DNA from: Halorarum halobium
GTDB taxonomy: Archaea > Halobacteriota > Halobacteria > Halobacteriales > Haloferacaceae
Reading direction: 5' to 3'
Assembly: GCF_032116555.1 (NCBI RefSeq)
Contig: NZ_CP134949.1
Location: forward strand, 1,860,001-1,924,000
DNA length: 64,000 nucleotides
The translations under genes and the position numbers were made by a program. The number at the start of each line of letters is the position of its first letter. The stretch's first letter is position 1. The notes beneath the pieces were generated by a model that saw only the letters and a program-made list of their open reading frames with translations, was not told where the DNA came from and made no database searches. This document shows positions 1 through 64,000 of the stretch, in pieces.

Positions 1-713
1 AAGCTGGCGGCCTCGAAGTCGGCCGGCGACGCGCCGCGGGTCAGCCGGTTCGTGTCGGAGAGGATGCCGTACAGCAGGCCGGTGGCCGTCCGGGTCGGGA
101 GCGCCTCCCCGTCGACCTCGCTGTCGTGTCGGTCCGGCGGCACCGGCGTCGCGCCCGCGGCCCGGAGATACTCGGTCAGGATGCTCGAACACGCGCCGTA
201 CTCCGTGCGTACGTCGGTGAACTCCTGACCCGCGCCGCCGCCGGGGTGGTGGTCGATGACGCACGCCGGGAGGACGCCGTCCGCGCCGGTGAAGCCGCGC
301 GGTTCGTTGTGGTCGACGAGCACGACCGCCTCCGATTCGATCTCGGAGACGTGTTCGAGCTTCTCCATCTCGACGTCGAGCACCGTGCGGAACGCCCTAT
401 TCTCCTGTCTGCGGATCTGCCCGGGGAACTGGAGCGCCGCCTCGGTGTCGACGGTCTCGGCCATGCGAGCGACGCCGAGCGCCGAGGCCATCGCGTCGGC
501 GTCCGGGTTCGGGTGCAACAGCACGGCGACCTCCTCGTGCTCGGCGAGCACGGCCGCGAACCGTTTCCCCGCCGGCCGTTTCAGCCAGCGATAGACCAGT
601 CCGCCGGCCACGAGGAGGAGAATCCCGCCGACCACGGCAGCGACCACCTGCTGGTCGACCTGTGAAAGGCCCTCGATGCCGCGGACGAGTTGGCCCCTCA
701 CGTCCTGTATCAT
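1..713 (-). CDS. DHH-family phosphoesterase with N-terminal membrane anchor (3' end runs off the window)
   Basis: Not in the ORF track. Manual translation from ATG at 713 gives MIQDVRGQ...VVGGILLLVAGGLVYRW...LLHPNPDADAMASA...VLVDHN...VIDHHPG...GLLYGILSDT, containing the DxD, DHH and GIxxDT motifs. Confidence 0.85.
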   Translation of the reverse strand, partial: MIQDVRGQLVRGIEGLSQVDQQVVAAVVGGILLLVAGGLVYRWLKRPAGKRFAAVLAEHEEVAVLLHPNPDADAMASALGVARMAETVDTEAALQFPGQIRRQENRAFRTVLDVEMEKLEHVSEIESEAVVLVDHNEPRGFTGADGVLPACVIDHHPGGGAGQEFTDVRTEYGACSSILTEYLRAAGATPVPPDRHDSEVDGEALPTRTATGLLYGILSDTNRLTRGASPADFEAAS

Positions 714-774
714 GTTCGGGGGCTGGAACTGGGATACCAAGAAAGTACTAGACGGTTTCCGCGTGCAACGGACG

Positions 775-1674
775 TTAGTCGGACGACGTCTCGGAGGTTG
801 CTTCGACGGCGCTCCGGTACCCCTCCCGGTAGGTCGGGTACGTCAGGTCGTAGCCCAGGTCGTGCAGCTTCGCGTTCCGACAGCGTTTGCTCGTCCGAAC
901 GCGTCGTTCGGCGGCCGGCGAGAGGTCGCCCGCCTCGATTCGCTCCGCCTTCGCCCGTTTTTCCGGACGGGCCACGCGGGCTTCGTCCGCGAGCCAGTCC
1001 GCGAAGGCCCACTTGTCGGCGGGTTCGTCGTCCGCGACGAGCACGACTTCCCCGCGGGCCCCGTCAGTTTCGATGAGATGCGCGACGGCCCCGGCCGCGT
1101 CCTCGCGGTGGATCATGTTCAGGTAGCCGGCAGTTACCGGGCCCTCGAGATACCGATCGAGCCGGAAGCGGTCGGGGCCGTACAGTCCCGCGAACCGGAC
1201 GACCGTCCCGTCGATTCCGTGGTCTGCCGCCGACTCCAGTACTAGCCGCTCGGCCTCGACCAGCACCTCGGTCTTTTCGGTCGTCGGGTCCAGCGGCGTC
1301 TCCTCGTCGACCCAGTCGCCGCCGTGGTCGCCGTACACGCCGGTACTCGACGTGTAGATCACGCGCTCGGGCGGATCGGTCCGTGAGCCGTACTCCGCGA
1401 GCACGTTCGAGAGCCCCTCGACGTACACCTCCCGTGCCGCGTCCGCCCCGCGACCGCCCGTGCTCGCTGCGAACACGAGGACGTCCCCGTCGGGGAGCGA
1501 TCCGAGCGACGCCGGTTCGGTGACGTCCGCCTCGACGGCGTCCGCTCCGGCTTCGCTGACTGCAGCCAGGCCGGCCGCCGACCTTCGGACGCCCGTCACG
1601 TCGTGTCCGTCGGCCAGCAACTGTCGCGCGAGTTCGAGCCCCACGTAGCCACACCCCAGGACGACGACACGCAT
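775..1674 (-). CDS. NAD-dependent epimerase/dehydratase (extended SDR family)
   Basis: GCGYVG Rossmann motif, YTSSTGVYGD and RFAGLYGP. Confidence 0.9.
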   Translation of the reverse strand: MRVVVLGCGYVGLELARQLLADGHDVTGVRRSAAGLAAVSEAGADAVEADVTEPASLGSLPDGDVLVFAASTGGRGADAAREVYVEGLSNVLAEYGSRTDPPERVIYTSSTGVYGDHGGDWVDEETPLDPTTEKTEVLVEAERLVLESAADHGIDGTVVRFAGLYGPDRFRLDRYLEGPVTAGYLNMIHREDAAGAVAHLIETDGARGEVVLVADDEPADKWAFADWLADEARVARPEKRAKAERIEAGDLSPAAERRVRTSKRCRNAKLHDLGYDLTYPTYREGYRSAVEATSETSSD

Positions 1675-1675
1675 C

Positions 1676-2101
1676 TCAGCGCTTGCGCTCGAGGACGAGC
1701 GCGTGGATCGACGCCAGTTCGGCGAGCGTGAGTCGCGCTCTGCCTTCCAGCGCCTGCTGGACCTCCTGACCCGTGAGATCCTGGTCGATGTTCGCCGCGA
1801 TGGTGTCGACGTCGAGGATGGCGGTCACCATCTCCATCATCAGGTGATCGCGCACCTCGAACGCGAGGTCCTCGGCGGGTGCATCCTCCAGGAGCGCCAG
1901 CAGCGTCGCAGCCTCGGCGAGTCTGATATCGGCGACGTCGCCGGCCGCGACGGCTTCGACGGTCGCCTCGTCGAGCCCGGTCGCCTCGGCGGTTTCGTCG
2001 GGGCCGTACTCCGCCACGACGGCGGCCAGTTCCTCGGCGTAGGCCGCGAGGAGTTCCGCCTCGGTCGCCCCCTCGGGTTCGCCGTGGGCGTCATAGAGCA
2101 T
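1676..2101 (-). CDS. Conserved haloarchaeal hypothetical protein (DUF5791-like, possible HTH fold)
   Basis: Start re-set to ATG 2101 (MLYDAHGEP...). Acidic composition; stop lies immediately upstream of the SDR start. Confidence 0.7.
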   Translation of the reverse strand: MLYDAHGEPEGATEAELLAAYAEELAAVVAEYGPDETAEATGLDEATVEAVAAGDVADIRLAEAATLLALLEDAPAEDLAFEVRDHLMMEMVTAILDVDTIAANIDQDLTGQEVQQALEGRARLTLAELASIHALVLERKR

Positions 2102-2189
2102 ACCGACCTCTCCCCGCCGCGCGGCCAAAACGGTTGTCACTACGAGGGACATCGTCATGGCGGTCGAGCGGGAACGCGAAGGGAGGCCG

Positions 2190-5100
2190 TCACGTTGCCA
2201 CATCGCACCCGGAAACGCCGTCATCCGGGCACGGCCAACCGGCCGAGCGTTCGTCCGCGTTGCCATCGACGTCGCCGACGCCGCCCGCACCGGTCGGAAC
2301 GGCGACCAGAACGACGGTCTCGGTTCGGAACGAGACCCGCTCGTTTCGTCCGACCAGTTCGGGTTCCCCGTCGCCGTCGGCGTCGAACCGGACGGCGTCG
2401 CCGTCACGGACGTATCGGAGAACCGAGCCCGTCCCGTCGGGCGGACCCGTTCGCGCCTCGACGGTGAACCGGGGGTAGTAGCCACGGACTTCGACGCCCC
2501 AGACGTTCACGGTCGCGTACCAGTAGCCGGGGACGGGTGCGACCGGCAGTCCTGCCACCACCGGCCCGACCGTCTCGTTCGCGTAGCGATCCCGAATCCG
2601 CCGTGCGGCACGGTCCGTCCCGGCCGCGACCGCCTCCCGGACGAGTTCCCTGGCCACCCGTCGTTCCGTCCCGACGGTTTCGTTCGTGAGACTCCGATCC
2701 ACCGCCACGTTCGAGCTTTTCGCTACGTTCGTCGTGGCGATCCGGAGGCGGAGCGCGAGCCGGTCCCGTTCGTTCGGCGTCATCCGGCTCCGTCGACCGG
2801 CCGCGCGTGCGACGGCGTCCGCGTACGTCCCGTTCGTCGCCGCGACCGCTCTCGCCCCGGTCCCGGCGAACTCCGCGTCGGCTTCCCGGAGAACCATTCC
2901 CCGGTCACTGGCAGACAGACGTCCCCCGCCTTCGGCTTCGAGCACCTGATTCGCCCGCGCCCGGACCCGTGACATCGACCCGGCCACGGCCGTCGCCAGT
3001 TCGTCGCGCTGCCGACGCAACGTTCGGTTCTGCCGCGCGTCCAGCGTGCGATTGGCCCTGATGAGCGCGAGCCCGCCAGTCCGAAGCGACGCGGTCTCTC
3101 CCTCGGAAAAGACCGTCTCGGTCACCGCGTCCGCGGCGTCGCCGCTCGGAACGGTGAAGACGTTCGTGTTCCGCGCCGCGAGCGGGTAGACACGGCTCCC
3201 GTCCTCGACCCCGTCCAGTCGACTCCCCTCCACCGCGGTCACCGTGAGATAGCTGGGCTCCGTATCGGGCGTCAGGACGACCGGCCCCGCGAGCCGTCCG
3301 CCGACCGGTCGGGGCTCCGGCGTGAGGCGATCGGCCGTGACCGAGGCTACGTCGTCGAGGTTCCCGGCGAGTGGGACGCCGCTACCATCGAGCACCTGCC
3401 GGAACTCGTCGTTTCTATCGCTCACCCCACCGGCACGCTGGTCGAGTCGAGCGAGCACCCGGTCGACGTACGCCGCCCGTGCCGCGACACGTGCGTTGTC
3501 GGCGACGCCGTCGTAGCTGGATGGTGGGGAAACGAGCGACGAACGTCGCTCCCGAATCTCCGCGACGAGTGCGGCAGGGGCGTTGGCGTCGCCGGCCGCG
3601 ACCGCCTCCCGGTCGACCGTGACCGTCACGTTTCGGATCTCCTCCCGGAGGAAGGCGACGTCGGCGTACACCCACTCGTCCAGTTCGGCCGGTCGGTCCC
3701 CCGACAGCGTCACGGTCGTCGTGTCGTCGCGCCCGTGAACGGCCGACCGTGCAAGTTGCTCGATGGTGTTAGAGCCCGCAAGCCGGCCGAGTGCCTCGCC
3801 CCTGACGTCCGCGAGGTTCGGCCCGTCGAGCGCACCACCGCGGACGAACGCGGGCGACACGTTCCGGTCCGGCGCGGCGGCCGGCGGGAGATGAGCCGCC
3901 TCGATCCGGATTCTGACCTCGTGATCGTCGCGCCAGTGAACGCGGGTCGTCTCGATCCCGGCCGGAGTCCGCCAGGTTCGGACGGCCGTGTGTGTCACCT
4001 GGACGGCCACCGTCGTGTCGAGATACTCCCGTGGCGCCTTCGTGGCCGCCCCAGTTCTACCGAGCACCGTCGTCATCGAGTCCCGCCGCTCGTCGAGCAG
4101 CGTCACGTTCGGCCCCGGCGGTGACGGCGGCGGCCGGCGACCACGATCCGACGACGTGACGCGTGCCGTTCTGGTGACCTCCGCACGGTAGGCTCGGTCG
4201 ATCTGGCGACCCATCTTCGAATCGATGAACCCCGCGAAGGCGACGTCTGCGGTGTGGTTCACCCCGACGGCGATCTGAGCATCCGTCGACGAGTTCGCGG
4301 GGTGTGGAATCCCGTCGTCCGATCCGCTCCCGCCGGCCGACGCCGCCGACAGCACCGTCTCCGTCCACACGGGCCCCTGTCGTGTGGCGGGGCCGACGAG
4401 GTCGGTCATCCCGACCCTGGCGGTCGCTCCGAGGACGCCAGCGCGACCTTCCGGGTCCGCTCGGCCGAACGCCGCACGCTGTTCGCGGAGCGCCGCGGCG
4501 TTGGTCGACAGTTCCACGTGCCTGTTTGCGAGCACGTTCTGCACCGGAGCGCCGCCGTACTGTGCAAGCCCTCTCGCCTGCGCGACCGCCGTGAGTCGCC
4601 ACGTCAACTGTCTCCCGAGCCCCGGACCCTCCAGCGGACTCGCGTTCAGCCGTCGTTCGTACCGCCGTGTCCGTTCGTGCATCGCAAGCACCGGCACCGC
4701 GACCGTGACGACGTACGAGGTCCGCTCCGTCGCGACGACCCCGCCGTCGTTGCGGGCGGTCAACGTCACGTTTCGCACCGTGACGGTCATCGCGGTGCCG
4801 TCGTCGACGGACCGAACCCGGATGCGGCGTTTCGCCTCGTGGAGGTCCGCAGTCGAGTCGACTGCCGGGAGGCTCGCGGTGGCGACCGTCCGCCCGTCGT
4901 CGACCCGCGTCGTGGAGAGCGCTCGGGCGACCGACCCGTGGATCCGGAGTTTCAGGGCGTCCCGAAACGGGTCAGTTCGGTTGAGCGACCGGCCTACTGG
5001 GGTATCAGCAGGTTCGATCACCGGGTTCATCGCGGCCTCCCGTGCGGCGGCCGTCGCCGCCGCGCGGACGGCGGGTCGTGCCGAGGACTCGGCCCGCTCC

Positions 5101-5240
5101 AGCGTCTCGCTCGCCGCCGCGGTGCCGCCGACCGGCCCCGAGAGCGCGAGCGTGTTCGCGTAGGCGACGCTCCCGAGGAGGAGCACGACGCCGACCAGCG
5201 CGAACGGGACCCGCGCGCGATCGCTCGACCCAGCCGTCAT
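2190..5240 (-). CDS. Large exported pilus-associated protein with pilin-like N-terminus
   Basis: ATG 5240 overlaps the upstream stop (ATGA). N-terminus DRARVPFALVGVVLLL has a charged-then-hydrophobic pattern; DADGDG motif near the C-terminus; last gene of the pilB/pilC cluster. Confidence 0.8.
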   Translation of the reverse strand: MTAGSSDRARVPFALVGVVLLLGSVAYANTLALSGPVGGTAAASETLERAESSARPAVRAAATAAAREAAMNPVIEPADTPVGRSLNRTDPFRDALKLRIHGSVARALSTTRVDDGRTVATASLPAVDSTADLHEAKRRIRVRSVDDGTAMTVTVRNVTLTARNDGGVVATERTSYVVTVAVPVLAMHERTRRYERRLNASPLEGPGLGRQLTWRLTAVAQARGLAQYGGAPVQNVLANRHVELSTNAAALREQRAAFGRADPEGRAGVLGATARVGMTDLVGPATRQGPVWTETVLSAASAGGSGSDDGIPHPANSSTDAQIAVGVNHTADVAFAGFIDSKMGRQIDRAYRAEVTRTARVTSSDRGRRPPPSPPGPNVTLLDERRDSMTTVLGRTGAATKAPREYLDTTVAVQVTHTAVRTWRTPAGIETTRVHWRDDHEVRIRIEAAHLPPAAAPDRNVSPAFVRGGALDGPNLADVRGEALGRLAGSNTIEQLARSAVHGRDDTTTVTLSGDRPAELDEWVYADVAFLREEIRNVTVTVDREAVAAGDANAPAALVAEIRERRSSLVSPPSSYDGVADNARVAARAAYVDRVLARLDQRAGGVSDRNDEFRQVLDGSGVPLAGNLDDVASVTADRLTPEPRPVGGRLAGPVVLTPDTEPSYLTVTAVEGSRLDGVEDGSRVYPLAARNTNVFTVPSGDAADAVTETVFSEGETASLRTGGLALIRANRTLDARQNRTLRRQRDELATAVAGSMSRVRARANQVLEAEGGGRLSASDRGMVLREADAEFAGTGARAVAATNGTYADAVARAAGRRSRMTPNERDRLALRLRIATTNVAKSSNVAVDRSLTNETVGTERRVARELVREAVAAGTDRAARRIRDRYANETVGPVVAGLPVAPVPGYWYATVNVWGVEVRGYYPRFTVEARTGPPDGTGSVLRYVRDGDAVRFDADGDGEPELVGRNERVSFRTETVVLVAVPTGAGGVGDVDGNADERSAGWPCPDDGVSGCDVAT

Positions 5241-6085
5241 GGAGCCCACGTCCTGACGACGATGACGACGCGACGGGACCGCTCGATCGACGTCGCGGAT
5301 CGACCATCACTGGAACCCTCCCGACGGTCGGCATGGATCCGGTCGGCGACGGCCGGCCGGAGTCGGTCGTTCGCGGCGGCCGGACCGCCCGCTCGAAGGG
5401 CGTCGAGGGTGTCGATTCCGTAGAGCCGTCCCGCCCGACGATACCGGTGCTCGACGAGCCCCGGAAGGGGCGAGTCGTCCTGCAGAGCGAATCGCAGCTG
5501 TTCGGGCGGAAAGAGCGCCCGAACGAGAAACCCCGCGAGCCGGTCCTCCCGATCCGTCGCGCCGACGGTGTCGGTCGTCGTTCCGCCGGCGGCGGACGGC
5601 TGCACGCGGACGGGGACGGTCAATCGCGCCGCGTCTACCGCGCGGTCGCCAGGGGGTGCGGGGCCGACGGCGACCCCGCCGTGAACGTGTGACCCGGGGT
5701 ACGGTTCCCACCTCGCGTCCACGCGCGTCCGAGCCGGCAGCGAGTTCAGCACGGCGCGGTGAACCGCGCGCCGGAACCCGCCGGACGCGTTCGTCAACGA
5801 CTCACCGTCGATTCGAACGGACCGGAACGCCGCACGAGCGAGCAGTTCCGCGAGCGTCCCGTGGGCGACGCGGTCGAGTTCCCCGCTCGCGGCCGACGAC
5901 GATGCCGTGTCCCCCGACCCGGGCTGGAGGGTGTAGGAGACGTTCGCGGTGGTCACCGAGAGCGTCTCCGCCGCGGCATCGGCACGGCCCTCCGGTACCG
6001 GCGGGTCACGAGCACCGACGACCGTGAGCGCGGCCGCGCTCACGAGGAGGAGACACAGCCCCGCGTCGAGCGCTGTCGCCGTCAC
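5237..6085 (-). CDS. Pilus-cluster protein with N-terminal hydrophobic helix
   Basis: Probable GTG start at 6085 overlapping the upstream TGA (GTGA); MTATALDAGLCLLLVSAAAL...; ends IVVRTWAP. Confidence 0.7.
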   Translation of the reverse strand: MTATALDAGLCLLLVSAAALTVVGARDPPVPEGRADAAAETLSVTTANVSYTLQPGSGDTASSSAASGELDRVAHGTLAELLARAAFRSVRIDGESLTNASGGFRRAVHRAVLNSLPARTRVDARWEPYPGSHVHGGVAVGPAPPGDRAVDAARLTVPVRVQPSAAGGTTTDTVGATDREDRLAGFLVRALFPPEQLRFALQDDSPLPGLVEHRYRRAGRLYGIDTLDALRAGGPAAANDRLRPAVADRIHADRREGSSDGRSATSIERSRRVVIVVRTWAP

Positions 6086-6474
6086 GGCCACACCCCCACC
6101 TGCAACGTGGCCGATCGGACGGTTCCGGGACGGAGTCGTACGCCGACGGACGTCGAATCCGTGTCCGCGGTTCGTGGCGGTTCGGGCCCGGCCGTCCACC
6201 GGTGGTCATCGGACGTGAGCGTCACGTTCACCGAACGTCCGGACGGACCGGCCGTCGGTGCTCGTTCCACTCTCGACGGCTCCGCGATTCCGCCGGTCGT
6301 GAGGTGGTCCTCGACGCGCTCCAGCGTCGGCCCCGCGAGGTCGCGGTCGCCGTTCGGGACCGAGTCAGCGAGCACCAGCGCGTAGGCCGTCAGGCCGAAC
6401 ACGATGGCGAGTACGGCGGCCAGCGTCACCGTCGGCTCGGCCTGAGCCCTACCGGACGAGCACGAGCGTCGCAT
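6082..6474 (-). CDS. Small type IV pilin-like protein
   Basis: MRRSCSSGRA/QAEPTVTLAAVLAIVFGL fits a class III (PibD) signal peptide followed by a hydrophobic helix. Confidence 0.75.
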   Translation of the reverse strand: MRRSCSSGRAQAEPTVTLAAVLAIVFGLTAYALVLADSVPNGDRDLAGPTLERVEDHLTTGGIAEPSRVERAPTAGPSGRSVNVTLTSDDHRWTAGPEPPRTADTDSTSVGVRLRPGTVRSATLQVGVWP

Positions 6475-6919
6475 CCTCACCTCCCCAAGCGACGCGTCGA
6501 ACGATCAGTCGCTTGGCTCCCCGCCAGCCCGGCGGGTCCGTCCGCTCCCCGTCGAGCGCCCGCTCGAACGAGGCCCGGTCGGCGAACACCGCGCTCGGCT
6601 CGGACCCGGTGGCGACGGCAGCCAGCGCGCTTCCGGGTGGAGTCGGGACGACCGGACCGAACGCGAACCCTGCGTGGGCGACGCCGGCGTCCGACCGGAG
6701 CGTGAGGCCGGTGGACTCGACCATGACCGCGTCCGCGGCGAGCCGGTACTCGACGCTCGCGGGCGGGTCGTGTGCGGCGACCGAATCCACGGCGTTGGCC
6801 GCGGCGGTCGCGTCCGGCGGCGGTGCCGTCGGAAGACCGAAGGCCGTGCCGAGGACCGTCGTGGCCACGGCCGCGGTGCCGAGCCAGGCGTACCAGGCGT
6901 CCAGCGGGACGTCGAACAT
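6449..6919 (-). CDS. Pilus-cluster small membrane-anchored protein
   Basis: ATG 6919 (MFDVPLDAWYAWLGTAAVA...), preceded by a TATA-like box at the expected distance. Confidence 0.7.
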   Translation of the reverse strand: MFDVPLDAWYAWLGTAAVATTVLGTAFGLPTAPPPDATAAANAVDSVAAHDPPASVEYRLAADAVMVESTGLTLRSDAGVAHAGFAFGPVVPTPPGSALAAVATGSEPSAVFADRASFERALDGERTDPPGWRGAKRLIVRRVAWGGEDATLVLVR

Positions 6920-6927
6920 GGGGGTGC

Positions 6928-6951
6928 TGGCCGCGCTTTCGGTGATAAAGT
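6928..6951 (-). promoter_or_regulatory. Internal promoter of the pilus cluster (ACTTTATCA-N8-GCGGCCA-N8-ATG)
   Basis: TATA-like box and CCA occupy the same positions relative to the start codon as at 10546-10569 and 11549-11572. Confidence 0.55.
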
Positions 6952-8648
6952 TACAGCAGGAGGCCGGCACCGACGACGCCCGCGAGAAACGAGCCAACGG
7001 CCGTCAGCAGCGCGATCCCCGTCCGGTACGCGACGAGCCACCCGTCGAGTCCTCGCTCCAGCCCCGTGGCGAGCGACGTGAGGATGACGGCCAGCAGGAG
7101 CACGTACCAGCCGACCGCGGTCCCGACGAGATCCGGAGGTAGCATCGTGCCCGCTTGCCCCGCCGTGAGTCGAGCGTCAGCCTCCGCCAGGCGACGGGCG
7201 AGTGCCACGGTCGCACCGCCGACGAGCGGACCGAACAGCGCGGCGGTGTGTGAGAGCGTCCGCGTGACCGTGGCCAGCGCCCGCCGCCCCGTCCGTTCGT
7301 GTTCGAGGAGTTCGTCGAGCCTGTCCGCGTAGGTGCGGAGCGCATCCCCGGCCGGCCTCCCCTCGCGGGCCGCAGCGACCAGAAGCGCGACCGCGCCGCG
7401 CGAGCGGGTTCCGCCCCGAGTCGCCATCGGACCGTGCGTTCCCAGAAACGCCCTCCCGAGCCGGACGCCGAGCAGTTCACGACGGCGTGCCGCCCCCTCG
7501 AACGCCTCGCTCACGGGTCCCGACGTTATCGCTCCGGCGCGTTCCACCGCGTTCTCCACCGCAGTGCCCTCGCTGACGGCCCTCCCGACGACCGAGAGCG
7601 CGTCGGAGAGGCCGCGTTCGAGTTCACGGACCCGTCGCCGTTCCCGCACGATCGGTCGGGAGACGACGACCAGCACGGCACCGGACCCGGCCCCCACCGC
7701 GGCGATGTGACCGGCCCACCCACCGACCAGGGTCGTTCCGACGACCCATCCGACGCCGACCCCGCCGAACCCTGCGGCGACGCCGAGAACGATCCGTCGT
7801 CGCCGTTTCGCACCCGACGGGCTCACCGTCGGAGGCGGGAACGCGACGGGGCGCGCGGCCAGCAGCTTCACGCCCGCGACGGCGACGGAGCCGGGAAGCA
7901 GCACGTCGTAGCCGAGCACGAACACGGCTGGCGTGATCGGGATCCCGGCAGCCGTCGCCGCCGGGAGCGTCCCGACGAGCGCGAGCGGCAGGAGGACGCC
8001 GAACGCGTAGAGGCCGGTCACGGGCCCGTGGAGTTCGTTCGCGAACGCCTGGACGCGCTCGGAGAGCGCCCTGTCGACGGTGTCGACCGCGCGGTCGAGG
8101 ACCCGGTCGCGGCGATCCGGATCGGCCTCGGCCGCGGCTTCCAGGTTCGAAACCGCCCGTGCCAGCGCGGGGAACCACGGTTCCCACTCCCGGCCGAACC
8201 CCTGGAGTCCCGTCCGCGGCGTCCCGACGCTGCGTCCGACCCAGTCTCGGAGGCTCCTCGCGAGCAGCCCGTCCCCGGTCCGCGCCGTGAACCGCGCGGC
8301 GCGCTCGGGAACCGGCGTCAACCGAAGCTGCAACGCCAGCAGTCCCACCAGTTCGACCGCGTCGCCGAGCGCGCGGGTCCGTCTGAACGTGGCGAGCACC
8401 CGCGGCAGCCTCGGGACGGCAGAGACGAGTCCGAGTCCGCACGCCGCCCCGAGCAGGACGGCCGGGAGGACGCCGCCGATCAGGGTGGCGGCTCCCGCCA
8501 CCCCGAGGCCAGCCCCGGTCGAAAGCACGTAGCCGGCTTCGAGGACCTGTTCCGCGTCGCGGTCGACGCCAAGGAGCCCGAGCGACTGCCGAAACTCTCG
8601 TCCCGGGCGGACGGAAATCGGCCACAGGCCCGCGAGTTCGCTCAGCAT
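6951..8648 (-). CDS. pilC2: Type IV pilus / type II secretion membrane platform protein (PilC/TadC-like)
   Basis: Multi-pass membrane protein with two T2SS-F-like halves, overlapping the end of the secretion ATPase. The suffix 2 is inferred from adjacency to cetZ2. Confidence 0.75.
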   Translation of the reverse strand: MLSELAGLWPISVRPGREFRQSLGLLGVDRDAEQVLEAGYVLSTGAGLGVAGAATLIGGVLPAVLLGAACGLGLVSAVPRLPRVLATFRRTRALGDAVELVGLLALQLRLTPVPERAARFTARTGDGLLARSLRDWVGRSVGTPRTGLQGFGREWEPWFPALARAVSNLEAAAEADPDRRDRVLDRAVDTVDRALSERVQAFANELHGPVTGLYAFGVLLPLALVGTLPAATAAGIPITPAVFVLGYDVLLPGSVAVAGVKLLAARPVAFPPPTVSPSGAKRRRRIVLGVAAGFGGVGVGWVVGTTLVGGWAGHIAAVGAGSGAVLVVVSRPIVRERRRVRELERGLSDALSVVGRAVSEGTAVENAVERAGAITSGPVSEAFEGAARRRELLGVRLGRAFLGTHGPMATRGGTRSRGAVALLVAAAREGRPAGDALRTYADRLDELLEHERTGRRALATVTRTLSHTAALFGPLVGGATVALARRLAEADARLTAGQAGTMLPPDLVGTAVGWYVLLLAVILTSLATGLERGLDGWLVAYRTGIALLTAVGSFLAGVVGAGLLL

Positions 8649-10537
8649 TTCGACGGGCTGGCGGCCTCGGATCGCTCCGTCGTCCCCGATCGGACGGTCG
8701 CGCTCGAGGCGATTCGACCGTCCGCCACGAGGTCGGAGACGACGTCCGCCCGCGAGTCGACCGCCGCCAGAACGTCACCGTACGACTCCGCGGGCGCGGC
8801 GATCGAGTTCACCGCGCGGCTCCCTCCCCGGTCGATGATGCCGGTGGGGGTCGAGCCACTGCCGTCCCGTTCGAACAGCGGGACGAACCTCGTTCCGTCG
8901 GTCGTGCGACGGAGTTCCTCGATCGCGTTCAGTCGCCTGTCCGGGCCGAGCGAGACGACCAGATCCGTCGCGGCGAACGACGATTCGGGGACCCCCAGGT
9001 CGGAGACGACGCGTTCGCGGACCGCGGCCCCGTCGGAGCCGTGAATGGTTCCAAGCACCGCGTCGGCCGCCGCGCCGACGCGCATGGCCTCGTACAGCGC
9101 CGTCGCCTCCGTCCCGCGAACCTCGCCCACGACGAGTGCGCCATCGCCGAGGCGGAGCGCGCTCCTGACGGCTTCCGTCGGTGTGAGCGCGGCGTCGGCG
9201 TCGGTCCCGACGCGGAGCGCTTGCACGTCGCGATCGGCGTCCCGGAGCGACGCGACGGGGAGTTCCGGTGTGTCCTCCACGAGAACCGTCCGGACGGCCG
9301 CCGGAAGCTCCCAGAGCAACGCGCCGAGCAGCGTGGTCTTGCCAGCACCTCTCGGTCCCGCAATCAGTCCCGTGACGCCGCGTTCGACCGCCAGCGAGAG
9401 GAACCCGGCCGCCCGAGGCGGAAGCGACCCGGCCGCGACGAGTCGCGCGAGCGTCCAGGACTCGTCGTCCTGCCGGCGGAAGGCGAACGCCGGTCCGTCG
9501 CTGGCCGGGTCGGTGACGCCGGCGACGCGGACGCCGGCGAGCGACGCGTCCACGATCGGCGAGGCGCGCGAGAACGCCCGGCCGCCGGCGGCGCGGACCC
9601 GCGAGGCGAACGCCGCGACGTCCTCGCGGGAGAATCGGACGTTCGTGCGGACTGGATCGCCGTCCACGACGGCCCGAACTGGCGTCTTCGCCGCGGGGGC
9701 GGTCAGGAAGGCGTCCGAGAGTCGCGGGTCGGCGAACAGATCGTCGAGTAACCCGTTTCCCCGCGTGTGCTTCTCGAGGATCGCGGCGAGCAGCTCGACC
9801 GGATCGTCCTCGCCCGCGACCCGCCGCACCGCGCGTCCCGCCGCCCGCTCGCCGCCGCGGACGGTCCCGTCCGCGAGGGCGGTCGCCGCGGCGGCGAGCG
9901 TATCGAACGCCCCGGGATCGAGCGTCTCGCTCGGTGGCGTGAGCCGGTACTCGTCGCGCGGCCCGTCGGTCTCGTACCGTCTGACCACGGCCCCAGTGTC
10001 GAGTTCGTGCGCGTTCAGGAGTACCGCATCGTCCGGGGGGCCGGCAGTGGTCCGCCCCCGTGCGACGGCCGGGGCCACCGTCGGCGCGAGGACTTCGTCG
10101 TACTCGGCCACGCCCTCCGCACACGCGGCGAGGCCGGTTTCGGCAGCGACCCTGGCGACCGGCCCGGCGCGTCCGGTCGCAGTTCGTGCGGCGGCGAGCG
10201 GGTCCGTCCGGGCGCGAACGGCGAGCTCCGCGTCGTGGTGGGCGACCCGTTCGACGAACCGGCCGGCGGCGACCAGGAACGCCGACGCTCGGCCGTCGTA
10301 CGTCCGTTCGATTCCCCCGGCGGTCGTCCGGACCGGTTTCGCGTCACGTTCCGAGAGCGCGTCGACGACCGTGGCCCGACAGCCCGGGGACCCGGCCAGA
10401 ACGCCGTCCTCGGGACAGTCGTCGCTGTCGACGTCGAGGCTCACTCGAGCGTCGCTCGAACCGGCCGGGGTCCGGACGGACGGTCGACACTGGCAGGTCC
10501 GTGCGTCGCCCGGTCGGAGTCGGTCGAGGAGTCGCAT
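8642..10537 (-). CDS. pilB2: Type IV pilus assembly ATPase (PilB/TadA/VirB11 family)
   Basis: Walker A GPRGAGKTT, Asp box VEDTPEL, Walker B LVVGEVRG, His box GTIHG; Cys-rich N-terminus. Confidence 0.9.
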   Translation of the reverse strand: MRLLDRLRPGDARTCQCRPSVRTPAGSSDARVSLDVDSDDCPEDGVLAGSPGCRATVVDALSERDAKPVRTTAGGIERTYDGRASAFLVAAGRFVERVAHHDAELAVRARTDPLAAARTATGRAGPVARVAAETGLAACAEGVAEYDEVLAPTVAPAVARGRTTAGPPDDAVLLNAHELDTGAVVRRYETDGPRDEYRLTPPSETLDPGAFDTLAAAATALADGTVRGGERAAGRAVRRVAGEDDPVELLAAILEKHTRGNGLLDDLFADPRLSDAFLTAPAAKTPVRAVVDGDPVRTNVRFSREDVAAFASRVRAAGGRAFSRASPIVDASLAGVRVAGVTDPASDGPAFAFRRQDDESWTLARLVAAGSLPPRAAGFLSLAVERGVTGLIAGPRGAGKTTLLGALLWELPAAVRTVLVEDTPELPVASLRDADRDVQALRVGTDADAALTPTEAVRSALRLGDGALVVGEVRGTEATALYEAMRVGAAADAVLGTIHGSDGAAVRERVVSDLGVPESSFAATDLVVSLGPDRRLNAIEELRRTTDGTRFVPLFERDGSGSTPTGIIDRGGSRAVNSIAAPAESYGDVLAAVDSRADVVSDLVADGRIASSATVRSGTTERSEAASPSKC

Positions 10538-11016
10538 GCGGCCGTTGGTTCCGTTCCGGTATTTGAACTCTCGGGGGTCGTCGCCGCGACGACCGGGACG
10601 CCCTCAAGCCTCGTGAACCGCAGTTCGACGCGGTGGGCACCGGCTTCGACGAACCGGATCGGACCGTCCGGGAGCCGGAGACCGGCATCGAGCCACCGCG
10701 TCACTACCGAGCCGCTTCCGACGCCGTACCTGAGCGCAGTCCGGCCGTCCGCGAGCGTGCAGAGTTCGACGAAGCGAACCGGGGCCGCCGTGAGCGATGC
10801 ACGCGGCAGCGAGAGCTCCACGACCTCGCGTCCGCCCGGGAGCGTCGCGCCGACGGGATCGGACTCGGATCGCAGCTCGGCGGCCGCGCGGTCGAGCCGT
10901 TCCCCGAACCGGTCGAGGGTGCTCGCGGTCCGCTCCGCGCCCGCCGCCTGTATCGGTGGGAGCGAGACGCCGAGGAGCGCGACGGCCAGGACCGTCGCGA
11001 GCACGTACCGGATCAC
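10441..11016 (-). CDS. Pilus-cluster protein with N-terminal signal/anchor helix
   Basis: MIRYVLATVLAVALLGVSLP; GTGA overlap with the upstream gene; low-complexity tail overlaps the pilB start by 97 nt. Confidence 0.7.
   Translation of the reverse strand: MIRYVLATVLAVALLGVSLPPIQAAGAERTASTLDRFGERLDRAAAELRSESDPVGATLPGGREVVELSLPRASLTAAPVRFVELCTLADGRTALRYGVGSGSVVTRWLDAGLRLPDGPIRFVEAGAHRVELRFTRLEGVPVVAATTPESSNTGTEPTAACDSSTDSDRATHGPASVDRPSGPRPVRATLE
10546..10569 (-). promoter_or_regulatory. pilB promoter (AGTTCAAAT-N8-GGAACCA-N8-ATG)
   Basis: Same two boxes and spacing as upstream of the 11540 start; consistent with a leaderless transcript. Confidence 0.65.
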
Positions 11017-11540
11017 AGCGCGTCCCTGAGCCGTGCCGCGATGCCGTCCGAACGCGTCGGCTCCGTACCCTCCTCCGGAGCGTCTTGGTCGGGACTCCGG
11101 GTCGGAGTTCGGGCCGAACCGTCGGCGTCGCCCCGGAGAGTCTCCTCGTGCGTCGGCGGACGGTCAGTCCGCCGAGGTTCCGCCTCGCAGTCGAGGGTGG
11201 AAGCGACCCGCTCCGCGGTCGCCAGCGCCGCGTCGGCGCGCCGCTCGACGTCCCTGTTCACGGCGCGGACGCCGCCGACGTACCCGCGGAGCGCCTGCGT
11301 CGCGGCCTCGATCTCGCCGACCCGTTCGTCCAGGTCGGCGAGCCCGTCCTCGACCGCAGTCACCCGGTCGGCGAGTCGTGCGCGTTCGGTGGCGGTGTCG
11401 GCCTGGAGCGGGTCGTCGCGCTCGCCGAGGGCGCGCTCGACCGCGGCGAGTCGAGCCGAGAGGGAGTCGCGGTCGACTCCCTCGCCGGCGGATGGACGTC
11501 GGTCGCTCCGCTTTGCCGCCTCGTCCGGTGGTTCGGTCAC
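11013..11540 (-). CDS. Coiled-coil protein, first gene of the pilus cluster
   Basis: GTG 11540 supported by the promoter motif; heptads LADRVTAVEDGLADLDERVGEIEAATQALRGYVG. Confidence 0.7.
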   Translation of the reverse strand: MTEPPDEAAKRSDRRPSAGEGVDRDSLSARLAAVERALGERDDPLQADTATERARLADRVTAVEDGLADLDERVGEIEAATQALRGYVGGVRAVNRDVERRADAALATAERVASTLDCEAEPRRTDRPPTHEETLRGDADGSARTPTRSPDQDAPEEGTEPTRSDGIAARLRDAL

Positions 11541-11548
11541 AGGGCGGG

Positions 11549-11572
11549 TGGTTCCCCTCTCGCATTTGAACT
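11549..11572 (-). promoter_or_regulatory. Pilus-operon promoter (AGTTCAAAT-N8-GGAACCA-N8-GTG), back-to-back with the cetZ2 promoter
   Basis: Exact repeat of the boxes at 10546-10569. A second TATA-like GATTCAAGC at 11581-11589 faces cetZ2. Confidence 0.65.
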
Positions 11573-11612
11573 TGTGGGAAGATTCAAGCGGGCGGGCTGA
11601 CTGGCTTGTGTC

Positions 11613-12701
11613 ATGAAGACGGTCCTCATCGGGGTCGGACAGGCCGGCGGGAAGGTGGCGTCGGCGCTCGTCGACTTCGACCACGAAATGGGGTTCGACT
11701 CTGTGATCGGCGCACTGGGCGTCAACACGGCGAAGGCGGACCTCCAGTCCCTCCAGTTCGACACCGTGCTCATCGGGCAAGACCGCGTCCGCGGGCACGG
11801 CGTCGGCGGCGACAACGAGCTCGGTGCCGAAGTGATGCAGAGCGACGTGCGCGAGGTCATGGGCGAACTGGACGGCCGCATCACGGCGGAGGCCGAGGCG
11901 ATCATGGTCGTCGCCGGCCTCGGCGGCGGAACCGGGTCGGGCGGCGCGCCCGTCCTCACGAAGCGACTGAAGCGGGTGTACGACGTGCCGGTGTACGGGC
12001 TCGGCGTCCTACCGGGACGTGGCGAGGGCGCGATGTACCAGGTGAACGCCGGGCGGTCGCTCAAGACGCTCGCTCGCGAGGCCGACTCGGTGCTGCTCAT
12101 CGACAACGACGCCTGGCACAGCTCCGGCGAGAGCATGGAGGAGGGGTTCGACTCCATCAACGCGAACATCGCTCGCCGGGTCGGCCTGCTGCTCGCGGCC
12201 GGCGAGGCGGTCGAGGGGGTCGGCGAGAGCGTCGTCGACACCAGCGAGGTGATCAACACGCTCCGCTCGGGTGGCATCTCGGCGCTCGGCTACGCGAGCG
12301 CCGAGGCGAGCGAGAGCGCGGACGAGAACATCAACGTCGTGACGAGCGTGACGCGGAACGCGCTCCTCACCGGGACGAGCCTCCCGAACGCGGTCGACGC
12401 CGATTCGGCGCTGCTCGTGGTCGCCGGCAACCCCGAGCACATCTCACGGAAGGGCGTCGAACGCGCCCGAAAGTGGCTCGAGGAGGAGACCGGGAGCATG
12501 CAGGTCCGCGGCGGCGACTTCCCGCTCGAATCCGAACGGCTCGCGTCGCTGGTGCTGCTCGGCGGCGTCGAGCGGAGCGGGCGCGTCCAGGAGTTCATGG
12601 AGCGTGCCGCCGCGGCCGTCGAGGAGGCGGAAGCGCGGGAGGAAGAGGCGAACCCCGAGGAGAAGCTGTTCCAGAACGAGGACCTGGACAGCCTCATCTG
12701 A
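11613..12701 (+). CDS. cetZ2: Tubulin/FtsZ-family cytoskeletal protein CetZ2
   Basis: GVGQAGGK, tubulin signature GGGTGSG, T7-loop DTSEVINTL; closely resembles haloarchaeal CetZ2 as I recall it. Confidence 0.9.
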   Translation: MKTVLIGVGQAGGKVASALVDFDHEMGFDSVIGALGVNTAKADLQSLQFDTVLIGQDRVRGHGVGGDNELGAEVMQSDVREVMGELDGRITAEAEAIMVVAGLGGGTGSGGAPVLTKRLKRVYDVPVYGLGVLPGRGEGAMYQVNAGRSLKTLAREADSVLLIDNDAWHSSGESMEEGFDSINANIARRVGLLLAAGEAVEGVGESVVDTSEVINTLRSGGISALGYASAEASESADENINVVTSVTRNALLTGTSLPNAVDADSALLVVAGNPEHISRKGVERARKWLEEETGSMQVRGGDFPLESERLASLVLLGGVERSGRVQEFMERAAAAVEEAEAREEEANPEEKLFQNEDLDSLI

Positions 12702-12803
12702 GCCGACGGTTTCGAGGGCACGTCCCGACTGACCGTGCTCCAGTTGGAACTGGGACCGGCCGAGGTGGACACCGATAAGTAGCGTCGCCGTCGACATCCA
12801 CCG

Positions 12804-13691
12804 ATGACTCGCGTCCCTGCCTGGCTCACCTTCCGGCGGTACGCAGCGTTCGTCACCGGCATGACGCTCACGCTCGTCATGCTCGGCATCTACACGGCCG
12901 CGTCCGGTTCCGGGCTCGCGTGCGCCCAGCAGTGGCCGCTGTGTGACGGCGGCGTCCTCCCCCGGACGATCCCCTCGTTCATCGAGTGGTTCCACCGGCT
13001 CTGGGCGATGATCACGGGGTTCCTCATCCTCGGCGTCGCCGCCTGGGCGTGGCGCGCCGGGCAGTCCCCGCGGACGAGGTGGGCCGCGACGGTCGCGACC
13101 GTGCTCACGCCGATGCAGGCCGTTCTCGGCGCCGTCACGGTGACGTTCAACGGCCGGCTTCCGGGCGGCTACTCCGCGCCGGTCCACGCGGCGCACTTTC
13201 TCGTCGGGTTCGCCATCTTCGTCGGCCTGGCCGACGCGACGCTGACGGCGTACGAGGGACGCTACCGCCGGAACAGGGTCGAGCGGACGCGGCTCGCCCT
13301 GGACGTCGCGCTCGGCGGCCTGCTCGCCGGCACCGTGCTCTCTCGGCTCCCGCCGCTGCTCGCGTACGATCCGTGGGCGCAGGCGCTGTTCTACGGAGTG
13401 TCGCTCGCGGCGTTCGGGGCGCTGCTGGGCGCGGTCAGGTGGCTCGGCGGTCGGGATGGTGGCGGACCGGGACGGGCGGGCCGGGGCCGGCTCCGATGGG
13501 CCGTCGGCGTCGCCGCGGGGCTCCTCTTCGTGGCGATGGTGCTCGGGCGTGACCTCGTCTTCTACACGGCGACCGTGGGGCTCGTGAACGCGGCCGTCGT
13601 CGTCGCGGCGCTCGCGCTCGTCGCCGGCGCACGGTGGCGGCTTCGGGACGACGGCGCGGCGTCCGATTCGACCGCCAGCGTCTCTGATTGA
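12804..13691 (+). CDS. ctaA: Heme A synthase (COX15/CtaA family)
   Basis: GLACAQQWPLC cysteine loop, EWFHR motif, multi-pass membrane protein. Confidence 0.8.
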   Translation: MTRVPAWLTFRRYAAFVTGMTLTLVMLGIYTAASGSGLACAQQWPLCDGGVLPRTIPSFIEWFHRLWAMITGFLILGVAAWAWRAGQSPRTRWAATVATVLTPMQAVLGAVTVTFNGRLPGGYSAPVHAAHFLVGFAIFVGLADATLTAYEGRYRRNRVERTRLALDVALGGLLAGTVLSRLPPLLAYDPWAQALFYGVSLAAFGALLGAVRWLGGRDGGGPGRAGRGRLRWAVGVAAGLLFVAMVLGRDLVFYTATVGLVNAAVVVAALALVAGARWRLRDDGAASDSTASVSD

Positions 13692-13748
13692 CACGTCCGC
13701 CGGGGATCGACGGGACCACTACCGGGGACGCCGGTGACCGAAGCTGCC

Positions 13749-13755
13749 TTATATA
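13749..13755 (+). promoter_or_regulatory. TATA box of the amino acid ABC operon
   Basis: TTATATA about 24 nt upstream of ATG 13779. Confidence 0.6.
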
Positions 13756-13778
13756 CTCCCGAACAATCAGTTCACGTC

Positions 13779-14594
13779 ATGCAGAGACGAACTTACCTGA
13801 AGTCGACCGGAGCCGCGGCCGCGGGCCTCTCGATGGCCGGCTGTCTCGGGTTCGGCGGCGGCGGTTCCGAAACGGTCACGATCGGCTCCGACATCCCGTA
13901 CCGACCGTTCGAGTACGAGACGACCGAGGGGGAGCTGACCGGCTTCGACGTCGACATCGCGGAGGCGATCTTCGTGGGCCAGCTCGACATGGAGTACGAG
14001 TTCATCCAGACCTCCTTCGACACGATCATCCCGTCGCTGAACAACGGGAACTTCCGCGTCGTCATGTCCGCGATGACGATCAACGACGAGCGGGCCGAAC
14101 AGGTCGACTTCTCGGACCCGTACTTCACCGCCTACCAGACCATCGTCGTCCGGCAGGACTCCGACATCAGTTCGACCGAGGACATGCAGGGCGTCCGCGT
14201 GGGCGTCCAGCGCGGGACGACCGGCGAGGGCGCGGCCGTGGAGCTCCAGGAGGAACTGGACGGCGACCTCGAGATCAACCGCTACGACCAGATTCCCGAC
14301 GCGTTCAGCGCGCTGTTGAACGGGCAGGTCGACGCCGTCATCAACGACAACACCGTCAGCGCGGAGTTCGTCAACGGCGAGGGCGAGGGCGAGGTTCGCT
14401 TCGTCGAGGGCGAGGGCGCGGCCGCGGAATCGGGCGAGAACGCCCCGCCGTACCTCACGCTCACCGTCGAGAACTACGGGATCGCCTTCCGGCAGGACGA
14501 CGACGAGTTCCGCGAGGAGGTCAACGGCGCGCTCGCCGCGATCCGCGAGGACGGGACGTACGACGAGATCTACAGCGAGTACTTCGCCGGGTAA
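13779..14594 (+). CDS. Polar amino acid ABC transporter substrate-binding lipoprotein (GlnH-like)
   Basis: Tat motif QRRTYLK, lipobox MAGC, PYRPFE, GFDVDIA, SAMTINDERAEQVDFSDPY. Confidence 0.92.
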   Translation: MQRRTYLKSTGAAAAGLSMAGCLGFGGGGSETVTIGSDIPYRPFEYETTEGELTGFDVDIAEAIFVGQLDMEYEFIQTSFDTIIPSLNNGNFRVVMSAMTINDERAEQVDFSDPYFTAYQTIVVRQDSDISSTEDMQGVRVGVQRGTTGEGAAVELQEELDGDLEINRYDQIPDAFSALLNGQVDAVINDNTVSAEFVNGEGEGEVRFVEGEGAAAESGENAPPYLTLTVENYGIAFRQDDDEFREEVNGALAAIREDGTYDEIYSEYFAG

Positions 14595-14600
14595 CCGTCG

Positions 14601-15437
14601 ATGGCGACCGACACCGAGCGCGCGGCCGAGCGGGACCGCGGCTTCCTCGAACAGCTGAACGACCGAACCTTCCGTCGGCTCGGCGTCGTCGGGACGACGG
14701 TGTTCGCGCTCGGCGTCGCGGCGTTCATCGGCTACATCCTGCTCGTGCGGGTCGACTACTCGCTCCTCGTCGAGATCATCTACCCGCAGTTCACGTTCGC
14801 GTTCCTCCGGGTGATCGGGCTCGTCGTGATCTCCAGCGTGCTCTCGGTCATCGCGGGGGTGCTGGTCGGGCTGGCCCGGGTGTCGCGGACGGGCGTGACG
14901 AGTTCGATCGCCAAGAGCTACATCGAGTTCTTCCGCGGGACGCCGCTGCTGTTCCAGCTGTTCGTCATCTACCTCGGCGTGCCACAGCTGTGGCCGCCCG
15001 GACAGTTCCCCGTCGACCAGTTCAACTACTACGCCGCGGTCATCGGCCTGACGCTGAACCACGCGGCCTACGTCGGCGAGGCGATCCGGGGCGGCATTGA
15101 GTCGATCCCCGACGGGCAGATGGAGGCCGCGCGCTCGCTCGGCATGTCGTACATCCAGTCGATGCGGGAGGTCGTCCTCCCGCAGGCGTGGCGAAACTCG
15201 CTGGCCGCCATCGGCAACGACCAGGTGATCCTCGTGAAGGACACCTCGCTGCTGACGGTTCTCGCCATCCCGGAACTGCTGAGCGCGTTTCGCCAGATCA
15301 ACTCCGCGACGTTCGACGCGTGGACGCCCATCGTGCTCGTCGCGGTCGCGTACCTCATGATCACCATCCCGCTCGGGAAGGTGATCCGGACCCTGGAGGA
15401 GCGTGCCGATCCGGCAGCCGCCGGGGGTGATCACTGA
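14601..15437 (+). CDS. Polar amino acid ABC transporter permease (GlnP/HisM-like)
   Basis: FRGTPLL, EAIRGG, GQMEAARSLGM (EAA loop), LVKDTSL. Confidence 0.92.
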   Translation: MATDTERAAERDRGFLEQLNDRTFRRLGVVGTTVFALGVAAFIGYILLVRVDYSLLVEIIYPQFTFAFLRVIGLVVISSVLSVIAGVLVGLARVSRTGVTSSIAKSYIEFFRGTPLLFQLFVIYLGVPQLWPPGQFPVDQFNYYAAVIGLTLNHAAYVGEAIRGGIESIPDGQMEAARSLGMSYIQSMREVVLPQAWRNSLAAIGNDQVILVKDTSLLTVLAIPELLSAFRQINSATFDAWTPIVLVAVAYLMITIPLGKVIRTLEERADPAAAGGDH

Positions 15438-16165
15438 TGTCGCTGCTCGAGTTCGAGCAGGTGAACAAGTACTTCGGCGACGCGCACGTCCTGAAGGACA
15501 TCGACCTCGAGGTGGACGAACGGGAGGTCGCCGTCGTCATCGGCCCCTCCGGCTCCGGGAAATCGACGCTGCTCCGGTGTACGAACCGCCTCGAGGAGAT
15601 CCAGTCGGGCGAGATTCGGCTGGACGGCGTCCCGTTGACCGACCCGGACGCGGACATCAACCGCCTCCGGCAACGCATCGGGATGGTGTTCCAGTCGTTC
15701 AACCTGTTCCCGCACAAGACGGCCCTGGAGAACGTCGCGCTCGCGCCGATCAAGGTTCGGGGGCTCCGGGAGGGGGAGGCCCACGAACGGGCCAACCAGC
15801 TTCTCGAGCGCGTCGGGCTGGGGAACCAGACGGCGTCGTACCCGTCACAGCTCTCGGGCGGCCAGCAGCAGCGGGTCGCCATCGCCCGCGCGCTGGCGAT
15901 GGACCCCGAGGTGATGCTGTTCGACGAGGTGACGAGCGCGCTCGACCCGGAACTCGTCGGCGAGGTGCTGGAGGTGATGCGGGATCTCGCGGACGAGGGC
16001 ATGACGATGATGGTCGTCACCCACGAGATGGGCTTCGCCCGCGAGGTGGCCGACAGCATCACGCTGATGGCCGAGGGCGAGATCGTCGAGCGCACGCCGC
16101 CCGAGCAGTTCTTCGACGAGCCGACGACCGACCGCGGTCGGCAGTTCCTCTCGAAGCTGTTGTAG
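15437..16165 (+). CDS. Polar amino acid ABC transporter ATPase (GlnQ-like)
   Basis: GPSGSGKST, LSGGQQQR, LFDEVTSALDPE, VTHEMGFA. Confidence 0.95.
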   Translation: MSLLEFEQVNKYFGDAHVLKDIDLEVDEREVAVVIGPSGSGKSTLLRCTNRLEEIQSGEIRLDGVPLTDPDADINRLRQRIGMVFQSFNLFPHKTALENVALAPIKVRGLREGEAHERANQLLERVGLGNQTASYPSQLSGGQQQRVAIARALAMDPEVMLFDEVTSALDPELVGEVLEVMRDLADEGMTMMVVTHEMGFAREVADSITLMAEGEIVERTPPEQFFDEPTTDRGRQFLSKLL

Positions 16166-16212
16166 GCTGGCGCTGGGCCGAAAACCACTTTTCGAGCGTC
16201 CGAGTCGGCGAG

Positions 16213-17268
16213 TCAGAACGTCAATACCTCCACGCCGTCAGTCTCGTACTCCGTCATCGCCGCCAGCCTGTCCGGGACCTCCGAAAGCGACACTTCGCGC
16301 CCGACTAAACTGCCCGGGTCCAGATCCCCCGCGTCCAGCAGGCCGAGCAGTTCGTCGTACCGGGTCGGCGGCATGCCCCGCGAGCCGTGGAAGTCGACCT
16401 CCCAGCGCGTCATCTCGTCGGTCGGCAGCGACACCTCGCCCTTCTCGGCCTCGGTGGTCAGCCCCACCTGGACGTGACGGCCCCGCTGCCGGAGACAGCC
16501 GACCGAGTTGCGGCACGTCTCCGCGCGACCCAGCGCGTCCATCGACACGTCCGCGCCGCCGTCCGTGAGCGCCTCGATCCCGACGACCGGGTCGTTCTCC
16601 ATCCCGTCGACGACCGCGTCCGCCCCGGCCTCGCGTGCGCGATCGAGTTTGTCGTCGGCCACGTCGACCGCGACGACCCGCGCGCCGAGCGCGTCGGCGA
16701 CGTGGACTGCCGAGAGGCCGACGCCGCCACAGCCGTGGACGGCGACCCACTCGCCGGCCTCGAGGTCCGCGCGGTGGGCGAGCGCGTGGAACGCCGTCAT
16801 GAACCGACAGCCGAGCGCCGCGACGTCGCGCGGGGCGACGCCCTCGGGCAGCGGCATGGCGTTGTAGTCGGCGTGGGGGACGTGCACCCGTTCGGCGAAC
16901 GCGCCTGGCGCAGCGCGCTCGAACCCCAGCGCGCGGCCGTCGAGACAGGTGTTGCCGTGGCCGTTCAGACACTCGCCACAGGCGCCACAGCCGAGGTTGA
17001 ACGGGACGGCGACGCGGTCCCCCTCGGCCACCGATTCGACGCGCTCGCCCACGGCGACGACCGCGCCCGCCGGCTCGTGACCGAGCACGAAGTCGGTCGG
17101 CACCTGATCGTCGGCCCACTCGCCGTGGCCCTGCCAGGCGTGCCAGTCGGACCGGCAGATGCCGCAGGCCTCGACGGCGACGACGACGCCGTGGGGTTCG
17201 AGTTCCGGCTCCGGCACGTCGGTCACGTCGAGCGGCTCCCCGTACTCGCGGAGGACGGCTGCGTCCAT
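16213..17268 (-). CDS. Zinc-dependent alcohol dehydrogenase (MDR family)
   Basis: CGICRSD, GHEPAG, structural Zn CGACGEC..C, GCGGVG. Confidence 0.92.
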   Translation of the reverse strand: MDAAVLREYGEPLDVTDVPEPELEPHGVVVAVEACGICRSDWHAWQGHGEWADDQVPTDFVLGHEPAGAVVAVGERVESVAEGDRVAVPFNLGCGACGECLNGHGNTCLDGRALGFERAAPGAFAERVHVPHADYNAMPLPEGVAPRDVAALGCRFMTAFHALAHRADLEAGEWVAVHGCGGVGLSAVHVADALGARVVAVDVADDKLDRAREAGADAVVDGMENDPVVGIEALTDGGADVSMDALGRAETCRNSVGCLRQRGRHVQVGLTTEAEKGEVSLPTDEMTRWEVDFHGSRGMPPTRYDELLGLLDAGDLDPGSLVGREVSLSEVPDRLAAMTEYETDGVEVLTF

Positions 17269-17328
17269 GGCTCCCGCTTGGGCCGAGTCCTAAAAAGCGT
17301 CCGTCTCCCCCACTGGGTGATCGAGCCG

Positions 17329-18867
17329 CTAGACGAAATCCGAGAGCCCGGACTGGTCGTCGTCCTCCTCCGGGTCGTCCTCGGCGGGCTCGTCACCGGA
17401 TTCCGGCGACCCGGCGGCCTCGTTCGAGGAACTGCCGCCCAGCGTCGTCTGTCCGTCGCCGTCGTCGGAGTTCCCGGCCGCCCCGGACGCGTCAGGCGAA
17501 TCGGCCGCTTCCTCGTCGCCGTCCCGTCCGTCCTCCCCGCCGTGGTTCGCGCTCGGCGTGCCGGCGAACGCGCCGCCCGAGTGGTCCTCCATCAGTTCCG
17601 CCCGCAGCTCCTCGGCGTCCTCGACGATCGACTGCACCTTGTTCGTCGTCTCACCGGAGCCGGTGACGAACGAGACGTGAGCCGCCTCGAAGTCGTACGC
17701 CGCGGCCATGCGGACCGTGAGGTCCCGGGGCTTGCAGTGGTGGGTCATCGCTGCCAGGAACGGCAACACGTCGCGGCGGACCGTGTTCATCGAGAAGCCG
17801 CCGTCGGTGGCGATCCGGCGAATCACGTGCTCGGCCGTGTCCGAGGACGACCGGTAGAACTGCGGTCGCCCCCAGCGCGTCCAGCCGCCCTTGGTTCCCT
17901 CGCGGGCCGCCGCGACGCCGGCCGAGAGGTTGTCGCCCGCGTAGCGCCAGTAGGAGTAGTTCTGGCTCGCGCGGACGCGACCGAGCCACACGTCGGCGTC
18001 CGCGAGGTGGTCGTACGCCCGGACCGCCTCGTCCGGGTCATACACCTTCAGCATGTTGTCCTCGATCCACCGCGTCAGGTCGTCCGGCGTCTCGTCGACG
18101 TCGTACGAGGAGCCGAGCGCCTCCCGCGCGGACTCGCCCTCCTTCAACACGAGATCGAGGAACGGGAAGATGCCCATCGAGCTGTCGCGGTCGCCGGTCA
18201 CCACGTCCTCGACGGTGAGGTGTTCCTTTCCGTCCGCGACCGCCTGGAGGTCGTTGACCGCGCCGCGCAGGTCCCCGGAGTTCCGCTCGGCGATGCGTTC
18301 GAGCGCGTCCGAGTCGAACTCGATCCCCTCCTTCCGACAGATGTCGCGCAGGACGGGGACGATCGAGCGCTTCGAGACGTCGCGGAACTCGATCTCGCGG
18401 GTGGCGTTCCGGAGCCCCCGCGACATGTCGTAGTAGTCGTTGGCGATGAGGACGATGGGCTGGCCGGCGGACTTCACGAGCTTCGTGATCGCGCCGGCGC
18501 CGCCGCGGTCGTAGTTGCCGTGGACGTTGTCCGCCTCGTCGAGGATCACGAGCTGTCGGCCCCCGGTGTCGTCGGCGCCGCTGGCGCCCGCGAGGGTCGC
18601 GTTGTTCGCCGCGCGTCCGGCGTAGCGCTCGATGACGTCGGCCGTCCGCTTGTCCGAGGCGTTGAGTTCGACCGTCTCCCACCCCATGTCCGACGCGAGC
18701 GCGTGGGCGGCCGAGGTCTTCCCGATGCCGGGCGAGCCGTGGAGGACCACCGCCTCCCCGTGGTCGTCCCACGACGTCGCCCACTCGCGGAACGCGTCGA
18801 CCGCCTTGTCGTTGCCCCGGAGCTCCGAGAGCGAGCGCGGGCGGTACGTCTCCGTCCAGTCGACCAT
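17329..18867 (-). CDS. rfcL: Replication factor C large subunit
   Basis: WTETYRP, GSPGIGKT, ELNASD, ILDEADN, GDLRGAVNDL; acidic tail ending in PIP-like QSGLSDFV. Confidence 0.95.
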   Translation of the reverse strand: MVDWTETYRPRSLSELRGNDKAVDAFREWATSWDDHGEAVVLHGSPGIGKTSAAHALASDMGWETVELNASDKRTADVIERYAGRAANNATLAGASGADDTGGRQLVILDEADNVHGNYDRGGAGAITKLVKSAGQPIVLIANDYYDMSRGLRNATREIEFRDVSKRSIVPVLRDICRKEGIEFDSDALERIAERNSGDLRGAVNDLQAVADGKEHLTVEDVVTGDRDSSMGIFPFLDLVLKEGESAREALGSSYDVDETPDDLTRWIEDNMLKVYDPDEAVRAYDHLADADVWLGRVRASQNYSYWRYAGDNLSAGVAAAREGTKGGWTRWGRPQFYRSSSDTAEHVIRRIATDGGFSMNTVRRDVLPFLAAMTHHCKPRDLTVRMAAAYDFEAAHVSFVTGSGETTNKVQSIVEDAEELRAELMEDHSGGAFAGTPSANHGGEDGRDGDEEAADSPDASGAAGNSDDGDGQTTLGGSSSNEAAGSPESGDEPAEDDPEEDDDQSGLSDFV

Positions 18868-19032
18868 TCTCGGTCGAACCTCGGGGAGGTTCGCGCTTAG
18901 TGGTTGCGACTGGTCGCTCGAGGACTCGACCGAGCCGTCCGCTCGCGTTCGGCCGCAGCTCCGGTCCGCACGCGAGCCCGCACAGTCTTCCCCGCACCGT
19001 TATCACCGCGCCGGCCCTGCTGCCGACAACGG

Positions 19033-19881
19033 ATGAGCGAGGACCTCGGCACCCCGGTACTGGACGATCACATGCACCTCGACCCCGACCACGGGCGCGG
19101 GCTCGACGCGGTCCGCGACTTCGCCCGGCTCGGCGGCACCCACCTGATCGTGGTGAACAAGCCGTCCTGGCACCTCGGCGTCGAGGCCGACGCACCCCAG
19201 GAGTTCCGCCCGGTGTTCGAGCGGACCGTCGAGATCGTGCGGGAGGCGAGTGAACTGCTCGAGGGCCGCGCCTGGGCAGTCCTCGGCGTCCACCCGGGGC
19301 TCGTCTCGCGGCTCGTCGACGAGCGCGGGTTCGACGCCGACGGGGCGCGCGAACTGATGCGGGGCGGGCTCGACGTCGCCGCCGAGTTCGTCGACGACGG
19401 GCACGCGCTCGGACTCAAGTCCGGGCGTCCACACTACGAGGTCACCGACGCTGTGTGGGACGCCTCGAACGCGGTGATGCGCCACGCGTTCGCGCTCGGT
19501 GCCGACCACGACTGTCCCGTCCAGTTACACACCGAGGCCTCGGAGGACCTGACCGAAACCGCGGAGTGGGCCGAGGAAGCCGGAATGGCCCGCGAGCGAG
19601 TCGTCAAACACTACGCCGGCGGCCGCCTCGCCGGGCCGACGCCGAGCGTGATGAGCGAGCGGGACCGGCTCCGCGTCGCCGCCGAGGCGGGCGAGCCGTT
19701 CCTGATGGAGACCGACTTCGTGGACGACCCCGACAGGCCGGGCGCGGTGATGGGCCCGAAGACGGTCCCCCGGCGGGTTCGATGGATGCTGGAGGAAGGG
19801 TACGAGGACGCGGTTCGAACCGCACACGTCGGGACGCCGAGGCGGGTGTACGACGTCGACACCCTAGCGGACGTCGAGTGA
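19033..19881 (+). CDS. TatD-related metal-dependent hydrolase
   Basis: DDHMHLD, LGVHP, GRPHY, QLHTE, METD; start re-set to ATG 19033. Confidence 0.85.
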   Translation: MSEDLGTPVLDDHMHLDPDHGRGLDAVRDFARLGGTHLIVVNKPSWHLGVEADAPQEFRPVFERTVEIVREASELLEGRAWAVLGVHPGLVSRLVDERGFDADGARELMRGGLDVAAEFVDDGHALGLKSGRPHYEVTDAVWDASNAVMRHAFALGADHDCPVQLHTEASEDLTETAEWAEEAGMARERVVKHYAGGRLAGPTPSVMSERDRLRVAAEAGEPFLMETDFVDDPDRPGAVMGPKTVPRRVRWMLEEGYEDAVRTAHVGTPRRVYDVDTLADVE

Positions 19882-20081
19882 ACGGCGAACCGGGTCCCGG
19901 TGCCGAGCCGGTCTCGACGTCGAGCCAGTCTCTCGAGCCGAGTCGGCCTCGATGCCAGGACGGCTGCGACGTCCGGGCCGTCCTCCTCGCGGGCGCTTGC
20001 AAACGCAGGGCCGAACGGGTCGCGTGACGCGTCACCACCAGTAAAGAAAGGCATATCAACGCGGACCCGGACCGTGTGAGT

Positions 20082-20660
20082 ATGAGCGAACCCGAGGAGA
20101 CGTTCTACACCGAGGAGCGGTGGCAGAACTGGCTCGACCGCGTCGAGGAGGAGAGCCTCGACCCGGAGGACGAAGACTCCGCTCGACTACTGTTGAACCT
20201 GCAGGACGACGCCGCCATCGCGGTGGCCAAGATCGTCGCCGCCTACGACGACGACGACCTCACCCGGGAGGAGGCCGGCGAGGAGATCGCCGGCATCCGC
20301 GAGGTCGTGCTCGCTGAGGTCGACTTCGAGAGCGAGGAGAAGGCGATGTTGATCGACGGCGTCCAGACGAGCCTCGTCTGCGTGTTCTACGCCGCCGAGG
20401 AGTACGTCGTCGGCGGCGCGGCCGAGGAGGGCTCGGTCGGCGAGTACGTCGAGGCCGCGGTCGACGCCGAGGCGAACGACGACGTCGACGCCGCGCTCGG
20501 CTACCTCGTGCAGGCCGGGACGCGCATCATCGACGGCGACGAACTCCCGATGGACGTCGTCGAGGACCTGGAGTACGGGCTCGTCTCCGAGTGGGTCAAC
20601 GGGCTGGACTCGCTCCAGTCGGCGATGTCAGACCCCGAAGTGGTCGAGGAAGAGGACTGA
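20082..20660 (+). CDS. Conserved archaeal protein (DUF2150-like)
   Basis: FYTEERWQNW, LLNLQDD; highly acidic with typical codon usage. Confidence 0.8.
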   Translation: MSEPEETFYTEERWQNWLDRVEEESLDPEDEDSARLLLNLQDDAAIAVAKIVAAYDDDDLTREEAGEEIAGIREVVLAEVDFESEEKAMLIDGVQTSLVCVFYAAEEYVVGGAAEEGSVGEYVEAAVDAEANDDVDAALGYLVQAGTRIIDGDELPMDVVEDLEYGLVSEWVNGLDSLQSAMSDPEVVEEED

Positions 20661-20764
20661 CGGCGAACGAACCGCGAGAACGGTCTCCGGCGGGGTCCGT
20701 CGGAACTGCCGGAACGCGTCCGACGGTGCGGCACGCTTTTAGGACGGGACTCGGTTGAGGGGAT

Positions 20765-23089
20765 ATGCGACTCGGGGGGGATCGCCGCGCACAGTCCGTG
20801 CAGATCGGCGCGATCATCCTGTTCGGCTTTCTCGTCGTCGCGCTGTCGACCTACCAGGCGGCGGTCGTCCCCCAGGAGAACGCGGCCGTCGAGTTCCGAC
20901 ACAGCCAGGCGGCCCAGGACGACCTCGTCGGCCTCGGGAACAGCATCGATTCGACCGGCAGAACCGGCGAGGCCGCGCCGGCCGCGGTGAAGCTCGGGAC
21001 GCGCTACCCGACGCGTGTGTTCGCCGTGAACCCGCCGCCGGCCGCCGGCTCGCTCCGGACGGCCCCCGGCGACAACGTCACCGTCAGCGGGGTGGAGGTC
21101 GTCTCCACGTCCGGCGGGGAGGCGAACGACTACTGGTCGACCGAGCGGAACTTCTCGACGAACGCCCTCGTCTACCGGCCGGGCTATCACGAGTACGACG
21201 AGTCGCCGGTGACCCGCTACGAGGCGACCGGCCTCGTCAACGAGTTCGACGGCGGGACGCTGCTCGTGGACGAGCCGACCGTCGTCCGGGGGAACCGGAT
21301 CACGCTCGTCACCCTCCGGGGGACGCTCTCGGAGGAGGGGGTGGGGCTCGTCTCGGTCGATCCGTCCGCGGTGAGCGCCATCGACCGACGGGAGACGGTC
21401 ACGGGCGACGTCGCGCTCACCGTGCCCAGCACGCTCGGGGCTGACGCGTGGCGAACCGAGGTACTCGCCGACGAGCTCGCGGCCGGCTGGGTGAACGAGA
21501 CGACCCAGGCCGGCCCGAACCGGATCCGGATCGAGCTCAACGCGAGCCGGACCTACTCGCTTGGCCTGGCGGCGGTCGGCGTCGGGACCGACGCGTCGGC
21601 CACGTCGGAACCGGCGTACATCGACGTGGAGCGAGCGCCCGGAGCCGCGAGCACCGGCTCGGTGCGGGAGGTCGTCGTCGAGGTCCGCGACGAGTACGGC
21701 AACCCCGTCGGGAACCAGCAGGTTTCGGGTGCCACGACGGGCGGGTCCGGGTCGCTGGTCGACACGACGGTCACGACGGACGACGCCGGACGAGCCGTCT
21801 TCGAGTACCGGGCGACCGGAACCGGCACGGCGACGCTCCGAGCGAGCTACGACGGGCTCTCCGGATTCGACGCGGACGCCCCCGCAGACGCGACGACGTC
21901 GTTCCCGGTGAGCGGCGGCGGAACCGGAGTCGGAAACGGCACCTACGACCTCGTCTGGGACGTCGACCGCATCGACGACGCGACCGGGGTGGAGTACGTC
22001 GCCTCGAACGACACCGTCGTGATCGACGCCACGGTCGCCAGTTCGCCGGTTGACGTGACGGTTCGCGCATCGAACCGGGCGGGCGAGCCGATCGAGGGCG
22101 CGACGGTCGATTACGCCACGTCGAACGCGACGGTCGCACGCTTCCCCGCGGGCAGTTCGACCGGGGAGACCGGATCGGACGGCCGCGCAACCGTTCAGCT
22201 GTCGATCGGCGACGGCGACGGGGAGGTGTACGCCTCGGTCGGCGGGACGAGCGACTCCCTCGGCGTCCGCGTCGTCGGCGGGGCGGGCGGCGATCCGCTC
22301 CCGAGTGGCGCGGTGGCCTACGACGACGCGAACGGGAACGGCGCGTACGACGAGGGGGAGTTGGCGTACACGGCGTCACAGCTCCGGAGCTTCCAGCAGC
22401 CGTCGGTCGACCTCGTCGTCGAACGGGACGCGGAGGCGAACGGGTTCGACGTGACCGCCGGGTCGATCACGGTCGAACCGGGCGCGACGATGACCGTGGA
22501 GAGCTTCGGTTCGACGACGTTGCGGGCCGAGAACGGGGACGTCAGGCTCGCCGGCACGGTGGACGGCCGGAACGCCGGGGGCTCGGAGGTCAGGCTGATC
22601 GGCGACGGCGTGGACGCGAGCGGCGGCACCATCCTCGCTGCGGGGTCGGTCACGGTTACCGGCCAGACTGGTGCCGTCGCGCTCGATGCGGCGAGCATCG
22701 ATACGAGCGGGGGCAACGGCCGGAGCGTCACCGTCACTGCGGACACGGACGTCTCCGCCCGGAACGCCGCGATCGTCTCGACCGAACAGTTACGAATCGA
22801 GGCGGACGGCGGGCCCCTCGACGCGAACGGTGCGAGCCTGGACACCTCCCCGGGGAATCAGGCCGGCGTGACCCTGGGGTCCAACGGCGACATGACGCTC
22901 ACCGACGCGGAACTCGTCGGGGACGAGTTCAGCACGTTCACGGCGGATCTCACGGTCGCCTCGGCGACCCTCTTCGTCGACGGCTCGGAGATCAAACGCG
23001 GAAACGGCGACGGAAAGGAGCTGACCTACGACCCCGACGGAGCCACGGTGGGTGGGTCACCGGCGGTCGGGACGGTGTCGGCGGACTGA
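20765..23089 (+). CDS. Large pilin-like cell-surface protein with Ig-like domains
   Basis: Class III signal DRRA/QSVQIGAIILFGFLVV; VRDEYGNPV and TTDDAGRAVFEY Ig-like (Big_1) motifs; DDANGNGAYDEGE loop; many N-x-S/T sequons. Confidence 0.8.
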   Translation: MRLGGDRRAQSVQIGAIILFGFLVVALSTYQAAVVPQENAAVEFRHSQAAQDDLVGLGNSIDSTGRTGEAAPAAVKLGTRYPTRVFAVNPPPAAGSLRTAPGDNVTVSGVEVVSTSGGEANDYWSTERNFSTNALVYRPGYHEYDESPVTRYEATGLVNEFDGGTLLVDEPTVVRGNRITLVTLRGTLSEEGVGLVSVDPSAVSAIDRRETVTGDVALTVPSTLGADAWRTEVLADELAAGWVNETTQAGPNRIRIELNASRTYSLGLAAVGVGTDASATSEPAYIDVERAPGAASTGSVREVVVEVRDEYGNPVGNQQVSGATTGGSGSLVDTTVTTDDAGRAVFEYRATGTGTATLRASYDGLSGFDADAPADATTSFPVSGGGTGVGNGTYDLVWDVDRIDDATGVEYVASNDTVVIDATVASSPVDVTVRASNRAGEPIEGATVDYATSNATVARFPAGSSTGETGSDGRATVQLSIGDGDGEVYASVGGTSDSLGVRVVGGAGGDPLPSGAVAYDDANGNGAYDEGELAYTASQLRSFQQPSVDLVVERDAEANGFDVTAGSITVEPGATMTVESFGSTTLRAENGDVRLAGTVDGRNAGGSEVRLIGDGVDASGGTILAAGSVTVTGQTGAVALDAASIDTSGGNGRSVTVTADTDVSARNAAIVSTEQLRIEADGGPLDANGASLDTSPGNQAGVTLGSNGDMTLTDAELVGDEFSTFTADLTVASATLFVDGSEIKRGNGDGKELTYDPDGATVGGSPAVGTVSAD

Positions 23090-23159
23090 CCCGACGTTCG
23101 ACAGTCGACGTAATCCCCATCGACAGACCAATATGCCAGTTTCCCGAATCGGGGGACAC

Positions 23160-24497
23160 ATGACTGCCGTCGGCATCGACGCCATCGAGATCTGGACGGG
23201 GAAGCTTCAGCTTGACCTGCCGAACACCTTCGCGCCCGCCAAGAACGAGGACCCGGGCAAGTACACGAAGGGGCTCGGCCTGGAGACGTCGTCGTTCCCG
23301 GACACGTACGAGGACATCGTGACGATGGGCGCGAACGCCGCCAAGCGCCTGATGGACCGCAAGGACCTCGACCCCGCGGACATCGGCCGCATCGACGTCG
23401 CCACCGAGTCGGCGTTCGACAACTCCAAGCCCATCTCGACGTACATCGCGGGCTGTCTCGAACAGGTGTACGACGGCGACTTCCACCACGCGAACAAGGG
23501 CGAGCGCAAGTTCGCCTGCGTCTCGGGCACCCAGTCCATCGACGACGCCTACAACTGGATCCGCGCGGGCCGCAACCGCGGGCGCTCGGCGCTCGTCGTC
23601 GCCACCGACACGGCGCTGTACGCCCGCGGCGACCCCGGCGAGGCGACCCAGGGCGCCGGCGCGGTGGCGATGCTCATCTCCGAGGACCCGAGCGTCCTCG
23701 CGCTCTCGGACGAGCAGGGCTACGGCTCCGCGGACGAGACTGACTTTCTCAAGCCGAACCAGCAGTTCCCGAGCGTCGACGGCAAGCGCTCGATGCAGGT
23801 GTATCTCGCCCGCATGCGCGAGGCCGTGGAGGACTTCGAGTCGGTGGCGTGGGACATGCACCCCGAGGACTTCGCGTACATCCCGTTCCACACGCCGTTC
23901 CCGGGGATGGTCCGCAAGGCCGGCCTACTCGGCTACCGGCACACCATCCGCGACACGGAGATCGAGGACGAACTGGCCGGCGAGATCGGTCGCCAGCCCC
24001 GCGAGTCGGAGTACGACGACTGGGACGACTACGAGGAGGCGATCCGCGGCTACATGGACCGGCTGAAGGACACCGACGCGTACCGCGACTGGTACGGCCG
24101 CGTCATCGAGCCGGCGCTCAACATCTCACGGCGCGTCGGCAACTGGTACACCGGCTCGGTCCACGTCGCCCGCGCCTCGGCGCTCAAACACGCCGCCGAG
24201 ACCGGCCGCGACCTGGAGGGCGAGAAGCTGCTCATCGGCTCGTACGGCTCGGGCGCACAGGCCGAAATCCACGCCGAGACCGTCCGGGAGGGCTGGCTGG
24301 AGGAGATCGAGGCGCTCTCGATCGACGAACAGCTCGAGAGCCGCTACGACATCTCCTACGACGAGTACGAGACGGTCCACGACGCGCACAACCACGACAA
24401 GGAGGCCGAGGTCGAGGAGTTCACCACGCCGGAGGGCGAGTTCGTCCACGTCGGCTGGGGTCGGATGAACGAGCGCAAGTACGAGTACGTGGAGTAG
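23160..24497 (+). CDS. hmgB: Hydroxymethylglutaryl-CoA synthase
   Basis: MTAVGIDAIEI, VATESAFDNSK, KFACVSG (catalytic Cys), GEATQGAGAVAM, FHTPF, GNWYTGS, SYGSG. Confidence 0.95.
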   Translation: MTAVGIDAIEIWTGKLQLDLPNTFAPAKNEDPGKYTKGLGLETSSFPDTYEDIVTMGANAAKRLMDRKDLDPADIGRIDVATESAFDNSKPISTYIAGCLEQVYDGDFHHANKGERKFACVSGTQSIDDAYNWIRAGRNRGRSALVVATDTALYARGDPGEATQGAGAVAMLISEDPSVLALSDEQGYGSADETDFLKPNQQFPSVDGKRSMQVYLARMREAVEDFESVAWDMHPEDFAYIPFHTPFPGMVRKAGLLGYRHTIRDTEIEDELAGEIGRQPRESEYDDWDDYEEAIRGYMDRLKDTDAYRDWYGRVIEPALNISRRVGNWYTGSVHVARASALKHAAETGRDLEGEKLLIGSYGSGAQAEIHAETVREGWLEEIEALSIDEQLESRYDISYDEYETVHDAHNHDKEAEVEEFTTPEGEFVHVGWGRMNERKYEYVE

Positions 24498-24565
24498 TAG
24501 CCCGGTCGAACGTTTTCGGTCTCCGGAGTTGGTTTTCCTGATTTCGTTGACGAGGTTACGTGAGT

Positions 24566-24930
24566 GACTACCTCGAAAGCCCCCGCGGCGCTCGGCTTGC
24601 ACATCGATCCGTTCGACGGATCGACTGCCTCGAAAGCCCCCGGCTGGCTCCGCTCCCGCGGCACGCTCTGTGCTCCTCGGCTCGCTCCGCTCGCCTGCGG
24701 TGCTTGAGGCGCCGGGGTTCGCGGAGCCAGCCGACCCCTTTCAATCCCACCCGACCGCGACCGCACGGCACGGCCACACGCCTCCCTTACCTCGGAGCAC
24801 GCTCCTCGGAACTCACCCTCGCTTCGCTCGCGTGAACAGCCGATTCGCTCGGCTCGCTCCCTGCGGTCGCTCCCCTCACTCATCCCTCGCGCGATTCGGC
24901 CGCCCACGAGGGGCGGCCGCCGCGCGCCGA
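24566..24930. repeat. Structured intergenic element (nested hairpins plus 20-nt direct repeat); REP/MITE-like or ncRNA
   Basis: Direct repeat 24566-24585/24623-24642 (19/20 identical). Perfect stems 24604-24612/24616-24624, 24641-24653/24721-24733 and 24897-24905/24911-24919. Confidence 0.7.
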
Positions 24931-24962
24931 CGGCATCAGCCCGGTCCAAAGCAACTGAAAAG

Positions 24963-25685
24963 CTACAACCCCCGCAGTTCCTCCAGCGACTCCTCCAGGG
25001 GTGCGGTCGAGACGGCCAGCGAGAAGCCGTCCACGGCGGCGAGGTCGGCCGCGTGGTCCCACAGCGCCTCCTCGTCGAGGCCGTGGAGCACCACCGCGTT
25101 CGGCGTCGGGGTGACGACCCGGAGCGCCACGAGCGGCGACTCGCCGCGCGTGACGCCGGTGAACACGAGCGCGCGGTCGGTCGACTGGCCGTACAGCCGG
25201 TAGAACTCCTCGCTGGAGAGCGACGTGATCGCCTGGATGCTGTTGATGACCGTGTGGCCGTTGACGGTGTCGCGCTCGCCGGCGACGATCTCGGTCGCGT
25301 CGAGCGCGTCGTACACCCGCCCCGTCGGGAGCGCGGTCGGGTACTCCCGGATGTCGCGCACGATGTCGGACTCGAAGCCGGCAGAGACCACCCGGGCGTA
25401 CTGGCGGATGCGGCTCCCGCCGCGGCCCTCGTCGATGTCCAGCAGCGCGTTGACGACCCGGGAGACGAGGCCGATGCCGGGCGATTCCCGGCGGCCGCTC
25501 TCGTAGTCCGAGACGACCGACGAGGAGACGTCCATCGCGTCCGCGAGCGCCGTCTGTGAGACGTCGAAGTCGGTCCGCCACTTGCGAAGCGTCGCGCCCG
25601 GATCCGACGAGAGCGCGATCTCGCCGGCGATGCGGCGGGCGAGTTCGGCCCGCGGGCCGTCGCCATCGCCGGCTCCCGGATTCAT
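24963..25685 (-). CDS. XRE-type HTH transcriptional regulator (conserved archaeal family)
   Basis: RIAGEIALS, LRKWRTDFDVSQTALA...VVSDYESGRRESPG, FTGVTRGESPLVALRV. Confidence 0.85.
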   Translation of the reverse strand: MNPGAGDGDGPRAELARRIAGEIALSSDPGATLRKWRTDFDVSQTALADAMDVSSSVVSDYESGRRESPGIGLVSRVVNALLDIDEGRGGSRIRQYARVVSAGFESDIVRDIREYPTALPTGRVYDALDATEIVAGERDTVNGHTVINSIQAITSLSSEEFYRLYGQSTDRALVFTGVTRGESPLVALRVVTPTPNAVVLHGLDEEALWDHAADLAAVDGFSLAVSTAPLEESLEELRGL

Positions 25686-25765
25686 GCTCCCCCGTCCGGT
25701 CACCTGCCCGATAAGCGTGTCGGAGGCGGGGAAAACGCCTTGCCCGACGGGAACCAAGATGGGGT

Positions 25766-26410
25766 GTGCCGTCCACGCTCGTCCACGTCGCGCTCGCCGG
25801 CCTCCTCGCCGCGGCGCTGCTGCCAGACCGGTACGCGACGCGCGGCGCGATGCTCGCCGTCCTGCTCGCCGCCGCGCTGCCGGACCTCGACTCGCTCGTC
25901 TCGCCGGTGCTCGCGGGCGCACACCGATCGCTCGGGCACAACGTCCTCCTGCCGGCCCTCGTCACCGTCGCGCTCGGATACGACCTCCGCGTCCGGGACT
26001 CCTCGCGGCTCCGCGACCGGTTCGGGACCGCCGCGAGTCCCGTCGCCTGGACCTGCCTCGCCGCGTTCCTGCTCGCGGGCGTCGGCCTCGATTACGTGAG
26101 TAACGGCGTGAACCTGTTCTGGCCGGTCCACGATCGGTTCTACTCGCTGAACGGCGACCTGCTCCTGTCCAGTCGGCGCGGCGTCGTCCAGAGCTTCGTG
26201 GACCTCTCGCCCCCGACCGAGTCCGAACCGGTACGGACGACCGAGAACCTCCACTACAGCACGGGCGTCGACCCGTCCCCGGGGGTCGAATCCGGCACCG
26301 TCGACCGCGTGTTTCCGGTCGTGAGCGCCGGCTGGCAGCTCCTGCTGGTCGCGGTCGGAGCCCTCGCCGTCGCGCTCAAACTCCGACGGGGGCCCACGGT
26401 TCGTGACTGA
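25766..26410 (+). CDS. Membrane-bound metal-dependent hydrolase (YdjM-like)
   Basis: PSTLVH, LPDLD, HRSLGHN, G..LFWP. Confidence 0.8.
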   Translation: MPSTLVHVALAGLLAAALLPDRYATRGAMLAVLLAAALPDLDSLVSPVLAGAHRSLGHNVLLPALVTVALGYDLRVRDSSRLRDRFGTAASPVAWTCLAAFLLAGVGLDYVSNGVNLFWPVHDRFYSLNGDLLLSSRRGVVQSFVDLSPPTESEPVRTTENLHYSTGVDPSPGVESGTVDRVFPVVSAGWQLLLVAVGALAVALKLRRGPTVRD

Positions 26411-26488
26411 CCGACGGCTCCGTCGCTCCCGACGGTCGCGGCCCGCCGACACCGGCGGATTGAACCCGGGCCACCTCGACCGTCCCGC

Positions 26489-26980
26489 ATGGACGTGCGA
26501 CCGTTCGAGGACGGCGACGGCGACGCGCTCTGGGAACTGAAGCGCGGGTTCGAGACCGGCCTCGGCGAGGGCACCGGCGGCCCCGACAAGGCGGCGACAT
26601 ACGAGGAAAAGCTGACCGACGAGTACCGGGTTCGCTGGCTCTCGTGGGTGAAACGCTGCGTCGCCGAGGACGCCCGGACGGTGTCGGTGGCCGCGGCCGG
26701 GGACGGGGCGGAACTTGTCGGGTACGCGTTCCTGCTCCCGGAGTCGCTCGCGTTCGTCTGGGACGCCGCGGTGCTGAACGAGATCTACGTGCTCCCCGAA
26801 CACCGCGGGACGGGCGTCGCGGACGACCTGATGGACGCAGCGCTCGACGCCGCGAGCGCCCAGGACCTGCCGCTCGACCGGCTAGTGCTCGACGTGGATC
26901 GGACGAACGAACGGGCGCGGGCGTTCTACGAGCGGTACGGCTTCACCCACTGGGGCGAGATAGTCGCCCGCGACCTCTGA
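26489..26980 (+). CDS. GNAT N-acetyltransferase
   Basis: EIYVLPEHRGTGVA and NERARAFYERYGF. Confidence 0.9.
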   Translation: MDVRPFEDGDGDALWELKRGFETGLGEGTGGPDKAATYEEKLTDEYRVRWLSWVKRCVAEDARTVSVAAAGDGAELVGYAFLLPESLAFVWDAAVLNEIYVLPEHRGTGVADDLMDAALDAASAQDLPLDRLVLDVDRTNERARAFYERYGFTHWGEIVARDL

Positions 26981-26987
26981 ACCGCGG

Positions 26988-27563
26988 CTACTCCAGCAAC
27001 GAACCGATCGCCCCGCCGGCGGCCCCGAACACCGCGGGGTAGACGATCCCCGCGAGCAGGACCCCCGTAACGTAGTCGGGGTGGACGCTGCTTCCGTCGC
27101 CCGTCCCGTACGCGAAGAGGAACGTCCCGACGAGCGCGAGCAGCGCGTACGCCGGGACGACCGCGAGCCCGGCAACCGCGCCCCCGCCCGCGTCGCCCGC
27201 GTTCGCGTACGCCGAGGCCGCGAACCCCGCGAGCAGCAGTGCGAGCGGCGGCAGCACGTACAGCAGCGTGAGCGACCCGCCGTCGGCGCTGGCGATGAAG
27301 TTCTCCGCCCGCCGGCCGCCAAAGCCCGGGATCAACACGTCGACGAAGTGGGCGTTGTAGAAGTACCAGCCTACCCCGGTCCAGACCGGGATCGGATCGC
27401 CCCCGAACAGGTCCACCAGCGCGTTGATCCCGCTCAGTCGCTCCCTGACCGACCCGGACTGCCAGACGTACGTGACCAGGTAGCCGAGGACGTACGCCCC
27501 CAGGCCGGCCGCCGTGCCTATCGCAAACGGTACGCGATCGCTAATCCCCCCTGAACGTGCCAT
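26988..27563 (-). CDS. Hypothetical multi-pass membrane protein
   Basis: Start re-set to ATG 27563; about four hydrophobic segments, GWYFYNAHFV, YPAVFGAAGG. Confidence 0.7.
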   Translation of the reverse strand: MARSGGISDRVPFAIGTAAGLGAYVLGYLVTYVWQSGSVRERLSGINALVDLFGGDPIPVWTGVGWYFYNAHFVDVLIPGFGGRRAENFIASADGGSLTLLYVLPPLALLLAGFAASAYANAGDAGGGAVAGLAVVPAYALLALVGTFLFAYGTGDGSSVHPDYVTGVLLAGIVYPAVFGAAGGAIGSLLE

Positions 27564-27663
27564 GCCACCTCCTGGTCGGCACCGGGACAAATTCTTTCTG
27601 GCAGCTGTCACTGAATGATAACGAGTCGCAACCGTCTTGGTGGCCACGCCCACAGCATCGGGT

Positions 27664-28896
27664 ATGCTCCTCCGGGAACTCACGCTGGTCGACGGAGACG
27701 GCAGCAGACGGGGGGACCTCCGGGTCGCGGACGGCGAACTCGTCGCCGTCGGCGACCTCGAAGCGCGTGACGACGAGAGCGTCGTCGACCTTCCCGACGT
27801 CGTCGCCCTGCCGGGGCTCGTGGACGCACACGTCCACTTTTCCCTGTCGGGCGAACGGACCGTGGACGAGGTCGCGGCGATGGGCGACGCCGAACTCGCG
27901 CTGGTCGAGGCCCGAAACGCGCGGGCGACGCTCGAATCCGGCGTCACGGGCGTCCGAGCGATGGGCGCGCGGGACGTGGACGTCCGGGTGCGCGACCGCA
28001 TCGACGACGGCGACGTGCCGGGCCCACGCACGGTCGCCAACTGCCGCTCGATCACCGCCACGGGCGGTCACGGCCACCACCTCGGGCGGGAGATCACCGG
28101 CCCGACCGACGCCCGCCGCGCGGTCCGCGAGCAGTCGAAGCTCGGCGCGGAGTTCATCAAGTTCATGGTCACCGGTGGGGTGACGACCCCCGGAACGGAT
28201 CCGGACGCCGTCGCGCTCACCGACGCCGAACTCGACGCGCTCGTCGACGAGGCGAACCGGCACGGGATGCACACCGCGACCCACGCTCACGGCGCCGCCG
28301 GCGTGAAAGCCGCGGTGGGGGCGGGGGTCGACACGGTCGAACACGGGACGTTCCTCGACGGGGAGGCGATCGACCTCATGCTGGCCGGGGACGTGACGCT
28401 CGTCCCGACGCTTTCGGCACCGTATCACATCGTCCGGAACGTCGAGGCCGCGACCGAGGACGTCCGGCGAAAGACCGAGCACGTGTACGAGCGCCACATC
28501 GACTCGTTCCGCCGGGCCGTGGAGGCCGGCGTCCGAATCGCGGGCGGGACCGACGCGGGGACGCCGTTCAACATGCACGGCGGCAACGCGGCGGAGGTCG
28601 CGTTCATGAGCGAGTACGGAATGACGACGTCGGAGGCCATCGAGGCGATGACGGCCACGGCCGCCGACGTGATCGGTCTCGACGGACAGGGGACGCTCGA
28701 ACCGGGAACGGACGCGGACCTCCTGCTCTGTTCGACCGATCCCGTCGAGGACCCGACGGCGCTCAACGACCCGAGCGTCGTCATACAGGGCGGGGAAGTC
28801 GTCGCCGGCGGCGACCCGGAACTGCGTCGCGCCGTCGCCGACGCAGTCCGGGGCGAGGCCGACTCGGACCGGGAGCCCGTGACGACGCGACCCTAG
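27664..28896 (+). CDS. Amidohydrolase family protein (prolidase/imidazolonepropionase-like)
   Basis: PGLVDAHVH, IKFMVTGG, THAHG, VEHG, GGTDAG. Confidence 0.9.
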   Translation: MLLRELTLVDGDGSRRGDLRVADGELVAVGDLEARDDESVVDLPDVVALPGLVDAHVHFSLSGERTVDEVAAMGDAELALVEARNARATLESGVTGVRAMGARDVDVRVRDRIDDGDVPGPRTVANCRSITATGGHGHHLGREITGPTDARRAVREQSKLGAEFIKFMVTGGVTTPGTDPDAVALTDAELDALVDEANRHGMHTATHAHGAAGVKAAVGAGVDTVEHGTFLDGEAIDLMLAGDVTLVPTLSAPYHIVRNVEAATEDVRRKTEHVYERHIDSFRRAVEAGVRIAGGTDAGTPFNMHGGNAAEVAFMSEYGMTTSEAIEAMTATAADVIGLDGQGTLEPGTDADLLLCSTDPVEDPTALNDPSVVIQGGEVVAGGDPELRRAVADAVRGEADSDREPVTTRP

Positions 28897-29288
28897 TCGG
28901 GCACGGCGGTCCCGCCGTCGGTGGCGTCGAGCCATTCGTCCCGCAAGGGGAGCATCCTTCCTCCTCCGAAACCGACCCGTCTTCCTCCGTGAGCCGGTTC
29001 CGGTAGCGGCTCTCGCGTACGCCGCCGAGTCGCTCGAGTAGTTCGTGATCGCCCGTTCGCTCCTTCCGTTCTCGGGGTCGTGGCCGACGGTGACGACGTC
29101 GGGGGCGAGCCGGTCGAACTCGCTGTTCGACCAGGGCGGTCGCACGTTCGCCGGGGGAGCCCCGGCTTCCGAACCGCTTCCTGAGCCAGCGGTCCAAACA
29201 GACACGGTACGGTGCGGCGAGGTCGACGGAGTCGGGCGACCGGTGCTCGGACCTGAGCCGCTCCGTCTCGATGGCCGCCGGGAACGGG
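28893..29288 (-). pseudogene. Decayed RimJ/RimL-type GNAT gene, tandem paralogue of 29289-29924
   Basis: Fragments FPAAIETERLR, WLRKRFGSRGSPGERATALVE, FDRLAPDVVTVGHDPENGRSERAITNY, ERLGGVRESRYRN and RDEWLD occur in shifting frames and are colinear with the neighbour; no start codon. Confidence 0.8.
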
Positions 29289-29924
29289 CTACTCGTCGAG
29301 GTTCTCGACGAACCGCGCGACCGCCCCGTCGCCGACGGAATCGCGCCACTCTGCCTGCGACACCGAAAAGCGGAGGACGTCGCGAGGGTCCTCGCCGTCC
29401 GGGACGATCTCGTTCCGGAGGCGCCCCTCGCGGCGACCGCCCATCCGGTCGACGTACTTCTCGATGGCCCTCACCGACTGCTCGTTCTCCGGGAACACCG
29501 AGACGGCGAGCAGTTCGAGGTCGAGTCGGGCGAACGCGAGTTCGGCCAGCGCGAGCGCCCGTTCGCCCGAGTAGCCCCGACCCCAGAACGGCTTGCGGAG
29601 CCAGATGCCGAGCGTCCCGGTTCGTTTCTCCCAGTCGAGGTGGAGCCCGGTGTTGCCCGCGTACTCGCCCGCGCCGGCCTCGCCCTCGCGCGGGAACACG
29701 GCGTAGGCCGCGCTCTCGCGCTCCTCCCAGCCCTCCCGGAACCCCTCGAGCACGTCGTGTGACTCCTTCGGGTGCCGATGTGGCTGCCACGAGAGGAACT
29801 CGCACTCCTCGGCGACGGTGCCGCTCCGTCCCGCTCCGGCGTGTTCGTAGAACGCCAGCGGGTTGACGGCGGCGTCGTGGCGGTCGAGGCGGAGGCGATC
29901 GGTGAGGATGCGCTCGGGGAACAT
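29289..29924 (-). CDS. RimJ/RimL-type GNAT N-acetyltransferase
   Basis: MFPERILTDRLRL, GIWLRKPFWGRGYSGE, ENEQSVRAIEK. Confidence 0.9.
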   Translation of the reverse strand: MFPERILTDRLRLDRHDAAVNPLAFYEHAGAGRSGTVAEECEFLSWQPHRHPKESHDVLEGFREGWEERESAAYAVFPREGEAGAGEYAGNTGLHLDWEKRTGTLGIWLRKPFWGRGYSGERALALAELAFARLDLELLAVSVFPENEQSVRAIEKYVDRMGGRREGRLRNEIVPDGEDPRDVLRFSVSQAEWRDSVGDGAVARFVENLDE

Positions 29925-30082
29925 ACCGGGGTGGTCACGTCCGGGGACAAAAGACCTTCCTCGGGTGTGTCACGACGGGGCGCGGCGGGGGAGCAGTTAT
30001 CCGACGCCGCGTCGCCTCGGCGGTCCCGACACACGACCGCTCCGAGGTTTAAGTGTCATCACCCCCTACGCGACGGTGACGC

Positions 30083-30340
30083 ATGTCCGACATCACGCTG
30101 TACGAACTCGAAGGGTGCCCGTACTGTGCGAAGGTGAAGAACAAGCTCGCCGAACTCGACATCGACTACGACTCCGAGATGGTCCCCCGTTCACACGCCG
30201 AACGGACTGAAGTGGAGGAGGTGAGCGGGCAGACCGGCGTGCCCGTCATCGTCGACGAGGAACACGACGTGGACGGGATGGCCGAATCGGACGACATCGT
30301 CCGGTACCTCGAGGAGACATACGGGTCGGGTGCGGCGTAG
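30083..30340 (+). CDS. Glutaredoxin-like protein
   Basis: CPYC and QTGVPV; TTTAAG box upstream. Confidence 0.92.
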   Translation: MSDITLYELEGCPYCAKVKNKLAELDIDYDSEMVPRSHAERTEVEEVSGQTGVPVIVDEEHDVDGMAESDDIVRYLEETYGSGAA

Positions 30341-30362
30341 CGCGGAAACCGAAACCCGGGGC

Positions 30363-31349
30363 TCAGGCTTCCTGCGGTTCCTCTGAGCGCTCCCGGATGA
30401 GTTCGCGGACGCGCTCGGGGTCGTCCGTCTCGGCGAGTTCCTCGACGGAAACGATCGCGGTGCCGTCGAGCGACTCCCGCTTCGAGCGTTCCTCGGTGAA
30501 GTAGACCGCCCGCGTGCGGGTGACCCGCCCGAGCGAGGCCATCAGCCTGGCGCGCTTGGCGGCCGTCTTGGTGAACGACGAGTGGCCGGTGAGCAGCGTG
30601 AACGGGACCTCCGGCCGGTCGTCCTCCTCGGCGTTTTCGCTCACCGCCTTGAACGGCGCGCGCTGGGTGGGGTGGACGACGAAGCCCGCGCGCGAGAGCA
30701 CGGCGTGGACGTGTTCGTCGTCGGGGTCGACCGCCGGCGGCTCCGGGGTCGGGTCCGCCTCGCGGACCTCCTCTGCGCCCTCCATGACGTTCACCGGGTC
30801 CGAGAACGGGCGGTCGAACAGCTCCTCAAGCTGGACTGCGACCTCGACGGAGGCGTTCATCCCGTCCTCGTACTTGGCGACCGTGCGCCGGGAGACGCCG
30901 AGTTCGTCGGCCAGGCGGCCGAGGCTCCAGTCGCGCTCCTTTCGCTCGTCCGCGACGAGGCTGCCGTCGATGTTGACGTAGAGGCCCCCTGGCGCGGCGT
31001 AGATGAGCGGCGGCACCTCCTCGACGAGCAGGTCGTACAGCGTGTCGGGGTGGATGGCCGGCACGCCGTGTCGGAAGTACACGACGCCCGGATTGATGTC
31101 CTCGTCGCGGGTCCGGAGCCCGACCACCATCGGCGTCGCCGAGAGGTAGCTGCCGAGCCGACGCATCTCCGCGCCGGTCGGGCCGTCGAAGGCGTCGACG
31201 TTGCCGAGCACTTTCAGGAGGAGCAGGTCCTCGCCGCGACGGGCCGCCAGGTCGAAGCTCTTGGGTCGAACCGAACAGCGCTCGCTGACGAGGAACCCAG
31301 CGTCGCTGAGCATGGCCGTGACGTTGCCGACCACCGCCGTTCGGGACAT
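30363..31349 (-). CDS. Conserved archaeal Cro/C1-type HTH transcriptional regulator
   Basis: SFDLAARR N-domain; [24 protein letters not shown]; divergent from tiaS. Confidence 0.88.
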
Positions 31350-31507
31350 GATGTATGGTAAGTCAACGCGCCCATATATGCGTTGTGCCGCGCTGGTCCC
31401 ACCTGTTCCCGACGCCGTCCTGCCTTCGCGGCGTTCCGTCGGCGGTACGACTAAATACGAGTAATCGACGCGAAAGCCCCATGCCCGACCGCCGTCTCAC
31501 TCCGTCC

Positions 31508-32836
31508 GTGACGGTCATCGGCCTCGACGACACGGACTCCCGTACGGCGGGGATGTGCACCACGTACCTCGCCGCGCTCGTCGCCGAAGCCATCGCTGAC
31601 GCGGGCGGCGCAGTCGAGCGCCGCGTCCTCGTCCGCCTGAACCCCGCCGTCGAGCACAAGACCCGCGGCAACGCCGCCCTCGCGGTTCACGCCGACGTCG
31701 CCGCCGACCGCGCGTTCGAGATCGCGGCCGACCTCGTCGACGAGTACGCCGTCGCCGAGGACGCACGGACCAGTCCGGGTCTCGTCGTCGCCGACGCGGA
31801 CCCCGAGTCGATCCCCGACCGAGTCGCCGAGTTCTCGCGGGCGGCGGTTCGGCGACGTCACGACCTGCCCGACGCGCTCGAACTGGCTGACGACGCCGGC
31901 TTCCGCCACCGCGGCTGGGGAGCGAAGACCGGAGACGGGACGCCGGGGCGCGGCCGGATCGGCGCCCTCGCGGCCGTCGGTGCCTGGCCGGCCATCGCCG
32001 ACCGAACGGTCGAGCACATCAGCTACCGCGAGTTCGACCGCTGCGGGACGCCACGCGACGTCGACGTCGATTCCGCGTTCGCGGCCGCCGACCGGGAGTA
32101 TCCGGACGCCTGGGACACCGTGGACCGCGGGACCGACGAAGCCGTCTGCGTGCCGAACGCGCCCGGCCCGATCCTCTTCGGCGTCCGCGGGGACGACGAC
32201 GACGCTGTACGACGGGTCGCGGACGGCATCGACGCCGAACCCGTCGAGCGGACCGCGCTGTTCCACACGAACCAGGGAACCGACGCCCACCTCGCCGACG
32301 CCGGCCTCCACGAGGTCCGGGACGGACGGGGCTACCGAGTGACGGGCGAGGTCGTCGAGGCGCCGGAGACGCGACGGGGCGGCCACGTGTTTCTCACGCT
32401 CGGCAGCGGCCGTCCCGCCGGCGCGTCCGACGGCGATGACGGGGGGGACACCGTCGAACTCGACTGCGTCGCGTTCGCGCCGACCGGTCGGTTCCGCTGG
32501 CACGTTCGGAAGCTGATCGAGGGCGATCGCGTCACCGCCTGCGGGGAGGTCGACGAGGGGACGCTGAAACTGGAGAAGTTCGCGGTCCGCTCGCTCGTCG
32601 AAACGGAGCGGGTCGTCCCGTCGTGTCCCGACTGCGACCTCTCGATGGAGTCAGCGGGCGCGGACCAGGGCTACCGATGTCAGGACTGCGGGACGGCGCG
32701 CGCGGGGAAGGTGGAACGGGACCGGCCCCGCGAACTCGAACTCGGCTGGTACGAGGTCCCGCCGACCGCACGACGACACGTTTCGAAACCCCTGATCCGC
32801 GGCGGCTTCGACGCGCCGACCCACCCCGAGCGATGA
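31508..32836 (+). CDS. tiaS: tRNA(Ile2) agmatidine synthetase
   Basis: IGLDDTDS..GMCTTY, LVRLNP...KTRGN, TNQGTD, OB fold, C-terminal CPDC...CQDC ribbon. Alternative start at ATG 31481. Confidence 0.95.
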   Translation: MTVIGLDDTDSRTAGMCTTYLAALVAEAIADAGGAVERRVLVRLNPAVEHKTRGNAALAVHADVAADRAFEIAADLVDEYAVAEDARTSPGLVVADADPESIPDRVAEFSRAAVRRRHDLPDALELADDAGFRHRGWGAKTGDGTPGRGRIGALAAVGAWPAIADRTVEHISYREFDRCGTPRDVDVDSAFAAADREYPDAWDTVDRGTDEAVCVPNAPGPILFGVRGDDDDAVRRVADGIDAEPVERTALFHTNQGTDAHLADAGLHEVRDGRGYRVTGEVVEAPETRRGGHVFLTLGSGRPAGASDGDDGGDTVELDCVAFAPTGRFRWHVRKLIEGDRVTACGEVDEGTLKLEKFAVRSLVETERVVPSCPDCDLSMESAGADQGYRCQDCGTARAGKVERDRPRELELGWYEVPPTARRHVSKPLIRGGFDAPTHPER

Positions 32837-32857
32837 CGGCACCGCCGCCGGCGAGCG

Positions 32858-33379
32858 TCAGTCGAAGTGGCCGCTCGCCTCCCACAGCAGGTCGCCGTCG
32901 AGCGGGGCGACGCCACTCTCCGTCCCGACGAACCAGTCCGGTACGGCAAAGCGCGCGTCGCTCACTTCCCGGCCGGCGGTCGGGTCGCCCTCCGTGTCCG
33001 ACCGGCGGACGACGTACCTGATCGCCACGACGCCCGTGCCGCCGCGTTCGACGTGGTCGGTGCGGAGCAGTTCCAGGTCCTCGACGTCGACGCTGACGCC
33101 CGTCTCCTCCCGGAGTTCCCGGGCCGCGCCGACGGCCGGCGGCTCGTCGTACTCAATGTTGCCGCCCGGGATCCCCCAGGTCCCGAAGTCGGGCTCGGTC
33201 GCGCGCTCGACGAGGAGCACGCGCTCGCCGTCGGCGACCGCGACGCCGGCGACGGGCTTGCTGTTCTGCCAGACGACGCGGTCGCAGTCGGGACAGTGCC
33301 GGCGGTCGCGGTTCTCGACGCGCACCCGGTCGAGTTCCGTCCCGCAGACCGGACAGTGGTCCCCGGGGACCGTGATCAC
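32858..33379 (-). CDS. NUDIX hydrolase with N-terminal zinc ribbon
   Basis: CPVCG...CPDC and Nudix box GGNIEYDEPPAVGAARELREETG. Confidence 0.9.
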   Translation of the reverse strand: MITVPGDHCPVCGTELDRVRVENRDRRHCPDCDRVVWQNSKPVAGVAVADGERVLLVERATEPDFGTWGIPGGNIEYDEPPAVGAARELREETGVSVDVEDLELLRTDHVERGGTGVVAIRYVVRRSDTEGDPTAGREVSDARFAVPDWFVGTESGVAPLDGDLLWEASGHFD

Positions 33380-33471
33380 GAGTCGTCACCCGAGGCCCGG
33401 CGCATACCATCCCCTGACGGTCGGAGCGAGCGGCTCATCAGCGGTCCCGTCGGGTGCCGCCGCCGAAAAGG

Positions 33472-34557
33472 CTACTTCTTCAGGCCGCTCCCGGTGAGCG
33501 GCACGACCACGTCGTCCCCGCGGTCGAGGACCCCGCGGTCGCGGTACTCGGCCAGGGCCGCGGGCGCGACCGCCGACGTCGGCTCCACGTAGAAGCCCGC
33601 CGAACGCAACCGGTCGAGTTCGCGTTCGACGGGGCCGGAACCGAGCGCGATGGCGTCGCCGTCGGTGTCCTCGATGGCGTCCAGGATCTGCCCCTTCCGA
33701 ACCGGGTCGTCGATCCGGATGCCGTCGGCCGCGTCGTTCTCGCCGGCGACCGCGTCGGTCCCGTGGAGTTCCGCCGCGATGGGTGCGTGACCCGCCGCCT
33801 GCGCGCCGAACAGCCGCGGCATCGAGTCGGTCCAGCCGGCGTCCCGCAGCGCCCGGAACCCGCGATACGCGCCGAGGAACAGCGTGCCGTGCCCGAGCGG
33901 GAGCACCACGGCGTCGGGGACTGCCCAGTCGCGCTGGAGCGCCGTCTCGTATGCGAACGTCGCGGTACCCGCGAAGAACGCGGGGTTCCAGGCGTGGCTG
34001 GCGTACCAGCCGTCGCCCGCTTCCACCGCCTCGATGCAGGCCTCGGTCGTCGCCCGCCGCGGCCCCTCGGTCTTCACCGGCCTCGCGCCCGCACGGCGGA
34101 TGGCGCGCAGTTTCGCGTCGGTCACCGACGCCGGGACGTAGATGTCGGCGTCGATTCCGGCCCTCGCCGCGTAGGTGGCGATGGCGGCACCGGCGTTCCC
34201 CGAGGAGTCCTCGACGAGCGTGTCGACCCCGAGCGCGGCCGCGCGCGAGACGGTCACGGTCGCGCCGCGGTCCTTGAACGACCCCGACGGGAACACGTAC
34301 TCCAGCTTGAATCCCGCGTCCCAGTCCGTGGCGTCGACGAGGGGGGTCATCCCTTCACCCAGCGTCGCCGCCGGCGACTCGGGGATGAACGCCGAGAAGG
34401 ACCAGAGCCCGTCGCGGGCGTCGAACGACGCCGGGTCCGGCGCGGGGCCGTCGGGGAGCGGTCGGTCGGCGTACTCCAGCGGCTGGCCGCACTCGCAGCG
34501 CCAGCGGTCGGCGTACTCGGTGCCGCAGGCGGGACAGCGGAGCGGCGGAGCGGTCAT
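33472..34557 (-). CDS. thrC: Threonine synthase-like PLP enzyme
   Basis: LGEGMTP, PSGSFKDRG (PLP Lys), DSSGNAG, LTGSGLK. True substrate uncertain. Confidence 0.8.
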   Translation of the reverse strand: MTAPPLRCPACGTEYADRWRCECGQPLEYADRPLPDGPAPDPASFDARDGLWSFSAFIPESPAATLGEGMTPLVDATDWDAGFKLEYVFPSGSFKDRGATVTVSRAAALGVDTLVEDSSGNAGAAIATYAARAGIDADIYVPASVTDAKLRAIRRAGARPVKTEGPRRATTEACIEAVEAGDGWYASHAWNPAFFAGTATFAYETALQRDWAVPDAVVLPLGHGTLFLGAYRGFRALRDAGWTDSMPRLFGAQAAGHAPIAAELHGTDAVAGENDAADGIRIDDPVRKGQILDAIEDTDGDAIALGSGPVERELDRLRSAGFYVEPTSAVAPAALAEYRDRGVLDRGDDVVVPLTGSGLKK

Positions 34558-34627
34558 GGCGGTGGCTCGTGTCGGAGCGAACCAGTAGGTGACGGTTCAG
34601 GCTCGGGCAGCCGAATCCGGCATTCGA

Positions 34628-34775
34628 CGAGCGACCGAGTCGGTTCTCCGTGAACGAGGCGTGGCGAAGCCACGCCGAGCGACCGAGCGGCATTTTGCAC
34701 GGACGGTGGTTGGGGGGTCCGGCCGCAGCGCGTCGACTCCGCCGACGCGCGAGGAGATGGCCCCGAAAGGAGGTT
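34628..34775. repeat. Second structured intergenic element (two 8-bp hairpins, 12-nt direct repeat)
   Basis: GGCGTGGC-GAA-GCCACGCC (34658-34676); GCGCGTCG-N7-CGACGCGC (34728-34750) flanked by CCGCA and GAGG; CGAGCGACCGAG at 34628 and 34676. Confidence 0.55.
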
Positions 34776-34791
34776 CCCGCGAGCGGTCCGT

Positions 34792-35751
34792 TCAGAACTG
34801 GTCGACGTCGGTCCCGACCGAGCAGACGTACTCGCCGGTCGCGACCTGGGGCAGGCGACGCGTCCGCCAGAACACGCCGTCGCTGTCGGCGGTGACGCGA
34901 CCCTTGACGGTGCCGAACGGGTCGCTCACCTCGAACAGGCTGTCGCCCGACTCGACGCGCTCGCCCAGTTCCGCCTCGAAGGTGACCAGTCCCCCGGAGG
35001 GCGACCCGTACTGGTCGAAGCCGTGTGCGCGGGTCTGCTTCGAGAGGGACACGTCGCCGTCGAGGAAGCCGTAGAACCGGAGGACGCGGAACATCCCCTC
35101 GACGCCGCGCTGGATGCTGGACTCGTCCCAGCCGACCGCGCCGCCGAGTTCGGGGTCGATGGTGGGAATGCCCTCGTCGGGAGCGACGCGGGCGAGCTGG
35201 CCGTCCGGGCCCTTCTGGTCGAGGACGTGGCCGACGCCGAACGCCTTGGCGAGTTCGAGACACTCGCGGTGGAGGCCGTGGCGGGGGCCACACCGGACCC
35301 TGACCTCGTCGATCATCCGGCTGGTCGACCCCTGGTGGAGGTCGACGACGAGGTCCGCGCGCCCTGCGACCTCGAACGTCGCGGCGGCGATGCGCTCGGA
35401 GGAGGTCCCGTTCGCGTCGCCGGGGTACGCCCGGTTCATCTTCGTGTCGTCGATGGGGTTGCGGTGCTCGGCGACCTGGAACGCGTGGTAGTTGACGATG
35501 CCGACGACGAGGATCTCGCCCGCGAGTTCCGTCGGGTCGACCCCCGGCACGAACCGGTTGAGGACGCCGAGGCCGTTGAGTTCGTCGCCGTCGCTGACCG
35601 CCTGCACGTACAGCGTCTTGCCGTCCGCGGCGCCGTTGAGCACCGCGACGGGGAGCCCGACCGTCGAGCCGTCCCGGGTCTCGCCGACCTCGAGCCGGCC
35701 CGTGTCGAACTCCCCGGGGGCCGCGCTCGCGGTCCCGAGCGTGGTTGCCAT
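34792..35751 (-). CDS. Succinylglutamate desuccinylase/aspartoacylase family protein
   Basis: SDGDELNG, MNRAYPG, VDLHQG, PELGG, C-terminal biotinyl-like barrel; start re-set to ATG 35751. Confidence 0.88.
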   Translation of the reverse strand: MATTLGTASAAPGEFDTGRLEVGETRDGSTVGLPVAVLNGAADGKTLYVQAVSDGDELNGLGVLNRFVPGVDPTELAGEILVVGIVNYHAFQVAEHRNPIDDTKMNRAYPGDANGTSSERIAAATFEVAGRADLVVDLHQGSTSRMIDEVRVRCGPRHGLHRECLELAKAFGVGHVLDQKGPDGQLARVAPDEGIPTIDPELGGAVGWDESSIQRGVEGMFRVLRFYGFLDGDVSLSKQTRAHGFDQYGSPSGGLVTFEAELGERVESGDSLFEVSDPFGTVKGRVTADSDGVFWRTRRLPQVATGEYVCSVGTDVDQF

Positions 35752-35912
35752 TACACGCGTTCTCACACCGGCCCGCCTTGAGGGGTTCGGTCCGCGAACG
35801 GGGTCGCCCGAGGGAAGCCCACTCCGCGGGTCAGCCGCCCGCGTGATCCTGGCGTCGGGCAGTCCCGATCGACCGCCGGGATTCAAGCCGACGGCGACGC
35901 CAGTTCGACCCG

Positions 35913-37007
35913 ATGGTCGACATCGACGACCGCGAGATGCGGCTCGACCGGTACCTCGAATCCGACGGCTACGACGCGGTCTGGTTCGCGCGCCCGAACG
36001 CGTTCGCCTGGGCGACCGGCGGGCGTAACTGGGTCGACGCGGCGGCGGACGTGGGCGACGCGGCGGTCGGCTACCTCGGTGACGGCGAGTGGACGGTCGT
36101 CACGAACAACATCGAGGCCGAACGCATCGCCGCCGAGGAGCTCCCCGCGGAGCTGTCGATGAGCGTCGCGGCCGACGACTGGTACGAGGCGGGGCTGGCC
36201 GACTCCGTCGCCGCCCGCTCGCCGACGCCCGCGGCCGCCGACTTCGACGTGCCCGGCCTCGACACGGTGAACTCCATGCGCCTTCGGCTCCGCCTCGCCG
36301 CGGAGGACCTCCGCCGGTACCGGGAACTCGGACGCGAGGCCGCGCTCGCGCTGGAAACCGTCTGCCGGGAACTCGAACCGGGAGACACCGAGCACGAGGT
36401 GGCCGCGGGGCTCCGCATCTCGCTCGCGTCACGGAACATCGACGCGCCGGTCGTCCTCGTCGGCGGCGGCGAGCGCGCACCCGAGTACCGGCACCCGACG
36501 CCGACCGACGCCGCGCTCGGCGACTACGCGGTCGTCATCGTCACCGCCCGGCGCGCGGGGCTCCACGCGTCGCTGACCCGGACGGTCGCGTTCGATCCGC
36601 CCGAGTGGTTGGCCGAGCGCCACGTCGCCGCCCAGCGCGTCGAGGCGAGTGCGCTGGCTGCGACCCGGGCGGCCGCACGGAGGGGGGGAACCGCCGGCGA
36701 CGTGTTCGCGGAGATCCGGGACGCCTACGCCGACGAGGGGTTCGAGGGCGAGTGGCGGCGCCACCATCAGGGCGGCGCGACCGGCTACGCGGGGCGCGAG
36801 TGGTTCGCGTCCCCCGGAAGCGACGCGCCGGTCGTCCCCGGGGCGGCCTACGCCTGGAACCCCACGGTACGGGGGGCAAAGAGCGAGGACACCGCGTACG
36901 TGACCGCCGACGAAGTCGAGGTGCTGACCGACACGGGGCGCTGGCCCACGGACACGGTCGAGGTCGACGGCCTGACGCTCGAACGGCCCTCGGTGCTTGA
37001 ACCGTAG
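35913..37007 (+). CDS. M24 (Xaa-Pro peptidase/creatinase fold) family protein
   Basis: YRHP, SLTRT, HHQGG..GY..RE, AWNPT..GAKSEDT. Confidence 0.8.
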   Translation: MVDIDDREMRLDRYLESDGYDAVWFARPNAFAWATGGRNWVDAAADVGDAAVGYLGDGEWTVVTNNIEAERIAAEELPAELSMSVAADDWYEAGLADSVAARSPTPAAADFDVPGLDTVNSMRLRLRLAAEDLRRYRELGREAALALETVCRELEPGDTEHEVAAGLRISLASRNIDAPVVLVGGGERAPEYRHPTPTDAALGDYAVVIVTARRAGLHASLTRTVAFDPPEWLAERHVAAQRVEASALAATRAAARRGGTAGDVFAEIRDAYADEGFEGEWRRHHQGGATGYAGREWFASPGSDAPVVPGAAYAWNPTVRGAKSEDTAYVTADEVEVLTDTGRWPTDTVEVDGLTLERPSVLEP

Positions 37008-37116
37008 CCGGACCGCGAGCGGCGTGGCAGCGTTCGAAGGGGTCCGTTTCGACCGGGAATCGCGTCCCCACGGCGCGAGGGGAAGCTTCATTGTGCCGTG
37101 GTGAACGTCTGTAAAC

Positions 37117-38391
37117 ATGTCGTGGTACGCAATCGACGCCATCGACGACTCCCTGGACGCCACGCGGGCGTTCCTGTTCCCGTTCTCGCTCGGGCGCTGG
37201 GCCCGGCTCGCCCTCATCACGCTGCTGATCGGCGGCGGCGGAGCAGGGGTACAGAACGTGTCCCAATCCGCGAACTCCGTCGGCCAGTTCGCCGGCTCCG
37301 GCACCGGGCCGGGAGGCCCGGGCGGCAGTTCCTTCGCGCTCGCGACGCTGTTCGGCGGCGCATCGCCGGGCGGCGGCCCGCTCGGAGCGAACGCGCTCGC
37401 GCAGGTCGGCCAGCCCGTCTCCGGCGCGTTACCGGCCGCGGTCGGCATCGTCGGACTGCTCGTCATCGCGGCGGTCGTGTTGCTGGCGATACTCGTCGCG
37501 ATCGCCTCGCCGGTGCTCGAGTTCGTGTTCGTCCACGCCATCGCGCGGGACGAGGTGCGGATCCGCGGCCCGTTCAAGCGGCACTTCTGGAAGGGGATCC
37601 GGCTGCTGTTGTTCCGAATCGGACTCACGATCCTGTTCGCGCTCCCGTTCGTCATCGCGGGCGCGGTGTACTACTTCGGGTTCCACGGGACGCCCCCGCT
37701 CGGGCTCGGCCCGATCCTCGGCATCGTCTTCCTGGTAGTCCTCTGGTTCCTGCTGTTCGCGCTCGTGATGGGGTTCACGACCCAGTTCGTCGTCCCGGTC
37801 ATGTACGTCGACGACTCGGGCGTGCTGGCAGGCTGGTCGGAGGTCTGGTCGCTGCTGGGCGGCGAGAAGGTCCAGACGGTCGTCTACCTGTTCATGCACC
37901 TGCTGGTGGGAATCGGCGTCGCGATCGTCCGCGGTCTGCTCACGCTGCTCGGACTGATCCCCGTCGGCATCATCTCGGTGATCGTCGGACTCGCTGCGGG
38001 GACGGTTGTCGGCGGGACGGTCGCGCCGGACCTCGGCATCGGCATCGGGTTCCTGGCGGGACTGGCCGTCGGGGTCCCGCTGTACTTCGTGTTCGTCTTC
38101 CTCCCGCTGAACGTGTTGACCCAGACGTACATCCGCACGTTCGAGCTAGCCTCCCTCGCCGGCTTCTCGTCCCGATACGACACGCTGGGTCGGTACCGGG
38201 ACGGCTCGAGCGACGACGAAGGCGGATCGAACGACGACGGTGACGGGTCCGACGGCGACGGCGGAACCGCCGCCACCGGTCGGCCCGACGACGAGGACGA
38301 CTTCGACGAGTTCGTCGCCGCCGAGGACCTCGTGGACGACGAGGGGGAGTCCGACGGCGTGCGGGATAGTGGAACGACCCCCGCTGCGTGA
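37117..38391 (+). CDS. Conserved haloarchaeal multi-pass membrane protein
   Basis: MSWYAIDAIDD..., several TM helices, acidic tail. Confidence 0.8.
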   Translation: MSWYAIDAIDDSLDATRAFLFPFSLGRWARLALITLLIGGGGAGVQNVSQSANSVGQFAGSGTGPGGPGGSSFALATLFGGASPGGGPLGANALAQVGQPVSGALPAAVGIVGLLVIAAVVLLAILVAIASPVLEFVFVHAIARDEVRIRGPFKRHFWKGIRLLLFRIGLTILFALPFVIAGAVYYFGFHGTPPLGLGPILGIVFLVVLWFLLFALVMGFTTQFVVPVMYVDDSGVLAGWSEVWSLLGGEKVQTVVYLFMHLLVGIGVAIVRGLLTLLGLIPVGIISVIVGLAAGTVVGGTVAPDLGIGIGFLAGLAVGVPLYFVFVFLPLNVLTQTYIRTFELASLAGFSSRYDTLGRYRDGSSDDEGGSNDDGDGSDGDGGTAATGRPDDEDDFDEFVAAEDLVDDEGESDGVRDSGTTPAA

Positions 38392-38436
38392 AGTCCGCTC
38401 GGTAGCTTTTTCCGCGGTCCGGCGGTCCCTCGACCC

Positions 38437-40689
38437 ATGGGACTGGACGACGACGCACGGGAGTACCATCGCGAGGACCCGCCGGGGAAGATAGAGATCT
38501 CGACGACGAAACCGACGAACACGCAGCGTGACCTCTCACTGGCCTACTCGCCCGGCGTCGCCGCGCCGTGTCTCGACATCGCCGAGGATCCCGAGGCGGC
38601 CTACGAGTACACCGCCAAGGGGAACCTCGTCGGCGTCGTCTCCAACGGTTCTGCGGTGCTCGGCCTCGGCGACATCGGCGCGCAGGCCTCGAAACCCGTC
38701 ATGGAGGGGAAGGGCGTCCTGTTCAAGCGCTTCGCCGACATCGACGTGTTCGACATCGAACTCGACCAGCAGGACCCCGAGGACATCATCACCTCCGTCG
38801 CGGCGATGGAGCCGACGTTCGGCGGCATCAACCTCGAAGACATCACCGCGCCCGAGTGCTTCGAGATCGAATCGCGCCTGCGCGAGGAGATGGACGTGCC
38901 CGTGTTCCACGACGACCAGCACGGCACCGCGATCATCTCCGGTGCCGCGCTCATCAACGCCGCCGACATCGCGGACAAGGCGCTCTCGGAGCTGAAGATC
39001 GTCTTCTCGGGCGCCGGCGCGTCGGCGATCGCGACCGCGCGGTTCTACGTCTCGCTCGGGGCCGACCCGGACAACGTCCTCATGTGTGACTCCTCGGGCA
39101 TCATCACCGAGTCGCGCGCCGATGAGGTCAACGAGTTCAAGCGGGAGTTCGCCCGCGACGTCCCGGAGGGCGACCTCGCCACGGCGATGGAGGGCGCGGA
39201 CGTGTTCGTCGGGCTCTCGGTGGGTGGCATCGTGGACGGGGAGATGGTGCGTTCGATGGCCGCGGACCCGATCATCTTCGCCATGGCGAACCCAGACCCG
39301 GAGATCGCCTACGAGGACGCGAAGGACGCACGCGAGGACACGGTCATCATGGCGACCGGCCGCTCGGACTACCCCAATCAGGTGAACAACGTGCTCGGCT
39401 TCCCGTTCATCTTCCGGGGCGCGCTCGACGCGCGGGCGACCGACATCAACGAGGAGATGAAACGCGCGGCCGCCGAGGCGCTCGCCGACCTCGCCCGACA
39501 GGACGTCCCCGACGCGGTCGTGAAGGCCTACGGCGACCAGCCGCTCCAGTTCGGCGCGGACTACGTCATCCCGAAGCCGCTCGACCCGCGCGTGCTGTTC
39601 CAGGTCGCCCCCGCCGTCGCGGAGGCGGCGATGGACTCGGGCGTCGCGCGGAGCGAACTCGACGCCGACGAGTACGCCGAGCGGCTCGAAGCGCGGCTGG
39701 GCAAGAGCCGCGAGATGATGCGCGTCGTGCTCAACAAGGCCCGGTCGGAGCCGAAACGCGTCGCGCTCGCGGAGGGGACCGACGAGAAGATGATCCGTGC
39801 GGCCTACCAGCTACGAGAGCAGGGCATCGCGGAGCCGGTGCTGCTCGGCGATCAGGATAGCATCGAGGCGACGACCGAGGAACTGGGGCTCGGGTTCGAC
39901 CCCGAGGTCGTCGACCCCGACGCGGACGGGATGGCCGACCGCTACGCGGACCGCCTGCACGAACTCCGCAAGCGGAAGGGCATCACCCGAACCGAGGCGG
40001 GCGAACTCGTCCGCCGTGACACTAACTACTTCGGGAGCGTCATGGTCGAGGAGGGCGACGCGGACGCGCTCCTGACGGGGCTCACCCACCATTACCCGTC
40101 GGCGCTCCGCCCGCCGCTGCAGGTCATCGGCACCGCCGAGGACGCCGACTACGCGGCCGGCGTGTACATGCTGACGTTCAAGAACCGGGTCGTGTTCTGT
40201 GCGGACGCGACGGTGAACCAGGAGCCCGACGAGGAGGTACTCGCCGAGGTGACCAAACACACGGCCGAACTCGCGCGGAGCTTCAACGTGGAGCCGCGCG
40301 CGGCGATGCTCTCGTACTCGAACTTCGGCTCCGTCGAGAACGAGGGGACGGCGAAGCCGCGCCGCGCGGTCGATCTGCTCCACGGCGACGCCGCCGTCGA
40401 CTTCCCCGTCGACGGCGAGATGCAGGCCGACACGGCAGTCGTCGAGGACATCCTCGAGGAGACGTACGACTTCTCGGAGCTCGACGGGCCGGCGAACGTG
40501 CTGGTGTTCCCGAACCTCGAAGCCGGGAACATCGGCTACAAGCTGCTCCAGCGGCTCGGCGGCGCGGAGGCGATCGGCCCGATGCTCGTCGGCATGGACA
40601 AGCCGGTCCACGTCCTCCAGCGCGGCGACGAAGTGAAGGACATCGTCAACCTCGCCGGCGTCGCCGTCGTCGACGCACAGAACGAGTAG
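38437..40689 (+). CDS. maeB: NADP-dependent malic enzyme fused to a phosphotransacetylase-like domain
   Basis: [40 protein letters not shown]-terminal DGEMQAD and [12 protein letters not shown]. Confidence 0.95.
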
Positions 40690-40826
40690 GCCGGGCGTCG
40701 AACGCTCGGCCGGGCGGCCCCGGAAATTTATTTCATGATTTTTCGTTCTGAATCAGCAAGCGGCTGCCACGACGCCGGGAGAACCCCCTCACTGGTGGCC
40801 GATATCGGCGGACGAACATACCCAAG

Positions 40827-40833
40827 TATATAA
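40827..40833 (+). promoter_or_regulatory. TATA box of the dpp operon
   Basis: TATATAA about 26 nt upstream of ATG 40859. Confidence 0.6.
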
Positions 40834-40858
40834 GTCACCGTCCCACTACTTGCCACCC

Positions 40859-42505
40859 ATGTCCGACAGTGACACGACGAGGCGACGGTTCCTGACCGCT
40901 GCGGGTTCGGCTGCCGCGGCAGTATCGCTCGCCGGCTGTTCCGAGGGCGGCGACACGACGCCGACGCCGGGCGACGACGGGACGCCCGAGCCGACCGCGA
41001 CCGACTCGCCGGAGGGGACGCCGACCGAGCGCCCGGAGCCCGAGACCCGCGAGGGCTACCTCCAGCGGGCGAACCGACTGATCCACGACGAGGCACCGTG
41101 GGTGTTCCTCAACCGCCAGTACTCGGTGTACGGCCAGTCCACGGACATCGAGTGGTCGCCCCGGCGCGACGAGCGCGTGGCGGCGTACGCCATCTCGCCC
41201 GCGAACGACGATGGGGAGGACGTCGTGATGACCCAGTCCCAGATGGACTCGGGAGTCGACCCGCAGGATCACCGCGAGACGCCGACCGACAACATCGTCC
41301 TGCAGGCCTACGAGGGGCTCCTGGAGCGTGACGCCGAGGGTGCCATCGTCCAGAAGCTCGCGACCGACTACACCCGACTCGACGAGACGACCGTCCAGTT
41401 CACGGTTCGGGACGACGTCTCGTTCCACAGCGGCGACTCGCTGACGCCCGAGGACGTCTCGTTCTCGATCAACCGCATCGTCGACGACGAGGTCGGCATC
41501 GTCAGCCCCCAGTCCGACCAGCTCATCGGCGTCACCGGCGCCGAGGTCTCGAGCGAGAGCGACCGCACCGTCGACGTCTCGCTCAGCGGACTGAACCCGA
41601 TCGTCTTCCAGTCGTTCGCCACGTACTGTGACGTCATGAACAGGTCGTGGGTCGAGGAGAACGAGAACGCCTACGTGAACCAGAACATGGACGGGACCGG
41701 CCCGTTCGCCATGACCAACTACGAGCAGGGCGTCGAGGTCTCCTTCGAGCGCTACGAGGACTACTGGGACGAGCCGGCGGCCATCTCGACGTTCACGATC
41801 AACTCCGCGGGCGAGTCGTCGACGCGCGTCAACCGGCTCATCAGCGGCGAGAGCGACATCGCGGTGAACGTCCCGCCCCAGGAGGTCTCCCGCGTCGACG
41901 GCAACGACGGCACGGCCGTCTCGGCGGTGCCGTCCACCCGCGTGCTGTTCAACGGGATGCGCTACGACCTGGAGCCGTTCAGCTCCCCCGAGTTCCGGCA
42001 GGCGATCAACTACGCGATCGACCTCGACTCGATCATCCAGAACGTCCTGCAGACGTTCGGCGACCCGACCGGTCAGCCGACCCTCGAGGGGTTCTTCGGC
42101 TACAACGGCGATCTGGACCCGTACCCACAGGACCAGGAGATGGCCGAACAGCTCATCGAGGAGTCCGGTCACGCCGGCGCGGAGATCGAACTCGTGACGC
42201 CCATCGGCCGCTACCTCCGCGACGTCGAGATCGCACAGGCCGTCGGCGGGCAGGTCGACGAGCTCTCGAACGTCAGCGCAACCGTGCGGCAGGTGGAGTT
42301 CTCCACGCTCGTCAGCCAGGTGACCACGGGCAACATCGAGGACAAGCCCCCGTGGTACCTGCTCGGCTGGGGGAACGCGACGTTCGACGCGATCCAGACG
42401 ATCCAGCCGCTCCTCGCGTCCGACGGCTCGCTGACCTCATACAGCAACGAGGAACTCGACCGGCTCCTTGAGGAAGCACAGAGCCTCCCGAGCGAGAGCA
42501 ACTGA
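40859..42505 (+). CDS. dppA: Peptide/nickel ABC transporter substrate-binding lipoprotein (family 5), apparently circularly permuted
   Basis: Tat TRRRFL and lipobox LAGC; YEGL, RDDVSFHSG, GTGPF, RQAINYAID. Confidence 0.9.
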   Translation: MSDSDTTRRRFLTAAGSAAAAVSLAGCSEGGDTTPTPGDDGTPEPTATDSPEGTPTERPEPETREGYLQRANRLIHDEAPWVFLNRQYSVYGQSTDIEWSPRRDERVAAYAISPANDDGEDVVMTQSQMDSGVDPQDHRETPTDNIVLQAYEGLLERDAEGAIVQKLATDYTRLDETTVQFTVRDDVSFHSGDSLTPEDVSFSINRIVDDEVGIVSPQSDQLIGVTGAEVSSESDRTVDVSLSGLNPIVFQSFATYCDVMNRSWVEENENAYVNQNMDGTGPFAMTNYEQGVEVSFERYEDYWDEPAAISTFTINSAGESSTRVNRLISGESDIAVNVPPQEVSRVDGNDGTAVSAVPSTRVLFNGMRYDLEPFSSPEFRQAINYAIDLDSIIQNVLQTFGDPTGQPTLEGFFGYNGDLDPYPQDQEMAEQLIEESGHAGAEIELVTPIGRYLRDVEIAQAVGGQVDELSNVSATVRQVEFSTLVSQVTTGNIEDKPPWYLLGWGNATFDAIQTIQPLLASDGSLTSYSNEELDRLLEEAQSLPSESN

Positions 42506-42512
42506 GTTGGCC

Positions 42513-43502
42513 ATGGCGTACGGCCGATTTTTACTGAAACGCGGACTGCAGGGTATCGGCGTCGTCTGGGGAGTCGTGACCGTCGTGTTCATGCTGCGGT
42601 TCATCACGCCGGGGAGCCCGGTGGACACGGTCGCGCCGCTGGACGCCGACCAGGAGACCCGACGGCGGATCGCGGAGGATCTCGGGCTGAACGAGCCGCT
42701 GTACGTCCAGTACGGCAACTACATCTGGGACCTGCTGCACGGCGACATGGGCTACTCGTACATCTCGAGCATCCCCGCGAGCGCCCAGGTGTTCAGTAAG
42801 CTCCCGGCCACGATCGAGCTCGCGGTCGCGGCGAGCGTCGTCGCCATCGTCATCTCGATCCCGCTGGGCGTCGTCAGCGCGACCCGCCGGCACCAGCCCG
42901 CCGACTACGGCGCGACGACGTTCTCGCTCGTCGGCATCTCGACGCCGAACTTCTGGCTCGGCATCATGCTCGTGCTGGTGTTCGCGGTCGAGTTGAACGT
43001 GTTCCCGACCAGCGGACGGGCCTACGGGTTCGCCGACTCGGTCGCCGCGATCTACGGCCCCGCGCCGTTCTTCGAGGTGGCCACGGCGTGGCTCGCGTCG
43101 CTGTTCCTCCCGGCGATCACCCTCGGGACGTACTTCACCGCGCTCATCACGCGGCTCACCCGCTCGGGGATGCTCGACGAGCTCGGGAAGGGCTACGTCA
43201 CGGCCACCCGGGCGAAGGGGCTGCCCGAGTCGCTCGTCAAGTACAAACACGTGCTTCGGAACACGCTCGTGCCCGTCATCACGGTGCTCGGGCTCCAGCT
43301 TGGCACCCTCATCGGCGGGGCAGTCATCACGGAGGCCGTGTTCGCGTGGCCCGGACTCGGCACGGAGATCATCCAGGCCATCAACGCGCGTGACTGGCCG
43401 ATCCTCCAGGGGAGCCTCATCGTCATCGGCACGGCGTTTGTCGTGGTGAACATCGCGGTCGACGCGCTGTACGCGTACCTCGACCCGCGGGTGGTCGCAT
43501 AA
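42513..43502 (+). CDS. dppB: Peptide ABC transporter permease
   Basis: GLNEPLYVQY, STPNFWLG, YVTATRAKGL, EAVFAWPGLG. Confidence 0.93.
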   Translation: MAYGRFLLKRGLQGIGVVWGVVTVVFMLRFITPGSPVDTVAPLDADQETRRRIAEDLGLNEPLYVQYGNYIWDLLHGDMGYSYISSIPASAQVFSKLPATIELAVAASVVAIVISIPLGVVSATRRHQPADYGATTFSLVGISTPNFWLGIMLVLVFAVELNVFPTSGRAYGFADSVAAIYGPAPFFEVATAWLASLFLPAITLGTYFTALITRLTRSGMLDELGKGYVTATRAKGLPESLVKYKHVLRNTLVPVITVLGLQLGTLIGGAVITEAVFAWPGLGTEIIQAINARDWPILQGSLIVIGTAFVVVNIAVDALYAYLDPRVVA

Positions 43503-44575
43503 TGAAGCTCGGACCGCTCTCGATCTCGCCGCGGACGATCCGGAACCTTCGCGGTGAACTGCGATCGAGCGCGCTGGCGAAGGTGGGGATCGTCCTCATC
43601 GTCGGCATCATCCTCGTCGCCGCGCTCGCGCCGTTCGTCGCGCCACACAACCCCCGAACACAGGACCTTGAGAACGCAAGCACGCCGCCGCTCGGCTTCA
43701 CGTCGACCGAACAGCGGACGACCTCACAGATGGTGAACGGAAGCGTGGAGATCGTCAACGAGTCGGTGACCGTCAACGCGACCGCCGAGCACCCGCTGGG
43801 GACGAACTCGCTCGGACAGGACATCCTCTCGCGTGCCATCTACGGCGCGCGGACCTCGCTGCTCGTGGGGCTGCTCGGGACGATTCTGGCCAGCGTGCTC
43901 GGGGTCACCGTCGGGCTGACCGCGGGCTACTACCGCGGACGGACCGACGACCTGCTGATGCGGCTCGCCGACGTCTCGCTCGCGTTCCCGTCGCTCGTGC
44001 TCGCCATCGCGCTCATCGGACTGTTCAGCCGGTTCCAGGCGGCGGTGGCCGTGAGCTTGGGTGATCCGTTCGTGACCTCCGGGCTCGCCGCGTCGTTCCG
44101 CGAGGCGGTCGGCTTGCCGACGCCGATGCCCGGCAGCGTGACGCTCCCGACGGTCGTCATCCTCGTCGTCGGCTTCGTCAGCTGGGTGTGGTTCGCACGG
44201 ATCGCGCGGGGGGAGGCGCTCTCCATCCGCGAGGAGGAGTACGTGAAGGCCGCACGCGCGCTCGGTGCCAGCGACGCGCGAATCGTCTTCCGGCACGTCC
44301 TCCCGAACGCGATCACGCCCATTTTGGTGCTGGCGACGATCCAGATCGCGTCGATCATCCTGCTGGAGTCGTCGCTCTCGTTCCTCGGCTTCTCGGGAAC
44401 GACGCTCTCGTGGGGCTTCGACATCGCGCAGGGGCGCGACTACCTCTCGTCCTCGTGGTGGATCGCAACCGTCCCCGGCGTGGCCATCGTGCTGGCCGTG
44501 GTCGGCATCAACCTCGTCGGCGACTGGCTCCGCGATGCGCTCGACCCCGGCATCGAGGGCGAGGGGGGGATGTAG
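43502..44575 (+). CDS. dppC: Peptide ABC transporter permease
   Basis: HPLGTNSLGQDILSR..YGARTSL, EYVKAARALGA, RHVLPN, LSFLG. Confidence 0.93.
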   Translation: MKLGPLSISPRTIRNLRGELRSSALAKVGIVLIVGIILVAALAPFVAPHNPRTQDLENASTPPLGFTSTEQRTTSQMVNGSVEIVNESVTVNATAEHPLGTNSLGQDILSRAIYGARTSLLVGLLGTILASVLGVTVGLTAGYYRGRTDDLLMRLADVSLAFPSLVLAIALIGLFSRFQAAVAVSLGDPFVTSGLAASFREAVGLPTPMPGSVTLPTVVILVVGFVSWVWFARIARGEALSIREEEYVKAARALGASDARIVFRHVLPNAITPILVLATIQIASIILLESSLSFLGFSGTTLSWGFDIAQGRDYLSSSWWIATVPGVAIVLAVVGINLVGDWLRDALDPGIEGEGGM

Positions 44576-45868
44576 ATGTCCGCCGATCGAAACCACGGCG
44601 GACACGTCGACGGTCACCCGGACGACGTGCTCCGCGTCAGGAACCTCTCGACCCGATTTTTCACCAGCGACGGGCAGGTGAACGCGGTCGAGTCCGTCGA
44701 CTTCGACGTCCGCGACGGCGAGGTGTTCGGCATCGTCGGCGAGTCCGGCTCGGGCAAGTCCGTCACCGCGCTCTCGGTCGTCGACCTCGTCGACTCGCCC
44801 GGGCGGATCACCCAGGGCGAGGTGTGGTACCGCGACGCCGACCTCGCGGCGGCGTTCGAGGACGACCGGTCCGAAGCGGTCGACGGCGAGTTCGTCGACG
44901 TCCGGCGGCTGCCCGAGGGCGCGCGTCGCTCCCTGCGGGGGCCGTCGTTCTCGATGATCTTCCAGGACCCGATGTCGTCGCTGAACCCGTCGCTGACCGT
45001 CGGCGAGCAGATCGCCGAGGCGGTCGAGGTCCAGCGCCGGGCGAACGCGAACCCCCGGCGCACCCGGTCGCGCACCCAGGGGTACGGCATGGCCCGGTTC
45101 CTCACCGACGCGCTGCTCCCGAGCCGGAGCTACGCGAGCACGGCGAGCCACGAGCGAGCCGTCGAACTGCTCGACCAGGTCGGCATTCCCGACCCCGCGG
45201 AGCGAGCCGAGGAGTACCCGCACCAGTTCTCCGGCGGGATGCTCCAGCGTGCGATGATCGCGCAGGCGCTCGCCGGCGAGCCGGACGTGCTCGTCGCCGA
45301 CGAGCCGACGACCGCCCTCGACGTCACCATCCAGGCGCAGATCCTCGACCTGCTCCGCGAGCTTCAGGAGGAAGAGGACATGTCCGTCGTGCTCATCACG
45401 CACGATCTCGGCGTCATCGCGCGGATGTGCAACCGCGTCGGCGTGATGTACGCCGGCGAGATCGTCGAGCGCGGCACGCTCTCGGACGTGTTCGAGTCGC
45501 CGATCCACCCGTACACGCGGGGGCTGCTGGGTTCCATCCCGGACCTCGAGGACCCCGCGCCGCGGCTCCAGCCCATCGAGGGGAACGTCCCCTCGCTGCT
45601 GGATTCCGAGATGGGAGAGCGGTGTTACTTCGCGGACCGCTGTCCGAAGGCCATGTACGACTGCCTCGACCCGGTTCCCGAGTACGACGTCGACCGCGGG
45701 AGCGACGAACACGCCGCTCGCTGTGTCCTCGCCGAGCGCGAGTTCGACGAGGCGGACGCGCTGCCCGCGGACCACTTCGCCGCGGCAGGCAGCGTCGCGG
45801 AGACGGAGGAAAGCCCGGCCGACGGGTCCGCCGGCGCGGCCGAGGAGGGGGTGTCCGTCGATGACTGA
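44576..45868 (+). CDS. dppD: Peptide ABC transporter ATPase
   Basis: [37 protein letters not shown]-terminal Cys cluster. Confidence 0.93.
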
Positions 45869-47306
45869 GCCCGATCCGCTGCTTCGGGTCCGGGGCCTCC
45901 GGAAGTACTACTTCGAGGACGACACGCTGCTCGACCGGCTGATGGGCCGGGATCCGACCAGCGTGAAGGCCGTCGACGGCGTCGACCTCACGGTCGAGAA
46001 GGGCGAGACGCTCGGGCTGGTCGGCGAGTCCGGCTGCGGTAAATCGACCACGGGCGAGACGCTGTTGCGCCTGCGCGATGCGACCGAGGGTGAGATCGAG
46101 TTCGACGGCGAGGACGTGCTCGGGATGTCCAGCGGCGAACTCCGCGAGTTCCGACAGCGCGCCCAGATCGTCTTCCAGGACCCGTTCTCCAGTCTCGACC
46201 CGCGGCTGACGGTCGGACAGATCATCTCGGAGGGGCTCTCGATCCACGGGCTACCCGAGGAGTCGCCCGACGACGGCCGCTCCAAGCGGGAGTGGCGGCG
46301 CGACCGGGCGACCGAACTGCTCGAGCGGGTCGGCCTCTCCGCCGGGCAGATCGACCGCTACCCGCACGAGTTCTCGGGCGGGCAGCGCCAGCGGGTCGGC
46401 ATCGCCCGCGCGCTCGCGCTCGACCCCGAGTTCGTCGTGCTCGACGAACCGGTCTCGGCACTGGACGTGAGCGTCCAGGCGCAGATCCTCAACCTGCTCG
46501 ACGACCTGCAGGAGGAGTACGGGCTGACGTACCTGTTCATCGCCCACGACCTCTCGGTGGTGCGTCACATCTGCGACCGCGTCGCGGTGATGTATCTGGG
46601 CGAGGTCGTCGAGAGCGGCCCGACCGACTCCATCTTCGAGGAGCCGAAACACCCGTACACGAACGCGCTGCTGGAGTCGGTCCCGCGCGCGGACGTGAGC
46701 GAGCAGGGCCGGCGCGTCGACCCGCTCTCGGGCGACGTCCCGTCGCCGCGCGACCCGCCCTCCGGCTGTCATTTCCGGACGCGCTGTCCGGAGATCATTC
46801 CCCCGGCTGGCGTCGAAATCGACCAGTCGGACTACCGGAGCGTGATGGACCTGCGTGAGCGCCTCGAACGCGGCGACTACGATGCCGAGACCGTCCGGGA
46901 GCGGATGGACGACCCGGACGCGAACGCCGCGGCGTTCAAGGAGGCGGTCCGGGCGGAGTTCGGGCTCGACTCGATCTCCGGCGCGAACATGGACACCGTC
47001 GAGGACGCACTGGAGATCCTGGCGAACGACCGGGCCGAGGAGGCCGCCGACCGCCTCCGCGACCGGTTCGAATCGGTCTGCGAGACGCAGGCGCCAACCC
47101 TCCCCGACGGGGAACACCCGGCTGCCTGCCATCGGTTCCGCGAGGGGGTCGCCGATCACCTCGACGACGGGGACGATGCCGACGACGGCCCGGTGACCGA
47201 GCCGGACATCGGCGGGCCGGCCGGGATGGCGATGGGTCCGACCGGCGCCGACGACGCGGCGGTCGACATCGATCGGGCCGAAGAGTCCGCCGACCGGGGA
47301 CGCTGA
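45861..47306 (+). CDS. dppF: Peptide ABC transporter ATPase
   Basis: [37 protein letters not shown]; start re-set to ATG 45861. Confidence 0.93.
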
Positions 47307-47388
47307 GCGGATCAGTACGGCCGCGCAGTCGTCCACCTCCGGTGACCGGAACCGTAACCCTCACCGTCGCCGGCGGGTACCTCACGAC

Positions 47389-48339
47389 GTGACCCGCCAT
47401 CGAACCCTCCCGCTGTTCCTGTTTCTCGCCGCCATCTGGGGCTCGGCGTTCATGGCCATCAAGGCCGGCCTGGGCACCCCGAGCGCTCCCGGCGGCTTCT
47501 TCGAGACGCCGGTCCTCTTCGCGGCGATCCGCTACGACGTCGCGGGGGTCCTAATGTTCGGGTACGCAGCCTACGCCCTCGAGGATCCCGTCCCTCGGGG
47601 TCGCGCGGAGTGGGCGACCGTCGGCGTGGGAGCGACGCTGCTCATCGCGGCGTATCACGCCTTCCTCTTCGTCGGCGAGACCGACCCGGCGGTCACGAGC
47701 GCAGCGGCCGCAGTCATCGTCTCGTTATCGCCCGCGCTCACGACGGGGTTCGCGCGGGCGATGCTCCCCGACGAATCGCTCACCGCGGTCGGACTCGCGG
47801 GACTGGTCCTCGGGCTCGTCGGCGTCGTGGTCCTCACGGATCCCGATCCCGCGAACCTGCTCTCCGGGGGCGCGCTCGCGAAGTCGTTCGTGTTCCTCGC
47901 GGCCGCGTCGTTCGCGCTGGGCTCGGTTCTCACCCGTCGCATCGACGCCGGCATGCCGGTCGAATCGATGGAGGCGTGGTCGATGCTCGGCGGCGCACTC
48001 CTCATGCACGGCGTCGCCGTCGGCCGCGGCGAGCGGCTCGCACAGGTCGCGTGGACGACAGACGCGCTGGTCGCGCTCGCGTACCTCTCGGTCGTCGCCT
48101 CGGCGCTGGGGTTTCTCGTCTACTTCGACCTGCTGGACCGGCTCGGCGCGGTCGAGATCAACCTCGTCTCCTACGTCGCCCCGCTGTTCGCGGCGCTGTC
48201 CGGCTGGGCGTTCCTCTCGGAGACGCCGACGTCGACGACCGGCCTCGGCTTCCTGCTCGTCTTCGCCGGCTTCCTCCTGCTGAAGCGGAAGGCCGTCCGG
48301 GCGAAACTCTCGCGGGTACGTGGAGCACCTGGCGGGTAG
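47389..48339 (+). CDS. EamA/DMT family transporter
   Basis: IWGSAF, about ten TM helices, YVAPLFA. Confidence 0.9.
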   Translation: MTRHRTLPLFLFLAAIWGSAFMAIKAGLGTPSAPGGFFETPVLFAAIRYDVAGVLMFGYAAYALEDPVPRGRAEWATVGVGATLLIAAYHAFLFVGETDPAVTSAAAAVIVSLSPALTTGFARAMLPDESLTAVGLAGLVLGLVGVVVLTDPDPANLLSGGALAKSFVFLAAASFALGSVLTRRIDAGMPVESMEAWSMLGGALLMHGVAVGRGERLAQVAWTTDALVALAYLSVVASALGFLVYFDLLDRLGAVEINLVSYVAPLFAALSGWAFLSETPTSTTGLGFLLVFAGFLLLKRKAVRAKLSRVRGAPGG

Positions 48340-48382
48340 GTAACCCCGGGCAGTTAATCGGACCCCGGTCCCGGCGCCCCCA

Positions 48383-49366
48383 TCAGTGGTCGAGCGGGGC
48401 GGGCGAGTCGAACACGTCGTCCGGATCGACCCCGCCCGCGAGCGCGAGACGGAGCGCGACTCTGGCTTTCGAGACCGACAGGTCGCCCGCGAAGCGGACG
48501 CCTGCCTCGGCGAGCGTGACCGCGCCGCCGGCGGTCCCGTACACCGGTTCGGTCGGACCCGCGTGACAGCGCGTCCCGACCACCACCGGGACCCGGCTCG
48601 TTGCCTCGGCCAGCGCCCCACCGAGCGCCCCGGTGACGTTTCCGAGTCCGGTGCCCTCGACGACGATGCCGTCCGCGTCGGTCGCGAGGGCCCGTTCGAC
48701 CGGTTCCGAGCCCACGCCGGTCCCGGAGTGCACGACCGGCACGGAGACGTCGTCGGCAGCCGCGGACAGCGGCAGGGACACGGCGGACTCGCGCGGCTCG
48801 CGGTGGATGGCGATGCCGCCGCGGGTGACCGTCGCCGTCGGTCCCTTTCCGGGCGATCCGAACGTCGAGAGCGCGTTCGTGTGGCGCTTGACCGCGTCCC
48901 GTGCGGGGTGCAGTTCGTCGTCGAACGCGACGTGAACTCCCGGCTCGAACCGGTCGTCGGTGGCCGCCCTGACCGCTGTCAGGAGGTTGGCGGGCGCGTC
49001 GGTCCCGGGCTCGTCGAACCGCCGCTGGGAGCCGGTCACGACGAGCGGGACCTCGAGGTCACAGCCGAGCGAGAGCGCGAACGCCGTGTCCGCCAGCGTG
49101 TCCGTGCCGTGTGTCACGACGAGTCCGTCCGCGCCGTCCGCGACCGCTCGCTCGGCGGCCTCCGCCAGGTCGGTGACGCTGGCAAAGTCCATGTCGAACC
49201 CCGGCCGCGACGCGACGTTTTCGGCCGAGACGTCCGCGTAGGGGGCGAGTTCGGGGACGCGCTCGACCAGTTCGTCCCCCGCCTTGGCCGGTGTGGCCCC
49301 ACCCTCGCCCGGCTCGGACGCGATGGTTCCGCCGGCCGCGAGGACGCGAACTCGGAAGTCGGCCAC
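48383..49366 (-). CDS. L-asparaginase/glutaminase
   Basis: GGTIAS, HGTDT, TGSQR, GTGLGN. Confidence 0.92.
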   Translation of the reverse strand: MADFRVRVLAAGGTIASEPGEGGATPAKAGDELVERVPELAPYADVSAENVASRPGFDMDFASVTDLAEAAERAVADGADGLVVTHGTDTLADTAFALSLGCDLEVPLVVTGSQRRFDEPGTDAPANLLTAVRAATDDRFEPGVHVAFDDELHPARDAVKRHTNALSTFGSPGKGPTATVTRGGIAIHREPRESAVSLPLSAAADDVSVPVVHSGTGVGSEPVERALATDADGIVVEGTGLGNVTGALGGALAEATSRVPVVVGTRCHAGPTEPVYGTAGGAVTLAEAGVRFAGDLSVSKARVALRLALAGGVDPDDVFDSPAPLDH

Positions 49367-49744
49367 TACCGACCACGCTCCAGGCGGAGGTCCTCACACA
49401 TGTTCGCCGTTAGCTTCCGGTCGGATCCGTCGGGTCGCCCCCTAACTCGAGTCATGGATCCGATATCGAGACGGCGAACGAAAGCCCTTCGCTCGGCTGT
49501 GACCGCCATCCGAGTCGCGGGTCACTGCTGAACGGGACGAAATCGGCTAACTACCGGAGAATTATACCACGGATGGAATCGGGAGAAGAAGAGTTAACTC
49601 TCGGCATGAACGGTATCGGAGGCTCTCGTGCCGTCGTGAAACGAGATATGAACACGGTATCGACCGTGAAACGTCCGAAACGTGGCGAACGCTCAACCCC
49701 CTATATGCCCCCGGCAGCCCTTGGGGGGAACAGATACCCGGCCA

Positions 49745-49978
49745 ATGACGCCCTCCACTCCACTCCGCGAGTTCGTTCGGCTTACCAGAACCGTGCAGGA
49801 CCGGAACGCGGTCGCATCGATCCGTGCCGTCGCGTTCTACTCGGCCATCGCGCTCCCGCTGCTCTATCTCCCGTTGCTCGTCGACGGACTCAGCGTTCAG
49901 GAAGGCCCGCTGTTCGCGGCGCTGGTCTGTGCCAACTTCGGCGCGCTGCTTGCCGGCCACGGCTACCAGGAACGGTAG
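49745..49978 (+). CDS. Small two-helix membrane protein (haloarchaeal hypothetical)
   Basis: AFYSAIALPLLYLPLL...ALLAGHGY. Confidence 0.65.
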   Translation: MTPSTPLREFVRLTRTVQDRNAVASIRAVAFYSAIALPLLYLPLLVDGLSVQEGPLFAALVCANFGALLAGHGYQER

Positions 49979-50087
49979 GGCCGGCGTTCTCGGGACGAGA
50001 TCGGATCCGCCAGCGAGGGTTCTCGACGGTCACGGCCGTCGTCGGGTTTCGGTTCTGTCCCACCGGCCTCGCACCTGGCACCAGCAA

Positions 50088-50225
50088 CTAGTCGCTGAAC
50101 CGGTACACGTCGACCTGGATTCGACCGTGTTCGGAGCAGGTGACCCTCGTCCGGTACGGTTCCGCCTGCTCGTCCAGCTCGCTCCCACAGAGCGGACAGT
50201 GCGTCGCGTACGTTGTTTCGCCCAT
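50088..50225 (-). CDS. CPxCG-type zinc-finger microprotein (45 aa)
   Basis: ATG 50225: MGETTYATHCPLCGSELDEQAEPYRTRVTCSEHGRIQVDVYRFSD. Confidence 0.65.
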   Translation of the reverse strand: MGETTYATHCPLCGSELDEQAEPYRTRVTCSEHGRIQVDVYRFSD

Positions 50226-50464
50226 CCACGCGTCCCCTCGTGGTACTCGGTATTCATTTTTCCCCCGCGACCCCGATCGACCGCCATGGAAACCGACCGA
50301 CGACGAGACCCCCAACGCGGTCTTCGCCCCGGATGGGCCTGTTCGACGGGCGGTCCCGACCACGCGGAGTTGAGGCGCCCGAGCAGTCGGCTGATCGGGA
50401 TCGGTAGCACCGCTCCGCCGAGGCGGGGAACTGCGTCGGACGTCGATTTCGCCGAAAACGCGAG

Positions 50465-50539
50465 TGGGTTGGGGCAGATTTGAACTGCCGGCCTCCTCCA
50501 TGTCAAGGAGGTGTCATAACCAGACTAGACCACCAACCC
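50465..50539 (-). tRNA. tRNA-Val (GAC)
   Basis: Acceptor stem GGGTTGG/CCAACCC+A, anticodon arm CCTCC-TTGACAT-GGAGG, T arm GGCAG-TTCAAAT-CTGCC; no intron, CCA not encoded. Confidence 0.97.
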
Positions 50540-50624
50540 GTCCGGCTTTCCTTCGCGTCCCAACGTATCGCAGGTACGTAATTGAACCTTTCGACTCGGC
50601 ACTCGACCGCCACGCCGTCCCACA

Positions 50625-50897
50625 CTATCCGCCGCTGACGGGGGGAAACAGCGCGAGTTCGTCGCCGGAGGCCACGGGCGTCTCGAGGCCCGTCTCACGC
50701 ACCGGTTCGCCGTTCCGCAGGACGTTCACGTGGTCACGGAGTTCGCCCTCCTCGTCGAGCACTCTGTCGGCGAGCGCGGGATGGGTATCGAGCAGCACGT
50801 CGAGCGCCCCGGCGAGCGTCTCGGCGTCGCCGAGGTCGACGTCGGGTTCGCGCGTCCCGGCCGCCTCGGCGAGGTCGGCGAACAGCTTCCAGCCCAT
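50625..50897 (-). CDS. samp1: Ubiquitin-like small archaeal modifier protein SAMP1 (MoaD/ThiS fold)
   Basis: MGWKLFADLAE..., HVNVLRNG, GDELALFPPVSGG di-glycine terminus. Confidence 0.93.
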   Translation of the reverse strand: MGWKLFADLAEAAGTREPDVDLGDAETLAGALDVLLDTHPALADRVLDEEGELRDHVNVLRNGEPVRETGLETPVASGDELALFPPVSGG

Positions 50898-50920
50898 GCC
50901 GACTACTCCAGACCCGCCGG

Positions 50921-52117
50921 TCAAGAGCGTTCCGCCCCGACGGGGTCCGTCTCCGCCCCGGCCCGGTTCGCCCGCCGCTCTATCGCGCGGAGTTCCTCCG
51001 GTCGGGCGAGCACGTAGAGCGTCTCGCCGGCGGCGAGTCGACGCGAGTGCCCCGGAATCGTCTCAACTGGGCCTTCGACCGGCCGGACCGCGACGACGGT
51101 GCTCCCGACGGCTTCGATCGTGCCGCCGGCCAGTTCGCTCCCCTCGTCGAGGGCCACGACGTTCATCGTCTCGTCCGCGGCCCGCAGGAGGGACGCGAAC
51201 TCGCGGTCCGCCCGCGGGTCCGCCGGCAACGTGACGAGCCGGTAGGACCGGGCCGGGTCGAACGACCCCGCCTCCGACTCGTCGACGGCCAGCGTCACCA
51301 CGTCGCCGGCGGTCCCGCGGAGTTCGGCGCTGCCGACGCGTTCCGGCTCCGGGCCCTCCGTCCAGACCTGGACGCTCTCGCCGGGCGTCGCGCCGTTGGG
51401 CGGGTCGGCCCGCACGGCCACGGCGCACGTTCCGGGGCCCAGCGTCGGCCCGAGTCCCGCGACGCGTGCGCCGACGGCGAGCCTCGTGACGGTCTCGCCG
51501 TCCATCTCCACGTCGACGTGGCCGACGCCGTACTCCTCCTTGAGCCGATCGAGGAGGCGGTCACGGAGCGTCCCCGCTCCCCCGCGACGGGGGAACAGCA
51601 GCGTCGTCCCGGCGAAGCGGTCGACGGTCGCGGCCGGGACCGGGTCGTAGCCGTCGATGGTCCCGACGTCCTCGGGCAGTTCGACCGCCGTGACCCGGCC
51701 CAGGATCCGGACGACGCGGCCGACCTCGCCCTCGACCCGCTCTGCACCCGCGACCGCCACCGTGTCGGTGATCGCCCGGTCGGTGATCCGACGGCCGACG
51801 GGCGCGGCCAGCACCGCCGCGAAGAGGCTCACCACGTTCACGAGCACCGTCCGCGTGGCGAACGGGTCCGTCCCGCTCGTCCCGCCGATGACTTCGCCGA
51901 ACAGCCCGACCGTGTTGAGATAGAACGCGACGACGGCGACGCCGACCAGCGTCGCCAGCCCCCGCGGGATGGGCTCGCGGACGTACCACCGATAGACGAC
52001 CGAGACGACGGACGCGGCGAGCAACGAGACCGCCGCGAAGCCGACGATCCGGCCGAGTTCGACCGCTGTGAGTGCGGCCGGCGCGCCGGCAGCTTGCAGG
52101 GGAAGGAGGACGCTCAT
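50921..52117 (-). CDS. Membrane protein with C-terminal TrkA-C (RCK_C) domain
   Basis: ATG 52117 (ATGA overlap); three TM helices; ADREFASLLRAADE...EGSELAG...LAAGETLYVLA. Confidence 0.8.
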   Translation of the reverse strand: MSVLLPLQAAGAPAALTAVELGRIVGFAAVSLLAASVVSVVYRWYVREPIPRGLATLVGVAVVAFYLNTVGLFGEVIGGTSGTDPFATRTVLVNVVSLFAAVLAAPVGRRITDRAITDTVAVAGAERVEGEVGRVVRILGRVTAVELPEDVGTIDGYDPVPAATVDRFAGTTLLFPRRGGAGTLRDRLLDRLKEEYGVGHVDVEMDGETVTRLAVGARVAGLGPTLGPGTCAVAVRADPPNGATPGESVQVWTEGPEPERVGSAELRGTAGDVVTLAVDESEAGSFDPARSYRLVTLPADPRADREFASLLRAADETMNVVALDEGSELAGGTIEAVGSTVVAVRPVEGPVETIPGHSRRLAAGETLYVLARPEELRAIERRANRAGAETDPVGAERS

Positions 52118-53409
52118 CCCGCCACCTCCGTCGTGAACTCCGCGAGTCGGGCGGGCGGGCCGACGACGATGAGGTCGCTGCCCGCGTCGAGTCGGGCGTC
52201 GCCGTCGGGCGCGACGGTCCACCCCCCGTTCCGCCGGGTCGCAAGGACCGCGACGCCGTACGTGTCTCGCACCGAGGCCTCCCCGAGCGAGCTGCCGTCG
52301 AGCACGCTCCCCTCGCCGACGGTGAGGCGGCGGAACTGATCGCCGGCCCGCCGGAGCACCGAGACGAGTTCGAACTCCCGCCGCGTCCCCCGTGACCTGA
52401 CGATCAACCGTCTCGGCTCGGAACGGAGCACTGCGGTCGCGGACTGTCGGTCGAGCGCGACCGTCACCCGGCCGACCCCGCCGGTCGTCGTCGGCGATGC
52501 GGGAGGGGAACCCGACGGGGCCGTCCCGGTTTCTCCGTCGTCGGTGCCGCCGTCGGTCGCAGGAGTCCCGTCCCCGACCCCGTCGCTCCTGCTCCCGTTC
52601 ACCCGATGGCCGGCGGCGGCGCTCGTGTCGCCCTCGGGCGAGGAGCGGGCGGCGACGACGGAGCCCCGGTACTCGCCGCCGTCGGTCACGACCGTGACGG
52701 CCTCGCCCCGGGCCATCCCGGTCGGCACGAGTCCCGAGAACGACACGGCCCGTTTCCCCGGGGGGACGCGCTTCGAGACGCTCCCGACCGGCGGGGCGGC
52801 GGCGACGGTCGCGCGACCCCGCTCGTCGAGGCGAACGGTCGCGTCCGCGAGGTCGAACTCGGTGCGGAGTCGCGCGGTCACCCTCGATTCGAGTTCGACT
52901 ACCGGCAGTTCCGCCGGGAACGTGTCGGCGAACTCGCCGATCGACGCCCGGAGATCGGTCGGAAGCGAAGGGTAGCCCTCCATGTCGGCCACCTCGCCCG
53001 CGACGGTGACGCGAACCTGCCCGCGACCGCCGACCAGTTCGACGACGTCCGTGGAGATGGTCCGCTCGGTGAGCGCTCGCAAGGAGAGCCGCTTTGGCAC
53101 CGACGCGCCCATCGCGTCGCCCTTCGCGTGGGCGTACAGCGACAGCATCAGGATGACGACGATGCCGACCAGCAGCGCCGTCTCGTTCGCTGAACTGGCG
53201 ACGCTCTCGTCGGTGAGCGCGAGCAACCCGCCGTTGACCCCGGCGATGGCGAGCGCGAGGACCACCACGCCAAACCCCGGGATCGTCACCCCGGTGAAGT
53301 ACTTGAACGTGAACCCGAGCCCCCACGCGACGAGCGCCGGGATGATCCCCGTGAGCAGGCCGAGATAGACGCCCAGAAGGACCTGCACGGGGAACGATGG
53401 TGCCGGCAT
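52114..53409 (-). CDS. Membrane protein with C-terminal TrkA-C (RCK_C) domain
   Basis: Hydrophobic N-terminus; GSVLDGSSLGEASVRDTYGVAVLATRR...LDAGSDLIVVG. Confidence 0.85.
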   Translation of the reverse strand: MPAPSFPVQVLLGVYLGLLTGIIPALVAWGLGFTFKYFTGVTIPGFGVVVLALAIAGVNGGLLALTDESVASSANETALLVGIVVILMLSLYAHAKGDAMGASVPKRLSLRALTERTISTDVVELVGGRGQVRVTVAGEVADMEGYPSLPTDLRASIGEFADTFPAELPVVELESRVTARLRTEFDLADATVRLDERGRATVAAAPPVGSVSKRVPPGKRAVSFSGLVPTGMARGEAVTVVTDGGEYRGSVVAARSSPEGDTSAAAGHRVNGSRSDGVGDGTPATDGGTDDGETGTAPSGSPPASPTTTGGVGRVTVALDRQSATAVLRSEPRRLIVRSRGTRREFELVSVLRRAGDQFRRLTVGEGSVLDGSSLGEASVRDTYGVAVLATRRNGGWTVAPDGDARLDAGSDLIVVGPPARLAEFTTEVAG

Positions 53410-53543
53410 ACTCGGGGGTGTTCGCGGGGGACCAAATCCCTACCGACACTCCGATCGCCTCCCGACCGGGGAGGCGGTGTCGCCGCCGGCCCCGCCGTTC
53501 CGAAGGGGCGAGGTTTAAAGCGTCGGCACCGGTCCATCGGGAC

Positions 53544-54743
53544 ATGGCGGAGTGGCGGGACCGGCTCGGCGGGCACGTGACGGTGATGCTCACCGGCGTG
53601 ACGGCGCTGCTGTCGGTCGGCATCGGCATCCTGAACATCACGACCCAGCCGAGCGGACCGCTCGTGGACGTGCTCCCGCCGACGGTCGTCCAGACGGCCG
53701 GCTTCACCGGCGCGCTGACCGGCTTTCTCCTGCTCGGGTCGGCGTACGGACTCCGTCGGGGCTACCGCGGCGCGTGGTACTCGACGATCCTGCTGTTGCC
53801 GCTCTCGGCGGCCCAGGGACTCTTGCAGGCGAGCGCGTACTCGTACCCGCTCGTCGGCCTCTCGCTGCTTTCGCTTCCGATCGTCGGGCTCAACCGTCGA
53901 CTGTTCGAGCGGGACGTCGACCTGAGCCTCACCCAGTGGGCGTCGCTCTCGGCGCTCGTCGGCGCGCTGGGCTACAGCACCGCCGGGACGTTCGCGCTAC
54001 GCGAGCAGTTCAACGGCGTGGACACGCTCCTCGACGCGCTGTACTTCTCCATCGTGACGGCGACGACGGTCGGCTACGGCGACGTGACCCCGGCCTCGGG
54101 GGCGGAGGGGCAACTCGCGAAGTGGTTCGCGCTCTCGGCGCTCGTGCTCAACGTCGCCGCCTTCGCCGTCGCGCTGGGGGTCCTCATCACGCCGGCCATC
54201 GAGGCACGACTCGCGACCGCACTCGGACGCATGACAGAGACAGACATCGACATCCTCGAACGGCACGTCCTCGTGCTCGGCCACGGGGAACTGACGGAAC
54301 CGATCGTCGAAGAACTCACCGAGGCGAACGTCGACTTCCTCGTCATCACGCCCGACGAGGACGTCGCGCGCGGCCTCCGCGAGCGCGAGTTGAACGTGTT
54401 GACCGCCGACCCCTCAGACGAGGGGACGCTCGAACGCGCGAAGGTCGGGGAGGCCCGCGCCGTGGTGACCGCGACGAACAACGACGCCGAGGACGCGCTC
54501 TCGATCCTGACGGCTCGACAGCTCAACCCCGAAGTCGCCATCGTCGCCGCCGCGAGCGACCGGGAGAACGTCAACAAGCTGAAGCGGGCCGGCGCGAACA
54601 CGGTCATCTCGCCCGCGAGCATCGGGGGACACCTGCTCGTCGAGTCGGCGCTCCAGCGCGGCGACTCGGAGGCGCTGGCGCGTGAACTCCTGGACCAACC
54701 GGACGAAGCGACCGAGGGTCCGGGCGGCGACGACGGGGAGTAG
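53544..54743 (+). CDS. Potassium channel (Kch-like) with TrkA-N (RCK_N) domain
   Basis: Selectivity filter TTVGYGD; VLGHG, ADPSDEGTL, NNDAED, KLKRAGANTVISP. Confidence 0.92.
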   Translation: MAEWRDRLGGHVTVMLTGVTALLSVGIGILNITTQPSGPLVDVLPPTVVQTAGFTGALTGFLLLGSAYGLRRGYRGAWYSTILLLPLSAAQGLLQASAYSYPLVGLSLLSLPIVGLNRRLFERDVDLSLTQWASLSALVGALGYSTAGTFALREQFNGVDTLLDALYFSIVTATTVGYGDVTPASGAEGQLAKWFALSALVLNVAAFAVALGVLITPAIEARLATALGRMTETDIDILERHVLVLGHGELTEPIVEELTEANVDFLVITPDEDVARGLRERELNVLTADPSDEGTLERAKVGEARAVVTATNNDAEDALSILTARQLNPEVAIVAAASDRENVNKLKRAGANTVISPASIGGHLLVESALQRGDSEALARELLDQPDEATEGPGGDDGE

Positions 54744-54778
54744 GACGACCGCGGTGAGCGGGACGGCGGAACCGACTG

Positions 54779-55504
54779 CTACAGGCTAGCGACTGCCTCC
54801 AGCGTGAGCGCGATGGCGCGGCCCACGTTGTTCCTCGCCTTCTCCGGGAGTTCCTCGTCCGAGTCGGCCCCCTTCTGGGTGCCGGCGACGAGGTTGCCGT
54901 CCGCGGTACAGATCGCGCCGGCGTCCATCCCGCGGCGGCGTGCGAGCGAGAAGACCGCCGCCGCCTCCATCTCGATGGCGAGCAGGCCGGCCGCCTCCCA
55001 GTCCTCGACGTACTCGTCGGACTCGTTGTAGAACGCGTCGTCGGAGACGATCGGGCCGACGTGTACCTCCTCGCCGCTGGCCTCCGCGGCGTCGACGAGC
55101 GCGGTCAGCGTGTCGTAATCGGGGACGGCCGGGTAGGTCGCGGACTCGTAGCGCTTGCTCGTTCCCTCCTCCTTTGCCGCGCCGGTGGCGACGACCATGT
55201 CGCCGACCTCGACGTCCGTCTGGAGGCCGCCGCAGGTGCCGACGCGAATGACCGTCTCGACGCCGACGTTGGCGAGTTCCTCGATGGCGATCGCGGCGGA
55301 CGGACAGCCGATGCCGGTCGAGCAGATCGTGAGCGGCCGGCCGTCGTACTCGGCGTTGACGATGCGGTACTCGCGGTTCTCCGAGACGAGCTCCGCGTTC
55401 TCACACTGGTCCGCGATGCGGTCGACGCGGTCGGGGTTCCCCGGGATGAGCGCGACGTCGTGGACGTCGCCCTCCTCGACGAGGAGATGGGGCTGTTTTG
55501 CCAT
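54779..55504 (-). CDS. udp: Uridine phosphorylase-type nucleoside phosphorylase
   Basis: PGNPDRV, NREY, STGIGCPS, RVGTCG, SDDAFY, IEMEAA. Confidence 0.9.
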   Translation of the reverse strand: MAKQPHLLVEEGDVHDVALIPGNPDRVDRIADQCENAELVSENREYRIVNAEYDGRPLTICSTGIGCPSAAIAIEELANVGVETVIRVGTCGGLQTDVEVGDMVVATGAAKEEGTSKRYESATYPAVPDYDTLTALVDAAEASGEEVHVGPIVSDDAFYNESDEYVEDWEAAGLLAIEMEAAAVFSLARRRGMDAGAICTADGNLVAGTQKGADSDEELPEKARNNVGRAIALTLEAVASL

Positions 55505-55595
55505 ACCGACAGGTCCGGCGGTCGGGGCAAAAAGACCGCGGATGGCCGGCGAGTGACGCGAGCAAACTCGGAAATCGGCAGGAGGGAGCAGCTCG

Positions 55596-58157
55596 TTACA
55601 GGTCGCCCGGCTCGGTGAACACGTCGTCCAGGTCGACCTGCGGGTCGCGGCGTCCGTCGGCCTTCGCCGGCTGGGAGTCGGGCTCGGGGGCTGCCGCCCG
55701 TGCCCGTTCCTTCAGCCGCTCGTGGGTGTCGACCGTCGGAGCGTCCGCGCGCGGCTCGATCTGGACGTAGCTCCCGTCGGGACACATCGCCCAGCGCCGG
55801 CGGTTGTCGCCGAGCATCGTGCCGAGGACGGTCGCCAGTTCGGCCCGGACCTCGTGATCCTCGACGGGGACGACCGCCTCGACGCGCCGGTCGAGGTTCC
55901 GGGTCATCGCGTCGGCCGAGCCGAGGAAGTACGCCGGCTCGCCCTCCCCGTCGCCGTTGGCGAAGTAGAGGATCCGCGAGTGTTCGAGGAACCGGCCGAC
56001 GACGCTGTGGACGCGGACCGTCTCCGAGAGGCCCTCGACGCCCGGCCGGAGCCGACAGATGCCCCGGACGATCAGGTCGATTTCGACCCCGGCGCGCGAG
56101 GCCTCGTACAGTTCGCGGACGATTCCGGGGTCCTCGAGCGCGTTCATCTTCATGACGATCCGTGCGTCGCCGCCCTCGGCCGCGACGGCGGCTTCGGTCC
56201 TGATCAGGTCCGTCAGACCGTCACGGAGGTTCTCGGGCGCGACCAGCAGCCGGTCGTACTCGCGTTGCCGCGCGTGGCTGGTGAAGGAGTTGAACAGCTT
56301 GACGAGGTCGCCGCCGATCTGCTCGTCGGCGGTCAACAGCCCGAGATCGACGTACTCCTTGGCCGTCTCGGAGTGGTAGTTACCCGTGCCGACGTGCGAG
56401 TACGTCTCCACCTCGCCCGACTCCTCCCGCACGACGAGCGCGACCTTCGAGTGGGTCTTCAGTCCGATCGTGCCGTACGCGACGTGGATGCCCTCCTCCT
56501 CGAGGCGCTTGACCCAGCGGAGGTTGTTCTCCTCGTCGAAGCGCGCCTTCAGTTCGACCATCACCGCGACCTGCTTGCCGTTCTTGGCCGCGTCGATGAG
56601 GCTCGCCACGACCTTCGAGTCCGGCGCGGTGCGATAGATCGCGGCCTTGATCGCGAGCACGCTCGGGTCGTGGGCGGCGGCGTCGAGGAACGTCTGGACC
56701 GTGCCCGAGAACGAGTGGTACGGGTGGTGGACGAGGATGTCGTCGTCGGTCACGGTCCGGAACAGGTCCTCCGGGTGGTCGGCGTCGATGCCCTCGAACC
56801 GGGGATGTCGCTGGGGCGTCCAGGGGTCACGCTTCAGCGCCGACCGATCGAGGTCCTGGAGCGCGCCGAACCCGTCCAGCGCGAACGGTTCCGGGCGCTC
56901 GAACGTCTCCCGCTCGCCCACGTCGAGATGCTCCACCAGGAGCTCCCGGACCGTCTCGGGCGTGTCCGCCGCGACCTCGACCCTGACCACCGTCGCGAAC
57001 CGGCGCTGGCGGAGCACGTCCTCGATCATCTCGATGAGCCCCTCCGCGACCTCCTCGTTCCGGCGGACCTCGGCGTTTCGCGTGACGCGGAACGTGGAGC
57101 TGTGGAGGACTTCCACCTCGGGGAACAGCGTGTCGAGGTTCGCCTCGATCAGCCGCTCCAGCGGGAGGAACCGTGCCGTCCCGTCGTCGACGGCGGACTC
57201 GTCGCTGGTGGTCGAGGACCCGTCTGTGTCGCCCCCGTCGCTCGCGCCCACGGTGACCTGATCCACGCGGATCAGCCGCGGCCGGTTCTGGGGCACCTTG
57301 ATCCGTGAGAACCGCTCCTCGCCCTCCTCGTCCCTGGTTACCACGGCCACGGACAGCGAGAGGTTCGAGATGAACGGGAACGGGTGTGCCGGATCGAACG
57401 TCAGCGGCGTCAGCGTCGGCATCACCTGTCGCTCGAAGTGGTCCCGGAGTGCCCCGCGCTCGTCGTCGGTCAGGTCCGCCCAGGACTCGATCTCGATGCC
57501 CGCCTCGCGCAGCGCCGGCCCGACCTGGTTTTGGTAGCAGCGCGACTGCCGCTCGAAGATGTCGCGCGCGTGTTCGAGCACCGCCTCCCACTGCTCCCGG
57601 GGGGTCCGACCGTCGGGGGTCGACTCGGTGACGCCGGCGGCGAGTTGCTGTTTCAGCCCGCCGACCCGCTTCATGAAGAACTCGTCCAGGTTCCGGGTCG
57701 TGATCCCGAGAAAGCGCATCCGATCGAGCAGCGGGGTTCGCTCGTCCTCGGCCTCGTGGAGGACGCGCCGCTGGAAGGAGAGCTCGCTCAGTTCGCGGCT
57801 CAACTGGAACGCCGGATCGGTCGGGTCAGGCTCGGCCTCCCCAGCGCCGTCGACGATGATCGGCGGGGTCTCCGCGCCGAACCGCCCCCAGAGGACGGAT
57901 GGCTCCCCCGGCGACGACGGCGCCGGTACCCAGGGTCTCGGCGGGCCGTTTCCGTCGGGTTCCGGGTCGAACGACTCGACCGACTCCGACCGCCCGGCCG
58001 ACGAACGGTCCTCTCGGCCCTCGCCGTCGCCATCCCGATCGACGCCGTCGTCGCCATGCCCGGGCGGCGCATCGGCCGCCCCCGACGAACGATCGGCCGC
58101 CGCGGTGGACTCGTGGGGCGCCTCCTCGGCCACGACGGTCTCGTCACCGTCCGTCAT
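55596..58157 (-). CDS. ppk1: Polyphosphate kinase 1
   Basis: SRELSEL, NLDEFFMKRV, DPAHPFPFISN, VHHPYHSF, ELKARFDEENN, KTHSK, GRFLEHSR, RNLDRRVE. Confidence 0.96.
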   Translation of the reverse strand: MTDGDETVVAEEAPHESTAAADRSSGAADAPPGHGDDGVDRDGDGEGREDRSSAGRSESVESFDPEPDGNGPPRPWVPAPSSPGEPSVLWGRFGAETPPIIVDGAGEAEPDPTDPAFQLSRELSELSFQRRVLHEAEDERTPLLDRMRFLGITTRNLDEFFMKRVGGLKQQLAAGVTESTPDGRTPREQWEAVLEHARDIFERQSRCYQNQVGPALREAGIEIESWADLTDDERGALRDHFERQVMPTLTPLTFDPAHPFPFISNLSLSVAVVTRDEEGEERFSRIKVPQNRPRLIRVDQVTVGASDGGDTDGSSTTSDESAVDDGTARFLPLERLIEANLDTLFPEVEVLHSSTFRVTRNAEVRRNEEVAEGLIEMIEDVLRQRRFATVVRVEVAADTPETVRELLVEHLDVGERETFERPEPFALDGFGALQDLDRSALKRDPWTPQRHPRFEGIDADHPEDLFRTVTDDDILVHHPYHSFSGTVQTFLDAAAHDPSVLAIKAAIYRTAPDSKVVASLIDAAKNGKQVAVMVELKARFDEENNLRWVKRLEEEGIHVAYGTIGLKTHSKVALVVREESGEVETYSHVGTGNYHSETAKEYVDLGLLTADEQIGGDLVKLFNSFTSHARQREYDRLLVAPENLRDGLTDLIRTEAAVAAEGGDARIVMKMNALEDPGIVRELYEASRAGVEIDLIVRGICRLRPGVEGLSETVRVHSVVGRFLEHSRILYFANGDGEGEPAYFLGSADAMTRNLDRRVEAVVPVEDHEVRAELATVLGTMLGDNRRRWAMCPDGSYVQIEPRADAPTVDTHERLKERARAAAPEPDSQPAKADGRRDPQVDLDDVFTEPGDL

Positions 58158-58926
58158 CGTGGGTCACCGCCCGGCTCAGTCCGCATGCGTTCTCCGGGCC
58201 GGCGGCCCCGGGGTCGTCGACGGGCGGTGAGAGCACCTTCGCGTCGGCGCGCGCCCGGGCTGGCTCGTCCGAGTCGACCGAGACGAAGCGGTCGCGCCGG
58301 AGGTCGTAGGCGGTCAGCTCCCCGCCGTAGACGCAGCCGGTGTCGAGCCCCACGGCGTGCTCGCGGACGACGGGTCGATCCAGGACGGTGTGACCGAAGA
58401 AGACGCGCCGGGGGCCCTCGTACCGTTCCCACCAGTAGGGGCGGTCGCCGTAGCTCCCGTCCGGGACGAGCGAGCGGGTCGTCTGGAGAGTCTCGACGGC
58501 GTGCTCGGCGAGCGTGATCCGGGGGTCGACGCCGCCGTGAACGACGAGGCCGGCCCGGACCTCCCCGGTCGCTTCCCACGAGATCGCGACCGGGAGGGAG
58601 GCGAGCCAGTCGAGGTCGTCGTCCGCGAGGTCCGGGAGCGATTCCTCGCCCCGCACCAGCTTCTCCTCGTTGTTGCCCCGGACCGACAGCACGTTGTCGG
58701 CCGCGCGGACCCGATCGACCACGCCTTCGCTGTCGGGACCCTTGCGGACGAGGTCGCCGACGACGATGACGAGGTCGTCGTCGGTGACACCCAACTCGGC
58801 GAGCAGCCGGTCGAACGCCCCGGGACAGCCGTGGACGTCGCCGACGACGTACACGCCGGCCCAGTCGTCGAGCGCCACGCGGCGATGCGGCGGGTCGAGT
58901 TCGGACCCCGGCGTCGGCGCTGTCAT
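58144..58926 (-). CDS. Calcineurin-like metallophosphoesterase (ApaH/PrpE-like)
   Basis: GDVHGC, GDLVRKGPDS, RGNNE, VHGG, FGHT, GLDTGCVYGG. Confidence 0.9.
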   Translation of the reverse strand: MTAPTPGSELDPPHRRVALDDWAGVYVVGDVHGCPGAFDRLLAELGVTDDDLVIVVGDLVRKGPDSEGVVDRVRAADNVLSVRGNNEEKLVRGEESLPDLADDDLDWLASLPVAISWEATGEVRAGLVVHGGVDPRITLAEHAVETLQTTRSLVPDGSYGDRPYWWERYEGPRRVFFGHTVLDRPVVREHAVGLDTGCVYGGELTAYDLRRDRFVSVDSDEPARARADAKVLSPPVDDPGAAGPENACGLSRAVTHDDGR

Positions 58927-59079
58927 CGGAGGGAGCAAGACCCTACCGCCGGAAAAGGGGTGCTATGGGGACTATTGTGTGATCGATTGACATGGCTTCG
59001 GGGCTATGACCCGAGCGGTTCCCCCGACGGGCGGGCCACGAGCGCAACCCCTTTGCCGAGGTCGGCCGAACGCGCCGAC

Positions 59080-59973
59080 ATGAGCGCGCTGGCCGACGAC
59101 GAACTCGAGAAGTACCGCGAGGCGGGCGAGATACTCACGACGGTGATGACCGAAACGAGGGAGCTGGTCGAACCCGGCGCGACCCACCTCGAGGTGGCCG
59201 AGTACGCGGAAGAGCGCATCCGGGAGGAGGGCGCGGGCATCGCCTTCCCGGTCAACATCTCCGTGAACGAGGAGGCCAGCCACGCGACGCCGAGCCGCGA
59301 CGACGGGACGGAGTTCGGCGAGGACGTCGTCTGTCTCGACGTCGGCGTCCACGTCGACGGTTACATCGCCGATTCGGCGGTGACGGTGGACCTCGCGGGC
59401 GAGGTCGAGTTGGTCGAGGCCGCCGAGGAGGCGCTCGCGGCCGCAGTCGAGGCCGCCGGGCCGGGCGTTCCGGTCGGCGAGATCGGCGAGGAGATCGAAT
59501 CCGTGATCGACGCGTACGGCTACACGCCGGTCTACAACCTGTCCGGCCACGGCGTCCAGCGGTTCGACGCACACACCGGCCCGAACGTTCCGAACCGGGG
59601 CGTCGACCGCTCCGTGGAACTCGAACCCGGACAGGTCGTCGCCATCGAGCCGTTCGCCACGGACGGCCGCGGGAAGGTCGGCGAGGGCAACGAGGAGGAA
59701 ATCTTCGAGCTGACGAACGACCGGTCCGTGCGGAACCGCGCCGCGCGGCAGACGCTGGAGGAGGTCCGCGAGTTCGACGGCCTCCCCTTCGCCGCGCGCT
59801 GGCTGGAGTCCTCGCGCTCGGAGATGGCGCTTCGCCGCCTGAAGACGAACGGCGTCGTGAAGGGGTACCCGGTGCTGAAAGAGGAGGACGGAAAGCTCGT
59901 CAGCCAGGCCGAACACACCCTCGTCGTCACCGAGGACGGCATCGAGGTCACGACCGCTGGGCTGTTCGAGTAG
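59080..59973 (+). CDS. map: Methionine aminopeptidase type II
   Basis: AFPVNIS, ASHATP, DVGVHVDGYIAD, NLSGH, AIEPF, SQAEHT. Confidence 0.95.
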   Translation: MSALADDELEKYREAGEILTTVMTETRELVEPGATHLEVAEYAEERIREEGAGIAFPVNISVNEEASHATPSRDDGTEFGEDVVCLDVGVHVDGYIADSAVTVDLAGEVELVEAAEEALAAAVEAAGPGVPVGEIGEEIESVIDAYGYTPVYNLSGHGVQRFDAHTGPNVPNRGVDRSVELEPGQVVAIEPFATDGRGKVGEGNEEEIFELTNDRSVRNRAARQTLEEVREFDGLPFAARWLESSRSEMALRRLKTNGVVKGYPVLKEEDGKLVSQAEHTLVVTEDGIEVTTAGLFE

Positions 59974-60086
59974 CCCGGCCGTTCGACCGATACCCGGATC
60001 CCTCGATCCGACCCGAGGTGGCGGAAAACGGGTACCTCGTCACCGGAGCGCGGGGGTTGAAGACCCGCGCTCCCCTCGCCGGTCGT

Positions 60087-60632
60087 ATGGATCAGGTGTT
60101 CGCCCCCTGGCGCATCGACTGGGTCGAACGCGAGGACCGCGACGGCGGCATCGACGGCTGCCCGTTCTGCGTGCTGCCCGAGCGGGACGCGGACCGGGAG
60201 TCGCGCATCGTCGCCCGCTCGTCCCGGTCGTTCGTCATCCTCAACAACTACCCGTACAACCCCGGCCACGCGATGGTCATCCCGTACGACCACGAGGGCG
60301 ACTACGCCGGACTCGGCGAGGCCGACCTGCTCGATCACGCCTGCATGAAACAGCGGACGTTCGAGGCGCTCCGCGTCGCGCTCGGTCCGGACGGCTTCAA
60401 CGCCGGGATGAACCACGGCGGCGCGGCCGCGGGCGGGTCCATCGACGACCACGTCCACACCCACGTCGTCCCGCGCTGGGGCGGCGACACGAACTTCATG
60501 CCGGTCGTCTCGGACACGAAGGTGATCGTCGAGGCGCTCGATGACACCTGGGAGCGCGTGCACGACGCCTTCGCGGAACTCGAGGGGGCGACCGTCGAGG
60601 GCGAGGACGACGCGGTTCGCTTCGCCGACTGA
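60087..60632 (+). CDS. HIT family nucleotide hydrolase
   Basis: APWR, CPFC, NNYPYNPGH, HVHTHVVPRW. Confidence 0.93.
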   Translation: MDQVFAPWRIDWVEREDRDGGIDGCPFCVLPERDADRESRIVARSSRSFVILNNYPYNPGHAMVIPYDHEGDYAGLGEADLLDHACMKQRTFEALRVALGPDGFNAGMNHGGAAAGGSIDDHVHTHVVPRWGGDTNFMPVVSDTKVIVEALDDTWERVHDAFAELEGATVEGEDDAVRFAD

Positions 60633-60721
60633 GCCCGGCACGCCCGTCTCGGACGCCGAGCCGCTGGGATCCGGGGCCGGGGAGCCCAACGATTTTACCG
60701 TCCGACGAGAAAGCCCCGCCC

Positions 60722-61654
60722 ATGAGCACTCCCGCCGAGGACGCCCCCGATGCCGTCGAGGAGGCCGGCCTCACCCCCGCCGAGGCGTTCGCCCTGCTCG
60801 GAAACGAGACGCGCATCGACATCCTCCAGGCGCTCCACGAGGCGACGGTCGAATCCGGCCACGAGGCCGTCCCGTTCTCGGAACTGTACGAGCGCATCGA
60901 CCTCGAGGACAGCGCCCACTTCAACTACCACCTGAAGCAACTGCTCGAACACTTCGTCCGCAAGACCGACGACGGCTACGCGTTCCGGACGGCGGGCTGG
61001 AAGGTGGTCCGCTCCGTCTTCGCCGGGACGTTCACTGGTCGGGCCGAGGTCGGGCCGTTCGACGCGCCGGGCGACTGCTACGCCTGCGGCGGCGACCTCT
61101 CGGCGAGGTACGGCAACGAGGTGCTGACCATCACCTGCGACGACTGCGGCCGGACGGCGGTCGACTACCCGTTCCCGCCGGGCGGCCTCGACGACCGCAC
61201 GGCCGAGGAGTTCCTCGACGCCTTCCACCACCACGTTCGTCACCACTACTGTCTGGCCGCCGACGGCGTCTGCCCCGAGTGCATGGGTCGGATGGAGACG
61301 ACGCTCGACGCCGAGACGAACGTGCCGGGCCGCGAGCTCGAAGTCCACCACGTCTGCGAGCGCTGTGACAACCGGCTCAACTCCGCGGTCGGCCTGAACC
61401 TGCTGGATACCGCGCCGGTGTTGAACTTCTTCTCCGAGCGCGGCCACGACCTGACGACCGAGCCGTTCTGGACGTTCGACTGGTGTGTGAGCGACGCCCG
61501 CACGACGGTGCTCGCCGAGGACCCGCTCCGCATCCGGCTGGACCTGCCGGCCGACTGTGACACGCTCTCGGTGACGCTCGACGGGACGCTCTCGGTGCTG
61601 GACGTCTGCAAGCAGGAAGCGGGGGCGGACGTGGAAGCGGAGGCCGGCACCTGA
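60722..61654 (+). CDS. ArsR-like winged-HTH protein with multiple zinc ribbons
   Basis: AFALLGNETRIDIL, FSEL, FNYHLKQL; CYAC, CDDC, CPEC, CERC. Confidence 0.85.
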   Translation: MSTPAEDAPDAVEEAGLTPAEAFALLGNETRIDILQALHEATVESGHEAVPFSELYERIDLEDSAHFNYHLKQLLEHFVRKTDDGYAFRTAGWKVVRSVFAGTFTGRAEVGPFDAPGDCYACGGDLSARYGNEVLTITCDDCGRTAVDYPFPPGGLDDRTAEEFLDAFHHHVRHHYCLAADGVCPECMGRMETTLDAETNVPGRELEVHHVCERCDNRLNSAVGLNLLDTAPVLNFFSERGHDLTTEPFWTFDWCVSDARTTVLAEDPLRIRLDLPADCDTLSVTLDGTLSVLDVCKQEAGADVEAEAGT

Positions 61655-61673
61655 CGGGACGGGGCTCCGACAC

Positions 61674-63260
61674 CTACCGGCCGTCGTACACCAGTTCCCC
61701 GCCGACCGCCGTGAACGCGACGTCGATGTCCTCGATCCCGTCCTCGTTCTCCCAGGGCGACGAGCCGAGCGCGACGAAGTCGGCCCGCTTTCCGGGTTCC
61801 AGCGTTCCCAGCCGGTGCTCGTCGAAGCCGGCGTAGGCGGCCCCGCTCGTGTAGGCCCGGAGCGCGTCAGTGACGCCGACCGCCTGCCCGTCGCTCGGCG
61901 CGTTGACCGCCTGGTGGACGCCGAGCAGCGGGTCGAGCGGCATGCAGTCCGAGCCGAAGGCGAGCGGCGCGCCCGCGTCGAGATACGCCGGAAGCCGGTT
62001 CGCGTCGGTCCGCCGGTCGCCGAGTCTGGCGTCGTACAGCCCTCCCTCGTGGCCCCACTTGTGGAAGTTCGGCTGCATCGACGCGACGACGCCGAGGTCG
62101 GCGAACCGCCGGACGGCATCCTCGCCGGCGAGTTCACAGTGCTCGACGCGGTGGCGCATTCCGCCGGGGTCCTCGGTCTCGGCGTAGGCGTCGAGCGCGA
62201 GGTCGACCGCCTCGTCGCCGATGGCGTGCAGCGTCACCTGGAAGCCGGCGTCGTCGGCGCGGGAGACCAGGTCGTGGACCTCCTCCGGCGGGACGACCCA
62301 CTGGCCCGTCTCCCCCTCGTCGGTGCCGTCCGCGGCGTCGGTGCCGTCCGCGGCGTCGGCATAGGGCGAGGAGAGCTTCGCCGTCCGTCCGCCGAGGCTG
62401 CCGTCGGTGAACGACTTCACCGCCCCCACCCGTACCATCTCGCTCCCGTGGTTCGTGCGCAGGCCGAGATCGATCAGTTCCGCAAGGTGGTCCGACCAGT
62501 AGTTGAGTCGCACCCGGAGCGTGAGCTCGCCCGCGAGGTCCAGTTCCCGGTACACTTCCGGTGCCTTCGACTGCCGGACCATGTCGTGGACCATCGTCAC
62601 CCCGCGCGCGTTCGCCTCGCGCTGGGCGGCCTCGGCGAGTTCCCGCGCCTCGGCCGCGTCCGGCTCGATCGCGTCGTACACCGGATCGACGGCCGTCTCG
62701 ACGAGCACGCCGGTCGGCTCGCCGCCGTCGGTCGCGTTCCCCGTGTCGGTCCGGACGTCCTCGTCGGGCATGGCGTCGCGGTAGCGGTCGAGCACGACCC
62801 GATTCACCGAGGCGACGTGCATGTCCTCGCGGAACGCGGCGACCGGTGCGGTCTCCGAGACGGCGGCGAGGTCCGCCGCGGTCAGGTAGCGCGACTCGGC
62901 CCAGGTCGACTCGTCGTAGCCGAACCCCAGCACCCACTCGCCGTCCTCGACCGCGGCGGCGCGCTCGCGGAGCAGCGAGACGGCCTCGTCGGGTCCATCG
63001 GCGGCCGAGAGGTCGGCGTGGACCAGCGACCGGCCGACCGCGAGCAGGTGGGTGTGGGCGTCGATGAACCCGGGAAGGACGACGCGGCCGCCGGCGTCGA
63101 CGACGTCGGTGTCCGCGCCGGCCAGGAACTCCACGTCGTAGGCCGCGCCGGTGCGGACCACGTCGCCGTCGCGCACCGCGACCGCCTCGACCGTCTCGTC
63201 GGGGTCGGCGAGCGTGTGGACCTCGGCGTTCGTGACGACCAGGTCGGCGGCTTCGGTCAT
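61674..63260 (-). CDS. Amidohydrolase (YtcJ-like)
   Basis: PGFIDAHTH, KSFTDGSLG, HAIGD, HRVEH, FGSD, GTLEPGKRADF. Confidence 0.92.
   Translation of the reverse strand: MTEAADLVVTNAEVHTLADPDETVEAVAVRDGDVVRTGAAYDVEFLAGADTDVVDAGGRVVLPGFIDAHTHLLAVGRSLVHADLSAADGPDEAVSLLRERAAAVEDGEWVLGFGYDESTWAESRYLTAADLAAVSETAPVAAFREDMHVASVNRVVLDRYRDAMPDEDVRTDTGNATDGGEPTGVLVETAVDPVYDAIEPDAAEARELAEAAQREANARGVTMVHDMVRQSKAPEVYRELDLAGELTLRVRLNYWSDHLAELIDLGLRTNHGSEMVRVGAVKSFTDGSLGGRTAKLSSPYADAADGTDAADGTDEGETGQWVVPPEEVHDLVSRADDAGFQVTLHAIGDEAVDLALDAYAETEDPGGMRHRVEHCELAGEDAVRRFADLGVVASMQPNFHKWGHEGGLYDARLGDRRTDANRLPAYLDAGAPLAFGSDCMPLDPLLGVHQAVNAPSDGQAVGVTDALRAYTSGAAYAGFDEHRLGTLEPGKRADFVALGSSPWENEDGIEDIDVAFTAVGGELVYDGR
62318..62359. 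repeat. In-frame 18-nt tandem duplication (DAADGT x2)
   Basis: CGTCGGTGCCGTCCGCGG twice plus a partial copy. Confidence 0.8.
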
Positions 63261-63421
63261 GCGTTCGACGGGGTGTGGGAGGGGGAAAACGGTTCGGGAA
63301 GCCGAACGAGGTCGGGGGCGACGCCGGGAACGAACCGAACCCCGGGAGGCGGCGAACGGTCGGTGAAATCGACGCTACCGTTTCGCCAAGGTACTTGCCG
63401 GCCCCTCCGGAACGCCCCACC

Positions 63422-63900
63422 ATGGTCCCCGAACGCACGACGCGACGAGCGGCGCTCGCGCTCGCCGGCGGTGGAAGACCGAGTGGCCCGGCAACGCCGT
63501 CGTCCGGCCGCCGGTCGCCGACGGGGTCGCGTACGTCGCGGGACTCACCGGCCACGTCGCCGCCTTCGACCTCGCGGACGGCGGCGAGCGGCTGTGGCAC
63601 GAACGCCTCACACCGGAACGGTACGCGCAGGGGACCGTAGCCACCGTGACCGAGCGGGCCGTCCACGTCCTCCGCGTCGACGCCGACGCCCGCGAGGTCC
63701 GGGCCGTCGCGCTCGACCGGGCGGACGGGGCGATACTGTGGGATCTCCAAACGGCCGGCACGCGTGCACGCGGCGTCGTCCCCGCCGGGGGAACGTACCT
63801 GTTCACGTCTGAGTCAACGCCCGAGGAGCAGCGCCGGGAGTCGACGCTGGGTGCGGGACAGGACACGACCGCGACGCTGTGGGCGTACGAACCCCGGTGA
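63422..63900 (+). pseudogene. Remnant of a Tat-exported PQQ-like beta-propeller protein
   Basis: MVPERTTRRAALALAG in one frame; from about 63469, RWKTEWPG...PPVADGVAYV...VAAFDLADGGERLW...ALDRADGAILW in another frame. Confidence 0.65.
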
Positions 63901-64000
63901 CGCCCGACCCGGACGCCGATCGCCCGGGATCCGTCCGGAACGGACCGTCCGAACCGACACGACTTAGCGGACGCCACCACCAGGTCGACCCATGACCGAC

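Follow-up and report, generated by a model that had tools for sequence, protein, structure and literature searches.

A pilB2/C2 pilus cluster beside cetZ2 in Halorarum halobium as the possible DNA-capturing pilus of a haloarchaeal competence regulon

Eight minus-strand genes lying opposite cetZ2 in a 64,000-nt stretch of the Halorarum halobium genome (hereafter, the window) seem, on balance, to encode the DNA-capturing pilus of a natural-competence programme that is normally silent and likely controlled apart from cetZ2. This reading is drawn from promoter sequences: a motif common to the pilus, a candidate importer, and DNA-handling genes makes DNA uptake the likely task of the pilus, one of several options listed in the initial annotation. 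What is new is this motif, common to the pilus and scattered DNA-related genes, the core of which appears again in four distant genomes. Natural recombination among haloarchaea is extensive, yet their laboratory transformation depends on spheroplasts and PEG. The archaeal DNA importer is so far only a candidate, and the pilB2 system, an orphan pilus found in 112 of 150 sampled genomes, gains a candidate function.

The eight genes, the divergent cetZ2 on the plus strand, and the 72-nt spacing that had been annotated were all confirmed by an ORF and Pfam check (Table 1). The gap, from the GTG at 11540 to the cetZ2 ATG at 11613, is the shortest among 36 measurable linked loci (range 72–194 nt, median 85.5; seven further loci with no clear start were left out). 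Neighbouring genes in the cluster overlap by 4 nt at three junctions and by 7, 26, and 97 nt at one each, and one pair is separated by 31 nt. The cluster is not a single operon behind one common promoter: three separate promoter-like sites precede the coiled-coil gene, pilB, and the DUF7283 gene.

Table 1. Features of the pilus cluster and its surroundings (positions counted from the first nucleotide of the window; paired motif scores and ranks among 899 starts).
Feature	Position	Strand	Details
NAD-dependent epimerase (likely arCOG03095)	775..1674	-	Pfam Epimerase 6.5e-17; conserved cetZ2 neighbour (PMC9856176)
DUF5791 (likely arCOG04674)	1676..2101	-	Pfam 3.9e-41; conserved cetZ2 neighbour (PMC9856176)
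DUF7286 giant pilin-like protein	2190..5240	-	1016 aa
DUF7284 minor pilin	5237..6085	-	Pfam 3.1e-78
DUF7285 minor pilin	6082..6474	-	Pfam 3.7e-34; class III leader RA|QAEP
DUF7283, leaderless membrane-anchored alpha/beta protein	6449..6919	-	Pfam 7e-46
Regulon motif 3, pilC-DUF7283 gap	6928..6949	-	Scores 6.4/14.3, rank 3/899
PilC2/TadC-like membrane platform	6951..8648	-	T2SSF E 4.1e-5
PilB2 assembly ATPase (PilB-type)	8642..10537	-	631 aa; T2SSE E 1.7e-17
DUF7311, N-terminally anchored	10441..11016	-	Pfam 1.7e-36
Regulon motif 2, before pilB, within DUF7311 3' tail	10546..10567	-	Scores 11.2/9.7, rank 10/899
DUF7310 cytoplasmic coiled-coil protein	11013..11540	-	175 aa, GTG start, Pfam 4.4e-25
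Regulon motif 1, before coiled-coil gene	11549..11570	-	Scores 11.2/12.1, rank 7/899
cetZ2 TATA-like box	11583..11604	+	TATA score 5.5; downstream score -10.3, no regulon-motif match
cetZ2, tubulin-like GTPase	11613..12701	+	362 aa; CetZ_C E 9.6e-68, Tubulin 4.7e-31

PilB2 is a PilB/VirB11-type ATPase with a Walker A motif, Asp box, Walker B motif, and His box; across 41 sequences, Walker A (residues 394–401), E421-D422, E472, and H499 are invariant, as are C15, C17, C41, and C53 of its N-terminal four-cysteine domain. The pilC gene follows pilB in 86/86 loci, and its product has seven hydrophobic segments and a T2SSF score of 24 bits, marginally below the cut-off of 25.2. The DUF7310 protein, which we take to be arCOG07564, has no hydrophobic segment, and its gene is present at 81/86 loci. 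Contrary to the several pilin-like proteins of the initial annotation, only DUF7285 and DUF7286 bear a class III-type leader in the H. halobium cluster. This leader is found in 67/78 DUF7285 sequences and, in a class III-like form with an atypical +1 Arg (R[GA]|R[VI]PF), in 71/77 DUF7286 sequences; DUF7284 has lost it in f1, the family of the window genome (0/26, versus 44/51 elsewhere), and DUF7283 and DUF7311, in which a leader or leader-like motif occurs in only 1/81 and 6/80 sequences, respectively, have none in the window genome. The DUF7283 structure model (pLDDT 92) gave no clear fold match (best Z 4.3; GspI, Z 3.4). Residues 33–182 of the DUF7286 model (pLDDT 83) align to GspK (Z 6.5, rmsd 3.1, 88 aligned) and also to EpsI (Z 6.4, rmsd 3.9, 78 aligned), and the protein is predicted to be a tip component of the filament. 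Elsewhere in the genome are a stand-alone pilin, DUF7382 (leader RA|IEGLP), and a prepilin peptidase (PF06847, above cut-off at C1:36774 in a genome profile search). The DUF7382 pilin occurs in 20/20 pilB2-positive versus 6/23 pilB2-negative genomes, and in three genomes of family f5 it lies ~3 kb upstream of pilB2. A HerA-like ATPase adjoins the pilin gene.

With an ATPase, a platform, class III pilins, and a peptidase, the cluster is, judged by its genes, an archaeal type IV filament system, and its description in the initial annotation as such a system of undefined function adjoining cetZ2 was borne out. By gene content, and by 44–64% identity to the pilB2 group versus ~30% to other ATPases, it is the published haloarchaeal pilB2/C2 (subclade 4F) locus, known in Halobacterium as pil-2 (Losensky 2015, PMC4292770; Makarova 2016, PMC4858521; Brown and Duggin 2023, PMC9856176; PLoS Genet 2026, PMC13705601). 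A Cys-rich ATPase N-terminus, a coiled-coil gene, a large surface protein, a cetZ neighbour, and a stand-alone pilin are all present. The portions of these papers available to us describe the same genes and order, these same ATPase, coiled-coil, and surface-protein traits, the cetZ2/arCOG04674/epimerase neighbourhood, and a predicted stand-alone major pilin, and the linkage of cetZ2 to pilB2/C2 had indeed been noted before (PMC9856176; PMC4858521). Those portions contain no function, common promoter motif, or link to TctA-like or DNA-handling genes. PilB2 has also been placed in subclade 4C (PMC6491452); the Makarova text links coiled-coil and ftsZ-like genes to 4F.

The motif consists of a TATA box followed at fixed spacing by RRCCA, between the archaeal TATA box and the leaderless start, and it occurs at the three internal promoter-like sites of the cluster; the RRCCA element may define a regulatory promoter class. 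It was trained on 72 DUF7283 upstream regions aligned by TATA box alone, the H. halobium site being excluded, and the key columns are C at +19 (67/72), C at +20 (55/72), and A at +21 (64/72), against a CCA background of 1.9% of 899 TATA-anchored starts in H. halobium. Pilus promoters outside the training set also pass (coiled-coil gene, 49/81 loci; pilB, 69/86), and five internal pilus genes carry the motif in 0–4 of 77–86 loci. Genome-wide, 32/7463 TATA sites pass, whereas 200 permutations of the columns gave 4.15 on average and never more than 15.

The 12 best of the 899 starts include three pilus genes and, at rank 1, a TctA/DUF112 gene, together with DUF7857-MinD/ParA, a second MinD/ParA, NucS_N-Zn ribbon, Cas4-like, RPA, and DUF7382 pilin genes; an exported PLD-domain protein with two HKD motifs and a Rad3/XPD helicase also score, with a weaker TATA box or later start. 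A pattern search in four genomes of four families recovered TctA, pilin, Cas4-like, and NucS_N in 4/4 each and PLD, DUF7857, and MinD in 3/4 each, over a real background at one mismatch (matches/controls 32/19, 23/17, 31/10, and 33/5). The motif lies upstream of the TctA (43/49), Cas4-like (28/30), and pilin (23/26) orthologues, and the RPA promoter passes in only 10/30 relatives. The TctA-like gene (407 aa; PF01970, 4.5e-56) is present in 149/150 genomes, with a single match in nearly all, and in 28/36 non-halobacterial genomes of the phylum; the Cas4-like gene is present in 42/43. Where pilB2 was not detected, the motif is retained at the TctA-like gene in 9/11 genomes and at the Cas4-like gene in 14/16, and the regulon is therefore not pilus-specific. 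The top motif sites, an unannotated list read by eye, showed no radA-like gene. The top Atlas names of the PLD-family protein include cardiolipin synthase, and it could be a lipid enzyme instead of a nuclease.

Similar gene classes are known from methanogens. Transformation screens in Methanococcus maripaludis returned pilus, TctA-like (MMJJ_13030), MinD/ParA, and thermonuclease genes, and deletion of the TctA-like gene abolishes transformation in M. maripaludis and Methanoculleus; the machinery described in the available part of that report for M. maripaludis and Methanoculleus thermophilus comprises the Epd pilus, MMJJ_13030, the OB-fold protein MMJJ_13020, the MinD/ParA protein MMJJ_11080, and a thermonuclease (PMC10133366). 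The haloarchaeal TctA-like protein was judged a putative orthologue of MMJJ_13030 by family, length, and single copy. As far as that description extends, both systems have a type IV pilus, MinD/ParA, and a short permease of the TctA-like family and lack ComEC; each also has an exported protein that is, or in haloarchaea may be, a nuclease. They differ in that the methanogen pilus belongs to clade 1 and the haloarchaeal one to 4F, that the haloarchaeal TctA has no membrane OB-fold partner beside it (its neighbours, read by eye, are a ribosomal-type protein and an elongation-factor-like gene), that the nuclease candidate is of the PLD family instead of a thermonuclease, and that the genes are linked by genetics there and by a common promoter motif here. 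ComEC (PF03772) and DprA (PF02481) were not found in the 99.9% complete genome, with controls matching in 10/14 and 11/14, respectively; with ComEC absent, another importer would be needed. Bacterial competence regulons (CRP-S/Sxy, the ComX/SigX cin-box, ComK) likewise place scattered pilus, importer, ssDNA-binding, and processing genes under one promoter signature and are silent in ordinary growth, but H. halobium differs in having neither ComEC nor DprA and in the position of its motif between TATA box and leaderless start.

In a competence programme of this kind, a factor, possibly an alternative TFB, would turn on the motif-bearing promoters, and PilB2/PilC2 would assemble a short filament of DUF7382 pilin with a DUF7285/7284/7286 tip, positioned by the MinD/ParA proteins. 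Bound DNA would be trimmed by the exported PLD-family protein and imported via the TctA-like permease, after which RPA, the Rad3/XPD helicase, and the Cas4-like and NucS-like proteins would take it over for recombination or recycling; cetZ2 would be a synteny-inherited neighbour with its own promoter.

RNA-seq of Haloferax volcanii, covering 12 non-independent conditions, shows pilB2 near-silent in standard culture (0.3–0.7, versus 56–85 for cetZ2). Inducible competence genes are often near-silent in ordinary growth. Co-expression of the motif genes holds only in part in this species: the cirA mutant has sixfold higher pilB2 and more than fourfold higher HVO_0750, with no rise of the TctA-like and coiled-coil genes; the PLD gene and pilB2 give rho -0.25; rpa3 is constitutively high; and growth phase drives most correlations. 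The motif nominates pilB2-pilC2, HVO_2754, HVO_1019, and HVO_0224/0225 as H. volcanii candidate genes and offers a ready reporter for seeking the inducing condition there.

The regulon might be real and the pilus serve cell-cell contact with DNA exchange or repair, not free-DNA uptake, as in haloarchaeal mating or in Sulfolobus, where Ced imports DNA between aggregated cells; we regard this as unlikely. The Ups/Ced system resembles ours in that a clade-4 pilus is induced together with genes for DNA transfer and repair, and differs in that the haloarchaeal regulon is centred on a TctA-like protein. Such transfer would accord with a gene set of a pilus, a membrane protein, a helicase, RPA, and the HerA-like ATPase next to the pilin, and with the 8.5-fold induction of pilB2 in surface-attached Halobacterium cells, which is also compatible with adhesion (PMC4292770). 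However, in the available part of the methanogen report, genetics in two species connects the TctA-like family with the uptake of naked plasmid DNA (PMC10133366). An exported nuclease-like protein would also better suit free DNA.

That DNA is imported as a phosphate or nucleotide source, with transformation a by-product, appears quite improbable: H. volcanii can grow on DNA as phosphate source, the nuclease-like and permease genes are almost universal, and DprA was not found, but RPA, helicase, Cas4-like, and NucS-like proteins suggest handling of intact strands, and the top motif sites include no gene recognisable as one for phosphate transport or salvage. There is similarly little probability that the pilus serves adhesion or biofilm formation and that the motif is a general stress or growth-phase promoter class including DNA genes by chance. 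DUF7286-type proteins are labelled adhesin- or S-layer-like in published papers, and both the induction in adherent cells and the imperfect co-expression would agree; the motif is nevertheless rare (12/899 starts score 8 or more), and its targets in five genomes overlap the methanogen transformation gene classes.

Least credible, and very unlikely, is the proposal of the initial annotation that the 72-nt region co-regulates cetZ2 and the pilus, with CetZ2 positioning the machine and the coiled-coil protein bridging CetZ2 and PilB. The two are head-to-head in 68/103 genomes with both genes, their TATA boxes lie 11–25 nt apart in 20/36 loci, Thermococcales cetZ genes too adjoin pilus loci (PMC9856176), and the coiled-coil transcript falls together with cetZ2 in two early-phase mutants. 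Nevertheless, the linkage is not conserved (68/150 genomes), and cetZ2 and the pilus are separable both ways, other genomes having the two genes separated or on different contigs (35), cetZ2 only (26), or pilB2 only (9). The coiled-coil gene accompanies the pilus at 37/42 unlinked loci, including 8/8 examined from genomes without a CetZ2-level match, which leaves the adaptor role unsupported. Promoter types differ, cetZ2 carrying the pilus motif in 1/43 loci and a consensus of its own, GGGAAnGTTsAA (35 loci), and in the 12 H. volcanii conditions the two arms were not positively correlated (cetZ2 versus pilB2, rho -0.64; versus the coiled-coil gene, rho 0.03). The available part of the CetZ2 paper PMC13556191 has 0 matches for pilB2, type IV, or pili. 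Two of the refuting outcomes named in the initial annotation have come about in part. A common promoter, strict linkage, and matching expression are all missing; the case for a CetZ2-coupled module is largely lost on genomics, a tempting but weak cytoskeleton-pilus link is discarded, and cetZ2 adjoins the pilus genes but probably stands outside their regulon. Its product is 59–82% identical to orthologues, and motif 1 stands back-to-back with its TATA box.

Returning to the competence programme, the motif also heads ~20 dispersed copies of a predicted pseudoknotted RNA, which had no Rfam match and for which no published description was found; a multi-copy structured RNA family is thus, by prediction, brought to light. 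More speculatively, and rather less likely to hold in full than to fail, a silent haloarchaeal competence regulon of the TATA-plus-RRCCA class, with pilB2/C2 as capture pilus and the TctA-like protein as importer, would fire dozens of these dispersed minigene RNAs by the same switch, and they may reprogramme translation or handle incoming DNA. The predicted 5' end of the RNA is a start codon followed by a stop.

Gene calls and Pfam assignments yield eight minus-strand genes for the pilus cluster, as the initial annotation had claimed, and the 72-nt gap that it placed between the cluster edge (11540) and the start of the divergent cetZ2 (11613, plus strand) also holds. The locus is the published pilB2/C2 cluster and was already known: earlier work has described its link to cetZ2, the coiled-coil gene it contains, and a stand-alone protein predicted as the major pilin, and the accessible text of the same papers gives the function of pilB2/C2 as unknown or suggests a CetZ scaffold role (PMC9856176; PMC4858521; PMC13705601; PMC4292770; PMC6491452; PMC13556191). 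No description of the promoter motif, the regulon (i.e., the genes headed by that motif), or the predicted RNA family was found in the literature searched, which covered few subscription papers; relative to that literature, the motif, its conserved target set, the RNA family, and the resulting DNA-uptake hypothesis are new, and all are open to direct test in Haloferax volcanii.

Features of the window and of fetched loci (L numbers) in this and compared genomes
Feature	Location	Strand	Remark
DUF7310 coiled-coil, DUF7311, PilB-type ATPase, PilC, DUF7283, DUF7285, DUF7284, DUF7286	window 11540 to 2190	-	gene order of the pilus cluster
DUF7284	window 5237-6085	-	
Membrane protein, CtaA/Cox15-like	window 12804-13691	-	no Pfam hit; by eye, beyond cetZ2
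Polar amino-acid ABC transporter operon	window 13734-16165	+	by eye, beyond cetZ2
Replication factor C large subunit	window 17329-18867	+	by eye, beyond cetZ2
Predicted RNA	L128:170-248	+	this genome (G000:C1); alignment A4, model R1
Predicted RNA	L130:121-199	-	this genome (G000:C1); alignment A4, model R1
Predicted RNA	L131:172-250	+	this genome (G000:C1); alignment A4, model R1
DUF7382 pilin and HerA/DUF87-like ATPase	L122:1596-3191		head-to-head
Cas4-like gene	L120:1619-2293	+	
Conserved block near mcm	L117:1062-6036		
TnpB-like gene	L291:1530-2753	+	compared genome G060
Thermonuclease with lamin-tail domain	L417:204-1373	+	non-halobacterial genome

The catalytic boxes and four N-terminal cysteines of the PilB-type ATPase are invariant among 41 sequences. 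In relatives' loci, a class III-type leader is carried by DUF7285 (67/78) and DUF7286 (71/77) and is nearly absent from DUF7311 (6/80) and DUF7283 (1/81); a prepilin peptidase is present in the genome, outside the cluster. For DUF7284, this leader was found in 0/26 members of family f1, to which this genome belongs, versus 44/51 in other families, a lineage-wide switch to what is predicted to be a leaderless pilin. The f1 proteins start approximately at the mature N-terminus. The modeled N-terminal domain of DUF7286 bears a moderate likeness to the pseudopilins GspK (Z 6.5) and EpsI (Z 6.4), which would suit a tip component, at Z values below the fold-proving level. The DUF7286 model gave no Foldseek match at E ≤ 0.001, and generic helical bundles at residues 716–876 dominated its matches in a wide structure search; a structure search with the DUF7283 model found no clear fold match, and DUF7284 relatives in the Atlas were DUF families only. 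Two pilB2-type clusters occur in one genome (G067, second copy at L114), and in three genomes of one genus (L106, L109, and L110) DUF7283 and the coiled-coil gene are relocated to the cluster end.

DUF7283, pilB, and the coiled-coil gene are each preceded by a TATA-like box and, at a fixed distance from it, RRCCA, which lies 7–10 nt ahead of the start codon. A matrix was trained on 72 DUF7283 upstream regions from relatives, aligned on the TATA part alone, with this genome excluded and 8 of 81 loci dropped because the start codon was not callable. The matrix recovers the untrained promoters of the coiled-coil gene (49/81) and pilB (69/86), and passes at 0–4 of 77–86 loci for five internal cluster genes and at 1/43 for cetZ2. 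Scores of ≥8 are reached by 12 of 899 TATA-anchored starts in this genome, with the pilus promoters ranked 3, 7, and 10, and genome-wide 32 of 7463 TATA sites pass, versus a mean of 4.15 with permuted matrices.

The top score in this genome belongs to a TctA/DUF112 permease. The motif also heads DUF7857 together with a MinD/ParA gene, another MinD/ParA gene, a NucS_N-zinc-ribbon gene, a Cas4-like gene, RPA plus its partner, and the DUF7382 pilin, whose gene is divergent to one for a HerA-like ATPase. Sites in which the TATA box is weaker or the start lies later precede an exported PLD-family protein with two HKD motifs and a Rad3/XPD helicase, and 2 of the 12 top-ranked sites lack a credible protein behind them. 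When four genomes, each from a different family, were searched by pattern (113 of 119 matches fetched), TctA, the pilin, the Cas4-like gene, and NucS_N were recovered in 4/4 genomes each, and PLD, DUF7857, MinD, and DUF7283 in 3/4 each; part of these matches is background, as reversed-pattern controls gave 19, 17, 10, and 5 matches in the four genomes. Among orthologs, the motif lies upstream of TctA in 43/49 (the 29 best loci plus 20 picked across families), the Cas4-like gene in 28/30, the pilin in 23/26, and RPA in only 10/30. In a panel chosen for completeness and spread, the pilin is present in 20/20 pilB2-positive versus 6/23 pilB2-negative genomes, and it adjoins the pilus cluster in three genomes of family f5.

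Several relatives carry the motif in both directions between the pilin and its head-to-head ATPase. PD-(D/E)XK is the usual catalytic motif of Cas4-like proteins; in the regulon protein the cysteines are kept and the catalytic residues look replaced, so it may bind DNA instead of cutting it. The conserved block near mcm holds a DUF7855-DUF7857-MinD/ParA operon convergent with a TFB paralog, plus DUF7858 and another ParA-like gene, with the motif at two or three promoters. In G060, a top-scoring motif (13.6/15.8) lies directly upstream of the TnpB-like gene, which may have inserted into a regulon promoter.

The motif also precedes dispersed non-coding elements; this genome has 23 profile matches to them, of which 20 reach E < 0.01, none lies inside a called ORF, and 18 face a convergent gene. 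Judged from their alignment, they are predicted to form a family of pseudoknotted RNAs of 80–130 nt, with about 20 dispersed copies here behind a regulon promoter; a DNA-level mobile hairpin element is a possible alternative. An RTG-NNN-stop head stands where regulon mRNAs start in 27 of 28 aligned copies from six genomes, a count inflated because the extraction pattern favored such heads. A five-pair GCGGC/GCCGC helix is 97.9% paired, with both-side changes in 4/5 pairs; it is crossed by a variable stem (mean 6.6 bp within a copy versus 4.6 bp across copies), and a pseudoknot is therefore predicted. A second helix (columns 36–39 with 89–92) was rejected, as it has no both-side change. Nine copies gave 0 matches in Rfam. 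A covariance model detects the element in 22/43 genomes, at up to 39 copies, where it tracks the DUF7382 pilin (21/26 pilin-positive versus 1/17 pilin-negative genomes), and the promoter motif is found at 11/12 fetched model matches, two of which were members of the training set. Split pilB2 matches or clusters without pilin genes occur in several genomes, and some pilB2-negative ones retain pilin and RNA copies (G022, G027, G032, G035, G076, and G094; L044, L059, and L082), a pattern suggesting that the pilus was lost repeatedly and recently.

According to the accessible text of one report, transformation screens in Methanococcus maripaludis hit a type IV pilus, a TctA-like protein, an OB-fold partner, a MinD/ParA ATPase, and a thermonuclease, and TctA-like deletion abolished transformation in M. 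maripaludis and also in Methanoculleus (PMC10133366). Four of these classes recur in the motif set, together with single-strand and helicase functions, and ComEC and DprA were not found in this genome; on these grounds, we somewhat favor a reading in which a silent competence program uses the cluster as its capture pilus, which would capture DNA that would then be trimmed, imported, and handed over to recombination. Several findings count against this reading. The M. maripaludis TctA-like protein has an OB-fold partner, whereas none is found among the genes adjacent to the permease here. The permease (149/150 genomes) and the Cas4-like gene (42/43) are near-universal, and both still carry the motif in genomes where this pilus was not detected (9/11 and 14/16, respectively). 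In H. volcanii, pilB2 and the regulon member HVO_0750 rise in a cirA mutant without the permease doing so, and the PLD gene fails to follow pilB2. A pilus for contact-dependent exchange is an unlikely explanation of the cluster, and the use of DNA as food is still less probable. The induction of pilB2 in adherent Halobacterium cells, as given in the accessible part of PMC4292770, also weighs against a capture pilus; an adhesion pilus is improbable to the same degree as the food reading. A sequence search found no solved relative of the TctA-like protein, and the neighbors of non-halobacterial TctA genes are mostly housekeeping (37 of the 88 listed proteins were scanned, giving one SNase+LTD and two ParA-type). 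The thermonuclease at L417 lies directly upstream of a TctA-like gene on the same strand.

Least probable is the reading of the initial annotation, in which cetZ2 and the pilus are linked and co-regulated and the coiled-coil protein is a CetZ2-PilB adaptor. Among 150 sampled Halobacteria genomes (8 PilB candidates scored in each; kin not independent), cetZ2 is divergent from pilB2 and ≤2.5 kb away in 68, so that conserved linkage is not borne out; the two lie far apart on one contig in 19 and on different contigs in 16 (at least one probably an assembly break), while cetZ2 alone is present in 26 genomes and pilB2 alone in 9, and 12 have neither. The coiled-coil gene occurs in 44/44 cetZ2-linked and 37/42 unlinked loci of a set made up of 80 fetched pilB2 loci, five named loci, and the window; the 37 include all 8 fetched loci from genomes without a CetZ2-level match, and in the five of these genomes that were rechecked, the tubulin-family genes are all more distant ones. 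Co-regulation is not supported either, cetZ2 having the motif at so few loci and, in H. volcanii, correlating with pilB2 at −0.64 and with the coiled-coil gene at 0.03 over 12 non-independent conditions. Counts there at low, mid, and stationary phase, taken from the portion of PMC13286277 available (supplement 9; gene identities verified in supplement 7), are 56/68/85 for cetZ2, 0.73/0.74/0.33 for pilB2, and 2.8/2.3/1.7 for the coiled-coil gene. In favor of the annotation, the coiled-coil transcript falls together with cetZ2 in two early-phase H. volcanii mutants, and the TATA boxes of these genes stand back to back, which makes local interference between the two promoters plausible. Complex prediction for coiled-coil residues 22–118 with PilB 10–612 scored 0.00, evidence in neither direction, and the adaptor idea is poorly supported.

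As regulator, the CsmR motif TATCA(N4)TGATA differs from that of the regulon, and the TFB paralog beside the DUF7857-minD operon is not sufficient, because the TctA-like gene did not rise in the H. volcanii csmR and cirA mutants, where the paralog itself is induced 6- to 10-fold. This paralog is present in 39/43 genomes at 1e-75, and its own upstream region passes the motif in 6/30.
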